DNA of 44,740 nucleotides, taken from IMG/VR virus record IMGVR_UViG_2617271072_000006, positions 1-44,740 of that record. One strand, written 5' to 3'. The notes under the pieces are model-generated. The model was not told the DNA's origin, did no database searches, and saw only the letters and a program-made list of their open reading frames with translations. The stretch is from a virus. Taxonomy: Duplodnaviria > Heunggongvirae > Uroviricota > Caudoviricetes. This document shows positions 1 to 44,740 of the stretch, one piece after another. Both the position numbers and the translations under genes were made by a program. The first letter of the stretch is position 1; the number at the start of each line of letters is the position of its first letter.

Positions 1-1284
1 TTACTTCTTCGCCTCTGCAACCACTTTACTACCCACGCCGCGGTTATTGTATTCCCACATGCGGTTGTAGTTAGTGTCATTCAGATTGCGCTGTATTTCG
101 TCGTTATCATCTACGCTGCCGGTATTACCCGCAAACGGACGATTAGAGATCACCGCATCGGCCCACGGTTTAGCCGTGTTAAAACCTTCGTTGATGGCGC
201 TATCACGGATCACCACCTGACCGTTGGTATTGGCATCAACATCCAGCGAGCGGCCCAGTTGCGCCACACCATCACCGAAAGCATTGAAACGGCTGTTTAC
301 GGCGAGGAAACCGTAGTAAATGTTGGACAGCGTAGCCGGTGCAAACACATACGCTTCTTGCTGAGTACGTGAGTTCACCACGCGGAATTCGGTGTTATCG
401 AACACCACTGCGCCGCGACCAGAAACGATATCCACATCCCCTTCAATGTAGCTGTTGGTCACCAGCGTACGCGGCTGACGGTTGGTTTCCAGACGGTTCT
501 GCACACCGCTGTTGGTGACAAAGAAGGTGTTCTGACGACCGAGAATGTTAACGTTGTTAATCTGTACCTGGTCACCATCAGTACGCAGTGCCACCGCCGG
601 ATGGTTACCTGCATCTACGCTATCGCCCAGCGTGTTTTCGATGGTCAGATTTTGCAGTTGCAGGCCATTGTTTTGTGACCAGAAGACCGCAGAGCAGAGA
701 ACACCGATACTGTCGCTGCGTTTGCTCTGGCAGCTATCGTACATATACCACGCTGGTTTACCTGGCATATATTTGCCGCGCGGGTTGACGTCGTGACGCC
801 AGTCGGCAGGGCTCATGCCACCATCAAGGGAAAGCCCAATCTTCACATCAATCGGTTTTTCACCTGTACCGTACAGAGTAATTCCACCCGGAGCGGCAGG
901 GACATATACCGTTCCCTGATACTCACCAGGCATCACGGCAATATACTGGCGCTTGTTGGTACGCTTGATAATTGCCGCATCTACCGCCGCCTGAATCGTG
1001 GTATGCGTTACACCTTGAGTGCCCGCCGGGCCGACAACAAAGTCAGGTTGCGCAGGCAGGGTAATCGGGGAAGGATTCCACGCTGCAGCACCTGGTGTCA
1101 GGGATGCAAAATAGTGTTGAGCATCGAAATTCTGCGCTTCTTTTGCCGACAGAATCGGGCGAGAAGAGGTACCAGGCGCGGTTTGATCAGAAGGACGTTG
1201 ATCGGGCGGGGTTGAGCTACAGGCGGTCAGCGTCACGCCAAAAGCCAATGCCAGCGCCAGACGGGAAACTGAAAATGTGTTCAC
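1..1284 (-). CDS. ybhC: YbhC-like pectinesterase-family outer-membrane lipoprotein (host gene flanking lambda attB)
   Basis: Complete 427-aa ORF (stop at window pos 1-3); N-terminal lipoprotein signal with LTAC lipobox; recognised as the E. coli gene immediately left of the lambda attachment site. Confidence 0.85.
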   Translation of the reverse strand: MNTFSVSRLALALAFGVTLTACSSTPPDQRPSDQTAPGTSSRPILSAKEAQNFDAQHYFASLTPGAAAWNPSPITLPAQPDFVVGPAGTQGVTHTTIQAAVDAAIIKRTNKRQYIAVMPGEYQGTVYVPAAPGGITLYGTGEKPIDVKIGLSLDGGMSPADWRHDVNPRGKYMPGKPAWYMYDSCQSKRSDSIGVLCSAVFWSQNNGLQLQNLTIENTLGDSVDAGNHPAVALRTDGDQVQINNVNILGRQNTFFVTNSGVQNRLETNRQPRTLVTNSYIEGDVDIVSGRGAVVFDNTEFRVVNSRTQQEAYVFAPATLSNIYYGFLAVNSRFNAFGDGVAQLGRSLDVDANTNGQVVIRDSAINEGFNTAKPWADAVISNRPFAGNTGSVDDNDEIQRNLNDTNYNRMWEYNNRGVGSKVVAEAKK

Positions 1285-1330
1285 AGGTTGCTCCGGGCTA
1301 TGAAATAGAAAAATGAATCCGTTGAAGCCT

Positions 1331-1345
1331 GCTTTTTTATACTAA
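1331..1345 (+). other. lambda-type attL: 15-bp common core GCTTTTTTATACTAA joining host arm to phage P' arm
   Basis: Exact core sequence; right flank (to ~1420) matches the lambda P' arm as recalled and runs straight into int. Confidence 0.9.
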
Positions 1346-1418
1346 GTTGGCATTATAAAAAAGCATTGCTTATCAATTTGTTGCAACGAACAGGTCACTA
1401 TCAGTCAAAATAAAATCA

Positions 1419-2489
1419 TTATTTGATTTCAATTTTGTCCCACTCCCTGCCTCTGTCATCACGATACTGTGATGCCATGGTGTCCGACTTATGCCCGAGA
1501 AGATGTTGAGCAAACTTATCGCTTATCTGCTTCTCATAGAGTCTTGCAGACAAACTGCGCAACTCGTGAAAGGTAGGCGGATCCCCTTCGAAGGAAAGAC
1601 CTGATGCTTTTCGTGCGCGCATAAAATACCTTGATACTGTGCCGGATGAAAGCGGTTCGCGACGAGTAGATGCAATTATGGTTTCTCCGCCAAGAATCTC
1701 TTTGCATTTATCAAGTGTTTCCTTCATTGATATTCCGAGAGCATCAACATGCAATACTGTTGGGATGGCAATTTTTACGCCTGTTTTGCTTTGCTCGACA
1801 TAAAGATATCCATCTACGATATCAGACCACTTCATTTCGCATAAATCACCAACTCGTTGCCCGGTAACAACAGCCAGTTCCATTGCAAGTCTGAGCCAAC
1901 ATGGTGATGATTCTGCTGCTTGATAAATTTTCAGGTATTCGTCAGCCGTAAGTCTTGATCTCCTTACCTCTGATTTTGCTGCGCGAGTGGCAGCGACAGG
2001 GTTTGTTGTTATATGGCCTTCAGCTATTGCCTCTCGGAATGCATCGCTCAGTGTTGATCTGATTAACTTGGCTGACGCCGCCTTGCCCTCGTCTATGTAT
2101 CCATTGAGCATTGCCGCAATTTCTTTTGTGGTGATGTCTTCAAGTGGAGCATCAGGCAGACCCCTCCTTATTGCTTTAATTTTGCTCATGTAATTTATGA
2201 GTGTCTTCTGCTTGATTCCTCTGCTGGCCAGGATTTTTTCGTAGCGATCAAGCCATGAATGTAACGTAACGGAATTATCACTGTTGATTCTCGCTGTCAG
2301 AGGCTTGTGTTTGTGTCCTGAAAATAACTCAATGTTGGCCTGTATAGCTTCAGTGATTGCGATTCGCCTGTCTCTGCCTAATCCAAACTCTTTACCCGTC
2401 CTTGGGTCCCTGTAGCAGTAATATCCATTGTTTCTTATATAAAGGTTAGGGGGTAAATCCCGGCGCTCATGACTTCGCCTTCTTCCCAT
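1419..2489 (-). CDS. int: Integrase, tyrosine recombinase (lambda Int)
   Basis: 356-aa ORF whose translation matches lambda Int as recalled (MGRRRSHERRDLPPNLYIRNNGYY...); adjacent to attL. Confidence 0.97.
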   Translation of the reverse strand: MGRRRSHERRDLPPNLYIRNNGYYCYRDPRTGKEFGLGRDRRIAITEAIQANIELFSGHKHKPLTARINSDNSVTLHSWLDRYEKILASRGIKQKTLINYMSKIKAIRRGLPDAPLEDITTKEIAAMLNGYIDEGKAASAKLIRSTLSDAFREAIAEGHITTNPVAATRAAKSEVRRSRLTADEYLKIYQAAESSPCWLRLAMELAVVTGQRVGDLCEMKWSDIVDGYLYVEQSKTGVKIAIPTVLHVDALGISMKETLDKCKEILGGETIIASTRREPLSSGTVSRYFMRARKASGLSFEGDPPTFHELRSLSARLYEKQISDKFAQHLLGHKSDTMASQYRDDRGREWDKIEIK

Positions 2490-2685
2490 TTCTGATCCTC
2501 TTCAAAAGGCTACCTGTTACTGGTCGATTTAAGTCAACCTTTACCGCTGATTCGTGGAACAGATACTCTCTTCCATCCTTAACCGGAGGAGGGAATATCC
2601 TGCACTCGCGTACCCATCGACGAACTGTTTCAAGGCTTCTTGGGCGTCGCTGGCGTGCGTTCCACTCCTGAAGTGTCAAGTACAT
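2467..2685 (-). CDS. xis: Excisionase (lambda Xis)
   Basis: 72-aa ORF MYLTLQEWNARQRRPRSLETVRRWVRE..., overlapping int start as in lambda. Confidence 0.95.
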   Translation of the reverse strand: MYLTLQEWNARQRRPRSLETVRRWVRECRIFPPPVKDGREYLFHESAVKVDLNRPVTGSLLKRIRNGKKAKS

Positions 2686-2712
2686 CGCAAAGTCTCCGCA
2701 ATTACACGCAAG

Positions 2713-2732
2713 AAAAAACCGCCATCAGGCGG
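2713..2732 (-). terminator. Rho-independent terminator candidate at 3' end of the small ORF
   Basis: Minus strand reads GCCGCC-TGAT-GGCGG followed by TTTTTT; hairpin overlaps the stop codon. Confidence 0.45.
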
Positions 2733-2892
2733 CTTGGTGTTCTTTCAGTTCTTCAATTCGAATATTGGTTACGTCTGCATGTGCTATCTGCGCCCATATC
2801 ATCCAGTGGTTATAACAGTCGTTGATGTTCTCTGCTTCGATAACCCTGTTGAATGGCTCTCCATTCCATTCACCTGTGACTCGGAAGTGCAT
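2725..2892 (-). CDS. Small hypothetical protein (55 aa) downstream of xis, lambda orf55-like
   Basis: ATG at 2892, TGA at 2725-2727; translation MHFRVTGEWNGEPFNRVIEAENINDCYNHWMIWAQIAHADVTNIRIEELKEHQAA; below the 60-aa cutoff of the ORF track. Confidence 0.55.
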   Translation of the reverse strand: MHFRVTGEWNGEPFNRVIEAENINDCYNHWMIWAQIAHADVTNIRIEELKEHQAA

Positions 2893-2975
2893 TTATCATC
2901 TCCATAAAACAAAACTCGCCGTAGCGAGTTCAGATATAATTTCCACCAAAGGCAGTAGTTGCTTGATGCTAAGAA

Positions 2976-3404
2976 TTATTCAATATCTATTCCTGTAATA
3001 TCTTTTATCTTTTTCCTTGCAAAGCCTTTTGCTAGTGATTTTGAAACACTCATAAGTGTACTAATTCCCTCATCCTTAAAGTTTGTTTTTATAGCTTGCC
3101 AGACATCCTTTTGACGTAAGTCAGCAATAAAATCATGCCCTCTTGCTGTCAACCTCAGTGGTACTTCGATCCAACTATATCCAACACCTTCCCCTAACGC
3201 TTTGGACAATATATGACCGAACCCAGGTTTTCCATCAACCCTGACTATTAATTCGTAGTCACATAATAATCGCATATGGAAAATAAAATCTTGGTCATAT
3301 CTATTAAAGCCATTATCCTCTAGTTCACTAAGCATCGTGTCAGGGCCACGAGTTTTTTCGAATGCGATAAGTAGATCTTTTAGATATTGCTGGTCTAATT
3401 TCAT
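2976..3404 (-). CDS. Hypothetical protein, possibly DUF2513-like winged-helix protein
   Basis: 142-aa ORF with GGAGG Shine-Dalgarno 5 nt upstream of ATG 3404; family assignment is a weak recollection only. Confidence 0.5.
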   Translation of the reverse strand: MKLDQQYLKDLLIAFEKTRGPDTMLSELEDNGFNRYDQDFIFHMRLLCDYELIVRVDGKPGFGHILSKALGEGVGYSWIEVPLRLTARGHDFIADLRQKDVWQAIKTNFKDEGISTLMSVSKSLAKGFARKKIKDITGIDIE

Positions 3405-3432
3405 TGCCGCCTCCGTGACATGTCACAGAGAT

Positions 3433-3771
3433 TTATATCATTAATTTTGTTTCGTGCCAGCCTTTGGTCACCCAGCATTGTGAGTCACCATTACACGGGC
3501 ATGAATTAACAGGAACTCTCTCGCCGCACTTACCGCACCGTTTTCTGCTGATCGATTTTATACGCCAGCGCACACGTGCATCATCCTGGCGGCTCAGTAA
3601 CGCGATGTACTCACCAAACTCGCAAGGCGCACGCCTGAAGCGACGCGTGGCACAGTTACGCTCCAGCATTTCAATTTCCTGAGCATCAAGTACAAGCTCC
3701 AGCTTACGCATACCGGATGATGCTTGCTTGGCTCTCTGATCGGCTTTGTGCTCTGTTGCTGATTTAGCCAT
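3433..3771 (-). CDS. Hypothetical protein with C-terminal Cys-rich zinc-finger-like motif
   Basis: 112-aa ORF; CGKCGERVPVNSCPCNGDSQC cluster; AGGAAAAG upstream of ATG 3771; occupies the lambda ea8.5 position. Confidence 0.5.
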   Translation of the reverse strand: MAKSATEHKADQRAKQASSGMRKLELVLDAQEIEMLERNCATRRFRRAPCEFGEYIALLSRQDDARVRWRIKSISRKRCGKCGERVPVNSCPCNGDSQCWVTKGWHETKLMI

Positions 3772-3964
3772 TCTGCTTTTCCTGCATCAGGAGAAAGACA
3801 ATCATGGCGGCGCGGATACTTCCGGTATCTTTTTACGCGATATTCCCCTTCAATGGCACATACAAGAAGAGAGCCATCAACAGGAGTGATTGAGGAATCG
3901 ACAACCAGCAACGCTTAATTATCTATAGTGTCGTATTTGCTTCATAAAATATGGCGAATAACAC

Positions 3965-3996
3965 AAAGCCCGCAGCAGCTCATTGTGCGGGCTTTT
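3965..3996 (+). terminator. Stem-loop with T-rich tail (terminator candidate) in intergenic region
   Basis: AGCCCGCA ... TGCGGGCT stem, 11-nt loop, followed by TTTTCTTAT on the plus strand. Confidence 0.35.
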
Positions 3997-4064
3997 CTTA
4001 TACCTACTTCCTAGAGATAATTCTATGGAGGCATTAAATCAATACTGTCATTGGTAATATCATA

Positions 4065-4678
4065 TTATCTAAAAGTCTTTCCACTTTTAACATCTAGGTA
4101 TATTCTGTTCGACAACGTCATTCCTCCGCAATATGTGAAATAGATGTTTTCACCCTTATTGCTTGATGCCATCCACCCTCCGATTTCCTTAAAATCGCTT
4201 TCCGTGCAGACCCCTTCATTTATTAACTTCCTAGCTGCCGAAGAAAACTCTTTTTTGTATATACGGTAGTCATCAGATCCTTTGATTAAAGTATCATCTC
4301 CGCTCGCATTTTCAGCAGGATCTGATGGCCTTTCACTGCTAAGATCACTAAGTTTAACCCATTCTGAAAACTTGCCATTAACGATTCCATTTTTTCTTGT
4401 GCAGGATTTATTACCTTCTTTAATATATTCGCTTTCCCCTCCAACACATGAGGCTGAATATGGCTCAGTTATACGAACCCATTCACCTTTTTTTCTAGAA
4501 AATCTACGCCTTCCCTGAAAAATAGTTTCCCAGCCACTCCACATTTACTTGAAGGGCAGGTATGTCTTTCCGTTCGATCAACAACAACCCATAGTTTTGA
4601 TTCATTTTTTGCCATTGCCGATGGTATTTGAGATGAGACAATTAACGTAAGCCCTAAAATTAGTATTGATTTTTTCAT
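4065..4678 (-). CDS. Secreted protein with Sec signal peptide and possible SH3b-like region; frameshifted as assembled
   Basis: ORFs 4469-4678 (signal peptide MKKSILILGLTLIVSSQIPSAMA) and 4065-4544 join into one ~205-aa protein if the T7 run at 4488-4494 were T8. Confidence 0.5.
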
Positions 4679-4976
4679 TGTAATTTCCTTTTACTTTTTA
4701 CAAAGCGTTTAATCATGGCTGATTATCTCTAAGTGTAGTAACAGCCTTGTGCGAAACATGTTACCAAATCGCCATTTCAGTGTATCCGCAGTTAGGCTGC
4801 CACTTCAAGGATTCCTAATTACATGGTACGTAAGCGTAAAATCCCGTTGGTTGGCGGGTAATAACTCTGATCAAATCTCCCTTGTCTTTTGCTCTTACGT
4901 ATGCAGCTCTTGTGTATTCAACCCAGGCCTCCAGTTCAGCAATACGCTTACTTCCATCCGAGATAACACCTTCTAC

Positions 4977-5201
4977 TCACGCTGCTCGTTGAGTTTTGAT
5001 TTTTGCTGTCTCCAGCTCAACACGCAGTTTCCCCACCGTTAGCGCAATATCCTCGTTCTCCTGGTCGCGGCGTTTGATGTATTGCTGGTTTCTTTCCCGT
5101 TCATCCAGCAGTGTCAGCACAATCGATGGTGTTACCAGCTCATGGAAAAAGGTCCGCGTCAAATCCCCAGTTGTCAGGCATTGCCTGCTCTGCCGCTTCA
5201 C
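4977..5201 (-). CDS. Hypothetical coiled-coil-like ORF; doubtful as a stand-alone gene
   Basis: 74-aa ORF with GTG start and no clear RBS; same frame continues with protein-like sequence for 53 codons after an in-frame TGA at 4977-4979. Confidence 0.3.
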   Translation of the reverse strand: MKRQSRQCLTTGDLTRTFFHELVTPSIVLTLLDERERNQQYIKRRDQENEDIALTVGKLRVELETAKIKTQRAA

Positions 5202-5225
5202 GCAGTGCCTGAGAGTGAATTACGC

Positions 5226-5447
5226 TCACTTCGAACCTCTCTGTTTACTGATAAGCTCCAGATCTTCCTGGCAACTTGCACAAGTCCGACAACCCTGAAC
5301 GGCCAGGCGTCTTAGCTCATCTATGGGATCGCCACACTCACAACAATGAGTGGCAGATACAGCCTGGTGGTTCAGGCGGCGCATTTTTATTGCTGTGTTG
5401 CGCTGTAATTCTTCAATTTCTGATGCTGAATCAATGATGTCTGCCAT
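5226..5447 (-). CDS. TraR/DksA-family C4 zinc-finger protein (lambda orf73-like)
   Basis: 73-aa ORF with CCECGDPI...CRTCASCQ four-Cys motif typical of TraR/DksA C-terminal zinc fingers. Confidence 0.7.
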   Translation of the reverse strand: MADIIDSASEIEELQRNTAIKMRRLNHQAVSATHCCECGDPIDELRRLAVQGCRTCASCQEDLELISKQRGSK

Positions 5448-5838
5448 CTTCCATTAATCCCTGAATTGTTGGTTAATACGCTTGGGGGTAAATGCGAGCA
5501 ATAAAAAAGGAGCCTGTAGCTCCCTGATAATTTTGCTTTTCATGTTCATCGTTCCTTAAAGACGCCGTTTAACATGCCGATTGCCAGGCTTAAATGAGTC
5601 GGTGTGAATCCCATCAGCGTTACCGTTTCGCGGTGCTTCTTCAGTACGCTACGGCAAATGTCATCGACGTTTTTATCCGGAAACTGCTGTCTGGCTTTTT
5701 TGATTTCAGAATTAGCCTGACGGGCAATGCTGCGAAGGGCGTTTTTCTTGCTGAGGTGTCATTGAACAAGCCCCATGTCGGCAAGCATAAGCACACAGAA
5801 TATGAAGCCCGCTGCCAGAAAAATGCATTCAGTGGTTG

Positions 5839-6030
5839 TCATACCTGGTCTCTCTCATCTGCTTCTGCTTTCGCCACCATCATTTCCAGCTTTTGTGAAA
5901 GGGATGCGGCTAACGTATGAAATTCTTCGTCTGTTTCTACTGGTATTGGCACAAACCTGACTCCAATTTGAGCGAGGCTATGTGCCATCTCGATACACGT
6001 TCTTAACTCAACAGGAGATGCTTTGTGCAT
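5839..6030 (-). CDS. Hypothetical protein, lambda orf63-like
   Basis: 63-aa [26 protein letters not shown]... in the position and overlap pattern of lambda orf63 upstream of exo. Confidence 0.75.
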   Translation of the reverse strand: MHKASPVELRTCIEMAHSLAQIGVRFVPIPVETDEEFHTLAASLSQKLEMMVAKAEADERDQV

Positions 6031-6191
6031 ACAGCCCCCCGTTTATTATTTATCTCCTCAGCCAGCCGCTGTGCTTTCAGGGGATTTCTGATAACAGAAA
6101 GGCCGGGAAATACCCAGCCTCGCTTTGTAACGGAGTAGACGAAAGTGATCGCACCTACCCGGATATTATCGTGAGGATGCTTCATCGCCAT
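6003..6191 (-). CDS. Hypothetical protein, lambda orf60a-like
   Basis: 62-aa [29 protein letters not shown]..., overlapping exo start as in lambda. Confidence 0.75.
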
Positions 6192-6862
6192 TGCTCCCCA
6201 AATACAAAACCAATTTCAGCCAGTGCCTCGTCCATTTTTTCGATGAACTCCGGCACCATCTCGTCAAAACTCGCCATGTACTTTTCATCCCGCTCAACCA
6301 CGACATAATGCAGGCCTTCACGCTTCATACGCGGGTCATAGTTGGCAAAGTACCAGGCATCTTTTCGCGTCACCCACATGCTGTACTGCACCTGGGCCAT
6401 GTAAGCCGACTTTATGGCCTCGAAACCACCGAGCCGGAACTTCATGAAATCCCGGGAGGTAAACGGGCATTTCAGCTCAAGGCCATTGCCGTCACTGCAT
6501 AAACCATCGGGAGAGCAGGCGGTGCGCATACTTTCGTCGCGATAGATGATCGGGGATTCAGTAACATTCACGCCGGAAGTGAATTCAAACAGAGTTCTGG
6601 CGTCGTTCTCGTACTGTTTTCCCCATGCCAGCGCCTTAGCATTAACTTCCGGAGCCACACCGGTGCAAACCTCAGCCAGCAGGGTGTGGAAGTAGGACAT
6701 TTTCATGTCAGGCCACTTTTTTCCGGAGCGGGGTTTTGCTATCACATTGTGAACTTCTGAAGCGGTGATGACGCCGAGCCGTAATTTGTGCCACGCATCA
6801 TCCCCCTGTTCGACAGCTCTCACGTCGATTCCGGTACGCTGCAGGATAATGTCCGGTGTCAT
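6182..6862 (-). CDS. exo: Exonuclease (Red alpha)
   Basis: 226-aa ORF matching lambda Exo as recalled ([37 protein letters not shown]...). Confidence 0.97.
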
Positions 6863-7644
6863 GCAGCCACCTTCTGCTCAGTGGCTTTCTGTTTCAGGAA
6901 TCCAAGAGCTTTCACTGCTTCGGCCTGTGTCAGTTCTGACGATGCGCGAATGTCGCGGCGAAATATCTGGGAACAGAGCGGCAATAAGTCGTCATCCCAT
7001 GTTTTATCCAGGGCAATCAGCAGAGTGTTAATCTCCTGCATGGTTTCATCGTTAACCGGAGTGATGTCGCGTTCCGGCTGACGTTCTGCAGTGTATGCGG
7101 TATTTTCGACAATGCGCTCGGCTTCATCCTTGTCATAGATACCAGCAAATCCGAAGGCGAGACGGGCACACTGAATCATGGCTTTATGCCGTAACATCCG
7201 TTTGGGATGCGACTGCCACGGCCCCGTGATTTCTCTGCCTTCGCGGGTTTTGAATGGTTCGCGTCGGCATTCATCCATCCACTCGGTAACGCAGATCGGA
7301 TGATTACGGTCCTTGCGGTAAATCCGGCATGTACAGGATTCATTGTCCTGCTCAAAGTCCATGCCATCAAACTGCTGGTTTTCATTGATGATGCGGGACC
7401 AGCCATCAACGCCCACCACCGGAACGATGCCGTTCTGCTTATCAGGGAAGGCGTAAATTTCTTTCGTCCACGGATTAAGGCCGTATTGGTTGGCGACGAT
7501 CAGCAATGCGATGAACTGCGCATCGCTGGCATCGCCTTTAAATGCTGTCTGGCGAAGAGTGGTGATCAGTTCCTGTGGGTCGACAGAATCCATGCCGACA
7601 CGTTCAGCCAGCTTCCCAGCCAGCGTTGCGAGTGCTGTACTCAT
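6859..7644 (-). CDS. bet: Single-strand annealing protein Bet (Red beta)
   Basis: 261-aa ORF matching lambda Bet as recalled ([37 protein letters not shown]...). Confidence 0.97.
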
Positions 7645-7649
7645 CCGTT

Positions 7650-7946
7650 TTATACCTCTGAATCAATATCAACCTGGTGGTGAGCAATGGTTTCAACCAT
7701 GTACCGGATGTGTTCTGCCATGCGCTCCTGAAACTCAACATCGTCATCAAACGCACGGGTAATGGCTTTTTTGCTGGCCCCGTGACGTTGCAAATGATCG
7801 ATGCAGAGTGATTCAAACAGGTGCTGGGGCAGACCTTTTTCCATGTCGTCTGCCAGTTCTGCCTCTTTCTCTTCACGGGCGATCTGCTGGTAGTGACGCG
7901 CCCAGCTCTGAGCCTCAAGACGATCCTGAATGTAATAAGCGTTCAT
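7650..7946 (-). CDS. gam: Gam, RecBCD inhibitor (98-aa GamS form)
   Basis: 98-aa [63 protein letters not shown]... Confidence 0.95.
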
Positions 7947-8021
7947 GGCTGAACTCCTGAAAATGGCTGTGAAAATATCGCCCGCGAAATGCCAGGCTGA
8001 TTAGGAAAACAGGAAAGGGGA

Positions 8022-8432
8022 TTAGTGATTCAGGCCGTTACCGCGTCCGTCGAGAAAAACTTCCACGAGCAAATCACGGGTATAAGTGCGCTCGATGCCG
8101 CGATGCAGATATAGCCGTCCGCGTAAATTAGCTGATGCAGTCCAGGTACCATCTTTGTGTTTGACCAGCATTCCTGGCATGACCGCACCTCGATTAACGG
8201 TCTGCGTTCCGTAATGTTGATGAACCATAAAAACTCCTGCCCGTAAGCTGGGCTGCTGAACATATAGAGACTTCTGCGCGTATTCAGGCGGTGGATGGCC
8301 GCCGGTTGTCATAACTAAGTCGCCTCGTTGAAGCGACTGAGGTATGAAGTGTTGAGTTGATTTCAGCTGGTCACACCGACGTTCACGCGTCCGCTTCACC
8401 CCTCGCACTCCCCGGAGCCTGCTGAAATTCAA
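8022..8432 (-). CDS. Hypothetical early-left protein in the kil/cIII position
   Basis: 136-aa ORF (possible internal start giving ~96 aa); no motif recognised; lambda-like sequence resumes at its 3' end. Confidence 0.4.
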
Positions 8433-8496
8433 GCTGCGGATCTAAGCGGTCATCGCAACGGTGAAGTTATAAATTTTTGTGATACCAACATCGATG

Positions 8497-8545
8497 CAAT
8501 AGCATGACAATAGCAATAGCTATTGGTGTAGTCAATAGCAATTAG
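8497..8545. promoter_or_regulatory. Cluster of CAATAGC / GCTATTG repeats including 12-bp palindrome CAATAGCTATTG: candidate left operator (OL) and pL region
   Basis: At least four copies of CAATAGC within 50 bp upstream of the early-left operon; the same TGCTATTG motif recurs between the repressor and cro-like genes. Confidence 0.4.
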
Positions 8546-8785
8546 TATTGATAATGTTTGATATACTTGTTCTGATTGATAATTAAATGAATTTTTATAA
8601 AAAAGAGTATGAAGACTTATTGGTGTGGCTGAAATTTGTACAGCTTTAATGTGCCTCGTGACAGAGGGGCATCGGGTTGTGGTGAGCTCGGTAGGTTGGC
8701 AGCAAATTTAATCGAATATTGGTAGTCTGAGTTCTTATGTGTATTTTTTTAGTCAGTTGCTAAATGATACATAAATGACTTATTA

Positions 8786-8810
8786 GCCCCGCCATCGCTT
8801 TGTACGGGGC
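8786..8810. terminator. Stem-loop immediately downstream of the SIR2-like gene stop
   Basis: GCCCCGCC ... ACGGGGC hairpin; T-rich tail only on the plus strand, so strand of action is uncertain. Confidence 0.35.
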
Positions 8811-8816
8811 GTTTAT

Positions 8817-10419
8817 TTAATTTATCTTTTCAACATTTCCATGAATCAACAAGTCGTAGGCAAGAAATAGTTTCCTATACTGGGTTTTTAAATTGTCAAC
8901 GTCGCATGCCTTGAATTGAACAAACGCTTCTTTTTTAACATAATCTTCAATCTCCTCTTTGGGGATATTTTTTATGTTCTTAATGACTATAGACAATTCT
9001 TTGTACTTTTTGAACTTTGCATCCTTTATATCTTTGATGTTGGTGTAAATTTTATTTGCATTGATTTTATCTAAGGTGATTTTATTGAGCAAGTCGTCTA
9101 GTTTTCCGTGGCGTTCAATGCGTTGATTTAGTTTTAACACATATTTAGCTGGCAAACTTAACTCTTTCAAATTACATGAGGTTATAGTTTTTGAAAATGG
9201 AAGTTGTAATGAGTTTACTGAACCTAATATGAAATCTATGGCTAATTTATTAGATATTTCATTTTTATTAAATAAGTAGTCTTCAAGATAATTTATTTCT
9301 TTAACTTGTGTGAATACATACTTTTTATCGCCTAGAGCAACAACTAAATTTTTTCCTTGTTTAACACTTTCTTCAAGTCTGTCTAAGTCAGAAGGTGAAA
9401 CCAATAGAGTATCTAAGTGCCCTTTTTCACCCTCATTAATGATAAGTGTTTTAATGGCTCTTTGATACCTTAAAACATCATAAGGTGAGAGCCCTTCATC
9501 AACAGCACTGATCTCATCATAGATCTGTTTATAGTTATCTGTTTTAACAGATGTATATGTAATTTGTAGCTGTTGATCGGTAATCTGTTTTGGTACTACT
9601 TCCTGTTCATTCTCTTTATATTCAATCAAAATTATTCTTTCAGCTGATTTTCGACCATCTTCTCTAGGTAGTTGTGAGGAAAAATCAGAAAGAAGTTTCT
9701 TTACATTCCTGTCAGTTAAAGAATATCCAAGAAAAACTATTGGATTTTTAATCATGTTAGATAGTATCTTGGCACTAATGAGTATAGATTTGTTGTCATA
9801 TTTTTCGTAATCATCTTTATTTATGATTATTGAGTGTGGATCCTTTATATCACCATGTATTTTGTATAACTCACTCCAGCCAATAGTATCTTCGAAAAAA
9901 CCATTATTTCCAATATAGAGTTTTGGAGTTATATTTTGCTCTTGAAGTAAATTTTCTATGAAAGCATCATAATTTGTAGTGATGATTATCTTGGCCTTTT
10001 TTATTAATGTTTTAAATGATGCTAATTCATCAAGATTTACATCCTTTCTGATTGTGTTATTAGAAAATCTTTGGCATATGGCGTATTTAAATGGTGAAAT
10101 ATCTTCACTAAAAACCCTCTTGGCATCTAGTCCATTTAATTTTAATTTGCCAGTCCTAAACAATAGATTGTAATCATTTTCAATTTTACTTGCTGCCTCT
10201 GTATAAATCTTATGATCGATATCATTATCACTGTTATTTTTATGTGATTCTTTTATTGTTAAAAGATAACTATAGAAATCATTTGTGGGATTTGTTATTT
10301 TCCAATACTCGTTTAATAGCTCTTCCCACGTTGGGTAGTTCTCTAAATATATTTTTGAAATGCCTGAGCCAATAAAGACTATTGGGTAATTTTTGAATTC
10401 AAAATTTTTTTTTTGACAT
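8817..10419 (-). CDS. SIR2-like (SIR2_2/ThsA-type NADase domain) protein with uncharacterised C-terminal region; N-terminus frameshifted as assembled
   Basis: ORF 8817-10163 carries IIITTNYD, YKIHG and VFLGYSLTD motifs; the same frame upstream encodes the FIGSGIS glycine loop but has no start codon; ATG at 10419 with RBS is out of frame by one base across a T10 run (10405-10414). Confidence 0.7.
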
Positions 10420-10531
10420 ATCCATATACCTTAAGCTCTGCTTGAAACATCCATTCTATAAATTATGAGGATGTCAGCATGTCTCACCAAAACATCATCT
10501 GGTTATCTTGATGAAATCTGTCATTAATAAT

Positions 10532-11223
10532 CTACCCATGTTTTCTATATGTCTGTGGCATGCTCCCAATAACTTTCCCAAATATAAATACCCGATTCAT
10601 TTCGTCTTTTTCGATCGGGTCCCACGGTGAGTAGCTCTTGTTATCAGAGATAACCAGCAGCTTATCCTTCATCATTTGCAGGCGCTTTACATGGGCTGTG
10701 TCGTCGTACAGAAACGCATAGATACCATCACCGTCGAAAGATTTAACAGTGATATCAACGAACAGAAGATCACCTGGTTCGATCGTTCCTGACATGCTGT
10801 CACCGCGTACGTTAATGATGCGGATATTTTCTGCCTTCCTGCCATCGAACATGTGACGAGCATCGTCAAACGAGTACTCAACCGAGCGTAGGACTTCTAC
10901 AAACTCACGGTTGATGACACCCGGCCCAGCACTGACTTCTATATCAAGAACGTCAATTTTGAAGTATTTGGAATGGTTGACAGCAGGCTTCCCTGATTGT
11001 TGACCGTCATTTCTCATCGGGCCTATGCCTGATGAGAGCCACTCTGTTCGAACACCCAATGCATTAGCTATTTCAACAATTTTGTTGAGCCGCGTGCGTT
11101 GCCGCTTGTCAGTCTCCAGATTGTGGGTTGAGCTACGCCAGACGCCTTTGCAAGAGCGCCTTGAGACATTCCAGATTGTTCCATCGCTAGGTTTAAGCGA
11201 TCAGCAAGAGTTTCTTTTTTCAT
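10532..11223 (-). CDS. cI-like prophage repressor (N-terminal HTH + C-terminal S24 LexA-type peptidase domain); frameshifted as assembled
   Basis: HTH ORF 11068-11259 (QGALAKASGVAQPTIWRL) and peptidase ORF 10532-11059 (GDSMSGTIEPGDLLFVD...VKRL...K) join if the T4 run at 11080-11083 were T5; likely ATG at 11223. Confidence 0.8.
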
Positions 11224-11235
11224 AAGTTTTAATTT

Positions 11236-11300
11236 ATACGCTTGCGTATTGATGGTCAAAACACGTTTTGCTATTGATTGGATTAATACGCATTGCTATT
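11236..11300. promoter_or_regulatory. Right operator/promoter region between repressor and cro-like gene
   Basis: Perfect palindrome ATACGCTTGCGTAT (11236-11249), imperfect copy (11285-11300) and TGCTATTG motifs; TATAAA -10-like element 8 nt upstream of the repressor ATG, consistent with a leaderless pRM-like transcript. Confidence 0.5.
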
Positions 11301-11333
11301 ATCCATTCATTGTAATACCAATAGGAATTGATA

Positions 11334-11561
11334 ATGACAAATCAAACCATTCAACTCGCAATCAGTATTACAGGTAGTCAAAAACGACTGGCAGATCTAT
11401 GCGGTGTAGCCCAGCCCACTGTTTGGCGTTGGCTACACGGTGGCGGAATTGATGCCCGCTATGTAATGAAAATTGTCTCAGCCACTGGTGGAAAGATTAA
11501 ACCAGCAGATATTCGTCCCGACCTTGCACCATTGTTTAACGCGAGTAATTCTGCCGCCTAA
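11334..11561 (+). CDS. Cro-like / YdaS-like HTH regulator
   Basis: 75-aa product from ATG 11334 (AGGA 7 nt upstream) with HTH LADLCGVAQPTVWRW; divergent from the repressor. Confidence 0.75.
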   Translation: MTNQTIQLAISITGSQKRLADLCGVAQPTVWRWLHGGGIDARYVMKIVSATGGKIKPADIRPDLAPLFNASNSAA

Positions 11562-11585
11562 ACTGCGGCGTTAACTGATAAGGCA

Positions 11586-12131
11586 ATGACTATGCAACCA
11601 CTTACATACCAACAGACTAGCGGATTTAGCCCGACTGCGGTGATAAATCGTTCTCAAATAAAACAGGTGCCAGGCCACGAAAAAATCCGTGATGCCGTTC
11701 GCGCGTGGTCGGCTGCAGATAATCAGGATGTTGTTGCCGCACTCATTGTGAATGAGTATCGGGAGCAGGGCGGCGGCACCATCGATTTCCCTGATGATGT
11801 CAGCCGTGCACGCCAGAAGCTGTTCCGCTTCCTCGATAACAAATTCGATTCTGAAAAATACCGAAATAACGTGCGTGAACTGACCCCGGCAATTCTGGCG
11901 GTACTACCGCTGGAATATCGCGGCCACCTGGTTGAGCAGGATAGCTTCATGGCTCGGCTGGCTGAAATGGAAAAGGAACTCTGTGAGGCAAAGCAGGCGG
12001 TCATTCTCAACGCACCACGCCACCAGAAACTGAAGGAAATGAGTGAAGGTATTGTGTCGATGTTTCGTGTGGACCCGGATCTGGCTGGTCCATTAATGGC
12101 GATGGTTACCACCATGCTGGGGGCAATATGA
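11586..12131 (+). CDS. YdaT-like regulatory protein (CII-position)
   Basis: 181-aa ORF; NEYREQGGG...LTPAILAVLPLEYRGHL resembles Rac YdaT as recalled; follows the cro-like gene as in Rac ydaS-ydaT. Confidence 0.6.
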   Translation: MTMQPLTYQQTSGFSPTAVINRSQIKQVPGHEKIRDAVRAWSAADNQDVVAALIVNEYREQGGGTIDFPDDVSRARQKLFRFLDNKFDSEKYRNNVRELTPAILAVLPLEYRGHLVEQDSFMARLAEMEKELCEAKQAVILNAPRHQKLKEMSEGIVSMFRVDPDLAGPLMAMVTTMLGAI

Positions 12132-12217
12132 CAGGTTCAGAAATGGCGAAAGCCGGTCTGCGGGAACAGAGCCGACTTTCAGGTGCAAATCGTAACGCAC
12201 TCATTGCGGAAGGAATT

Positions 12218-13147
12218 ATGGCAAACACTGCTGAGATATTCAATTTTCCAGTGCCGGATGAGGCACAAAAGGAGCCGCGCGTGGCAGATCTCGATGATGG
12301 TTATACGCGCATTGCAAATGAGTTGCTGGAAGCTGTGATGCTGGCCGGATTAACACAGCACCAGCTTCTGGTCTTCCTGGCTGTCATGCGCAAAACATAT
12401 GGCTTTAATAAAAAACTGGATTGGGTGAGCAACGAGCAACTGTCCGAATTGACCGGGATATTGCCGCACAAGTGTTCTGCTGCAAAAAGTGTTCTGGTAA
12501 AGCGTGGGATTTTGATTCAGAGCGGGCGGAATATCGGTATTAATAATGTGGTCAGTGAATGGGCAACATTACCCGAATCAGGTAAGAAAAATAAAGTTTA
12601 CCTGAAAGAGGTAAATTTACCTGAATCAGGTAAGAAAAGTTTACCCAAATCAGGTAAAGGCGTTTACCCGAATCAGGTAAACACAAAAGACAAACTAACA
12701 AAAGACAATATAAAACCTTTTTCGTCCGAGAATTCTGGCGAATCCTCTGACCAACCAGAAAACGATCTTCCTGTGGTGAAACCAGATGCTGCAATTCAGA
12801 GCGGCAGCAAATGGGGGACAGCAGAAGACCTGACCGCCGCAGAGTGGATGTTTGACATGGTGAAGACCATCGCGCCCTCAGCCAGAAAACCGAATTTTGC
12901 AGGGTGGGCTAACGATATCCGCCTGATGCGTGAACGTGATGGACGTAACCACCGCGACATGTGCGTGCTGTTCCGCTGGGCATGCCAGGACAACTTCTGG
13001 TCCGGTAACGTGCTGAGTCCGGCCAAACTCCGCGACAAGTGGACCCAGCTCGAAATCAACCGAAACAAGCAACAGGCTGGCGTGACAGCCGGCAAACCAA
13101 AACTCGACCTGACGAACACTGACTGGATTTACGGGGTGGATTTATGA
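12218..13147 (+). CDS. O: Replication initiator O-like protein (lambda-type C-terminus, divergent N-terminal iteron-binding domain)
   Basis: Start ATG 12218 preceded by AGGAA; N-terminus parallels lambda O (VADLDDGY...LRKTYG), ori iterons embedded in the coding sequence, stop overlaps the P start. Confidence 0.85.
   Translation: MANTAEIFNFPVPDEAQKEPRVADLDDGYTRIANELLEAVMLAGLTQHQLLVFLAVMRKTYGFNKKLDWVSNEQLSELTGILPHKCSAAKSVLVKRGILIQSGRNIGINNVVSEWATLPESGKKNKVYLKEVNLPESGKKSLPKSGKGVYPNQVNTKDKLTKDNIKPFSSENSGESSDQPENDLPVVKPDAAIQSGSKWGTAEDLTAAEWMFDMVKTIAPSARKPNFAGWANDIRLMRERDGRNHRDMCVLFRWACQDNFWSGNVLSPAKLRDKWTQLEINRNKQQAGVTAGKPKLDLTNTDWIYGVDL
12569..12680 (+). repeat. ori iterons: five 17-bp direct repeats TTACCYRAATCAGGTAA (one degenerate) followed by an A-rich tract, inside the O gene
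   Basis: Repeats at 12569, 12598 (variant), 12617, 12641, 12664, then A-rich 12681-12720; same architecture as ori-lambda. Confidence 0.8.
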
Positions 13148-13845
13148 AAAACATCGCCGCACAGATGGTTAACTTTGACCGTGAGCAGATGCGCCGGATC
13201 GCCAACAATATGCCGGAACAGTACGACGAAAAGCCGCAGGTACAGCAGGTAGCGCAGATCATCAATGGTGTGTTCAGCCAGTTACTGGCAACTTTCCCTG
13301 CGAGCCTGGCTAACCGGGATCAGAACGAACTGAACGAAATCCGCCGCCAGTGGGTTCTGGCTTTCCGGGAAAACGGGATCACCACAATGGAACAGGTTAA
13401 CGCAGGAATGCGCGTAGCCCGTCGGCAGAATCGACCATTCCTGCCATCACCCGGGCAGTTTGTTGCCTGGTGCCGGGAAGAAACATCCGTTACCGCTGGG
13501 CTGCCAAACGCCAGCGAGCTGGTTGATATGGTTTACGAGTATTGCCGGAAGCGTGGCCTGTATCCGGACGCAGAGTCTTATCCATGGAAATCAAACGCGC
13601 ACTACTGGTTGGTTACCAACCTGTACCAGAACATGCGGGCCAATGCGCTGACTGACGCGGAATTACGGCGTAAAGCTGCCGATGAGCTGACCTGTATGAC
13701 CGCGCGAATTAACCGTGGTGAGGCGATACCTGAACCAGTAAAACAACTTCCTGTCATGGGCGGTAGACCTCTAAATCGTGCACAGGCTCTGGCGAAGATC
13801 GCAGAAATCAAAGCTAAGTTCGGACTGAAAGGAGCAAGTGTATAA
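13144..13845 (+). CDS. P: Replication protein P (DnaB helicase loader)
   Basis: 233-aa ORF matching lambda P over its length as recalled (MKNIAAQMVNFDREQMRRIANNMPEQYDEKPQVQQVAQIINGVF...). Confidence 0.95.
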   Translation: MKNIAAQMVNFDREQMRRIANNMPEQYDEKPQVQQVAQIINGVFSQLLATFPASLANRDQNELNEIRRQWVLAFRENGITTMEQVNAGMRVARRQNRPFLPSPGQFVAWCREETSVTAGLPNASELVDMVYEYCRKRGLYPDAESYPWKSNAHYWLVTNLYQNMRANALTDAELRRKAADELTCMTARINRGEAIPEPVKQLPVMGGRPLNRAQALAKIAEIKAKFGLKGASV

Positions 13846-13944
13846 CGGGCAAAGAGGCAATTATTCATTATGAGTAACTTTCTAAATTTTTTTGAGCCAG
13901 ATTAGTGGTCTTGGATTCAGTTTACGTCTCAGATACTGAGAAGA

Positions 13945-13959
13945 ATCACAATTTGTGAT
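13945..13959. promoter_or_regulatory. 15-bp perfect palindrome ATCACAATTTGTGAT upstream of the PRTase-like/NADAR operon
   Basis: Dyad symmetry ATCACAA-T-TTGTGAT about 90 bp upstream of ATG 14050, in the AT-rich leader of the cargo island. Confidence 0.35.
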
Positions 13960-14049
13960 ACATGTTAACATTATGACTTTTAAGGCTTTAACTGAATTAT
14001 TTTAAGAGTATTCTGACCCTTTCGTATCAATGCATGAACAGGAATCCAC

Positions 14050-15069
14050 ATGTGTTACAGTAATGTTACAGATCGTGATCTTATGGGGCAAATTGCTACT
14101 AAACTAAATGACTATCGAAACCCTCCTCAAGGTGGCATGAGCATTGATCATGTTAATCGATGGATTAATCAATTTGAGTTAACTGATAGGCGATTTGTCT
14201 TAGAGGAAACGGACCGATTAATGGGGATTGGATACTTTTCTGAGAACGACTATCGCAGGGTTATTAGTAGTATCGCCACTGATGAGCAAAATGAAAGTTT
14301 CTTTCAAACTGCAGCGTTTCTCGATATTCAGAACCAAGGTACCAGTCAATCTGAGTTTTTGGATTTACTTCGAGAAGATTGTGTAGAAGAATTCAACGTT
14401 GTGACCAGACTTTCACAACGTCAAAGAGTTAGTTCATTCCGTGAATTTATTTACGTTGACGATGTTTTATTCTCCGGAGCTAAGGCAATCAATGATTTAA
14501 TTTGGTTTATTGAGCACTTTAAACTCCAAAATATTACAATATTGGTGTACTTTTTAGGTGGGCACACATATTCAACATGGAAGATAAAAGACCAACTTGA
14601 ACGAAGATTTGCGGGCAGAAATATTTCAGTTGGCGTTGGTGGAGGTGAGTTTGTATTTGTTGAAAATAAACTCCGAAATAGTTCGAATTCGGAGGTTTTA
14701 TGGCCAAAAGCGCAAAGTGTATCAATACCTGAATGGGCTGACGGTCAAATACATTATTTAGGAACATATCGAAACGGTTACGTCGCGAATAAAATTTTTC
14801 CTGATGAGCAGAGACGTGATCGTTTTGAAACTATTCTGACAAAAGTTGGGTTTGATATCCTTGGTCATAGTCAAAATCCCTCTGCTGTCATAAAGCCCTT
14901 AGGCTTTTCAACTTTCAATGGTGTTGGGTTTGGCGGAACTATCTTTACTTTCAGAAACTGCCCAAATAATACCCCTCTCGCGTACTGGTGGGGAACTTAT
15001 CTTCGAACAGGAAATAGAGCTCTGGATTGCTGGTATCCACTTATGAAGCGTAATGTGTATAATCGGTGA
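14050..15069 (+). CDS. Phosphoribosyltransferase-fold (type I PRTase-like) protein, function unknown
   Basis: 339-aa ORF in an AT-rich island; residues 133-147 FIYVDDVLFSGAKAI fit the PRPP-binding signature of type I PRTases; AGGA RBS; stop lies 3 nt before the NADAR ATG. Confidence 0.5.
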   Translation: MCYSNVTDRDLMGQIATKLNDYRNPPQGGMSIDHVNRWINQFELTDRRFVLEETDRLMGIGYFSENDYRRVISSIATDEQNESFFQTAAFLDIQNQGTSQSEFLDLLREDCVEEFNVVTRLSQRQRVSSFREFIYVDDVLFSGAKAINDLIWFIEHFKLQNITILVYFLGGHTYSTWKIKDQLERRFAGRNISVGVGGGEFVFVENKLRNSSNSEVLWPKAQSVSIPEWADGQIHYLGTYRNGYVANKIFPDEQRRDRFETILTKVGFDILGHSQNPSAVIKPLGFSTFNGVGFGGTIFTFRNCPNNTPLAYWWGTYLRTGNRALDCWYPLMKRNVYNR

Positions 15070-15071
15070 TC

Positions 15072-15682
15072 ATGAGCTATAGACTATACCTGTTTCACAA
15101 CACAGTTTCTTTCAGGAAAACCACCGAGAAATGGGGTGGTCTTTCCAACATGGCCAAAGGATATCCGCTCTTCGTTAATGGTATACCCATTCAATCGAGT
15201 GAAATTCTTTACCAAGCATGCCGATATCCAGACTATCCAGATATCCAAAGGGTTATTATTACCCAAGCCAACCCTTACGAAGCTAAACAAACCGCCAGAA
15301 CCTTCGAGGCCAAAACCCGTACTGGTTGGGAAAAAATCGAGTTTCGGTAATGAAATGGTGTGTCTGCGTTAAGCTTTGCCAGAACTGGGAATCGTTCTTC
15401 GCGCTATTGGATAGCACAGGAGATCATGACATTGTTGAGCACTCAGAGAAGGACCAATTTTGGGGGGCTAGTAAGGACTCCGAAGGTAACTTTTATGGCA
15501 TGAACGTGTTAGGTCGTATCCTTATGGATGCGAGAGATATTGCAAGAAAGAAGGGGCCTGCAGGGTTTGCTACGATACCGCCGCTACCCTTGGATAGGTT
15601 TCTTCTGCTCGGGGAGCAAATACGTGATGTCACTTTCTCTCCACCACCGATGGATTCAGGGCAAAGCTTATCGCTTTTTTAA
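15072..15682 (+). CDS. NADAR (YbiA-like N-glycosidase) domain protein; frameshifted as assembled
   Basis: ORFs 15066-15350 and 15326-15682 together align to YbiA as recalled (LSNMAKGYP...SSEILYQACRY, then WEK..VMKW...IVEHSEKDQFWGA...GMNVLGRILMDAR); frames join if the A6 run at 15331-15336 were A7. Confidence 0.75.
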
Positions 15683-16153
15683 TGTGGCTGTTGTTCCTCT
15701 CTCGGTCGTGACAGTTCTGCAACCCCGCTTTGGCGGATTTTTTATAAATTATGCAACTTATTGACTTGATACCGATATTTCAGACTTTAACATAGCAGCC
15801 AAAATCTAGGACGAAGGCGACAAAGTAAACGTTGAATTGGCTGCCATCGGCGTAGCGTTCAAAGAGTGGATGAATATGTCGGTTATAGCGGAAGCGGTGA
15901 TGCGTGAGCAGACATCGCTCTGCCCAAGGCATCCGCCCCTCGACATCTTAAGCAGGAAGGTGAAAAATGATAAGTGCAGAAGGACTGCAGCGGTTACTTA
16001 ATTTATCGGAGCCTCCATCTGATGAACTGATTGATGTTTATCTTCAATTCAGCATGATTTTTCCTAGGGTCGAACAAAGTTTTTTTTGGTGGCTTTGCTA
16101 AGGGGGAAGACAGTTTAAATTATGCTCGAACGTTACTTGACGCCGGGATAAAG

Positions 16154-16450
16154 GTGCCCAACGAACTTTTTCACGATTTTAAGCAGAGATACATTTTGAA
16201 CGGGGATGCGCAGGAAAGACTTGACGCCCTCTGTTTCGGTCGAGAGAGAGATAAGCGGGGAATAGTTAATGGGCTTCAAAATGACGCAGCAACAGATCTA
16301 AACACCATGTCTACAGTATTAAAGATAGTTATAAGGATAAGAAATAACCTTTTCCACGGAAATAAAGACGCTTATCTTTTTGTTGATTCTCAAGAGCAAG
16401 CGCAACTATTGAGATGGTGCGTGAGATTTCTCCAAGGATTATTAAATTAA
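16154..16450 (+). CDS. Hypothetical protein (possible R-x4-H HEPN-like motif); may extend upstream to ~15966
   Basis: 98-aa GTG-start ORF; a 44-codon ATG ORF from ~15966 fuses in frame if the T8 run near 16076-16083 were T7, giving ~161 aa; contains RNNLFH. Confidence 0.35.
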   Translation: MPNELFHDFKQRYILNGDAQERLDALCFGRERDKRGIVNGLQNDAATDLNTMSTVLKIVIRIRNNLFHGNKDAYLFVDSQEQAQLLRWCVRFLQGLLN

Positions 16451-16639
16451 TCTGCCTTTGATTTTCACTAATCAACTCGCCATAATCATGTCATCGGAGC
16501 CTGAACAACTCCGGTGACTTCTGCGCTAAACGGGGACGTTTATGCGCACATACAATCCAAACTCTCTTCTCCCTTCACAGATGCAGAAATGCACCTGCGA
16601 TTTTTTGCATCCAGCGCCTGACCTCTGCGGAGGTGAAGC

Positions 16640-17095
16640 GTGAACCTACCACAAGATGGCATCAAACTGCATCGTGGTAACTTCACCGCTATCGGTCAGC
16701 AGATCCAGCCTTATCTGGAGGACGGCAAATGCTTTCGCATGGTGCTTAAACCGTGGCGCGAGAGACGCAGTCTTTCCCAGAATGCACTTAGCCACATGTG
16801 GTACAGCGAAATCAGTGAATACCTCATAAGCAGGGGGAAATCGTTCGCTACTGCAGCATGGGTAAAAGATGCTCTCAAACACACATACCTCGGTTATGAA
16901 ACCAAAGACCTGGTTGATGTCGTAACCGGTGAAATCACCACTATTCAGTCGTTACGTCATACCTCCAATCTTGATACCGGAGAGATGTATGTCTTCCTGT
17001 GTAAGGTTGAAGCCTGGGCGATGAATATTGGCTGCCACCTGACTATTCCGCAGAGCTGCGAGTTCCAGCTGCTGCGCGACAAGCAGGAGGCGTAA
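16640..17095 (+). CDS. ninB: NinB-family recombination protein
   Basis: 151-aa ORF with NinB-like motif ([20 protein letters not shown]); first gene of the nin block after the cargo island. Confidence 0.7.
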
Positions 17096-17265
17096 TGGCT
17101 ACACCGCTTATTCGTGTCATGAACGGACACATCTACAGAGTACCAAATCGTCGTAAGCGTAAGCCTGAGCTGAAACCATCCGAAATACCAACACTGCTCG
17201 GATATACCGCCAGCCTGGTTGATAAAAAATGGTTGCGACTGGCAGCAAGGAGGAATCATGGCTGA
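17095..17265 (+). CDS. ninE: NinE-like protein
   Basis: 56-aa [59 protein letters not shown], recognised as DLP12-type NinE; not in ORF track (<60 aa). Confidence 0.7.
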   Translation: MATPLIRVMNGHIYRVPNRRKRKPELKPSEIPTLLGYTASLVDKKWLRLAARRNHG

Positions 17266-17548
17266 TTTGAGAAAAGCAGCGCGTGGTCGGGAATGCCAGG
17301 TAAGAATCCCTGGCGTATGTAATGGCAACCCTGAAACGTCTGTACTGGCACATATCCGGCTGACTGGATTGTGCGGCACCGGTACGAAACCGCCAGACCT
17401 GATTGCAACCATTGCATGTTCTGCCTGCCACGACGAAATCGACCGCCGCACGCATTTTGTTGACGCTGGATATGCAAAAGAATGCGCGCTGGAAGGTATG
17501 GCGAGAACACAGGTTATCTGGCTGAAAGAGGGGGTTATTAAGGCGTGA
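17258..17548 (+). CDS. ybcO: YbcO-like DUF1364 protein (putative nuclease)
   Basis: Start ATG 17258 with AAGGAGG RBS; [34 protein letters not shown]...CSACHDEID Cys/His motif. Confidence 0.75.
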
Positions 17549-17907
17549 ATACCTACAGCATCACATTACCCTGGCCTCCGAGCAATAATCGCTATTACCG
17601 CCATAATCGCGGGCGCACGCACGTCAGCGCAGAGGGGCAGGCATACCGCGATAACGTCGCCCGAATCATTAAAAACGCAATGCTGGATATCGGCCTGGCT
17701 ATGCCTGTGAAAATCCGCATTGAGTGCCACATGCCGGATCGCCGTCGCCGTGACCTGGATAATCTGCAAAAAGCCGCTTTTGACGCACTCACTAAAGCAG
17801 GTTTCTGGCTGGATGATGCTCAGGTCGTTGATTACCGCGTTGTGAAGATGCCTGTTACCAAAGGTGGGAGGCTGGAGCTGACCATCACTGAACTGGGAGA
17901 TGAATGA
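17545..17907 (+). CDS. rusA: RusA Holliday-junction resolvase
   Basis: 120-aa [45 protein letters not shown]... matching E. coli RusA as recalled. Confidence 0.95.
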
Positions 17908-18044
17908 TGTTTGAGTCTTATATGGCAGAACGTCTTCGCCGCCGCTGGGTGCGCCTGCGCTTATATCGTTTTCCTGGTTCTGTTTTGACCGATTACCGGA
18001 TACTGAAGAATTACGCCAAAACACTGAAAGGAGCTGCCGCATGA
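17904..18044 (+). CDS. ylcG: YlcG-like small protein
   Basis: 46-aa [44 protein letters not shown]..., start overlaps rusA stop, stop overlaps the next ATG. Confidence 0.7.
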
Positions 18045-18730
18045 ATACCCAATATTTACAGTATGTCCGCGAGCAACTCATGGTGGCTACCGCTGATTTG
18101 TGCGGAGCAACGAAAGGCCAGCTTGAAGCCTGGCTGGAGCATGCACAATTTGATACTGGTACATACAAACGAAAGAAGCGACGCATTCTGGATGAGGTAA
18201 CTGGCAAGATTATTATGCTGGATAATCCGCCGATTTCCGGTAAGCAGTCGTACGCAAAAGGTTCATCTGTCGCCCTGATCAGTCCGGTCGAGTTTTCAAC
18301 CTCTTCATGGCGCCGCGCTGTTCTGTCTCTCGATGAGCATCAGAAAGCATGGTTGCTGTGGAGTTACAGTGAAAATATTCGCTGGGAGCATCAGGTTGCC
18401 ATAACGCAGTGGGCATGGAGCGAGTTTAAGACTCTGTTGGGTACCAGAAAAATTGCAGGTAAGACACTGGAACGCCTGAAGAAGTTGATCTGGCTGGCGG
18501 CACAGGATGTGAAGAGCGAACTGGCAGGGCGTGAGGCTTATGAATACCAGGAACTGGCGTCACTGGTGGGAGTGACATCAAAAAACTGGTCTGAGACATT
18601 CACTGAACGCTGGGTTGCAATGAAGCACATTTTTCTACAGCTTGATAGCGAAGCTTTATTGCTTCTAACGAGAACACGTTCAAAACAAAAGGCGACATTT
18701 TCACAGCAAAATATTGCAAAACTGGATTAA
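18041..18730 (+). CDS. Putative late antiterminator (Q-like), assigned by position
   Basis: 229-aa ORF directly after rusA-ylcG and before the late leader and lysis genes; not lambda Q by sequence. Confidence 0.5.
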   Translation: MNTQYLQYVREQLMVATADLCGATKGQLEAWLEHAQFDTGTYKRKKRRILDEVTGKIIMLDNPPISGKQSYAKGSSVALISPVEFSTSSWRRAVLSLDEHQKAWLLWSYSENIRWEHQVAITQWAWSEFKTLLGTRKIAGKTLERLKKLIWLAAQDVKSELAGREAYEYQELASLVGVTSKNWSETFTERWVAMKHIFLQLDSEALLLLTRTRSKQKATFSQQNIAKLD

Positions 18731-18911
18731 AAAGCATATATTTCATATAAATCTGATATTTTGCCAATGTTGTACGCACTGGCAGTAATCCAAATTCAAG
18801 CTCGAGGTTTAAAGCCTTGGGCTTTTCTGTTTCTGGGCGGTGAGTATCCTTCCAACCTACCCCAGCCAGGGTGTCTTCAGCTGTTGAGTTGATATTGCTT
18901 AACCCTCTGTT

Positions 18912-18936
18912 GCCAGCTACATGCTGGCTTTTTTAT
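18912..18936 (+). terminator. Rho-independent terminator (tR'-like) in the late leader
   Basis: GCCAGC-TACAT-GCTGGC hairpin followed by TTTTTTAT, between the Q-like gene and the holin. Confidence 0.6.
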
Positions 18937-19039
18937 TCCAGGCTTGCGGGGAGCATCAACTCCGTGCTTTGTCGTTAAATTACCCCGTGAGCCTGATTTC
19001 TGACATTTAACGTCCCGGCCTTTTGTCGGCGGCGAAACA

Positions 19040-19357
19040 TTGGCTATTCATATGCACGAAAAAGAGAGCCTTGCCGGAGCGTTCTGGCTCGTTTTGCTGA
19101 TCATCGCAGGTTGGGGCGGTCTGGTCCGCTACCTGATAGATGTGAAGCAGAGTAAAGCAACGTGGAGTTGGATAAATGCTCTGGCTCAGATAGTTGTATC
19201 AGGATTCACCGGTGTTATTGGTGGCCTGATCAGCATCGAAAGTGGATTCAGTATTTACATGATTCTCGCGACAGCGGGGATTAGTGGTGCGATGGGTTCG
19301 GTTGCACTGACGTACTTCTGGGAACGACTGACAGGGGTGAAAAATGCAAAATCTTAA
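19040..19357 (+). CDS. Putative holin
   Basis: 105-aa ORF with three predicted hydrophobic segments, MAIHM N-terminus and charged C-terminus, immediately upstream of the endolysin. Confidence 0.7.
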   Translation: MAIHMHEKESLAGAFWLVLLIIAGWGGLVRYLIDVKQSKATWSWINALAQIVVSGFTGVIGGLISIESGFSIYMILATAGISGAMGSVALTYFWERLTGVKNAKS

Positions 19358-19820
19358 TCCTCAGCGTAAAGCTTTCCTCGATATGCTGGCGTGGTCAGAG
19401 GGAACTGATAACGGACGTCAGAAAACCAGAAATCATGGTTATGACGTCATTGTAGGCGGAGAGCTATTTACTGATTACTCCGATCACCCTCGCAAACTTG
19501 TCACGCTAAACCCAAAACTCAAATCAACAGCAGCCGGGCGCTACCAGCTTCTTTCCCGTTGGTGGGATTCCTATCGTAAGCAGCTTGGCCTGAAAGACTT
19601 CTCTCCGAAAAGCCAAGACGCTGTGGCATTGCAGCAGATTAAAGAGCGTGGCGCTTTACCGATGATTGATCGCGGTGATATCCGTCAGGCTATCGATCGT
19701 TGCAGCAATATCTGGGCGTCGTTACCTGGTGCAGGTTACGGTCAGTATGAACATAAAATCAGTGACCTGATTTCCCGGTTTAAAGAGGCTGGTGGGGTGG
19801 TAAATGAAGTTGAGCTATAA
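19344..19820 (+). CDS. R: Endolysin, lambda R-type lytic transglycosylase
   Basis: 158-aa ORF near-identical to lambda R as recalled (NPQRKAFLDMLAWSEGTDNGRQKTRNHGYDVIVGGELFTDYSDHPRKL...). Confidence 0.95.
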   Translation: MQNLNPQRKAFLDMLAWSEGTDNGRQKTRNHGYDVIVGGELFTDYSDHPRKLVTLNPKLKSTAAGRYQLLSRWWDSYRKQLGLKDFSPKSQDAVALQQIKERGALPMIDRGDIRQAIDRCSNIWASLPGAGYGQYEHKISDLISRFKEAGGVVNEVEL

Positions 19821-20196
19821 GCTGGTTATCGCTGCATTCTTCTTTATTGTCATTGGTTCTTTCATCTGGTCTGCCAACCACTACTACAGCAAATATCAGC
19901 ACGAAAAGAAACGTGCTGATGAGGCTGTACAAAATGCCAAATCGGCAACTGCCATTACCAATAACGTCCTGCAATCACTGCAAATCGTCAATACAGTACT
20001 GGAGGCTAACCAGCATGCAAAACAGCAGATCGCACTGGGGTCACAGAGAACCCAGGAAGATATCAAAATGGCTGTTGCGGATGATGATTGTGCTTCACGT
20101 GCTGTGCCTGCTGCCGCTGCTGACCGGTTGCGGAAGTACGCGGACAGTTTACGTGAGCATTCCGGTGGCACCACTGCCACCCAGCCTGACTTCTGA
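19804..20196 (+). CDS. Rz: Rz-like i-spanin
   Basis: 130-aa ORF with N-terminal transmembrane segment and coiled-coil-like periplasmic region, overlapping R end. Confidence 0.7.
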   Translation: MKLSYKLVIAAFFFIVIGSFIWSANHYYSKYQHEKKRADEAVQNAKSATAITNNVLQSLQIVNTVLEANQHAKQQIALGSQRTQEDIKMAVADDDCASRAVPAAAADRLRKYADSLREHSGGTTATQPDF

Positions 20197-20338
20197 TACT
20201 CCTGTACCGTTTATACCTAATCCGCTGACGTATGGTGCCAGTCTGGAGCTGAATGTGAGTCTGATGGGGGCGCTGGGAATGTGTAACAGGGATAAAGAAG
20301 ATATTAGAACGATTGAGCAATCACGATCCTCGCAATAG
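20081..20338 (+). CDS. Rz1: Rz1-like o-spanin lipoprotein
   Basis: +1-frame ORF starting inside Rz: MMIVLHVLCLLPLLTGC lipobox, proline-rich mature region; extends past the Rz stop. Confidence 0.7.
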   Translation: MMIVLHVLCLLPLLTGCGSTRTVYVSIPVAPLPPSLTSDTPVPFIPNPLTYGASLELNVSLMGALGMCNRDKEDIRTIEQSRSSQ

Positions 20339-20361
20339 TGGGGTTTTTTAACAACTGAGGA

Positions 20362-20565
20362 ATGAGCATGACAGTAGTTCTTACAGCAAAACAGATTGAA
20401 GACCTGTCAGCCTTCGCAAAAGAAGATGGCCAGCCCAAGTACACCATCACCACCGGGACAATCCCGAAATTCGAAGCAGAAGATGGCGAGATTATCCCTG
20501 AATACACAGGACTGATCGCCTACTCAGAGTCACTTGAGCGCGGTGTGTTGCAACTCGACGACTAG
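20362..20565 (+). CDS. Hypothetical small protein downstream of lysis genes
   Basis: 67-aa ORF, no recognisable motif. Confidence 0.4.
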   Translation: MSMTVVLTAKQIEDLSAFAKEDGQPKYTITTGTIPKFEAEDGEIIPEYTGLIAYSESLERGVLQLDD

Positions 20566-20633
20566 CGGCATTACAGCAGTCATTCACTGAGTGTATGAGA
20601 TATAGCAAATTTGTATAGTATCGGAAGCGAGCA

Positions 20634-20669
20634 TTTGACATGGCTAACAATCTCAAAAGCCATGTCAAA
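20634..20669. terminator. Strong hairpin between convergent genes
   Basis: Perfect 11-bp stem TTGACATGGCT / AGCCATGTCAA with 12-nt loop between the + strand 67-aa ORF and the - strand moron. Confidence 0.5.
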
Positions 20670-20676
20670 GCTAATC

Positions 20677-21027
20677 TTATTTATTGAAGATCTGAAATAG
20701 AAGGCTACATATCGTAGCAATATTTGCCCCATAAGATAGGTATTTTGTAAACCCTATTCCATCAAATACAGTTAGCTGCTCTTGTTCAGTAGTAGCTTTG
20801 CTACTTACCAGCTCTTCATATGCCTGCTTTAGTTGTTCCAGAGGCGTTTCAGCTCTAATTCCTGCTGCATGAAGAGCCTGGATATTATCTTTATAGTTGA
20901 CTCCGTGTCCTTCATTTTCAGAGATATCAGTACCTATTATGACTAAATCTAAAGGATTACCGGCCTCGACTCTAATGCCATCACCGCCATTACCTTTAAT
21001 ACGGCCACCAATTAATGTTAATGTCAT
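20677..21027 (-). CDS. Hypothetical protein (AT-rich moron between lysis and packaging modules)
   Basis: 116-aa ORF with good RBS (AGGAAA, 8-nt spacer), own AT-rich upstream region, opposite strand to flanking late genes; possible beta-helix-like repeats (GGDGIRVEAG...IIGTDISENEG). Confidence 0.5.
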   Translation of the reverse strand: MTLTLIGGRIKGNGGDGIRVEAGNPLDLVIIGTDISENEGHGVNYKDNIQALHAAGIRAETPLEQLKQAYEELVSSKATTEQEQLTVFDGIGFTKYLSYGANIATICSLLFQIFNK

Positions 21028-21285
21028 TAATACTTTCCTTTATCAGATGAAAAATAAATTCTATTTTACATCACTAGCCACGTAAAAATATAAAGAATAT
21101 TTCCAGAATTGTTGTGGCTCACATTTTCTATAACTAAATACTATATCGCTGTCGTCTTTGAGTAAATGCTACTTAATCTGTCTACAAGCATTTTTATAGT
21201 CATCACAATGGGCGGATCCATCGTAATGGCTTAACATGAGCACTACTATGCTCCCTGCAAAAAACACATAACAGAAGGGCGGACA

Positions 21286-21636
21286 ATGCCACCACGCACA
21301 CCAAAGGCTTGCAGAGCAAGAGGCTGCCGCAACACGACAACCGATTCATCAGGCTACTGCGAGCTACACAAAAGCGAAGGCTGGAAGCAATACAAGCCAG
21401 GTCAGTCCCGTCATCAGCGCGGTTATGGTTCGAAGTGGGATGTTATCCGCGTGCGTGTGCTGAAGCGTGACAAAGGCCTGTGTCAGTTATGTCTGCGTGC
21501 TGGTGTGGTGCGTGAGGCGAAAACCGTTGACCACATCATCGCTAAAGCGCATGGCGGCACTGATGCCGACTGCAATCTGCAGAGTTTGTGCTGGCCGTGT
21601 CATAAGGCGAAGACGGCCCGTGAACGGCTGAAGTAA
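21286..21636 (+). CDS. HNH endonuclease (packaging-associated)
   Basis: 116-aa ORF with Cys/His-rich HNH motifs (CQLCLRAG...VDHIIAKAHGGTDADCNLQSLCWPCHKAK), directly upstream of the terminase genes. Confidence 0.85.
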   Translation: MPPRTPKACRARGCRNTTTDSSGYCELHKSEGWKQYKPGQSRHQRGYGSKWDVIRVRVLKRDKGLCQLCLRAGVVREAKTVDHIIAKAHGGTDADCNLQSLCWPCHKAKTARERLK

Positions 21637-21662
21637 GAACCAGTTCCCACTGCCAGAGGGGA

Positions 21663-21723
21663 GGGGCGGGTCAAATCCCTGTGACCTGACGTCTTCCGGA
21701 CTGCCCGCCCCATCCGTTTTTTT
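21663..21723 (+). terminator. Large GC-rich inverted repeat followed by T7 tract between HNH and terS (terminator or cos-proximal structure)
   Basis: GGGGCGGG (21663-21670) pairs with CCCGCCCC (21704-21711); TTTTTTT at 21717-21723. Confidence 0.4.
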
Positions 21724-21762
21724 ATACCCGCGAAAAATGAAATTTAACCAGGAGTGCCACAT

Positions 21763-22257
21763 ATGGCTGGAACGGCGGGGCGTTCCGGGCGTCGCCCCAA
21801 GCCAACGGCGCGCAAGGCGCTGGCCGGAAACCCCGGCAAGCGAGCCCTGAACAAAGATGAACCTGTTTTTACGCCCATCAAAGGTGTTGAGCCACCGGAG
21901 TGGTTCGCTGAAGAAGATCTCCCTCTCGCCACGATCATGTGGCAACTGACAACCAAAGAACTCTGCGGTCAGGGCCTGCTGTGCGTGACTGACTTGGCGG
22001 TACTTGAGCGGTGGTGCGTGGCCTACGAGTTCTGGCGACGTGCCGTGAAAAATATTGCCAGACAGGGCAACACCATCACCGGTGCAATGGGTGGCATGGT
22101 CAAAAATCCGGAGCTGACCGCCAAGAAAGAACAGGAGTCCGAGATGAGCAGCACGGGGGCAATGCTCGGACTCGACCCCAGCAGCCGCCAGCGTCTGATT
22201 GGCCTGGCGGGGCAGAAGAAAGCCACTAACCCGTTTCTGAAAATCATCGAATCATGA
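21763..22257 (+). CDS. Terminase small subunit
   Basis: ORF 21754-22257 (likely ATG 21763 after AGGAG), positioned between HNH and the large terminase subunit with ATGA overlap. Confidence 0.8.
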
Positions 22258-23986
22258 GCCGGAAATCTTACCCCAACGTAAATGCTGCCAATCAGTATGC
22301 CCGTGATGTCGTGCGCGGAAAGATTGTGGCCTGCCAGTTTGTGATTCAGGCCTGCCAGCGCCATCTTGATGACCTGATGGTGGAAAAAGTAAGTCGTTTC
22401 GTTACCGCTTCGACAAGGACCTGGCTGAACGGGCCGCGAAATTTATTCAGCTGTTGCCACACACCAAGGGGGAGTGGGCATTCAAGAGGATGCCCATCAC
22501 GCTGGAACCGTGGCAGCTCTTTGTGATCTGCTGTGCGTTTGGCTGGGTCAATAAAGGCTCCCGGCTGCGCCGCTTCAGGGAGGTGTATACCGAAATCCCC
22601 CGTAAGAACGGCAAATCGGCAATCTCTGCCGGTGTTGCCCTGTATTGTTTTGCCTGTGATAACGAGTTTGGCGCGGAAGTGTATTCCGGTGCCACGACAG
22701 AGAAACAGGCGTGGGAAGTCTTTCGCCCGGCGCGACTGATGTGTAAACGCACACCCATGCTGACGGAAGCGTTCGGGATTGAGGTTAACGCCTCAAACAT
22801 GAACCGTCCGGAGGATGGCGCGCGGTTTGAACCGCTGATCGGTAACCCCGGTGATGGTTCATCACCCCACTGTGCCGTGGTGGATGAATATCACGAGCAC
22901 GCCACCGATGCGCTTTATACCACGATGCTTACCGGGATGGGCGCGCGACGTCAGCCACTGATGTGGGCCATCACCACCGCCGGGTACAACATTGAGGGGC
23001 CGTGCTACGACAAGCGGCGGGAAGTTATCGAGATGCTCAACGGTTCGGTACCCAACGATGAACTGTTCGGGATCATCTATACCGTTGACGAAGGCGATGA
23101 CTGGACCGACCCGCAGGTGCTGGAAAAAGCTAACCCGAATATTGGCGTGTCGGTTTATCGCGAATTTTTGTTAAGTCAGCAGCAGCGTGCGAAAAATAAC
23201 GCCCGTCTGGCAAACGTCTTTAAAACAAAACACCTCAATATCTGGGTGTCGGCGCGTTCGGCGTATTTCAACCTGGTGAGCTGGCAGAGCTGCGAGGATA
23301 AATCACTGACCCTTGAGCAGTTCGAGGGGCAACCGTGCATTCTGGCCTTTGACCTGGCGCGTAAGCTGGATATGAACAGCATGGCGCGACTTTATACCCG
23401 CGAGATTGACGGTAAAACGCATTACTACAGTGTGGCTCCGCGCTTCTGGGTACCGTATGACACGGTGTACAGCGTCGAGAAAAATGAAGATCGCCGGACA
23501 GCCGAACGCTTTCAGAAATGGGTGGAAATGGGCGTTCTGACCGTTACCGATGGTGCGGAGGTGGATTATCGCTACATCCTCGAGGAGGCCAAAGCGGCGA
23601 ACAAAATCAGCCCGGTCAGTGAGTCACCCATCGACCCCTTCGGGGCGACCGGGTTGTCACATGACCTTGCTGATGAAGACCTGAATCCCGTCACTATCAT
23701 TCAGAACTACACCAACATGTCCGACCCGATGAAAGAGCTGGAAGCGGCAATTGAATCGGGGCGCTTTCATCATGATGGCAATCCCATCATGACCTGGTGT
23801 ATCGGCAATGTGGTCGGCAAAACCATTCCGGGTAACGATGATGTGGTGAAACCCGTCAAAGAGCAGGCGGAAAACAAAATTGACGGTGCAGTTGCGCTGA
23901 TTATGGCGGTTGGCAGAGCCATGCTGTATGAGAAAGAAGACACGCTGTCTGACCACATTGAGTCCTATGGGATCCGCTCGCTTTAA
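22254..23986 (+). CDS. Terminase large subunit; frameshifted as assembled
   Basis: N-terminal ORF 22254-22526 and main ORF 22454-23986 join in frame if one base is restored near 22397-22401; reading of the junction ([19 protein letters not shown]) is my reconstruction. Confidence 0.85.
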
Positions 23987-23997
23987 CTGAGGTAATT

Positions 23998-24180
23998 ATG
24001 ATCATGCTGATTCTCGCGCCTCTGGTGGGCGTGCTGGGGGCGCTTTTGCTGGCGTATGGTGCCTGGCTGATTTATCCCCCGGCGGGGTTTGTTGTTGCCG
24101 GGGCGTTGTGCCTGTTCTGGTCGTGGCTGGTGGCGCGATATCTCGACCGTACACAGTCGTCTGTCGGCGGAGGTAAATAG
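23998..24180 (+). CDS. Small hydrophobic membrane protein
   Basis: 60-aa ORF, two predicted transmembrane helices, between terminase and portal. Confidence 0.5.
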
Positions 24181-25421
24181 TGTTCTTTTCGGGATTATTT
24201 CAACGAAAAAGTGACGCACCGGTGACCACGCCAGCAGAGCTGGCGGATGCTATCGGGTTGTCCTACGACACCTATACCGGAAAGCAGATCAGCAGCCAGC
24301 GGGCCATGCGACTGACGGCGGTTTTTTCCTGCGTCAGGGTGCTGGCAGAGTCGGTCGGGATGTTGCCCTGCAATCTGTATCACCTGAACGGCAGCCTGAA
24401 ACAGAGAGCCACCGGCGAGCGTCTGCATAAGCTGATCTCCACGCATCCCAATGGCTATATGACGCCGCAGGAGTTCTGGGAGCTGGTGGTCACCTGTCTG
24501 TGCCTGCGGGGAAACTTTTACGCCTACAAAGTGAAAGCATTTGGCGAAGTGGCTGAACTGCTGCCCGTCGATCCCGGCTGTGTGGTACCGAAGCTTAACA
24601 GTAGCTGGGAGCCGGTCTATCAGGTCACATTCCCGGACGGCTCCACGGATGTACTGAGCCAGGAAGATATCTGGCATGTGCGCACGCTGACGCTGGACGG
24701 TCTGGTGGGGCTGAATCCCATCGCCTATGCCCGCGAGGCAATATCGCTGGCAGCTGCGACCGAAGAGCACGGGGCCAGACTGTTCAGCAATGGTGCGGTG
24801 ACGTCCGGTGTGTTGCGTACAGAGCAGACGCTGTCGGATCAGGCTTATGAGCGCCTGAAGAAAGATTTTGAGGAGCGTCACACCGGGCTTGGCAATGCTC
24901 ACCGCCCGATGATCCTTGAGATGGGGCTGGACTGGAAGTCGATGGCGCTGAACGCCGAGGACAGCCAGTTCCTGGAAACCCGCAAGTTTCAGCTTGAAGA
25001 AATCTGTCGTCTGTTCCGGGTGCCGTTGCACATGGTGCAGAACACCGATCGCGCCACCTTCAACAATATCGAAGAGCTGGGGCTGGGATTTATCAACTAT
25101 TCACTGGTGCCGTATCTGACCCGCATCGAACAGCGGATCAACACCGGACTGGTACGAAAAAGTAAGCAGGGCGTTTATTACGCCAAATTTAACGCCGGGG
25201 CGTTACTGCGCGGGGATATGAAGTCCCGTTTTGAAGCCTACGCCACCGGGATCAACTGGGGAATTTACTCTCCCAATGACTGCCGCGACCTGGAAGATAT
25301 GAATCCGCGTCCCGGTGGTGATGTCTATCTCACACCGATGAACATGACCACGAAACCCTCCGATGGCAGTAAAGCCGGTAAGCAGAAGGATAACGCCAAT
25401 GCAGACGAAACAACGTCTTGA
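24180..25421 (+). CDS. Portal protein (HK97 family)
   Basis: 413-aa ORF, GTG start with GGAGG RBS; size and position (after terminase, before prohead protease) typical of HK97-type portals. Confidence 0.8.
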   Translation: MFFSGLFQRKSDAPVTTPAELADAIGLSYDTYTGKQISSQRAMRLTAVFSCVRVLAESVGMLPCNLYHLNGSLKQRATGERLHKLISTHPNGYMTPQEFWELVVTCLCLRGNFYAYKVKAFGEVAELLPVDPGCVVPKLNSSWEPVYQVTFPDGSTDVLSQEDIWHVRTLTLDGLVGLNPIAYAREAISLAAATEEHGARLFSNGAVTSGVLRTEQTLSDQAYERLKKDFEERHTGLGNAHRPMILEMGLDWKSMALNAEDSQFLETRKFQLEEICRLFRVPLHMVQNTDRATFNNIEELGLGFINYSLVPYLTRIEQRINTGLVRKSKQGVYYAKFNAGALLRGDMKSRFEAYATGINWGIYSPNDCRDLEDMNPRPGGDVYLTPMNMTTKPSDGSKAGKQKDNANADETTS

Positions 25422-26050
25422 TGTACCGCTGAGTCTGAAATCTGTCAGTGACTCCGGTGAGTTTGAAGGGTATGGCTCCGTCTTTGGTGTAAAGGACAGC
25501 CACGATGATGTGGTGATGTCCGGGGCATTTGCTGCTTCCCTGCGGGCGTGGAGTGACAGAAAAGCGTTACCTGCGCTGCTCTGGCAGCACCGCATGGATG
25601 AACCCATCGGTGTTTACACCGAAATGAAGGAAGACGATGTCGGGCTTTACGTCAGGGGACGGTTGCTTATTGATGATGATCCCCTCGCAAAAACGCGCAC
25701 ATGCACACATGAAGGCCGGTTCGTTAACCGGCCTTTCTATTGGGTACGTCCTGAAAGACTGGGAATACGACCGGAGCAAAGAAGCCTTTCTGCTGAAAGA
25801 AATCGACCTCTGGGAAGTCAGCCTGGTGACGTTCCCGTCTAACGACGAGGCGCGGATCAGCGACGTCAAGAACGCACTGGCCCGCGGGGAAATCCCCGAA
25901 CAGAAAAAAATCGAAAGAGTCCTGCGTGATGTCGGACTCTCCCGTACCCAGGCCAAAGCATTCATGGCCGGGGGCTATGGCGCACTGTCCCTGCGCGACG
26001 CTGAGGATGTGGGCTCTGCACTGAATGCACTGAAAAATCTGAACTTCTAA
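25399..26050 (+). CDS. Prohead protease (HK97 family); frameshifted as assembled
   Basis: ORFs 25363-25842 and 25637-26050 are two frames of one protease; frames differ by one base around the C4/A5 runs at 25681-25693; start may be 25363 or ATG 25399. Confidence 0.75.
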
Positions 26051-26064
26051 TCAGGAGAAATACG

Positions 26065-27267
26065 ATGGCGGTTGATATTAAAGATGTCGAACAGGTCGCG
26101 CAGGAGCTGCAGCAGAAGTTTGACGACTTCAAAGCAAAGAACGACAAGCGCGTGGATGCGATTGAGCAGGAAAAAGGCAAGCTTGCCGGGCAGGTGGAAA
26201 CCCTGAACGGGAAACTCAGCGAGCTGGAAAATCTCAAAAGCGACCTTGAAAAAGAGCTGCTTGAGCTGAAACGTCCGGCAGGTGGAGCGCAAAATAAACT
26301 GGCCACCGAGCATAAAGAGGCGTTTGTGGGCTTCCTGCGTAAAGGCCGTGAAGACGGTCTGCGCGATCTGGAGCGTAAGGCATTGCAGGTGGGTACCGAT
26401 GAAGACGGTGCTACGCCGTGCCGGAAGAACTGGATCGCAACATTCTTAACCTGCTGAAAGATGAAGTGGTGATGCGTCAGGAACCACGGTGATCACCGTT
26501 GGCGGTTCCGACTACAAAAACTGGTGAATCTGGGCGGTACGGCTTCCGGATGGGTGGGGGAAACGGATACGCGATCCCAGACTGCCACCTCCAGACTGGA
26601 GCTGATTGAACCTCTCATGGGGGAAATCTACGGCAACCCGCAGGCTACCCAGAAAATGCTGGACGATGCCTTCTTCAACGTGGAGGCCTGGATCAACAGC
26701 GAGCTGGCAACCGAATTTGCCGAACAGGAAGAAATTGCCTTTACCTCAGGCAATGGCACCAAGAAGCCGAAAGGGTTCCTGGCGTATGAATCCACGGATG
26801 AAACCGACAAGGTCCGGGCGTTCGGCAAACTTCAGCATATTGTATCCGGCGAAGCGACCGCGGTGACCGCAGACGCCATTATCAAACTGATTTACACGCT
26901 GCGTAAGGCACACCGCACTGGCGCGAAGTTCATGATGAACAACAACAGCCTGTTTGCCATACGTCTGCTGAAAGACAGCGAGGGTAACTATCTGTGGCGT
27001 CCGGGGCTGGAGCTGGGGCAGCCGTCCTCTCTGGCGGGTTACGGTATCGCTGAAAACGAACAGATGCCGGATATCGCCGCTGATGCGAAAGCCATTGCAT
27101 TTGGTAACTTCAAACGGGGTTACACCATCGTTGACCGTATCGGCACCCGCATTCTGCGTGACCCGTACACCAATAAACCGTTTGTCGGTTTTTATACCAC
27201 CAAACGCACCGGCGGCATGCTGGTCGATTCGCAGGCCATCAAACTGCTGAAGATTGCAGTGGCGTAA
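26065..27267 (+). CDS. Major capsid protein (HK97 fold) with N-terminal coiled-coil delta domain; three frameshifts as assembled
   Basis: ORF 26065-26457 (coiled coil) and 26524-27267 (capsid body) are connected through three single-base deletions at ~26410, ~26482 and 26516-26520. Confidence 0.8.
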
Positions 27268-27315
27268 TCACTCAGGGGCGCGGAACCGCGCCCCTGTTCT
27301 GACGGGTGAAGAATC

Positions 27316-27516
27316 ATGATCCTGAAACAAGATCTGAAATGGTCACCGGACGGTATGCGTGTTGAGGTCATTCGGGCCGGTGAGTATGACGACGGGGCGC
27401 TTCCTGCCCGGGTGCAGGAGATTGCACTTCAGGCCGGGTTAGCAGAGCGCGGAACCAGTGCAAAAAGCAATAAAGCGACAAAAGAGAAAAAAGCCACGAC
27501 CAGTAAAGAGGGCTGA
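27316..27516 (+). CDS. Hypothetical head-module protein
   Basis: 66-aa ORF between capsid and connector genes. Confidence 0.4.
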   Translation: MILKQDLKWSPDGMRVEVIRAGEYDDGALPARVQEIALQAGLAERGTSAKSNKATKEKKATTSKEG

Positions 27517-27518
27517 GT

Positions 27519-27842
27519 ATGCTTCTGACAATGGAAGAGATTAAAGCCCAACTCCGGCTGGATGAGGATTTCGATGCTGATGACCGCCATCTGCAACTGC
27601 TGGCCTGTGCGGCACAAAAGCGGACAGAAACGTATCTGAACCGGAAGCTCTATGCACCGGATGAAACCATTCCGGACAGCGATCCGGACGGGCTGCACCT
27701 GCCGGATGATATTCGTCTGGGGATGCTGATGCTTATCAGCCATTTTTACGAAAACCGCTCGTCGGTTACGGAAGTGGAGAAACTCGACATGCCGCAGAGT
27801 TTTGGCTGGCTTGTCGGCCCGTACAGGTACTTTCCGCAATGA
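27519..27842 (+). CDS. Head-tail connector (gp6-like)
   Basis: 107-aa ORF in the conserved position after the capsid gene. Confidence 0.65.
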   Translation: MLLTMEEIKAQLRLDEDFDADDRHLQLLACAAQKRTETYLNRKLYAPDETIPDSDPDGLHLPDDIRLGMLMLISHFYENRSSVTEVEKLDMPQSFGWLVGPYRYFPQ

Positions 27843-28249
27843 AAATTCGTCAGGCGCAGACCAGCGCAACCTACATTCTGCCGGACCCCGGTGAACTGAA
27901 TAAACGCGTCCTGATCCGCCAGCGGGTGGATATGCCCGCGGATAACTTTGGCGTGGAGCCTCAATACCCGGTTACGTTCCGGACATGGGCGAAGGTTATC
28001 CAGACCAGTGCCACCACCTGGCAGGAAACCGCGCAGACCGGGGACGCCATCACCCATTACATCACCATTCGCTACCGCCGGGGGATCACTGCTGATTATG
28101 AGGTGGTCTGTGATGACCGTGTGTACCGGGTGAAACGTCAGCGTGATCTGAACGGGGCGCGGCGCTTTCTGCTGCTGGAGTGTACGGAACTGGGTGCCGA
28201 AGAACAAATGGGAGGACGCAGTGGATCAGACAGCATTTTTACACGTTGA
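27839..28249 (+). CDS. Head closure / head-tail adaptor protein
   Basis: 136-aa ORF, overlapping neighbours, conserved order in HK97-type head modules. Confidence 0.6.
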   Translation: MKIRQAQTSATYILPDPGELNKRVLIRQRVDMPADNFGVEPQYPVTFRTWAKVIQTSATTWQETAQTGDAITHYITIRYRRGITADYEVVCDDRVYRVKRQRDLNGARRFLLLECTELGAEEQMGGRSGSDSIFTR

Positions 28250-28745
28250 TTTCAAACAACCGGAGGAGATGGAGTTTAACCGTGCCAGGCTCCGAAGGGC
28301 ATTTGTTCAAATCGGGCGTGTCTATATGCGTGATGCCCGGCGGCTGGTGATGCGACGTGGTCGGTCTGCTCCAGGTGAAAACCCCGGCTATCAGACCGGA
28401 CGACTTGCGCGTTCTATAGGTTATTACGTCCCCCGTAAAAGCTCCCGTCGTTCTGGCCTGATGGTCAGGATTTCCCCTAACCAGAAAAACGGGCAGGGTA
28501 ACCGGCGTTTTCCTGAAGGTTCTGCGTATTATCCGGCGTTTCTGTATTACGGTGTGCGTCATGCCGCATACGGGATGAGCAAAAAGGATAAGCGCCAGAA
28601 AAAGCAGCATTCATCCCGCTGGCGGCTGGCACCACGTAATAACTTTATGGCTGATGTCATCGACCAGCGTCGTTACTGGACACAAAAGTTACTGTCCCGT
28701 GAGTTACAGCGGTCATTACGTCCTGTAAGAAGGAAAAAAACATGA
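28194..28745 (+). CDS. HK97 gp10-like neck protein
   Basis: 183-aa Arg-rich ORF following the head closure gene. Confidence 0.55.
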   Translation: MPKNKWEDAVDQTAFLHVDFKQPEEMEFNRARLRRAFVQIGRVYMRDARRLVMRRGRSAPGENPGYQTGRLARSIGYYVPRKSSRRSGLMVRISPNQKNGQGNRRFPEGSAYYPAFLYYGVRHAAYGMSKKDKRQKKQHSSRWRLAPRNNFMADVIDQRRYWTQKLLSRELQRSLRPVRRKKT

Positions 28746-29302
28746 AACTGACTCCTGTTATTGCTGCGCTGCGTGCCCGCTGTCTGTATTTTGAAAACCG
28801 GGTGGCAGGCGCGGCACAGTTCAAAAATCTGCCGGAGGTCGGAAAGCTGAGACTCCCGGCGGCATATGTTGTACCGGGTGATGATTCTCCGGGAGAAAAC
28901 AAAAGCCAGACCGACTACTGGCAGGAGCTGAAAGAGGGCTTCTCCGTGGTTGTCATACTGAGTAACGGGCGTGATGAGCGCGGTCAGTTTGCCTCGTATG
29001 ATGTGGTGGACGATGTCCGGCAAATGCTCTTTAAGGCCCTGCTGGGCTGGAACCTGGAAGCGTGCGGTAATCCGATTACCTATGACGGTGGCACGCTGCT
29101 GGATCTGAATCGTCATGAGCTGATTTATCAGTTCGATTTTTCGGTCATCAGCGAGCTGACCGAAGACGATACCCGCCAGCAGGATGATCTGAACAGTCTG
29201 GATGAACTGCGAACGCTGGCGATTGATGTTGATTATCTCGATCCCGGTAACGGGCCTGACGGCGATATCGAACATCACACCGAAATAACCCTTCCTTCCT
29301 GA
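28742..29302 (+). CDS. Tail completion / terminator-like protein
   Basis: 186-aa ORF between neck genes and tail sheath. Confidence 0.5.
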   Translation: MKLTPVIAALRARCLYFENRVAGAAQFKNLPEVGKLRLPAAYVVPGDDSPGENKSQTDYWQELKEGFSVVVILSNGRDERGQFASYDVVDDVRQMLFKALLGWNLEACGNPITYDGGTLLDLNRHELIYQFDFSVISELTEDDTRQQDDLNSLDELRTLAIDVDYLDPGNGPDGDIEHHTEITLPS

Positions 29303-29464
29303 GAATCTTCATGTTTGTGAAACCTGTTAAAGGGCGGTCAGTTCCTGACCCTGCCCGCGGCGACCTTTTGCCCGCCGAGGGGCGAAATGTTGATGAGAAC
29401 AACTACTGGCTGCGCCGTGAAGCAGCGGGTGATATCCGGCGCGTGAATGAAAAGGTGAATACCG

Positions 29465-30960
29465 ATGACGATAAGCTTTAACTCCATTCCGTCGAATACG
29501 CTGGTTCCGATTTTTATGCGGAAATGGATAACTCGGCGGCGAATACTGCACAGGACAGCGGAGCATCGCTGCTGATTGGTCATGCCAATAACGGTGCAGA
29601 GATTGTTGCCAACAGTCTGGTGCTGATGCCATCGGCAGACTATGCACGCCAGATTTGTGGTGCGGGAAGTCAGTTGTCGCGTATGGTCGAGGCTTATCGC
29701 CAGACCGACCCGTTTGGTGAACTGTATGTGATTGCCGTTCCTGAATCCACGGGCGCGGCGGCAACAGTTACGCTGACGGTGACCGGAGCGGCAACCGAAA
29801 CCGGCACGGTGAATGTTTATGTGGGACGTACCCGCGTGCAGGCACCGGTGACCAACGGCGATAACGTCGCGACGATTGCCAGCAGTATCAAAGATGCCAT
29901 CAATGCCGTTCCGACCCTGCCGTTTACTGCCTCATCTTCGGCAGGCGTGATCACACTGACCGCGCGTCATAAGGGGCTTTGCGGGAATGAAATTCCTGTC
30001 AGCCTCAATTACTACGGCTTTGGTGGGGGCGAAGTGCTGCCAGCGGGCGTACAGATTGCCGTGGCGACGGGTACCGCTGGAACGGGCGCTCCTGTTCTCA
30101 CCGGCGCGGTGGCTGCAATGGCGGATGAGCCGTTTGATTATATCGGCCTGCCGTTCAACGACACGGCCTCCGTTAACACGCTGGTGACCGAGATGAACGA
30201 TACCAGCGGTCGCTGGAGCTATGCGCGTCAGCTGTATGGTCATGTGTATACGGCAAAGATCGGCACGCTGTCAGAACTGGTGACCGCAGGTGACCAGTTT
30301 AACCAGCAGCACATTACCCTGGAGGGATACGAAAAAGAGACCCCGACGCCTGCCGACGAGCTGGCGGCAAGCCGTACCGCCCGCGCAGCAGTGTTTATTC
30401 GCAACGATCCGGCACGTCCCACGCAGACCGGTGAGCTGGTGGGTATGCTGCCTGCGCCGAAGGGGAAACGGTTCACGATGACCGAACAACAGACCCTGCT
30501 GTCGCATGGCGTGGCAACGGCGTATGTCGAAAGCGGGGTGCTGCGCATTCAGCGTGATGTCACCACGTACAGGAAAAATGCTTACGGTGTTGCGGATAAC
30601 AGCTACCTCGACAGCGAGACGCTGCATACCAGCGCGTATGTGCTGCGCAAACTGAAATCCGTCATTACCAGTAAGTACGGGCGTCACAAGCTTGCCAGCG
30701 ACGGTACCCGCTTTGGTCCCGGTCAGGCGATTGTCACACCGGCGGTGATCAAAGGGGAACTGCTGACAACCTACCGTCAGCTTGAGCGTGCGGGGATCGT
30801 GGAAAACTACGAACTGTTTAAGCAGTACCTGGTTGTGGAGCGTGATGCCAGCGATCCGAACCGCCTGAACACGCTGTTCCCGCCTGACTATGTTAACCAG
30901 TTGCGTGTCTTTGCCGTGGTTAACCAGTTCCGTCTTCAGTATTCAGAGGAGTCTGCATAA
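29465..30960 (+). CDS. Contractile tail sheath protein (Mu gpL-like); N-terminus frameshifted as assembled
   Basis: ORF 29524-30960 (478 aa) extends to ATG 29465 (MTISFNSIPSNTLVPIFYAE-MDNSAAN) if the T5 run at 29511-29515 were T6; followed by a tube gene. Confidence 0.8.
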
Positions 30961-31316
30961 TGGCCCGTATCGGGGGAACCTGTTATTTCAAAATTGACGG
31001 TCAACAGCTATCGCTGACCGGCGGCATTGAGGTGCCCATGAACAGGACGGTCAATGATGACATCATCGGCCTGGACGGTTCAGTGGACCGCAAGGAAACT
31101 CACCGTGCGCCTTATGTCAAAGGGACTTTCAAGGTACCGAAGAATTTTCCGGTGAGCAAAATCACCTCGTCTGATGAGATGACCATCACTGCCGAGCTGG
31201 CGAACGGTCAGGTCTATGTATTGTCGTCTGCCTGGCTGCACGGTGAAGCGAACCATAATGCCGAAGAAGGCACGGTCGATATTGAATTTCACGGTGAAGA
31301 AGGGGATTACCAGTGA
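30960..31316 (+). CDS. Tail tube protein
   Basis: 118-aa ORF immediately after the sheath gene with ATGA overlap. Confidence 0.75.
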   Translation: MARIGGTCYFKIDGQQLSLTGGIEVPMNRTVNDDIIGLDGSVDRKETHRAPYVKGTFKVPKNFPVSKITSSDEMTITAELANGQVYVLSSAWLHGEANHNAEEGTVDIEFHGEEGDYQ

Positions 31317-31636
31317 TTGAGCTTGTACTTAAAAAACCGATCATCGCCCACAAAGAAACACTGCATGTGTTGGAAATACGTGAGCCTACGTATGACGAGA
31401 TTGAGGCGCTGGGGTTCCCTTTCTCTGTTTCGCCTGATGGTGGTATGAAAATGGACAGTCAGGTGGCGCTGAAATATATCCCGCTTCTGGCCGGGATCCC
31501 GCGCTCGTCTGCAGCGCAGATGACGAAGCTGGATATTTTCAAGGCAGGCATGATTGTAATGCGTTTTTTTACCGGCTTGGAGACGGAAGAGACCTCCGGA
31601 AGCGATTCTACAATGTCGCGTGGTTCTGGAAATTAA
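31313..31636 (+). CDS. Tail assembly chaperone
   Basis: 107-aa ORF between tube and tape-measure genes. Confidence 0.55.
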   Translation: MIELVLKKPIIAHKETLHVLEIREPTYDEIEALGFPFSVSPDGGMKMDSQVALKYIPLLAGIPRSSAAQMTKLDIFKAGMIVMRFFTGLETEETSGSDSTMSRGSGN

Positions 31637-31720
31637 ACCCCCTTGAACTTCGCCGGACGGCTATTTCTCACTTTGCTGATCTGGAGGCAGAGGCCGTCCG
31701 TATAAATGAGGAGATGAAGC

Positions 31721-33628
31721 ATGGCTGATAATTTTCAGCTGAAAGCCATCATCACCGCCGTTGACAGGCTATCCGGCCCGCTTAAAGGTATGCAGCGTCA
31801 GCTTAAGGGATTTCAGAAAGAAGTCTCCAGCCTTGCTCTGGGCGCTGCCGGGGCTGGTACTGCAATAATGGGGGCACTGGCACTCCCTGTAAAATCAGCC
31901 ATCACCCTTGAATCGAAGATGGCTGATGTCCGCAAAGTGGTGGACGGTCTGGATACGCCGGATGCATTTAAGGCCATGACGGAGCAGGTACGCGCTTTGT
32001 CTACAGAGCTTCCCATGTCTGCAGACGGGATCGCGGAAATTGTGGCGGCTGGCGGTCAGGCCGGGATTGCACGTGATGAACTGATGCAGTTTGCCACTGA
32101 TGCGGTGAAGATGGGCGTGGCCTTTGATACAACGGCTGAAGAGTCCGGGCAGATGATGGCCCAGTGGCGTACTGCGTTTAATATGACACAGGATGAAGTG
32201 GCTGGGCTGGCTGACAAAATCAACTACCTTGGTAATACCGGCCCGGCGAATGCGAAGAAAATCTCCGATATTGTTACGCGTATTGGTCCTTTAGGTGGTG
32301 TTGCTGGTGTGGCTTCCGGCGAAATCGCGGCGATGGGGGCAACCATTGCCGGGATGGGCGTGGAGTCAGAAATTGCCGCCACAGGGATCAAGAACTTCAT
32401 GCTTTCCCTGACCGCGGGAAATTCCGCGACAAAATCGCAGAAACAGGCATTGCGTTTTCTGCGGATCAATCCGAAGAAATTAGCTACTGATATGCAGAAA
32501 GATGCCCGGGGCACCATGCTGTCTGTACTGGATGCGATGGCTAAAGTGCCTAAAGAAAAACAGGCAGCTGTGCTGAATGCCCTGTTCGGGAAAGAGTCTC
32601 TGGGCGCGATAGCACCTCTGCTGACTAACCTTGATTTGTTGCGTACCAACTTCAGGCGGGTTGCGGATTCCCAGCAATATGGCAGTTCGATGCAGAAGGA
32701 ATATGCTTCGAGGGCAGCGACGACGGAAAACCAGCTTTTACTTCTGCAAAATCAACTTGATGCCATTTCTTCCACGCTGGGGGAAACGTTTCTTCCTGAG
32801 GTTAATGATGGTCTTGAAGCGGTAAAACCGCTCCTTGAGGAAGTGAGAACGTTTTGTCCGTGAAAACCCGGAGCTCGTTAAGACCATTGCTAAAATCGGT
32901 CTGGCCTTACTGACGGTGGGAGCCGCTGCAGGCTCTTTGTCCAGAATTATGAAAGTTCTCGGCGGTGTGATGAATATGACGCCTGCTAAGGGGCTGATTG
33001 CTCTTCTGGTTGGTGGCGCTTACCTCATTATTGATAACTGGGAAACCGTAGGTCCTGTCATAAAAAGTCTGGCACGTGGTGGATGAAACGGCGCAGGCGA
33101 TGGGGGGGATGGGAAACTGTTCTGAAAGCGATTGCCCTGTTTATGGCAACCAAATGGGTTGCTGACGTTACCAAATCCATTACCGCAGTGACCAGAGAGA
33201 TGCGTACGCTGGGGAAGGTATCGGCAGAAACGGGATTGATGGGGAAAGGCCGCGGCTTTATCGGGAAGGCCGGGGTATATGGTTTTCTGGGAACCCTGAT
33301 ATATGAGCCGGTTAAAGATACTCTGGAAAGTGTTGTTCCTGAAGATACGGTTAACTGGCTGGATAATAAAGGGCTGTTTCTGGCTTCAGACTGGACGCCT
33401 TTTTTTGATCGTAAAGAGTACGAGCAGTATCAGGCCAGCCTGAGTCAGTACAAACCCAATGTTCCGCTGTTGAATCCATCTTCTTCCATGACACAGCACA
33501 GCGAGCTGAAAGTCACGTTCGAGAATGCTCCGCCAGGTATGAAGATAATTGATGTACCGGGAAAAGCCGATCCCCTGATGAAAATCACGCACGATGTGGG
33601 GTATTCCCCTTTTCGTTTTCCACGATAA
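31721..33628 (+). CDS. Tail tape measure protein; two frameshifts as assembled
   Basis: ORF 31721-32863 and 33083-33628 are linked by an open frame 32856-33086 (VRENPELVKTIAKIGLALLTVGAAAG...); frame changes at the T4 run 32852-32855 and near 33071-33083. Confidence 0.8.
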
Positions 33629-33652
33629 CGCAGTCCTTTTTGAGGTCAGTCT

Positions 33653-35029
33653 ATGGATTTATCCTCATTTCCCACCCGACCTTCATTACTTTCGTCGTCT
33701 TCAGGCTGGCGTGACAGGCTTCAGGACGCGTCATTTCGCGGCGTGCCGTTTAAGGTTGAAGAAGAAAGTGCGGGAACCGGTCGCCGTGTGGAAACACATG
33801 AATACCCGAACCGCGACAAGCCCTATACCGAAGATCTGGGAAAAGTCACTTTCCGCCCGTCCATCACAGCTTATGTGGTGGGAGATGACTGCTTTGACCA
33901 GCGCGATCGCCTGATTGAAGCGCTGAATAAACCCGGTCCCGGCACGCTTGTCCACCCGACATATGGTGAGCTGAAAGTCTGTGTTGACGGGGAAGTTCGG
34001 GTCAGCACATCGAAAAGTGAAGGGCGTATTGTCCGCTTTGACCTGAAGTTTGTCGAAGCAGGAGAACTCTCTTACCCCACATCAGGTGCGGCGACGGCGC
34101 AGACGCTGATGTCATCCTGTTCTGCACTGGATGACTGCATTAGTGACAGCTTCAGCGGTTTCAGTATCGATGGTGTGGCGGATTTCGTGCAGAACGACGT
34201 TATCGGTAATGCCAGCATAATGCTGGGGTATGTTTCTGATGCGATGAAAGTGGTGGATTCTGCCGTATCGGATGCCGCCAGGCTGTTGCAGGGGGATATC
34301 TCGGTACTTCTGCCGCCGCCATCGTCAGGCAAAAATTTCGTTGAGCAGGTGCAGAAAATGTGGCGTACCGGGAAACGCCTTTATGGTAACGCCAGCGACC
34401 TGGTTACCATGATCAAAACGCTTTCCGGTGTCAGCCTCGGCAGCGATCTGCAACCGCGCGGCGTCTGGAAAACGGACAGTAAAACCACCGCCACGGCGAC
34501 GCAGCAGCGTAACGTGGTTGCCAGCACCCTTCGTACGACCGCAATCAGCGAAGTGGCGTATGCCGTCACCCGATTGCCTGCGCCAACAACTTCCGCGGTG
34601 ATGCAGAATTCCGCAGTGGGGCAGGCAACAACACCCGCGCAGAGCACTGGCTGGCCTTCCGTCACGCATCCGGCACTGAACAATGCACCGGCGGTGAAAA
34701 ACACGGTTGACCTGCCGACGTGGGAAGAACTGACTGACATTCGCGACACACTGAATACGGCAATTGATAAGGAGTTGTCCCGTACAACCAGTGATGCGCT
34801 GTTTCTGGCGCTGCGCCGGGTGAAAGCAGATCTGAATGCGGATATCAACACGCGCCTTGAACAGTCTGCACGGATCATTCAGCGCACACCGGATGAGGTT
34901 TTACCCGCGCTGGTGCTGGCGGCGACCTGGTTTGATAACGCGGCGCGTGACGCGGACATTATCCGGCGTAATGCCATTACGCATCCCGGCTTTGTGCCGG
35001 TGATCCCTCTGAAGGTGCCAGTGCAATGA
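33653..35029 (+). CDS. Mu gpN-like DNA circularisation / tail protein
   Basis: 458-aa ORF with DRLQDASFRGVPFKVEEE N-terminal motif; position between tape measure and baseplate hub. Confidence 0.7.
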   Translation: MDLSSFPTRPSLLSSSSGWRDRLQDASFRGVPFKVEEESAGTGRRVETHEYPNRDKPYTEDLGKVTFRPSITAYVVGDDCFDQRDRLIEALNKPGPGTLVHPTYGELKVCVDGEVRVSTSKSEGRIVRFDLKFVEAGELSYPTSGAATAQTLMSSCSALDDCISDSFSGFSIDGVADFVQNDVIGNASIMLGYVSDAMKVVDSAVSDAARLLQGDISVLLPPPSSGKNFVEQVQKMWRTGKRLYGNASDLVTMIKTLSGVSLGSDLQPRGVWKTDSKTTATATQQRNVVASTLRTTAISEVAYAVTRLPAPTTSAVMQNSAVGQATTPAQSTGWPSVTHPALNNAPAVKNTVDLPTWEELTDIRDTLNTAIDKELSRTTSDALFLALRRVKADLNADINTRLEQSARIIQRTPDEVLPALVLAATWFDNAARDADIIRRNAITHPGFVPVIPLKVPVQ

Positions 35030-36105
35030 ACGACAATGTCACGCTACGGGTAAATGGCCGGGAGTGGAATGGCTGGACATCGGTGCGCATCGGTGCCGGT
35101 ATTGAACGGCTGGCGCGGGATTTCAGTGTGGAGATCACCCGCCAGTGGCCGGGAGATGAGGGTATCACCACGCTTCAGCCGCGCATTAAAAACGGTTCAA
35201 AAGTGGAAGTGCTGATTGGTGATGAGCTGGTGATCACCGGCTGGGTGGAGGCGACGCCCGTTCGTTACGATGCCCGTTCGGTCAGCACCGGTATTGCCGG
35301 ACGTAGTCTGACGGCTGACCTGATTGACTGTGCAGCCGAACCGACACAGTTTAACGGACGCTCGCTGGTGCAGATTGCGCAGGCGCTTGCTGCGCCTTTC
35401 GGCATTGAGGTGGTGAACAGCGGTGCGCCGTCGGGTGTTATTCCTGATGTTCAGCCTGATCACGGTGAAACGGTGATTGAGGTAATCAACAAAATACTCG
35501 GTCAGCAGCAGGCACTGGCTTACGACGACCCGCACGGCAGGCTGGTGATTGGCGGTATTGGCTCAACGCGGGCACATACTGCGCTGGTACTCGGGGAAAA
35601 CATCCTTTCCTGTGATACGGAGAAGAGTATCCGGGAGCGGTTTTCTGTTTACCAGGTGGCGGGGCAGCGTGCCGGAAACGACGATGATTTCGGTGAGGCC
35701 ACCACCACCGCGCTGCGGGCCCGCACAGAGGACGCATTTATTGCCCGTTACCGTCCGATGTATATCAGGCAGACAGGGCAGGCTACGGGGGCAGGCTGTA
35801 TTGCCCGTGCGGACTTTGAAGCCAGACAACGGGCGGCGCGGACGGATGAAACCACCTATGTGGTGCAGGGCTGGCGACAGGGTAACGGTACGCTGTGGCA
35901 GCCCAACCAGCGGGTGATTGTCTTTGATCCGGTCTGTGGTTTCGACAATACCGAACTGCTTGTTTCGGAAGTCACGTTTACTCAGGACCAGAACGGCACC
36001 CTGACGGAAATCCGTGTCGGCCCACCTGATGCTTATCTGCCTGAACCCGAAGCCCCCGGCGCGCGAAAAAAGAAAAAAGCCAGAGTACAGGAGGACCCGT
36101 TCTGA
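35026..36105 (+). CDS. Mu gpP-like baseplate hub protein
   Basis: 359-aa ORF; conserved order N-P-gp45-gp46-gp47-gp48 of Mu-type tails. Confidence 0.7.
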   Translation: MNDNVTLRVNGREWNGWTSVRIGAGIERLARDFSVEITRQWPGDEGITTLQPRIKNGSKVEVLIGDELVITGWVEATPVRYDARSVSTGIAGRSLTADLIDCAAEPTQFNGRSLVQIAQALAAPFGIEVVNSGAPSGVIPDVQPDHGETVIEVINKILGQQQALAYDDPHGRLVIGGIGSTRAHTALVLGENILSCDTEKSIRERFSVYQVAGQRAGNDDDFGEATTTALRARTEDAFIARYRPMYIRQTGQATGAGCIARADFEARQRAARTDETTYVVQGWRQGNGTLWQPNQRVIVFDPVCGFDNTELLVSEVTFTQDQNGTLTEIRVGPPDAYLPEPEAPGARKKKKARVQEDPF

Positions 36106-36653
36106 TGAGGACGATTGAAGCCATGCAGCGACAACTCCTCGGCCTGATTGGGCGGGCCGTGGTGAAAAGCATCAGTGCCGCCACGAAATGTCAGACCGTG
36201 GATGTGTCTCTGATTGCCGGTGAACCCAAAGCCGGGGTTGAACATCTTGAACCCTACGGTTTTACCGCAAGGGCAAACAGCGGTGCGGAAGCGGTGGTGT
36301 TGTTTCCGGATGGCGACCGTTCTCATGCGGTGGTTGTTACGGTGTCGGACCGGCGCTACCGCCTGAAAGGGCTGCAGACGGGTGAGGTGGCTGTCTATGA
36401 CGATCAGGGGCAGTCCGTGACGCTGACCCGGGAGGGGATCGTGGTGGACGGTGCAGGTAAAACGATCACGTTTCGCAATGCGCCTAAGGCTCGTTTTGAA
36501 ATGGACCTGGAAGTGACCGGACAGGTGAAAGACCTGTGCGACTCCAGCGGCACCACCATGTCAGCGATGCGGCTTGCCTATAACGGGCATCGTCACAGAG
36601 AGAACGGTCAGGGCAGTAACACCGACAAACCTGATAAAGCGATGGAGGCATGA
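36105..36653 (+). CDS. Baseplate assembly/spike protein (Mu gp45 / gpV-like)
   Basis: 182-aa ORF following the hub gene. Confidence 0.7.
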   Translation: MRTIEAMQRQLLGLIGRAVVKSISAATKCQTVDVSLIAGEPKAGVEHLEPYGFTARANSGAEAVVLFPDGDRSHAVVVTVSDRRYRLKGLQTGEVAVYDDQGQSVTLTREGIVVDGAGKTITFRNAPKARFEMDLEVTGQVKDLCDSSGTTMSAMRLAYNGHRHRENGQGSNTDKPDKAMEA

Positions 36654-37078
36654 TGGAACTGTGGCTGACGGTGAACGGTAAACGCACCTGCGCTAGCGCA
36701 CCGCTGGATCCGCTGACCCGTGCCGTGGTGATTTCCCTGTTCACCTGGCGGCGGGCTGAACCTGATGACAATGCCGACGTCCCGATGGGATGGTGGGGGG
36801 ATACCTGGCCTGCGGTACAGAATGACCGTTACGGCTCCCGACTGTGGCTGCTTCAGCGCAGCAAACTGACCAATCAGCTGGTGCAGACGGTAAGGGGGTA
36901 TATCCGCGAATGCCTGCAATGGATGATTGATGACGGCGTGGTGTCCCGTATTGATCTGGATATCCGCCGCACCGGGATTAATGAACTGGGTAACAGTATC
37001 ACTCTCTGGCGTCGTGACGGACCGGTAATGATTTCTTTTGATGATCTGTGGAGTGCGATAACGCATGGCGGACAGTGA
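36650..37078 (+). CDS. Mu gp46-like baseplate protein
   Basis: 142-aa ORF in conserved position. Confidence 0.7.
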   Translation: MMELWLTVNGKRTCASAPLDPLTRAVVISLFTWRRAEPDDNADVPMGWWGDTWPAVQNDRYGSRLWLLQRSKLTNQLVQTVRGYIRECLQWMIDDGVVSRIDLDIRRTGINELGNSITLWRRDGPVMISFDDLWSAITHGGQ

Positions 37079-38123
37079 ATTTCAGCGCCCGACGCTGGCA
37101 GAAAATATCAGTATGCTCCGTAACGATTTATTCGCCAGGCTGGACGTCAGCGACACGCTCCGGCGCATGGATGAAGACGTGCGGGCAAAGGTGTATGCGG
37201 CGGCGCTGCATACGGTTTACGGTTACATCGATTATCTGGCAATGAACATGCTGCCTGACCTGTGCGATGAGTCCTGGCTGGCGCGACATGCTGCGATGAA
37301 ACGGTGTCCGCGCAAGGGGGCCACGGCTGCCAGCGGGTATATGCGCTGGGAAGGTGTCAGCGATGGCCTGAAAGTGACCGCCGGGAGCGTGATTCAGCGC
37401 GATGACCTGGTTCAGTACACGGCAACTGCCGATGCAACCAGCTCCGGTGGTGTCCTGCGCGTGCCGATCGCCTGCTCAAGTGCAGGCGCGGTCGGTAACG
37501 CTGACGACGGTACGGCATTAATCCTGGTCACGCCGGTGAATGGTCTGCCGTCTTCCGGTGTGGCTGACACCCTGACAGGCGGATTTGATACTGAAGAGCT
37601 GGAAACGTGGCGCGCCCGCGTCATTGAGCGGTATTACTGGACGCCTCAGGGCGGGGCTGACGGGGACTATGTCGTCTGGGCTAAAGAAGTGCCCGGCATT
37701 ACCCGCGCATGGACATACCGACACTGGATGGGAACGGGGACTGTCGGTGTGATGATTGCCAGCAGTGACCTGATTAATCCCATTCCGGAAGAGTCAACGG
37801 AAACGGCGGCAAGACAACATATCGGGCCATTGGCCCCGGTGGCAGGCTCTGATTTGTATGTATTCAGGCCGGTGGCGCATAAAGTGGATTTTCATATCCG
37901 CGTGACGCCGGACACACCGGAAATACGGGCTGCCATCACCGCCGAGTTGCGTTCGTTCCTGCTGCGTGATGGTTATCCGCAGGGAGAACTGAAGGTGTCA
38001 CGTATCAGTGAAGCGATTTCCGGTGCGAACGGGGAATACAGCCATCAGTTGCTTGCACCGGCAGACAATATCTCCATTGCAAAAAATGAGCTGGCAGTTC
38101 TGGGGACGATTTCATGGACGTGA
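37065..38123 (+). CDS. Baseplate J-like protein (Mu gp47-like)
   Basis: 352-aa ORF in conserved position. Confidence 0.75.
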
Positions 38124-38698
38124 CAAACGATGATTATATCCGTCTGTTGTCGGCACTGTTGCCGCCCGGTCCGGCGTGGTCAGTCAGCGATCCGGCGATT
38201 GCCGGTGCGGCACCGTCATTAACCCGCGTTCATCAGCGTGCGGATGCCCTGATGCGGGAGCTGGATCCGCGCACCACCACTGAACTGATAAACCGCTGGG
38301 AGCGTCTGTGCGGTCTGCCGGATGAATGTATTCCCGCAGGGACACAGACCCTTCGCCAGCGTCAGCAACGGCTGGATGCGAAGGTTAATCTGGCGGGCGG
38401 CATCAATGAGGATTTTTACCTTGCACAGCTTGCTGCCCTGGGCAGACCAGACGCCACTATCACGCGATACGATAAAAGCACGTTCACCTGCTCATCGGCC
38501 TGTACTGACGCAGTGAATGCGCTGGAATGGCGGTATTACTGGCAGGTCAACATGCCAGCTGCCACCAACACCACCTGGATGACATGTGGCGATCCCTGTG
38601 ATTCCGCACTGCGTATCTGGGGCGACACCGTTGTCGAGTGTGTGCTTAACAAACTCTGCCCGTCGCATACCTACGTAATTTTTAAATATCCGGAGTAA
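38114..38698 (+). CDS. Mu gp48-like tail protein
   Basis: 194-aa ORF between baseplate J and tail fibre genes. Confidence 0.7.
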
Positions 38699-38701
38699 TC
38701 C

Positions 38702-39457
38702 ATGCATCGTATAGACACGAAAACCGCGCAGAAGGATAAGTTCGGCGCGGGTAAGAACGGTTTTACCCGTGGTAACCCCCAGACCGGCACACCTGCCACC
38801 GATCTGGATGATGACTACTTTGACATGTTGCAGGAGGAGCTTTGCGGCGTGGTGGAGGCATCCGGTGCCAGCCTGGAGAAGGGGCGGCACGACCAGCTGC
38901 TTACCGCGCTTAGTGCGCTACTGTTAAGCCGCAAAAATCCGTTTGGCGATATCAAATCGGACGGCACGGTGAAAACGGCTCTCGAAAACCTTGGTTTGGG
39001 AGAAGGCTCTGCATTACCTGTTGGTGTGCCTGTTCCGTGGCCCTCAGCCACTCCGCCAACAGGCTGGCTAAAATGCAACGGAGCAGCTTTTTCTGCTGAA
39101 GAATACCCGGAACTGGCAAAGGCTTACCCGACAAATAAATTGCCTGATTTACGCGGTGAATTTATTCGTGGCTGGGATGACGGACGTGGAGTGGATGCCG
39201 GGCGACAATTATTATCTTCACAGGGGGATGCAATAAGAAATATTGAGGGATTCGCAGATGGCGGGATCGGCATGTCTTTTGATGCAATCAGAGGGGCTTT
39301 TTACGATGCAGGAACACGATCAGCGAGAATGCCGAATAACACAACTGATATAGGCAAAACCGATGACCTTGGATTCGACGCCTCTCGTGTCGTGCCAACA
39401 GCTAATGAAAACCGTCCACGTAACATCGCCTTTAATTATATTGTGAGGGCTGCATAA
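38702..39457 (+). CDS. Tail fibre protein, constant N-terminal part plus variable C-terminal tip 1 (Mu S / P2 H-type)
   Basis: 251-aa ORF; first 102 aa identical to the inverted copy at 40452-41036; tip contains PWP...[23 protein letters not shown]...[17 protein letters not shown]. Confidence 0.85.
38981..39004 (+). other. Din-invertase-type crossover site (gix/hix/cix-like) at the constant/variable junction of tail fibre gene 1
   Basis: CTCGAAAACC-TT-GGTTTGGGAGAA: dyad AAAACC..GGTTT with TTCTC-type outer half-sites, resembling hix/gix consensus as recalled. Confidence 0.6.
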
Positions 39458-40050
39458 TGAAACCTGTTTTTGATGAAAATGGGCTGGCTACAGTGCCGGG
39501 TGATATGCGTTGTTATTATTATGATGCAGTAACGTCTGAATATACGGGCTGGTCTGATGAATATATTAATACTGGCGTAAGTATGCCCGCCTGTTCCACT
39601 GGTATTGACCCGGGCGAATACATTCCGGGGCAAGTGGCAGTATTCACGGGTAAGGGATGGAGCCATGAAGAAGACCATCGCAATGAGACTGTTTACTCAA
39701 CAGAAAATGGCGCAGCTGTTACAGTGGATTATATCGGTGCCATCAAAGACGGTTATGTCACGCTTTCACCGTTAACGCCATATGATAAATGGGATGGTGA
39801 GAAATGGGTGACAGATACTGAGGCACAACACGATGCCGCAGTAGAAGCGGCAGAAGCACAGCGCCAGTCACTGATTGATGCAGCAATGGCTTCCATTAGT
39901 CTGATTCAGCTGAAATTACAGGCCGGGCGGAAACTGACGCAGGCAGAAACAACCCGGCTTAACGCTGTGCTGGATTACATTGACGCGGTGACGGCAACAG
40001 ATACCAGCACCGCGCCGGATGTCATCTGGCCTGAACTGCCGGAGGCGTAG
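39457..40050 (+). CDS. Tail fibre assembly chaperone (Tfa) for tip 1
   Basis: 197-aa ORF directly after fibre tip 1; C-terminal [11 protein letters not shown] motif shared with the convergent tfa. Confidence 0.8.
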
Positions 40051-40450
40051 GCCATTCAATATCGGGTGCTGTTGAAGTATCAACACGCATCAGCAGCACA
40101 CGGTATTTCTTCCATTCGGTGAGAGTTGAAGTTTCTTCATCAGTTGCGATATCAGCATCAACAGCATCCTGACGCCAGGATATTTCACTGTCAGCTTTTT
40201 CCCGTAATTGGGATTTTTTAACTTCAGCAATAGCTATTAATTCCTTTTTGGTCGGCTGAGGAATATCTATCAGTGCTGGTTTTCCATTCAGTGTTCCAAT
40301 CTGTTTTCCTGGTGGAATATCCATAAATAACTTTTTATGTTCTTCCTCACTGACTATTACACCATCATCAGGCCACAGACCTGATGCCTCAAATTTTTCT
40401 TTCTCCGATATGGGGAAAAAGCCATTTGCTTTAGCGCTCCATACGTACAT
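40022..40450 (-). CDS. Tail fibre assembly chaperone (Tfa) for tip 2
   Basis: 142-aa ORF convergent with and overlapping the other tfa by 29 bp; C-terminal [11 protein letters not shown] motif. Confidence 0.8.
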
Positions 40451-40451
40451 A

Positions 40452-41036
40452 TCAATACCCCACCGCTATAATGTCCACATTAAATCCTCCGGGACCTGCC
40501 TGCCAGATGCTGGCCCCTGTTAATGATTTTGTTTGATGAACAACCGCCACATTTGCTGGCGATTGTGTTTCAGTTGTTACAGTACCGATATCATTCCAGT
40601 TAATTGAGATGGAATAGTTCGTTGTTGTAAACGACCGGGGGAAAGTTATGTGTCTTACATTGGTGCCAATAGGAAATCCAAGATAAACACGCTGAATTAT
40701 CATTCCTCCAGGTAACATAACCCAGTTAGCACCTTCTCCCAAACCAAGGTTTTCGAGAGCCGTTTTCACCGTGCCGTCCGATTTGATATCGCCAAACGGA
40801 TTTTTGCGGCTTAACAGTAGCGCACTAAGCGCGGTAAGCAGCTGGTCGTGCCGCCCCTTCTCCAGGCTGGCACCGGATGCCTCCACCACGCCACAAAGCT
40901 CTTCCTGCAACATGTCAAAGTAGTCATCATCCAGATCGGTGGCAGGTGTGCCGGTCTGGGGGTTACCACGGGTAAAACCGTTCTTACCCGCGCCGAACTT
41001 ATCCTTCTGCGCGGTTTTCGTGTCTATACGATGCAT
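40452..41036 (-). CDS. Tail fibre protein of the inverted module, same constant N-terminus with different C-terminal tip 2
   Basis: 194-aa ORF; residues 1-102 identical to fibre 1, then unrelated C-terminus. Confidence 0.85.
40734..40759 (-). other. Second Din-type crossover site, inverted relative to site 1
   Basis: TTCTCCCAAACC-AA-GGTTTTCGAGAG, exact reverse complement of the site at 38981-39004, at the constant/variable junction of fibre gene 2. Confidence 0.6.
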
Positions 41037-41039
41037 GGA

Positions 41040-41624
41040 TTACTCCGGATATTTAAAAATTACGTAGGTATGCGACGGGCAGAGTTTGTTAAGCACACAT
41101 TCGACAACGGTGTCGCCCCAGATACGCAGCGCGGAATCACAGGGATCGCCACATGTCATCCAGGTGGTGTTTGTGGCGGCTGGCATGTTGACCTGCCAGT
41201 AATACCGCCATTCCGGCGCATTCACCGCGTCAGTACAGACCGATGAGCAGGTGAACGTGCTTTTGTCGTATCGCGTGATGTTGGCATCTGGTCTGCCCAG
41301 GGCAGCAAGCTGTGCAAGATAAAAATTCTCGTTGATGCTGCCCGCCAGGTTAACCTTCGCATCCAGCCGTTGCTGACGCTGACGAAGGGTCTGTGTCCCT
41401 GCGGGAATACATTCATCCGGCAGACCGCACAGACGCTCCCAGCGGTTTATCAGTTCAGTGGTGGTGCGCGGATCCAGCTCCCGCATCAGGGCATCCGCAC
41501 GCTGATGAACACGGGTTAATGACGGTGCCGCACCGGCAATCGCCGGATCGCTGGCTGACCACGCCGGACCGGGCGGCAACAGTGCCGATAACAGGCGGAT
41601 GTAATCATCGTTTGTCACGTCCAT
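41040..41624 (-). CDS. Mu gp48-like tail protein, second (inverted) copy
   Basis: 194 aa, 6 substitutions relative to 38114-38698 (~97% identity). Confidence 0.7.
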
Positions 41625-42673
41625 GAAATCGTCCCCAGTACCGCCAGTTCGTTTTTCGCAATGGAGATATTGTCCACCGGTGCAAGCAACTGATGGCTGT
41701 ATTCCCCGTTCGCACCGGAAATCGCCTCACTGATACGCGATACCTTCAGTTCTCCCTGCGGATAACCATCACGCAGCAGGAACGAACGCAACTCCGCGGT
41801 AATGGCAGCCCGTATTTCTGGTGTGTCCGGCGTCACGCGGATATGAAAATCCACCGTATGTGCCACCGGCCTGAATACATACAAATCAGAGCCTGCCACC
41901 GGGGCCAGTGGCCCGATATGTTGTCTTGCTGCCGTTTCCGTTGATTCTTCCGGAATGGGGTTAATCAGGTCACTGCTGGCAATCATCACACCGACAGTCC
42001 CCGTTCCCATCCAGTGTCGGTATGTCCATGCGCGGGTAATGCCGGGCACTTCTTTAGCCCAGACGACATAGTCCCCGTCAGCCCCGCCCTGAGGCGTCCA
42101 GTAATACCGCTCAATGACGCGGGCGCGCCACGTTTCCAGCTCTTCAGTATCAAATCCGCCTGTAAGGGTGTCAGCCACACCGGAAGACGGCAGACCATTC
42201 ACCGGCGTGACCAGGATTAATGCCGTACCGTCGTCAGCGTTACCGACCGCGCCTGTAGTTGAGCAAGTGATCGGCACACGCAGGACACCACCGGAGCTGG
42301 TTGCATCGGCAGTTGCCGTGTACTGAACCAGGTCATCGCGCTGAATCACGCTCCCGGCAGTCACCTTCAGGCCATCGCTGACACCTTCCCAGCGCATATA
42401 CCCGCTGGCAGCCGTGGCCCCCTTGCGCGGACACCGTTTCATCGCAGCATGTCGCGCCAGCCAGGACTCATCGCACAGGTCAGGCAGCATGTTCATTGCC
42501 AGATAATCGATGTACCCGTAAACCGTATGCAGCGCCGCCGCATACACCTTTGCCCGCACGTCTTCATCCATGCGCCGGAGCGTGTCGCTGACGTCCAGCC
42601 TGGCGAATAAATCGTTACGGAGCATACTGATATTTTCTGCCAGCGTCGGGCGCTGAAATTCACTGTCCGCCAT
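41615..42673 (-). CDS. Baseplate J-like protein, second (inverted) copy
   Basis: 352 aa, a few substitutions relative to 37065-38123. Confidence 0.75.
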
Positions 42674-43087
42674 GCGTTATCGCACTCCACAGATCATCAA
42701 AAGAAATCATTACCGGTCCGTCACGACGCCAGAGAGTGATACTGTTACCCAGTTCATTAATCCCGGTGCGGCGAATATCCAGATCAATACGGGACACCAC
42801 GCCGTCATCAATCATCCATTGCAGGCATTCGCGGATATACCCCCTTACCGTCTGCACCAGCTGATTGGTCAGTTTGCTGCGCTGAAGCAGCCACAGTCGG
42901 GAGCCGTAACGGTCATTCTGTACCGCAGGCAGGTATCCCCCCACCATCCCATCGGGACGTCGGCGTTGTCATCAGGCTCCGCCCGCCGCCAGGTAAACAG
43001 GGAAATCACCACGGCGCGGGTCAGCGGATCCAGCGGTGCGCTGGCGCAGGTGCGTTTACCGTTCACCGTCAGCCACAGTTCCATCAT
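42660..43087 (-). CDS. Mu gp46-like protein, second copy; frameshifted as assembled
   Basis: ORFs 42869-43087 and 42660-42947 correspond to the two halves of gp46; one G missing relative to copy 1 near 42925-42935. Confidence 0.65.
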
Positions 43088-43722
43088 GCCTCCATCGCTT
43101 TATCAGGTTTGTCGGTGTTACTGCCCTGACCGTTCTCTCTGTGACGATGCCCGTTATAGGCAAGCCGCATCGCTGACATGGTGGTGCCGCCGGAGTCGCA
43201 CAGGTCTTTCACCTGTCCTGTCACTTCCAGGTCCATTTCAAAACGTGCCTTAGGCGCATTGCGAAACGTGATCGTTTTACCTGCACCGTCCACCACGATC
43301 CCCTCCCGGGTCAGCGTCACGGACTGCCCCTGATCGTCATAGACAGCCACCTCACCCGTCTGCAGCCCTTTCAGGCGGTAGCGCCGGTCCGACACCGTAA
43401 CAACCACCGCATGAGAACGGTCGCCATCCGGAAACAACACCACCGCTTCCGCACCGCTGTTTGCCCTTGAGGTAAAACCGTAGGGTTCAAGATGTTCAAC
43501 CCCTGCTTTGGGTTCACCGGCAATCAGGGACACATCCACGGTCTGACATTTCGTGGCGGCACTGATGCTTTTCACCACGGCCCGCCCAATCAGGCCGAGG
43601 AGTTGTCGCTGCATGGCTTCAATCGTCCTCATCAGAACGGGTCCTCCTGTACTCTGGCTTTTTTCTTTTTCCGCGCGCGGAGGCTTCGGGTTCAGGCAGA
43701 TAAGCATCAGGCGGACCGACAC
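43084..43722 (-). CDS. Baseplate gp45-like protein, second copy (apparent N-terminal extension)
   Basis: 212-aa ORF; last 182 aa match 36105-36653; extension arises from an indel difference in the gpP/gp45 junction. Confidence 0.65.
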   Translation of the reverse strand: MSVRLMLICLNPKPPRAEKEKSQSTGGPVLMRTIEAMQRQLLGLIGRAVVKSISAATKCQTVDVSLIAGEPKAGVEHLEPYGFTSRANSGAEAVVLFPDGDRSHAVVVTVSDRRYRLKGLQTGEVAVYDDQGQSVTLTREGIVVDGAGKTITFRNAPKARFEMDLEVTGQVKDLCDSGGTTMSAMRLAYNGHRHRENGQGSNTDKPDKAMEA

Positions 43723-44710
43723 GGATTTCCGTCAGGGTGCCGTTCTGGTCCTGAGTAAACGTGACTTCCGAAACAAGCAGTTCGGTATTGTCGAAACCAC
43801 AGACCGGATCGAAGACAATCACCCGCTGGTTGGGCTGCCACAGCGTACCGTTACCCTGTCGCCAGCCCTGCACCACATAGGTGGTTTCATCCGTCCGCGC
43901 CGCCCGTTGTCGGGCTTCAAAGTCAGCACGCGCAATACAGCCTGCCCCCGTGGCCTGCCCTGTCTGCCTGATATACATCGGACGGTAACGGGAAATAAAT
44001 GCGTCCTCTGTGCGGGCCCGCAGCGCGGTGGTGGTGGCCTCACCGAAATCATCGTCGTTTCCGGCACGCTGCCCCGCCACCTGGTAAACAGAAAACCGCT
44101 CCCGGATACTCTTCTCCGTATCACAGGAAAGGATGTTTTCCCCGAGTACAAGCGTGGTATGTGCCCGCGTTGAGCCAATACCGCCAATCACCAGCCTGCC
44201 GTGCGGGTCGTCGTAAGCCAGTGCCTGCTGCTGACCGAGTATTTTGTTGATCACCTCAATCACCGTTTCGCCGTGATCAGGCTGGACATCAGGAATAACG
44301 CCCGACGGCGCACCGTTGTTCACCACCTCAATGCCGAAAGGCGCAGCAAGCGCCTGCGCAATCTGTACCAGCGATCGTCCGTTAAACTGTGTCGGTTCGG
44401 CTGCACAGTCAATCAGGTCAGCGGTCAGACTACGTCCGGCAATACCGGTGCTGACCGAACGGGCATCGTAACGAACGGGAGTCGCCTCCACCCAGCCGGT
44501 GATCACCAGCTCATCACCAATCAGCACTTCCACTTTTGAACCGTTTTTAATGCGCGGCTGAAGCGTGGTGATACCCTCATCTCCCGGCCACTGGCGGGTG
44601 ATCTCCACACTGAAATCCCGCGCCAGCCGTTCAATACCGGCACCGATGCGCACCGATGTCCAGCCATTCCACTCCCGGCCATTTACCCGTAGCGTGACAT
44701 TGTCGTTCAT
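43619..44710 (-). CDS. Mu gpP-like baseplate hub, second copy
   Basis: 363-aa ORF near-identical to 35026-36105 except for a frame difference in the last ~20 codons. Confidence 0.7.
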   Translation of the reverse strand: MNDNVTLRVNGREWNGWTSVRIGAGIERLARDFSVEITRQWPGDEGITTLQPRIKNGSKVEVLIGDELVITGWVEATPVRYDARSVSTGIAGRSLTADLIDCAAEPTQFNGRSLVQIAQALAAPFGIEVVNNGAPSGVIPDVQPDHGETVIEVINKILGQQQALAYDDPHGRLVIGGIGSTRAHTTLVLGENILSCDTEKSIRERFSVYQVAGQRAGNDDDFGEATTTALRARTEDAFISRYRPMYIRQTGQATGAGCIARADFEARQRAARTDETTYVVQGWRQGNGTLWQPNQRVIVFDPVCGFDNTELLVSEVTFTQDQNGTLTEIRVGPPDAYLPEPEASARGKRKKPEYRRTRSDEDD

Positions 44711-44740
44711 TGCACTGGCACCTTCAGAGGGATCACCGGC
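44707..44740 (-). CDS. 3' end of gpN-like gene of the second module (partial, runs off window)
   Basis: Minus-strand sequence mirrors the gpN/gpP overlap of copy 1 (..VIPLKVPVQ stop overlapping ATG). Confidence 0.5.
   Translation of the reverse strand, partial: PVIPLKVPVQ

Follow-up and report, generated by a model that had tools for sequence, protein, structure and literature searches.

The window, by which we mean the whole 44,740-nt stretch of DNA analysed here, carries a mosaic lambdoid/SfV-like prophage that adjoins ybhC and whose head is HK97-like and whose tail is contractile. The prophage has a complete lysis cassette, comprising a holin, an endolysin, an i-spanin (the Rz equivalent) and an o-spanin (the Rz1 or LysC equivalent), and the coordinates of these genes and of the shorter features within them are collected in Table 1. 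The pair that closes the cassette was assessed by the criteria for two-component spanins (Summer 2007; Kongari 2018), which concern gene location, i-spanin topology, the o-spanin lipobox, periplasmic cysteines and the class of overlap. With respect to location, the pair adjoins the endolysin and holin genes with overlapping gene ends, the holin and endolysin sharing 14 nt and the endolysin and Rz sharing 17 nt.

Table 1. Lysis-cassette genes and associated features, in coordinates of the window.
Feature	Coordinates	Strand	Details
Holin, LydA / holin superfamily III type	19052..19357	+	First gene of the lysis cassette
Endolysin, lytic transglycosylase type	19344..19820	+	Lambda R-like
i-spanin (Rz equivalent), 130 aa	19804..20196	+	ATG 19804, TGA 20194-20196
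GGAGG, Shine-Dalgarno-like motif	20001..20005	+	9 nt upstream of the in-frame ATG 20015
o-spanin, longest plausible extent, 107-aa precursor	20015..20338	+	ATG 20015, TAG 20336-20338
Lipobox LLTGC	20117..20131	+	Cys codon 20129-20131
Part of the o-spanin gene past the Rz stop, 142 nt	20197..20338	+	Conserved C-terminal half
Weak terminator-like hairpin with T6	20328..20349	+	Overlaps the o-spanin stop codon; consensus match only

The holin matches Pfam PF16083 at 77.6 bits and the PHROG 785 holin family (E 5.5e-40), and its start at 19052 coincides with the holin start in the PGAP annotation of an identical E. coli record. The endolysin matches PHROG 90 endolysin (E 7e-64) and is 89% identical to lambda R by BLASTP (141/158, E 3e-111). 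On these profile and pairwise matches, the two proteins probably constitute a canonical holin-endolysin system. A scan of the lysis proteins against NCBIfam returned no meaningful match for any of them, while Rfam at its gathering threshold and ARAGORN gave no matches over the whole window. The promoter and terminator scan yielded consensus-level matches only, with the hairpin at 20328-20343 being weak.

Between Q and the holin gene, E. coli OkiPb01694, a close relative in the early region, carries an opposite-strand DUF3800 gene (L019 14191-14994), in place of which the window has about 235 nt of unrelated sequence (18772-19007) with several terminator-like hairpins that include 18798-18824 and 18912-18928; this segment presumably represents the late leader (pR'/tR'). 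Between the spanins and the genes for an HNH endonuclease and the terminase small subunit lie two further ORFs, namely a 67-aa plus-strand ORF at 20362-20565 that matches PHROG 9518 of unknown function (E 3.6e-37) and a 116-aa opposite-strand ORF at 20677-21027 that is called hypothetical in the annotation of the identical E. coli record.

The i-spanin matches the Rz-like spanin family PHROG 214 (E 4e-47). Its score against Pfam DUF2570 (PF10828), 25.5 bits, falls 1.1 bits below the gathering cut-off of 26.6, whereas the 83%-identical SfV homologue scores 28.0 and passes; in identical E. coli loci the protein corresponding to window 19804..20196 is named 'DUF2570 family protein' by PGAP. An N-terminal transmembrane helix spans residues 7-23, with a Kyte-Doolittle maximum of 2.48 over a 17-residue span, and is followed by a largely alpha-helical periplasmic domain. 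An AlphaFold2 (AF2) model consists of one helix from residue 3 to residue 119 with a pLDDT of 81.6, a result that counts as weak evidence because the prediction was made from the single sequence without an alignment. From this organization we infer an inner-membrane protein of type II topology. Its single cysteine, C96, is invariant in the 16 loci compared (see below).

Assignment of the o-spanin is carried by its match to Pfam LysC (PF23793), which reaches 62.2 bits against a cut-off of 27 (E 4.5e-17) and covers profile positions 2-67 of 69; three controls, P2 LysC, Mu gp23.1 and SfV Rz1, all pass the same threshold. The protein also matches PHROG 456 'Rz-like spanin' with an E value of 3.4e-27. 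The mature lipoprotein would comprise 69 aa, with 8 prolines among the first 35 residues and one further cysteine beyond that of the lipobox. All 16 loci retain both the lipobox cysteine and this second cysteine (precursor residue 68), so that Rz C96 and the second Rz1 cysteine are available for putative homotypic disulfides. The 142 nt past the Rz stop encode the conserved C-terminal half of the protein (…LTYGASLELNVSL…CNRDK…IR.IE…). An Asp at position +2 of a lipoprotein confers Lol avoidance, and its absence predicts sorting to the outer membrane. The residue that follows the o-spanin lipobox cysteine is Gly and not Asp, and the protein is predicted to be sorted to the outer membrane.

The start codon of the o-spanin is annotated inconsistently across the family, with PGAP and the curated phage records at variance. 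In the identical E. coli record, PGAP annotates 'lysC, Rz1-like lysis system protein LysC' with boundaries that correspond to window 20084..20338, and in other genomes it starts the gene at the equivalent of 20081; these tandem ATGs at 20081/20084 give precursors of 85 and 84 aa, respectively. The SfV, SfIV and curated Mulock records instead begin at the ATG equivalent to 20015. This ATG is kept in 10/10 close relatives together with a GGAGG or AGAGG motif, and both candidate starts are in fact conserved in all ten, though the Rz frame constrains their sequence as well. Translation from 20081 would yield a short form that is atypical in having no Lys or Arg ahead of its hydrophobic core. A start at 20015 would supply a 22-residue basic n-region (MQNSRSHWGHREPRKISKWLLR) coded wholly within Rz, and the resulting signal peptide of 39 residues would be unusually long for a lipoprotein. 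Judged on sequence features of this kind, the chances are evenly divided as to whether translation begins at ATG 20015, with a 39-residue signal peptide and a 182-nt overlap, rather than at the PGAP start of 20084; both starts could also be used. The mature lipoprotein is the same from either start, and the choice would therefore touch only the kinetics of expression and export and the PGAP start calls.

The preliminary description of this DNA had noted a lipoprotein ORF with the lipobox LLTGC that starts within the Rz-like ORF in the +1 frame and ends 142 nt past its stop, and both the coordinates and the frames are confirmed here. Rz1 lies in the +1 frame relative to Rz, as (20081-19804) mod 3 = 1, and overlaps it by 116 nt when counted from ATG 20081 or by 182 nt from ATG 20015. 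The overlapped class is defined by an o-spanin gene whose start lies within the i-spanin gene, in a different frame, and whose end lies beyond the i-spanin stop, and the earlier assignment to an overlapped and not an embedded spanin pair is borne out by the Pfam LysC and PHROG matches and by the equal layout of the relatives. We extracted the pair mechanically from 16 loci: the window, four E. coli prophages, vB_EcoM-689R6, SfV, SfIV, SfII, Salmonella 118970_sal3, Klebsiella Mulock, Enterobacter CobraSix, APSE-5, Erwinia Midgardsormr38, Vibrio Pm34 and Mu. In every one of these loci, which represent 8 host genera, Rz1 is read in the +1 frame; its gene shares 104-182 nt with Rz and continues for 133-202 nt beyond the Rz stop. 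Comparison with annotated spanin pairs, which had been proposed as a check, shows the same architecture in SfII, SfIV and Mulock, where the genes are annotated as i- and o-spanin, and in SfV, where they are annotated as Rz and Rz1. Conservation of the o-spanin reaches as far as Mu and the APSE, Erwinia and Vibrio phages, in which identity falls to about 36-47%.

Against this background, two features that had appeared peculiar take on a different meaning. The length of Rz, 130 aa, was reported correctly but is no oddity, as Rz measures 125-138 aa across the 16 loci, the 159 aa of CobraSix being due to an upstream ATG. The contrast with the embedded Rz1 of lambda likewise holds, but the layout is not unusual. 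Among 528 two-component spanins, Kongari et al. (2018) distinguished three architectures, with 182 embedded, 228 overlapped and 118 separated systems, which makes the overlapped class, with P2 lysB/lysC as its paradigm, the commonest (PMC6139136). Table 3 of that study places (SfIV, SfV), (Mu, D108) and (APSE-1, APSE-2) among the i-spanin families of overlapped type, and the o-spanin family of Mu is classed as overlapped as well (PMC6139136); the relatives recovered by our searches are those in these overlapped families. Of 5426 complete E. coli genomes, 654 contain the pair, 363 of these with a match that spans 80% or more of it. The pair is thus already catalogued, already annotated and very common, and its layout is ordinary for the family.

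The position of the spanin genes within the prophage reflects a mosaic history. OkiPb01694 has the holin and R in common with the window but continues with a lambda-type rzpD, and its similarity to the window stops at 19756; the SfV-type phages, on the other hand, align from 19358 to about 20320. A mosaic junction is accordingly seen at 19756-19800, at the 3' end of R, beyond which the window carries overlapped spanins of SfV/Mu type. The loss of OkiPb01694 similarity at 19756 therefore indicates that recombination at the 3' end of R replaced the spanin module, and this exchange explains the presence of a lambda-like R beside a non-lambda spanin pair as ordinary phage mosaicism.

Other parts of the window show both additional genes and irregularities. 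As judged from a 98.6%-identical alignment to an annotated relative, a SIR2-family gene lies on the minus strand at ~8817-10418 between kil and the repressor gene, a plus-strand phosphoribosyltransferase-like gene follows replication gene P at ~14050-15069 and is labelled 'anti-phage' in the annotation of another relative, and a NADAR-family gene comes next at ~15072-15683 (+); these three genes are probably defence cargo borne by the prophage. An inverted repeat of roughly 4 kb and 97-98% identity joins 34996-39006 to 40732-44740, so that a second copy of the baseplate and tail-fibre-proximal region faces the first. Its arms are 1725 nt apart, with tail-fibre and tail-fibre-assembly genes between them, and the right arm, which passes the end of the window, lacks one base at each of two positions, 42931 and 43679, when compared with QEC11-421. 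The repeat could be a foldback introduced by assembly, or it could represent two related prophage tail modules that were joined at the invertible fibre segment. When the window is set against its closest relatives, single-base indels are seen at 10405, 11080, 15331, 16080, 22384, 25689, 26410-26516, 27291, 29512 and other positions, most of them in or beside short runs of the same base. The ORFs that appear split or shifted are those for the cI-like repressor (10532..11059 and 11068..11259), the start of SIR2, the NADAR-like gene, the prohead protease, the terminase large subunit (22254..22526 and 22454..23986), the major capsid protein (26065..26457 and 26524..27267) and the N-terminus of the sheath. 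Either an error-prone assembly, given that the pattern fits long-read homopolymer errors, or a decaying prophage would account for these indels, and the lysis cassette is unaffected.

The abundance of such indels bears directly on how the spanin pair is to be read. The preliminary description had raised the possibility of a hidden frameshift within 19804-20338, a worry that was reasonable because homopolymer indels break other genes in the window, and to which the greater length of lambda Rz (153 aa) lends some further weight. In that event, a sequencing or assembly indel would have truncated Rz, and the true layout would be lambda-like, with Rz1 embedded in a longer Rz. The local evidence is set firmly against this explanation. 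Over 19000-20400, the window matches two independent complete E. coli chromosomes, QEC11-421 and OW968111, at 100% identity and without a gap, and the comparison with QEC11-421 has zero gaps over 17459-21713. Past the Rz stop there are 6 more stops in the Rz frame and many in the third frame, and therefore no single indel can carry Rz across Rz1. The Rz TGA occupies a common alignment column in 9/10 close relatives, and a 10-sequence DNA alignment has, from 19804 to 20329, a sole gap of 3 nt that is in-frame, with the 3' end beyond being variable. Within the pair, only one homopolymer reaches 5 bases or more (G5 at 20266), and homology in the Rz1 frame continues past it. From the same 10-sequence alignment we derived pairwise divergence separately for codon positions 1, 2 and 3 of Rz; it is 0.127, 0.076 and 0.191 in the Rz-only segment, with its maximum at position 3, and a nearly flat 0.218, 0.168 and 0.147 in the overlap. 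In the Rz1-only segment the values are 0.553, 0.246 and 0.225, the maximum now falling at Rz position 1, which is codon position 3 of Rz1. At the Rz stop, the substitution signal thus passes from the frame of Rz to that of Rz1, as expected. As far as the comparative data allow, an indel appears refuted, and we regard a frameshift at Rz/Rz1 as effectively excluded and an embedded layout concealed by one as vanishingly improbable. The same excess of third-position substitutions in the Rz1 frame past the Rz stop weighs against the idea that the +1 ORF is open by chance and its lipobox accidental, with Rz the sole real gene. The omission of the o-spanin from the public annotations of vB_EcoM-689R6, Salmonella 118970_sal3 and E. 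coli Br_178 would fit a spurious ORF, but missed o-spanins are a known annotation problem, with 196 of 528 unidentified (PMC6139136). A chance ORF is also ruled out by the Pfam LysC and PHROG 456 matches and by conservation to distant homologues with invariant cysteines, and the Mu homologue gp23.1 has been proven genetically (PMC9239132), leaving this reading scarcely credible.

A further possibility is that the spanin genes, though intact, are relics of a defective, non-inducible prophage and have no role in lysis. Comparison with close relatives shows frameshifts that affect the genes for the repressor, the terminase large subunit, the prohead protease, the major capsid protein and the sheath as well as the start of SIR2, and these point in this direction, as does the second, inverted copy of the baseplate module, and if the indels are real the cassette may indeed reside in a defective prophage. 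However, nearly all of the indels are single-base changes in or beside short same-base runs, which is the signature of sequencing error and not of decay, and the lysis cassette is intact throughout, with a sequence identical to the one in other genomes. We therefore consider a relic unlikely, if clearly less so than either of the explanations discussed above; it concerns, moreover, the state of the prophage and not the identity of the genes.

Taken together, these data identify the pair, with a probability of roughly 95%, as a two-component spanin of the overlapped SfV/Mu family, with which the holin-endolysin-spanin cassette of a lambdoid/SfV-like E. coli prophage ends. The overlap of the two genes compacts the genome, is fixed in the family and is no sequencing error. 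By the lambda and Mu paradigms, the i-spanin would be anchored in the inner membrane as a type II protein through its N-terminal transmembrane helix and extend a long helical domain into the periplasm, while the o-spanin, a small Pro-rich lipoprotein, would be cleaved and lipidated at the Cys of LLTGC and reside in the outer membrane. Following the same paradigms, the two proteins would bind through their C-terminal periplasmic parts and could form covalent homodimers through their conserved cysteines, Rz C96 and the second Cys of Rz1, in a complex that crosses the periplasm through the peptidoglycan meshwork. Upon removal of the peptidoglycan by the endolysin, the spanins would collapse, the inner and outer membranes would fuse, and lysis would be done. 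For the proposed role in outer-membrane disruption, experimental support comes by analogy from a single homologue, Mu gp23.1. The significance of the locus extends little beyond correct annotation: an overlapped spanin layout should not be 'corrected' as a frameshift, and lambdoid prophages exchange spanin modules at the 3' end of a conserved R gene.

Comparison with known systems places the pair within this family. Lambda shares with the window the function class, the +1 frame relation and the position of the pair after a nearly identical R endolysin, but lambda Rz1 (60 aa) lies wholly inside Rz, whereas Rz1 of the window runs 142 nt past it. Neither window protein matches the lambda families PF03245 (Rz) and PF06085 (Rz1) at E <= 0.1, for which the lambda Rz and Rz1 controls score 183 and 72 bits, and membership of the lambda families or of the embedded class is rejected on both counts. 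P2 has nearly the geometry of the window, with lysC in the +1 frame, overlapping lysB by 146 nt and ending 145 nt past its stop, and P2 LysC and the window o-spanin both pass Pfam LysC (64.9 and 62.2 bits, respectively). Pairwise BLASTP of P2 LysB and LysC against the window proteins is not significant (E 0.28 and 44), and P2 LysB does not match the DUF2570 profile; direct homology to LysB/LysC is thus unsupported pairwise, and the common Pfam LysC membership of the o-spanins is the only link. The closest correspondence is with SfV, SfIV and SfII, whose i-spanins are 82-85% and o-spanins 59-74% identical to those of the window and which share an Rz of 130 aa, the +1 frame, the 116-nt overlap counted from the tandem ATGs and a lambda-R-like endolysin upstream. 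Differences are found in the C-terminal tail of the o-spanin, which differs in sequence and also in length, with an extension past the Rz stop of 157-160 nt in these phages compared to 142 nt in the window, and in the upstream holin, which is of class I in SfII and LydA-type in the window. Mu is more distant, with gp23 related to the i-spanin (28% identity, E 1e-9, DUF2570-like) and gp23.1 47% identical to the o-spanin by tblastn and likewise a Pfam LysC member, yet the overlapped +1 architecture is shared, with overlap and extension of 140/202 nt compared to 116/142 nt in the window. Mu accomplishes lysis with a SAR endolysin and a releasin and without a holin (PMC9239132), in contrast to the LydA-type holin gene and lambda-R-like endolysin of the window. 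Nevertheless, it is in Mu that gp23 and gp23.1 were established experimentally as spanin subunits by Chamblee et al. (2022), an amber mutation in gp23.1 producing the spherical-cell spanin phenotype and lambda RzRz1 complementing it (PMC9239132).

Follow-up and report, generated by a model that had tools for sequence, protein, structure and literature searches.

Among the described systems that come nearest to the locus analysed here is the P segment of the cryptic prophage e14 with its invertase PinE, a member of the Din family to which Gin of Mu, Cin of P1 and Hin of Salmonella also belong. This prophage has 96-97% nucleotide identity to our sequence over jayE-ymfQ and the fibre constant part, and the order of YmfQ, the constant part of the tail fibre and the mirror-image fibre ends is the same in both. 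After the segment, e14 and all canonical relatives carry an outer half-site of another type and then pinE; our sequence has a second tail module there. Clonal E. coli cultures hold both orientations of such segments together (PMC4272514). The second related group consists of the serotype-converting phages SfV, SfII, SfIV and SfI of Shigella and E. coli, which combine lambdoid early genes with a Mu-like contractile tail. Their tail module, including the whole fibre constant part, has 97.6-98.1% nucleotide identity to our sequence; the homology stops at position 39006, where they continue into other fibre ends. Each of these phages has one tail module, while our sequence has two, and their integrases are of the thrW type, in contrast to the lambda-type integrase at ybhC found here.

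The window, which is the whole stretch of 44,740 nucleotides that was analysed, comprises the last 44.7 kb of the draft contig CBWN010000010.1 (GCA_000529855.1), which ends at position 44740. Positions 1-2489 are the left end of a prophage (prophage A below) at the lambda attachment site. Its late part is a tail module of the SfV/e14-like kind with the Mu-type baseplate set N, P/gp44, gp45, gp46, gp47 and gp48 (Pfam families DNA_circ_N, GpP-like, Phage_Mu_Gp45, GP46, Baseplate_J and Phage_Mu_Gp48). The features of prophage A are as follows:

1-1284, minus strand: 5' part of the host gene ybhC, from the annotated features (K-12 gene order ybhC-ybhB-bioA)
1419-2489, minus strand: lambda-type integrase (Pfam Phage_integrase and lambda Arm-DNA-bind_1)
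34996-39006, plus strand: left arm, from the end of the DNA-circularisation gene N through the fibre constant part
35026-36105, plus strand: gpP/gp44, left arm
36105-36653, plus strand: gp45, left arm
36650-37078, plus strand: gp46, left arm
37065-38123, plus strand: gp47/J, left arm
38114-38698, plus strand: gp48/YmfQ, left arm
38702-39006, plus strand: constant N-terminal part of the tail fibre, left arm

The original prediction for this DNA described 4-kb near-identical tail modules in inverted orientation, and both a repeat finder and our own alignment of the arms confirm it: the window sequence 34996-39006 recurs as a reverse-complement copy at 40732-44740, the predicted inner boundaries 39004 and 40734 being off by 2 bp. 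The repeat finder reports three contiguous inverted-repeat pairs with 97-98% complementarity (36808-39006/40732-42930, 36054-36807/42930-43683 and 34996-36077/43659-44740). In our alignment the arms differ by 88 substitutions, and the right copy lacks one base at each of two places, 36058 and 36807 in the numbering of the left copy; the arms show no differences across 34996-35255 and 38846-39006. The nucleotide differences are synonymous in 67 cases and non-synonymous in 21, and this synonymous majority implies that the arms are two truly diverged copies. The expectation of few amino-acid substitutions per protein also held, with counts of 0 to 6 (gpP 4, gp45 2, gp46 0, gp47 5, gp48 6, fibre constant part 0). 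The right arm contains the following features:

40732-40851, minus strand: A-type start of the right arm, 120 bp, with ten SNPs relative to the B1S11-type sequence
40852-40892: switch zone, 41 bp common to prophages A and B, the only new adjacency in the region
40893-44740, minus strand: B-type tail module, from the rest of the fibre constant part through the end of N'
41040-41624, minus strand: gp48', right module
41615-42673, minus strand: gp47', right module
42660-43087, minus strand: gp46', split, right module
42930-42931: private 1-bp deletion, GG to G, which splits gp46'
43084-43632, minus strand: gp45', right module
43619-44710, minus strand: gpP' with altered C-terminus, right module
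43678-43679: private 1-bp deletion which alters the end of gpP'
44481-44740: final 260 bp, the same in both copies, ending at the contig end

The two 1-bp deletions of the right copy, which alter the C-terminus of gpP and split gp46, had been overlooked in the earlier reading of the sequence.

The 1,725 bp between the arms (39007-40731) are an e14/Mu-type invertible tail-fibre segment of the P/G type, with Pfam matches to Collar, Caudo_TAP (twice) and Gp53-like_C. The constant N-terminus of the fibre lies outside the segment, and two alternative C-termini in mirror image, each with an assembly gene of its own, lie inside it, as seen in the fibre ORFs at 38702-39457 (plus strand) and 40452-41036 (minus strand). 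The segment and its borders are composed of these elements:

up to 39457, plus strand: variable fibre end Sv, ORF
39457-40050, plus strand: tfa, ORF
40022-40450, minus strand: tfa', ORF
40452-40731, minus strand: alternative fibre end S'v, ORF
38979-39004, plus strand: left 26-bp crossover site, CTCTCGAAAACC-TT-GGTTTGGGAGAA, core at 38991-38992
40734-40759, minus strand: right 26-bp crossover site, outer half of the fibre-constant type

Thus the segment is bounded by two inverted 26-bp crossover sites, both with the sequence that e14 of K-12 has to the left of its P segment. In the canonical prophages (e14 and the relatives L001 and L013) the right site has a different, pin-proximal outer half, TTTTCATAAACG, and their pin-side half-site, TTTTCATAAACGTTGG, precedes pinE. 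The presence of the same left, constant-part type of site on both flanks is therefore a non-canonical pairing. A tblastn search with PinE detected no invertase gene in the window; in relatives of the A type and the e14 type the segment is succeeded by a full-length Pin, in those of the B type by a remnant of 42 aa. The segment itself is 100% identical to that of NZ_OW968111.1, which has the layout of the canonical relatives and then pinE. Related genomes occur in either orientation of the segment, and the homology to flipped-state relatives starts at 38991.

Comparison with individual relatives revealed where each part of the window belongs. Against the canonical prophage of NZ_OW968111.1, window 26004-40747 shows 2 substitutions and 9 indel bases at 8 sites, which are mostly homopolymers and all private to this contig. 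The same interval matches the unflipped state (L001), and window 38991-40892 matches at 100% the A-type prophage L010, in which the segment is flipped. Therefore, the contig holds both mutually exclusive flip junctions around a single segment. The canonical relative of the left module runs on into pinE. No finished genome was found to have this prophage A at ybhC: the best relatives at ybhC (L026) have lambda-type tails, and the best relatives of the late region are located at thrW or icd.

The right arm changes its allegiance shortly after it begins. All 11 of the 11 B-type loci carry B alleles at the positions where window 40732-40851 has A alleles; judged by its sequence, this stretch is prophage A's own flipped-state junction, in which the fibre constant part is joined to S'v. 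From 40852 to 44740 the window has zero substitutions relative to the prophage of B1S11 at proL. This agrees with the original view that we are dealing with two diverged tail modules and not with an exact duplicate, as the right arm from 40852 onwards belongs to an independent prophage lineage of the B1S11 type. The switch from A to B lies 105-146 bp outward of the crossover core. With k up to 42, all k-mers of 34000-44740 are found in three canonical references, except at the two deletion sites; with k of 43 or more, novelty in the same test is confined to 40851-40893, the deletion sites aside.

The usual home of the B-type prophage is known from its relatives. All ten of the B-allele contexts shown end in the pin-remnant/GmrSD cargo and eight of them pass directly into yejM; in B1S11, proL is annotated between this cargo and yejM. 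By the K-12 gene order, B-type prophages at proL are convergent with att-lambda, and the intervening stretch of about 1.48 Mb contains the terminus. The place and orientation of B in the strain studied here would be the same if it follows its relatives, and in that case the chromosome would have lost about 1.48 Mb if the join were real.

The survey of other genomes offers no second example of this arrangement. Both arms on one strand, that is the layout of the window, were present in 0 of 5,426 complete E. coli genomes, and the same junction was not found in independent finished genomes among them. The best coverage reached in this set was 62% of window 36000-43700 and 74% of 38000-41700. All other contigs that we read with the same fibre proteins are canonical. 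In the 24 contigs read with the 251-aa fibre, a full-length invertase comes next; the same is true for the nine other places shown with the 194-aa fibre, except for one proL-type relative and three contigs that end first.

The quality of the source contig and its end also have to be considered. The earlier observation that the fibre genes are not followed by attR is borne out, and host DNA and an invertase gene are likewise missing there. The absence of attR and host DNA arises because position 44740 is the physical end of the contig, so that the repeat was cut by the data and not by biology. Prophage A and the B1S11 sequence are identical over 34889-35255, hence the contig stops inside a shared repeat. 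Both 1-bp deletions of the right arm are absent from 12 of 12 related loci that cover these sites. Indels that are private to the contig occur in both copies and substitutions against NZ_OW968111.1 are few, which points to error-prone reads. One might argue that the right module is undergoing true pseudogenisation, but this is unlikely, as the deletions are private and the left module, set against a near-identical relative, has private indels similar in kind and rate.

Taken together, the inverted repeat is truly present in the sequence, and most likely it originates from a draft-assembly mis-join of two ordinary E. coli prophages. We assign a probability of about 0.8 to the reading that the assembler of a low-quality draft created the tail-to-tail junction as a chimera and that the chromosome has no such structure. 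A mis-join across repeats had been among the candidates put forward at the outset, and it is favoured by the draft contig that ends in a repeat, by the join within 41 bp of shared sequence, by local sequence that canonical elements account for and by the coexistence of both flip junctions. Most likely, then, no new genome structure is present here.

What we observed directly is how the locus is built, where the SNPs switch, which k-mers it contains and that the source is a draft; the path of the assembler and the location of B in the strain are our interpretation, as follows. At least two SfV/e14-like prophages, whose Mu-like tails have about 98% identity, are probably present in the strain: prophage A, read from ybhC, and prophage B, of the type normally at proL. 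Such a prophage normally closes with the fibre constant part, the invertible segment of 1.7 kb and an invertase gene, in this order (intact pinE in relatives of the A-type, a 42-aa remnant in those of the B-type). Both orientations in the culture would provide reads for two junctions, the constant part with Sv and the constant part with S'v. Coming from the tail of A, the assembler may have crossed the segment and taken the flipped-state junction as its exit, which leads back into A's own constant part in reverse complement. The 41 bp, the first sequence common with B, would then have let it pass into the unused paralogue B, until the next repeat common to both stopped it at the contig end. 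In a variant of this artefact, B in the strain might have an identical segment, and the assembler could have threaded a collapsed two-copy repeat wrongly.

The main alternative is a real junction, in which related prophages of one chromosome recombined within or beside their invertible segments, by homologous recombination or by an invertase that acted on sites of different prophages. The outcome would be an inversion if the prophages are direct, or a deletion if they are convergent and close, and it would leave one segment, two tail modules and no invertase in cis. Reasoned from the anatomy, an inversion between direct prophages with opposite flip states would give this layout, and so would an exchange of the right site of one prophage with the left site of the other. 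The arms are truly different sequences, and large prophage-driven rearrangements are known in E. coli (PMC8743559). Additionally, the natural recombinant L004, an A/B mosaic, has its crossover in the fibre constant region, within the same gene and switching between 38638 and 38836. Since such natural mosaics exist, the odd switch point alone is no proof of an artefact. Nevertheless, we consider a real junction improbable. The distance of the switch from the crossover core rules out a single invertase exchange with a B1S11-type partner and, with no invertase gene in the window, speaks against the Din-family exchange at the crossover sites that had been proposed; a single homologous exchange is not able to place A's constant part on both sides of the segment. 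The simple deletion between two prophages, another of the proposed routes, fares no better, as the B relatives adjoin proL, convergent with att-lambda, and the join would mean the loss of the 1.48 Mb including the terminus. The layout is also missing from the complete genomes surveyed, and the source contig is an error-rich draft terminating in a repeat. The version that would suit the data, two SfV-like prophages fused around one segment via inter-prophage recombination followed by a short conversion tract in the fibre constant region, is quite improbable. There is a small residual chance that the right arm derives from a natural mosaic in circulation: no complete genome matches the 401-bp switch haplotype 40735-41135 at 100%, the best value being 99.0%, though the mosaic L004 exists.

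A fold-back (hairpin) artefact or an inverted duplication of one prophage, where the right arm would be the left arm reversed, agrees with the first 120-160 bp of the right arm, which are the left arm's own sequence reversed. Beyond 40893, however, the arms show the 88 differences with their 67:21 ratio of synonymous to non-synonymous changes, and an independent prophage lineage present in many genomes has the very sequence of the right arm. Therefore, a second, real copy supplied the sequence of the right arm, and the fold-back is very unlikely. As a complete explanation the hairpin duplication is refuted; it survives only as the first step of the chimera path. If the true genome had two complete prophages as tail-to-tail neighbours, two diverged tail modules would likewise converge as they do in the contig, but this earlier suggestion is highly improbable, as two segments, pin genes, cargoes and att sites would be expected, whereas between the modules there is one segment, no pin gene and no att site, and the B relatives use proL and not the ybhC-ybhB site.

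If the junction were true, it would be an unusual prophage-driven rearrangement: an E. coli quasi-palindrome of at least 9.7 kb with 4-kb arms, in which the tail-fibre switch is severed from its invertase. As an artefact, the window illustrates that invertible fibre segments together with paralogous prophages can lead draft contigs from one prophage into another. Genome scans over such chimeras report prophage boundaries ("no attR"), pseudogenes and inverted repeats that are not real, and contigs terminating in repeats of this kind should be filtered or flagged ahead of interpretation.

Two described cases stand for the two sides of this question. In the rearrangements of E. coli O157:H7 (PMC8743559), long near-identical prophage segments serve as recombination substrates, and this is the real-biology alternative for our locus. 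However, those rearrangements are documented by long reads and the prophage ends stay on a viable chromosome, whereas, with B at proL, the product suggested by the window would have about 1.48 Mb missing. The other case is EC958, where about 50% of reads were flipped and spurious contigs arose, and where the authors cautioned that duplications seen in phage regions may be artefacts (Forde et al. 2014, PMC4134206). As proposed for the window, mixed flip states there produced assembled sequence absent from any single molecule; both cases have 26-bp crossover sites, and they would also have in common truncated invertases supplied in trans and homopolymer errors of the 454 type. The difference is that in EC958 the alternative state formed separate small contigs, while in the window it was apparently built into the main contig, which then runs on into a paralogous prophage.

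The inverted repeat described in the original prediction is indeed present where it was placed: a repeat search of the window recovered two arms built from three contiguous pairs that are 97-98% complementary. The alignment of the arms showed 88 substitutions, and relative to the left copy the right one lacks a single base at each of two sites; no differences fall within 34996-35255 or 38846-39006. The differences comprise 67 synonymous and 21 non-synonymous nucleotides and lead to 17 amino-acid changes (gpP 4, gp45 2, gp46 0, gp47 5, gp48 6, fibre constant part 0). Therefore, the window holds two truly diverged copies of the tail module and not an exact duplicate, as had been proposed. It had been overlooked that the two 1-bp deletions change how gpP ends in the right copy and split gp46 there. 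The elements of the repeat are:

34996-39006: left arm
38979-39004: 26-bp crossover site in the end region of the left arm, identical to the e14 P-segment left site
between the arms, 1,725 bp: segment with a fibre end with Collar domain, two tail-fibre assembly genes face to face and, on the opposite strand, an alternative fibre end
40734-40759: 26-bp crossover site in the end region of the right arm, identical to the e14 P-segment left site
40732-44740: right arm, inverted

The left module together with the entire segment (38000-40750) is 100% identical to NZ_OW968111.1, the canonical relative of prophage A, which is read from ybhC; in NZ_OW968111.1 the invertase gene pinE comes next. Most of the right arm (40852-44740) has zero substitutions compared to the prophage of strain B1S11, the type of the second prophage, B. 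The stretch 40732-40851 departs from B1S11 at 10 positions and matches the left arm exactly, and the B alleles are found at the equivalent positions in all 11 of 11 B-type loci. Region 38991-40892 is 100% identical to a flipped-state A-type prophage (L010). Judging by these identities, the contig order is the tail of A, its constant part, the segment, A's own flipped-state junction (120-160 bp) and then B. The switch from A to B falls within a 41-bp stretch common to both copies (40852-40892), 105-146 bp outside the crossover core. When 34000-44740 was compared with three canonical references (A unflipped, A flipped and B), every k-mer with k <= 42 was found in them, the two deletions excepted, and with k >= 43 novelty was confined to 40851-40893.

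The most likely explanation of the junction is an assembly chimera, to which we assign a probability of about 0.8; the assembly mis-join across repeats, one of the candidates proposed originally, is favored by the shared 41-bp switch, the draft contig end and the absence of the layout from complete genomes. Among 5,426 complete E. coli genomes, not one had at least 80% of 38000-41700 or 36000-43700 in one place, and the highest single-place coverage (74% and 62%, respectively) is that expected from one arm plus the segment. The 401-bp switch haplotype was absent at 100% identity from the complete genomes, the closest match being 99.0%. A full-length invertase follows the 251-aa fibre in 24 of 24 contigs examined, and among the matches listed it also follows the 194-aa fibre in the other contigs, except for one proL-type relative (GmrSD instead) and three contigs ending earlier; PinE had no tblastn match anywhere in the window. 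Both orientations of such segments coexist within clonal cultures (PMC4272514), thus reads would support an exit from the segment either to pinE or back to the constant part. For EC958, flipped reads made up about half of the total and led to spurious contigs, and the study cautions against artefactual duplications within phage regions (PMC4134206). An assembler taking the constant-part edge would re-enter sequence already used, at the first node common to A and its paralogue the only continuation would be B, and the assembly would then halt in the following repeat that the two share. A and B1S11 do not differ across 34889-35255, and the last 260 bp of the contig lie in that repeat. Position 44740 is the end of draft contig CBWN010000010.1 (GCA_000529855.1, 109,154 bp; sequence identity verified as exact). 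The attR is indeed absent after the fibre genes; however, both this and the stop of the repeat are explained by the end of the data and not by biology.

A variant of this explanation is that B in this strain could itself carry an A-like fibre end, as in L004 (GCA_029523195.1), a natural mosaic in which the alleles are B-type as far as the position matching 38638 and A-type from 38836 onward, the alternative fibre end is identical to the window and the tfa region is B-type. L004 indicates that recombination within the fibre constant region occurs naturally. The error would then be a two-copy repeat threaded wrongly, and the junction an artefact either way.

A real rearrangement between prophages is improbable. 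On paper, inversion between two directly oriented prophages would yield the tail-to-tail layout; however, a single homologous exchange cannot leave one segment flanked on either side by the constant part of A. Contexts of the B allele of gp47 end in a 42-aa pin remnant and a GmrSD gene (10 of 10 among the matches listed), with yejM directly next in 8 of these 10, and B1S11 has proL annotated between. The K-12 positions are 0.807 Mb for ybhC/ybhB and 2.286 Mb for yejM-proL. Prophage A, at att-lambda, and prophage B, if it lies at proL like its relatives, would therefore converge, and their join would delete about 1.48 Mb including the terminus. Such a deletion would presumably be lethal in E. 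coli. One invertase-mediated exchange with a B1S11-type partner could not have placed the switch so far from the crossover core. The rearrangements put forward originally are unsupported. The B-type loci at proL (L014-L023), with the invertase reduced to a 42-aa remnant adjoining the GmrSD gene, differ in segment orientation (194-aa or 248-aa fibre first), a pattern suggesting that the invertase of another prophage flips the segment in trans, which has been reported for Phi4 of EC958 (PMC4134206).

The draft quality of the contig also bears on its genes. Compared with the NZ_OW968111.1 prophage (99.9% identical), 26004-40747 has 2 substitutions and 9 indel bases at 8 sites, mostly homopolymers, within 26409-33102. 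Owing to three indels (32852, 33061 and 33102), the tape-measure gene (31721-33628) is split into three ORFs; another three cluster within about 100 bp (26409-26515). Related loci that span these positions show neither these indels nor the right-arm deletions. Such a private pattern is typical of homopolymer read errors and is comparable to the 454 errors listed for EC958 assemblies (PMC4134206). Therefore, read errors probably account for the apparent pseudogenes of both modules, and pseudogenes of this window should not be trusted.

The window opens in the host gene ybhC, and a lambda-type integrase comes next; the best relatives of this end have lambda-type tails. A SIR2-like defence gene (8817-10418, minus strand; 533 aa in relatives) lies in a 30% GC island adjoining the S24-peptidase repressor (10532-11059), and an extra private T in a T run at 10405 shortens it at the 5' end. 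The early region also encodes a 339-aa protein with a PRTase-CE domain (14050-15069, plus strand; PF24390), labelled 'phosphoribosyltransferase-like protein' in related prophages. The late region (26000-40747) is 99.8-99.9% identical to the thrW prophage of NZ_OW968111.1, and other carriers of the same fibre are located at thrW/pao or icd. Single-place coverage by complete genomes does not exceed 83% for 1-12000 or 81% for 9000-30000. The combination of 1-26000 with 26000-40747 would reflect either natural lambdoid mosaicism or a second mis-join in the same contig.

The order in canonical relatives (NZ_OW968111.1, e14 in K-12 and others) is gp47, YmfQ, fibre, tfa, tfa', alternative fibre end, pinE, cargo and host. 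Their pin side carries a different outer half-site, TTTTCATAAACG, whereas the window has the left-type site on both sides. The late region is a module of the same type as in SfV, SfII, SfIV and e14, with a Mu-like tail, matching Pfam families and 97.6-98.1% identity up to 39006. The underlying biology, SfV/e14-like prophages with a Pin-type fibre switch, is already known.

Follow-up and report, generated by a model that had tools for sequence, protein, structure and literature searches.

An e14-type Pin/P-region tail-fibre switch between two inverted tail modules: a probable assembly mis-join of two related prophages

The Pin/P-region host-range switch of prophage e14, reportedly described in the 1980s, is widespread among Escherichia coli prophages. 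In K-12, the e14 genes occur in the order ymfQ-stfP-tfaP-tfaE-stfE-pinE, with an exact pixL crossover site at the stfP junction (the ymfQ-stfP side) and a pixR site beside pinE. The inner half-site and the central AA of pixR are the same as those of pixL, and its outer half is CGTTTATGAAAA (Table 3, PMC3241671). In the E. coli prophage described here, which is e14/SfV-like and has a Mu-like tail, the P region is a 1.7-kb segment. Its switch, that of the Din-family serine invertase Pin, is of the Pin/P-region type that is already known and to which it adds nothing new. The segment stands between two inverted tail modules, and we put the probability at roughly 78% that this tail-P-tail join is an assembly mis-join of two prophages, referred to below as A and B.

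The window, that is, the whole stretch of DNA that was analysed, comprises the last 44,740 nt of draft contig CBWN010000010.1 (109,154 nt; assembly GCA_000529855.1), and its fibre genes correspond to the e14 set (ymfQ-stf-tfa/tfa-stf). The fibre gene of prophage A (38702..39457, plus strand) encodes a protein of 251 aa, consisting of a 102-aa constant part and tip 1, which contains a Collar domain, and is followed on the same strand by tfa1 (39457..40050), the tail-fibre assembly chaperone of tip 1. The second fibre gene (40452..41036, minus strand) encodes 194 aa, in which the 102-aa constant part is joined to tip 2, and is followed by tfa2 (40022..40450, minus strand), the tip 2 chaperone, which converges with tfa1 in a 29-bp overlap. 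Both chaperones match Caudo_TAP, and tip 2 matches Gp53-like_C with a score of 24.3 bits, slightly under the curated Pfam cutoff of 24.9. The open reading frames and Pfam matches bear out the initial annotation, made from the sequence alone, which had placed tip 1 and tfa1 on the plus strand opposite tfa2 and tip 2 on the minus strand with exactly this overlap. The N-terminal 102 aa are identical in the two fibre proteins, and the end of this constant part is encoded across the pixL site; both tips are in frame after the sequence ...NLGLGEG, each has one chaperone, and the two cassettes are opposed. Upstream of the fibre gene are homologues of Mu gp44-gp48, with the Pfam domains GpP-like, Phage_Mu_Gp45, GP46, Baseplate_J and Phage_Mu_Gp48, a baseplate block of the kind expected of an SfV-like or e14-like temperate phage with a Mu-type contractile tail. 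At the DNA level the window matches phages SfV, SfI, SfII, SfIV and SKA5.

Each crossover site is the constant/variable junction of one fibre gene. An exact scan finds TTCTCCCAAACCAAGGTTTTCGAGAG exactly twice in the window, directly at 40734-40759 (plus strand) and in reverse complement at 38979-39004, and a fuzzy search allowing up to 6 substitutions finds no third copy of the 26-mer there. Read on the minus strand, the left site (38979..39004) is TTCTCCCAAACC AA GGTTTTCGAGAG, the pixL of e14 (site table of PMC3241671), and the right site (40734..40759, plus strand) is also a complete pixL, so that both agree with the published sequence at 26 of 26 positions. The two inverted 26-bp sites, with their shared central dinucleotide AA, fit the dix consensus. 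Identical sites in inverted orientation had been claimed before and are indeed present, with the start of the left one now at 38979 instead of 38981, and their supposed kinship with Din sites holds on comparison with the published ones. In native elements the right-hand position is occupied by pixR, whose outer half-site is CGTTTATGAAAA or CGTATATGAAAA; pixR is absent from the window, which has two copies of pixL in place of the native pixL on the fibre side and pixR on the invertase side. A comparison of sites in OW968111, CDF6, B1S11 and K-12 found both pixL and pixR in all four.

Inversion of this segment is apparent among related genomes. In OW968111 tip 1 is fused to the constant part and tip 2 lies beside pixR-pinE; in CDF6 the reverse holds, with the same flanking genes on both sides (baseplate genes and ymfQ on one, pinE, GIY-YIG and AraC genes on the other), and the point at which the two orientations exchange lies inside the shared TTCTCCCAAACCAA. 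The 194-aa fibre protein of the window is identical to the product of prophage A in its flipped state in strain CDF6. The Logan contig L019 represents the window's own prophage A in flipped form, with 0 mismatches over 36000-39006 and, over 38986-40892, a sole mismatch at position 38990, inside the crossover site. Opposite orientations are thus found between OW968111 on the one hand and CDF6 and L019 on the other, and also between B1S11 and GTEN_24. Because of the pixL identity, the e14 gene set and the occurrence of both orientations in relatives, where pixR and pinE come next in every case, the segment is identified as the known Pin/P switch; the proposal that it is a Din-family invertible segment with the layout of Mu G, P1 C or e14 P is upheld by the 26/26 match, by K-12 e14 and by these relatives. 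In the native element, Pin would cut both sites at their central AA, pixL inside the fibre gene and pixR beside pinE. By homology with Hin and Gin, Pin dimers on the two sites would synapse at a Fis-bound enhancer, and a 180-degree rotation of subunits after cutting would leave the segment inverted, with either tip 1 (and tfa1) or tip 2 (and tfa2) fused in frame to the 102-aa constant part.

The Fis-dependent recombinational enhancer lies within the 5′ part of the invertase gene; the requirement for such an enhancer is known from Hin (PMC3798978). A 184-aa Resolvase/HTH_7 gene lies right after the segment in relatives. In the window, no serine invertase gene (Resolvase plus HTH_7) is situated directly outside either site, a tblastn search of the window with PinE gave no match at E≤10, and a blastn search with pinE DNA gave chance matches only, with a longest exact run of at most 14 nt, in agreement with the earlier statement that the window contains no invertase. 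As blastn detects no pinE DNA, the pinE-borne cis enhancer is absent from the window as well, and a diverged enhancer elsewhere is possible. The window is best explained as having no invertase because the contig leaves prophage A ahead of pixR and pinE.

The crossover sites also form the inner boundaries of a long inverted repeat (at least 4 kb; 34996-39006 and 40732-44740), which is ~97.7% identical and reaches the last base of the window. Its left arm (34996..39006, plus strand) belongs to prophage A and carries gp44-, gp45-, gp46-, gp47/J- and gp48/YmfQ-like genes together with the fibre constant part; the right arm (40732..44740, minus strand) carries the same genes in the version of prophage lineage B, up to the contig end. 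Between the arms there are 88 substitutions and two 1-nt indels; 69 of the substitutions are at third codon positions and 71 are synonymous, and since 71 of 88 are synonymous, the arms are taken as two real, diverged lineages. Sequencing noise is ruled out as the source of these differences on the same grounds, only the indels being error-like. Over 17459-40750, the window is ~99.9% identical to the thrW prophage of OW968111, an A prophage that runs on into pixR and pinE, and within 32000-39010 there are 0 substitutions between them. There are likewise 0 substitutions over 40852-44740 relative to the B prophage of B1S11. This prophage, at proL/yejM, is composed of the constant part joined to tip 2, tfa2, tfa1′, a tip remnant, a 123-nt pin stub and a DUF262/GmrSD gene, and lineage B resides at proL in both genomes whose flank was identified (B1S11 and L013). 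The latter, a B variant found in nature at yejM, does not differ from the window over 40142-40892 and has A-type alleles through 40902. A hairpin or fold-back of a single-copy prophage is ruled out by the 88 mostly synonymous arm differences and by the match of the right arm, free of substitutions, to the other lineage. An old inverted duplication that later diverged is also ruled out, given that the right arm shows 0 substitutions against present-day B-type prophages at proL.

The join itself probably falls in a 606-bp exact stretch (40142..40747) that is common to native A, in which pixR and pinE follow, and to native B in the form of L013, in which pixL and the constant part follow. Compared with these two elements, all of the window can be accounted for by native A up to a point within 40142-40747 and by the reverse complement of native B from there on. 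The contig would have entered the tfa2′-tip2′ stretch from A, left it into B, where the stretch is fused to that prophage's own constant part, and stopped ~4 kb further on, inside another exact repeat. In place of the native right end, with pixR, pinE and the enhancer, the contig would in this way have acquired the tail module of another, related prophage in inverted form. We infer that the join most likely arose during assembly rather than in the cell.

Several properties of the assembly are consistent with such a mis-join. The contig reads in correct phase through exact inter-arm runs of up to 258 bp, and it stops inside a 367-bp exact A/B run (34889-35255 in left-arm coordinates); the shared stretch of 606 bp was therefore apparently beyond what the assembly could resolve. 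The contig end does not mark the boundary of A/B homology, a possibility ruled out by its position inside the 367-bp run and by the extension of the homology upstream to 33715. The assembly is indel-prone: relative to OW968111, 7 kb contain 0 substitutions but 3 indels in homopolymers, which lie within 250 bp of the tape-measure gene, and several more homopolymer differences separate it from a 98.6% relative. In the right arm, a 1-nt deletion of GG to G (42929..42931, minus strand) relative to the otherwise identical B1S11 splits the gp46-like gene into ORFs of 71 and 65 aa, and another deletion of GG to G relative to B1S11 (43677..43679, minus strand) alters the C-terminus of the gp44-like protein, which becomes 363 aa rather than 359 aa long. 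The resulting frameshifted ORF (43619-44710) occurs in one public contig only, CBWN010000010.1; exact-pattern scans of viral_contigs and genome_contigs with a 40-mer across the right-arm deletion gave no match. These observations do not sustain the initial annotation where it speaks of two complete tail modules, as the second shows only ~4 kb, ends with the contig and has broken gp46-like and gp44-like genes. Nor is a swap of tips between two tail modules borne out: the second module is another lineage, there are two pixL sites with neither pixR nor pinE, the join lies in a stretch shared by A and B, and the structure, unseen in the other genomes examined, is situated where a draft contig ends.

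The same artefact could have arisen by a somewhat different path, which is possible but rather doubtful, and whose share is counted within the probability given for the mis-join. If the culture contained prophage A in both orientations, the assembler may have followed flipped reads from tip 2 into the reverse-complement constant region of A and then jumped to B within the 41-bp stretch (40852-40892) that is common to A and B1S11-type B. Positions 38846-39006 and 40732-40892 are exact reverse complements of one another, the window has A alleles at 10 positions in 40740-40851 where B1S11 differs, with the first B alleles at 40893, and flipped A, as seen in L019, has exactly such a sequence. The A-type alleles of L013 make a jump at 40852-40892 unneeded, however, for a natural B prophage already carries them beyond this interval.

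A junction made in the cell is improbable, and its most credible form is the integration of a circular B-type phage genome, with tip 2 on in its P segment, into the P segment of prophage A. The crossover could have taken place within the 0.6 kb of P that A and B share, or Pin could have acted at pix sites. The product would have the order A-left, P and inverted B, with the reciprocal pin-P-pin junction at a distance of about one phage genome, and Pin acting in trans could afterwards swap tips between both fibre genes. Both junctions of the window are intact, natural in-frame fusions at pixL, and two identical inverted sites make a competent substrate, as in Mu, where gixL is the same as gixR (PMC3241671). 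The right arm represents a true second lineage, as opposed to A folded back on itself; the lineages do recombine, as A/B mosaics found in nature, for example L013, indicate; and an integration of this kind would presumably entail no loss of chromosomal genes. The surveys argue otherwise. The tail-P-tail arrangement was found in none of 5,426 complete E. coli genomes, which gave no match over at least 80% of 38000-41800, and in none of 37 other contigs with the same fibre proteins (13 with the 194-aa and 24 with the 251-aa protein). The exact 194-aa fibre protein is present in 14 contigs, with tail-P-tail in the source contig only; the others with enough flank read stf-tfa2-tfa1′-tip1′-Resolvase, save for the B-type L013, which has the GmrSD-yejM side instead. 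The exact 251-aa protein occurs in 24 other long contigs, representing 5 distinct contexts, and is followed downstream by tfa-tfa′-tip′-Resolvase wherever flank exists. Moreover, a crossover would far more probably fall in the tail homology, which exceeds 5 kb, than in the 0.6 kb of P; those B-type prophages that were examined reside at proL and are defective (truncated pin, IS insertions); and the draft contig, at whose end the structure is found, is prone to indels. Even if the junction were real, the segment would have no nearby cis enhancer or invertase. It is thus unlikely that the contig is correct as it stands, which would mean that two prophages are fused tail to tail through one P segment with two pixL sites, with invertase and enhancer coming from elsewhere, for instance from the pin-P-pin junction.

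The positions of the two prophages bear on how else a cell might produce the junction. The tail genes of prophage A lie on the K-12 plus strand, beside ybhC, and those of prophage B in B1S11 and L013 run in the direction of proL, on the minus strand in K-12 terms; the place and orientation of B in the source strain are assumed from these two other genomes. The shared tfa2′-tip2′ stretches would then be direct repeats ~1.5 Mb apart (~2 Mb if A is at thrW, as in OW968111), the position of B being assumed. With B at proL, a real junction of the window type would amount to a deletion of ~1.5-2 Mb of chromosome, and a clone with no other chromosome than this product could not be viable. Two inversions were worked through by hand and rejected as sources of the junction: Pin inversion between convergent prophages at their usual sites yields only normal-looking Sc-P-pin products, deletion alone giving the junction, and inversion between the homologous tail genes of convergent prophages yields only ordinary constant-part/P/pin products. 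The E. coli region between the two sites, which includes the terminus region, contains many essential genes. A real deletion that fused both prophages at their usual chromosomal sites, by Pin or RecA, is accordingly very improbable even though the junction has exactly the form expected from recombination between directly repeated tfa2′-tip2′ stretches, because it would remove ~1.5-2 Mb including the terminus region if A lies at ybhC (0.81 Mb) or at thrW and B lies at proL (2.29 Mb), and a cell that had lost so many essential genes could not be the sequenced clone.

If the join is a mis-join, its interest lies mainly in annotation. Invertible segments common to several prophages act as repeats that short-read assemblers can cross wrongly, and segments crossed in this manner produce mirror-image loci that look like double tail modules and have no invertase. 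In sequence-only scans, and in the annotation of prophages or defence islands on draft assemblies, such loci could be mistaken for new architectures. Were the junction real, a single inversion would reciprocally swap receptor-binding tips between two fibre genes, and the locus would illustrate how in nature an invertase switch, or its homology, mediates the fusion of two phage genomes, which would bear on phage mosaicism.

The closest described system is the e14 P region, with which the locus shares pixL, ymfQ, the constant N-terminus of the fibre protein and the two opposed cassettes of tip and tfa; the constant part is nearly identical (...ENLGLGEG), whereas the tips of the window are other alleles (Collar and Gp53-like). 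Prophage e14 is a remnant, whereas the host prophage of the window is a complete SfV-like element, and where e14 has pixR and pinE, the window has a second pixL and a second constant region, which are probably an artefact. Similar comparisons extend to the G segment of Mu (Gin; S/U and S′/U′) and the C segment of P1 (Cin), in which inversion at 26-bp sites inside the fibre gene likewise swaps the variable C-terminus together with the chaperone, and the baseplate genes of the window are homologues of Mu gp44-48. The central dinucleotide is AA in the window sites, as in hix, cix and pix, but GA in gix; the segment is 1.7 kb long, with fibres of 194-251 aa, compared with ~3 kb for Mu G; and the invertase of the window type is Pin, in contrast to Gin in Mu and Cin in P1. 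Din-family sites at the constant/variable junctions of tail fibres are shared, too, with the invertible B segment of Shigella boydii (PinB) and with Min, the multiple-inversion system of plasmid p15B (table in PMC3241671), but p15B Min has six sites and multiple cassettes, whereas the window has two sites and two cassettes.

The prophage at yejM in GCA_029523195.1 belongs to lineage B, which is matched by the right arm of the window (40732-44740) and is native at proL/yejM in B1S11. Compared with window positions 40142-44740, however, this B-type prophage displays A-type alleles, those of the lineage that includes the thrW prophage of OW968111, at 40142-40902, B-type alleles between 40902 and 42164, and A-type alleles again from 42164 on (window coordinates). 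It follows from this alternation that the two lineages commonly swap patches of their tail modules.

In the B-type prophages of B1S11 and GTEN_24, the invertase gene is reduced to a 123-nt stub (25810-25932 in the B1S11 sequence, L004, and 14810-14932 in the GTEN_24 sequence, L006). Despite this reduction, the P segment, a Pin-type invertible tail-fibre segment, occurs in opposite orientations among strains with B-type prophages. Either inversion preceded truncation of the invertase gene, or the Pin of another prophage acts in trans.

The tape-measure gene (31721-33628) is split into ORFs of 380 and 181 aa by three homopolymer-length changes relative to OW968111: T3 to T4 at 32855, A7 to A5 at 33066, and G6 to G7 at 33108. 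No substitutions separate the two sequences across the 7 kb compared (32000-39010), and the indels look like sequencing or assembly errors rather than decay. In the right arm, otherwise without substitutions relative to B1S11, two 1-nt GG-to-G deletions (42929-42931 and 43677-43679), which may be genuine or errors, disrupt the gp46-like and gp44-like baseplate genes.

The lambdoid early region holds low-GC genes at 8817-10420, where GC is ~30%, and at 14050-15700. One of these, a SIR2-family gene between a kil-like gene and the repressor, is apparently frameshifted, with a T9 run at 10405 where OkiPb01694 has T8. In relatives, a phosphoribosyltransferase-like gene and then a NADAR gene lie downstream of replication gene P; the window counterpart at this place is a 339-aa ORF (14050-15069). 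These low-GC genes are candidates for cargo that serves in anti-phage defence.

Window 1-20000, and 16456-18772 in particular, stands out in that it is covered to at least 80% by no complete E. coli genome. The overlapping matches along it are consistent with natural lambdoid mosaicism; a second assembly mis-join, in the shared rusA-Q region, is conceivable. The first 5.2 kb (ybhC, integrase) are similar to lambda-like prophages located at ybhC; the likeness is to the prophage of OkiPb01694 over 5261-18772 and to the OW968111 thrW prophage from 17459 on.
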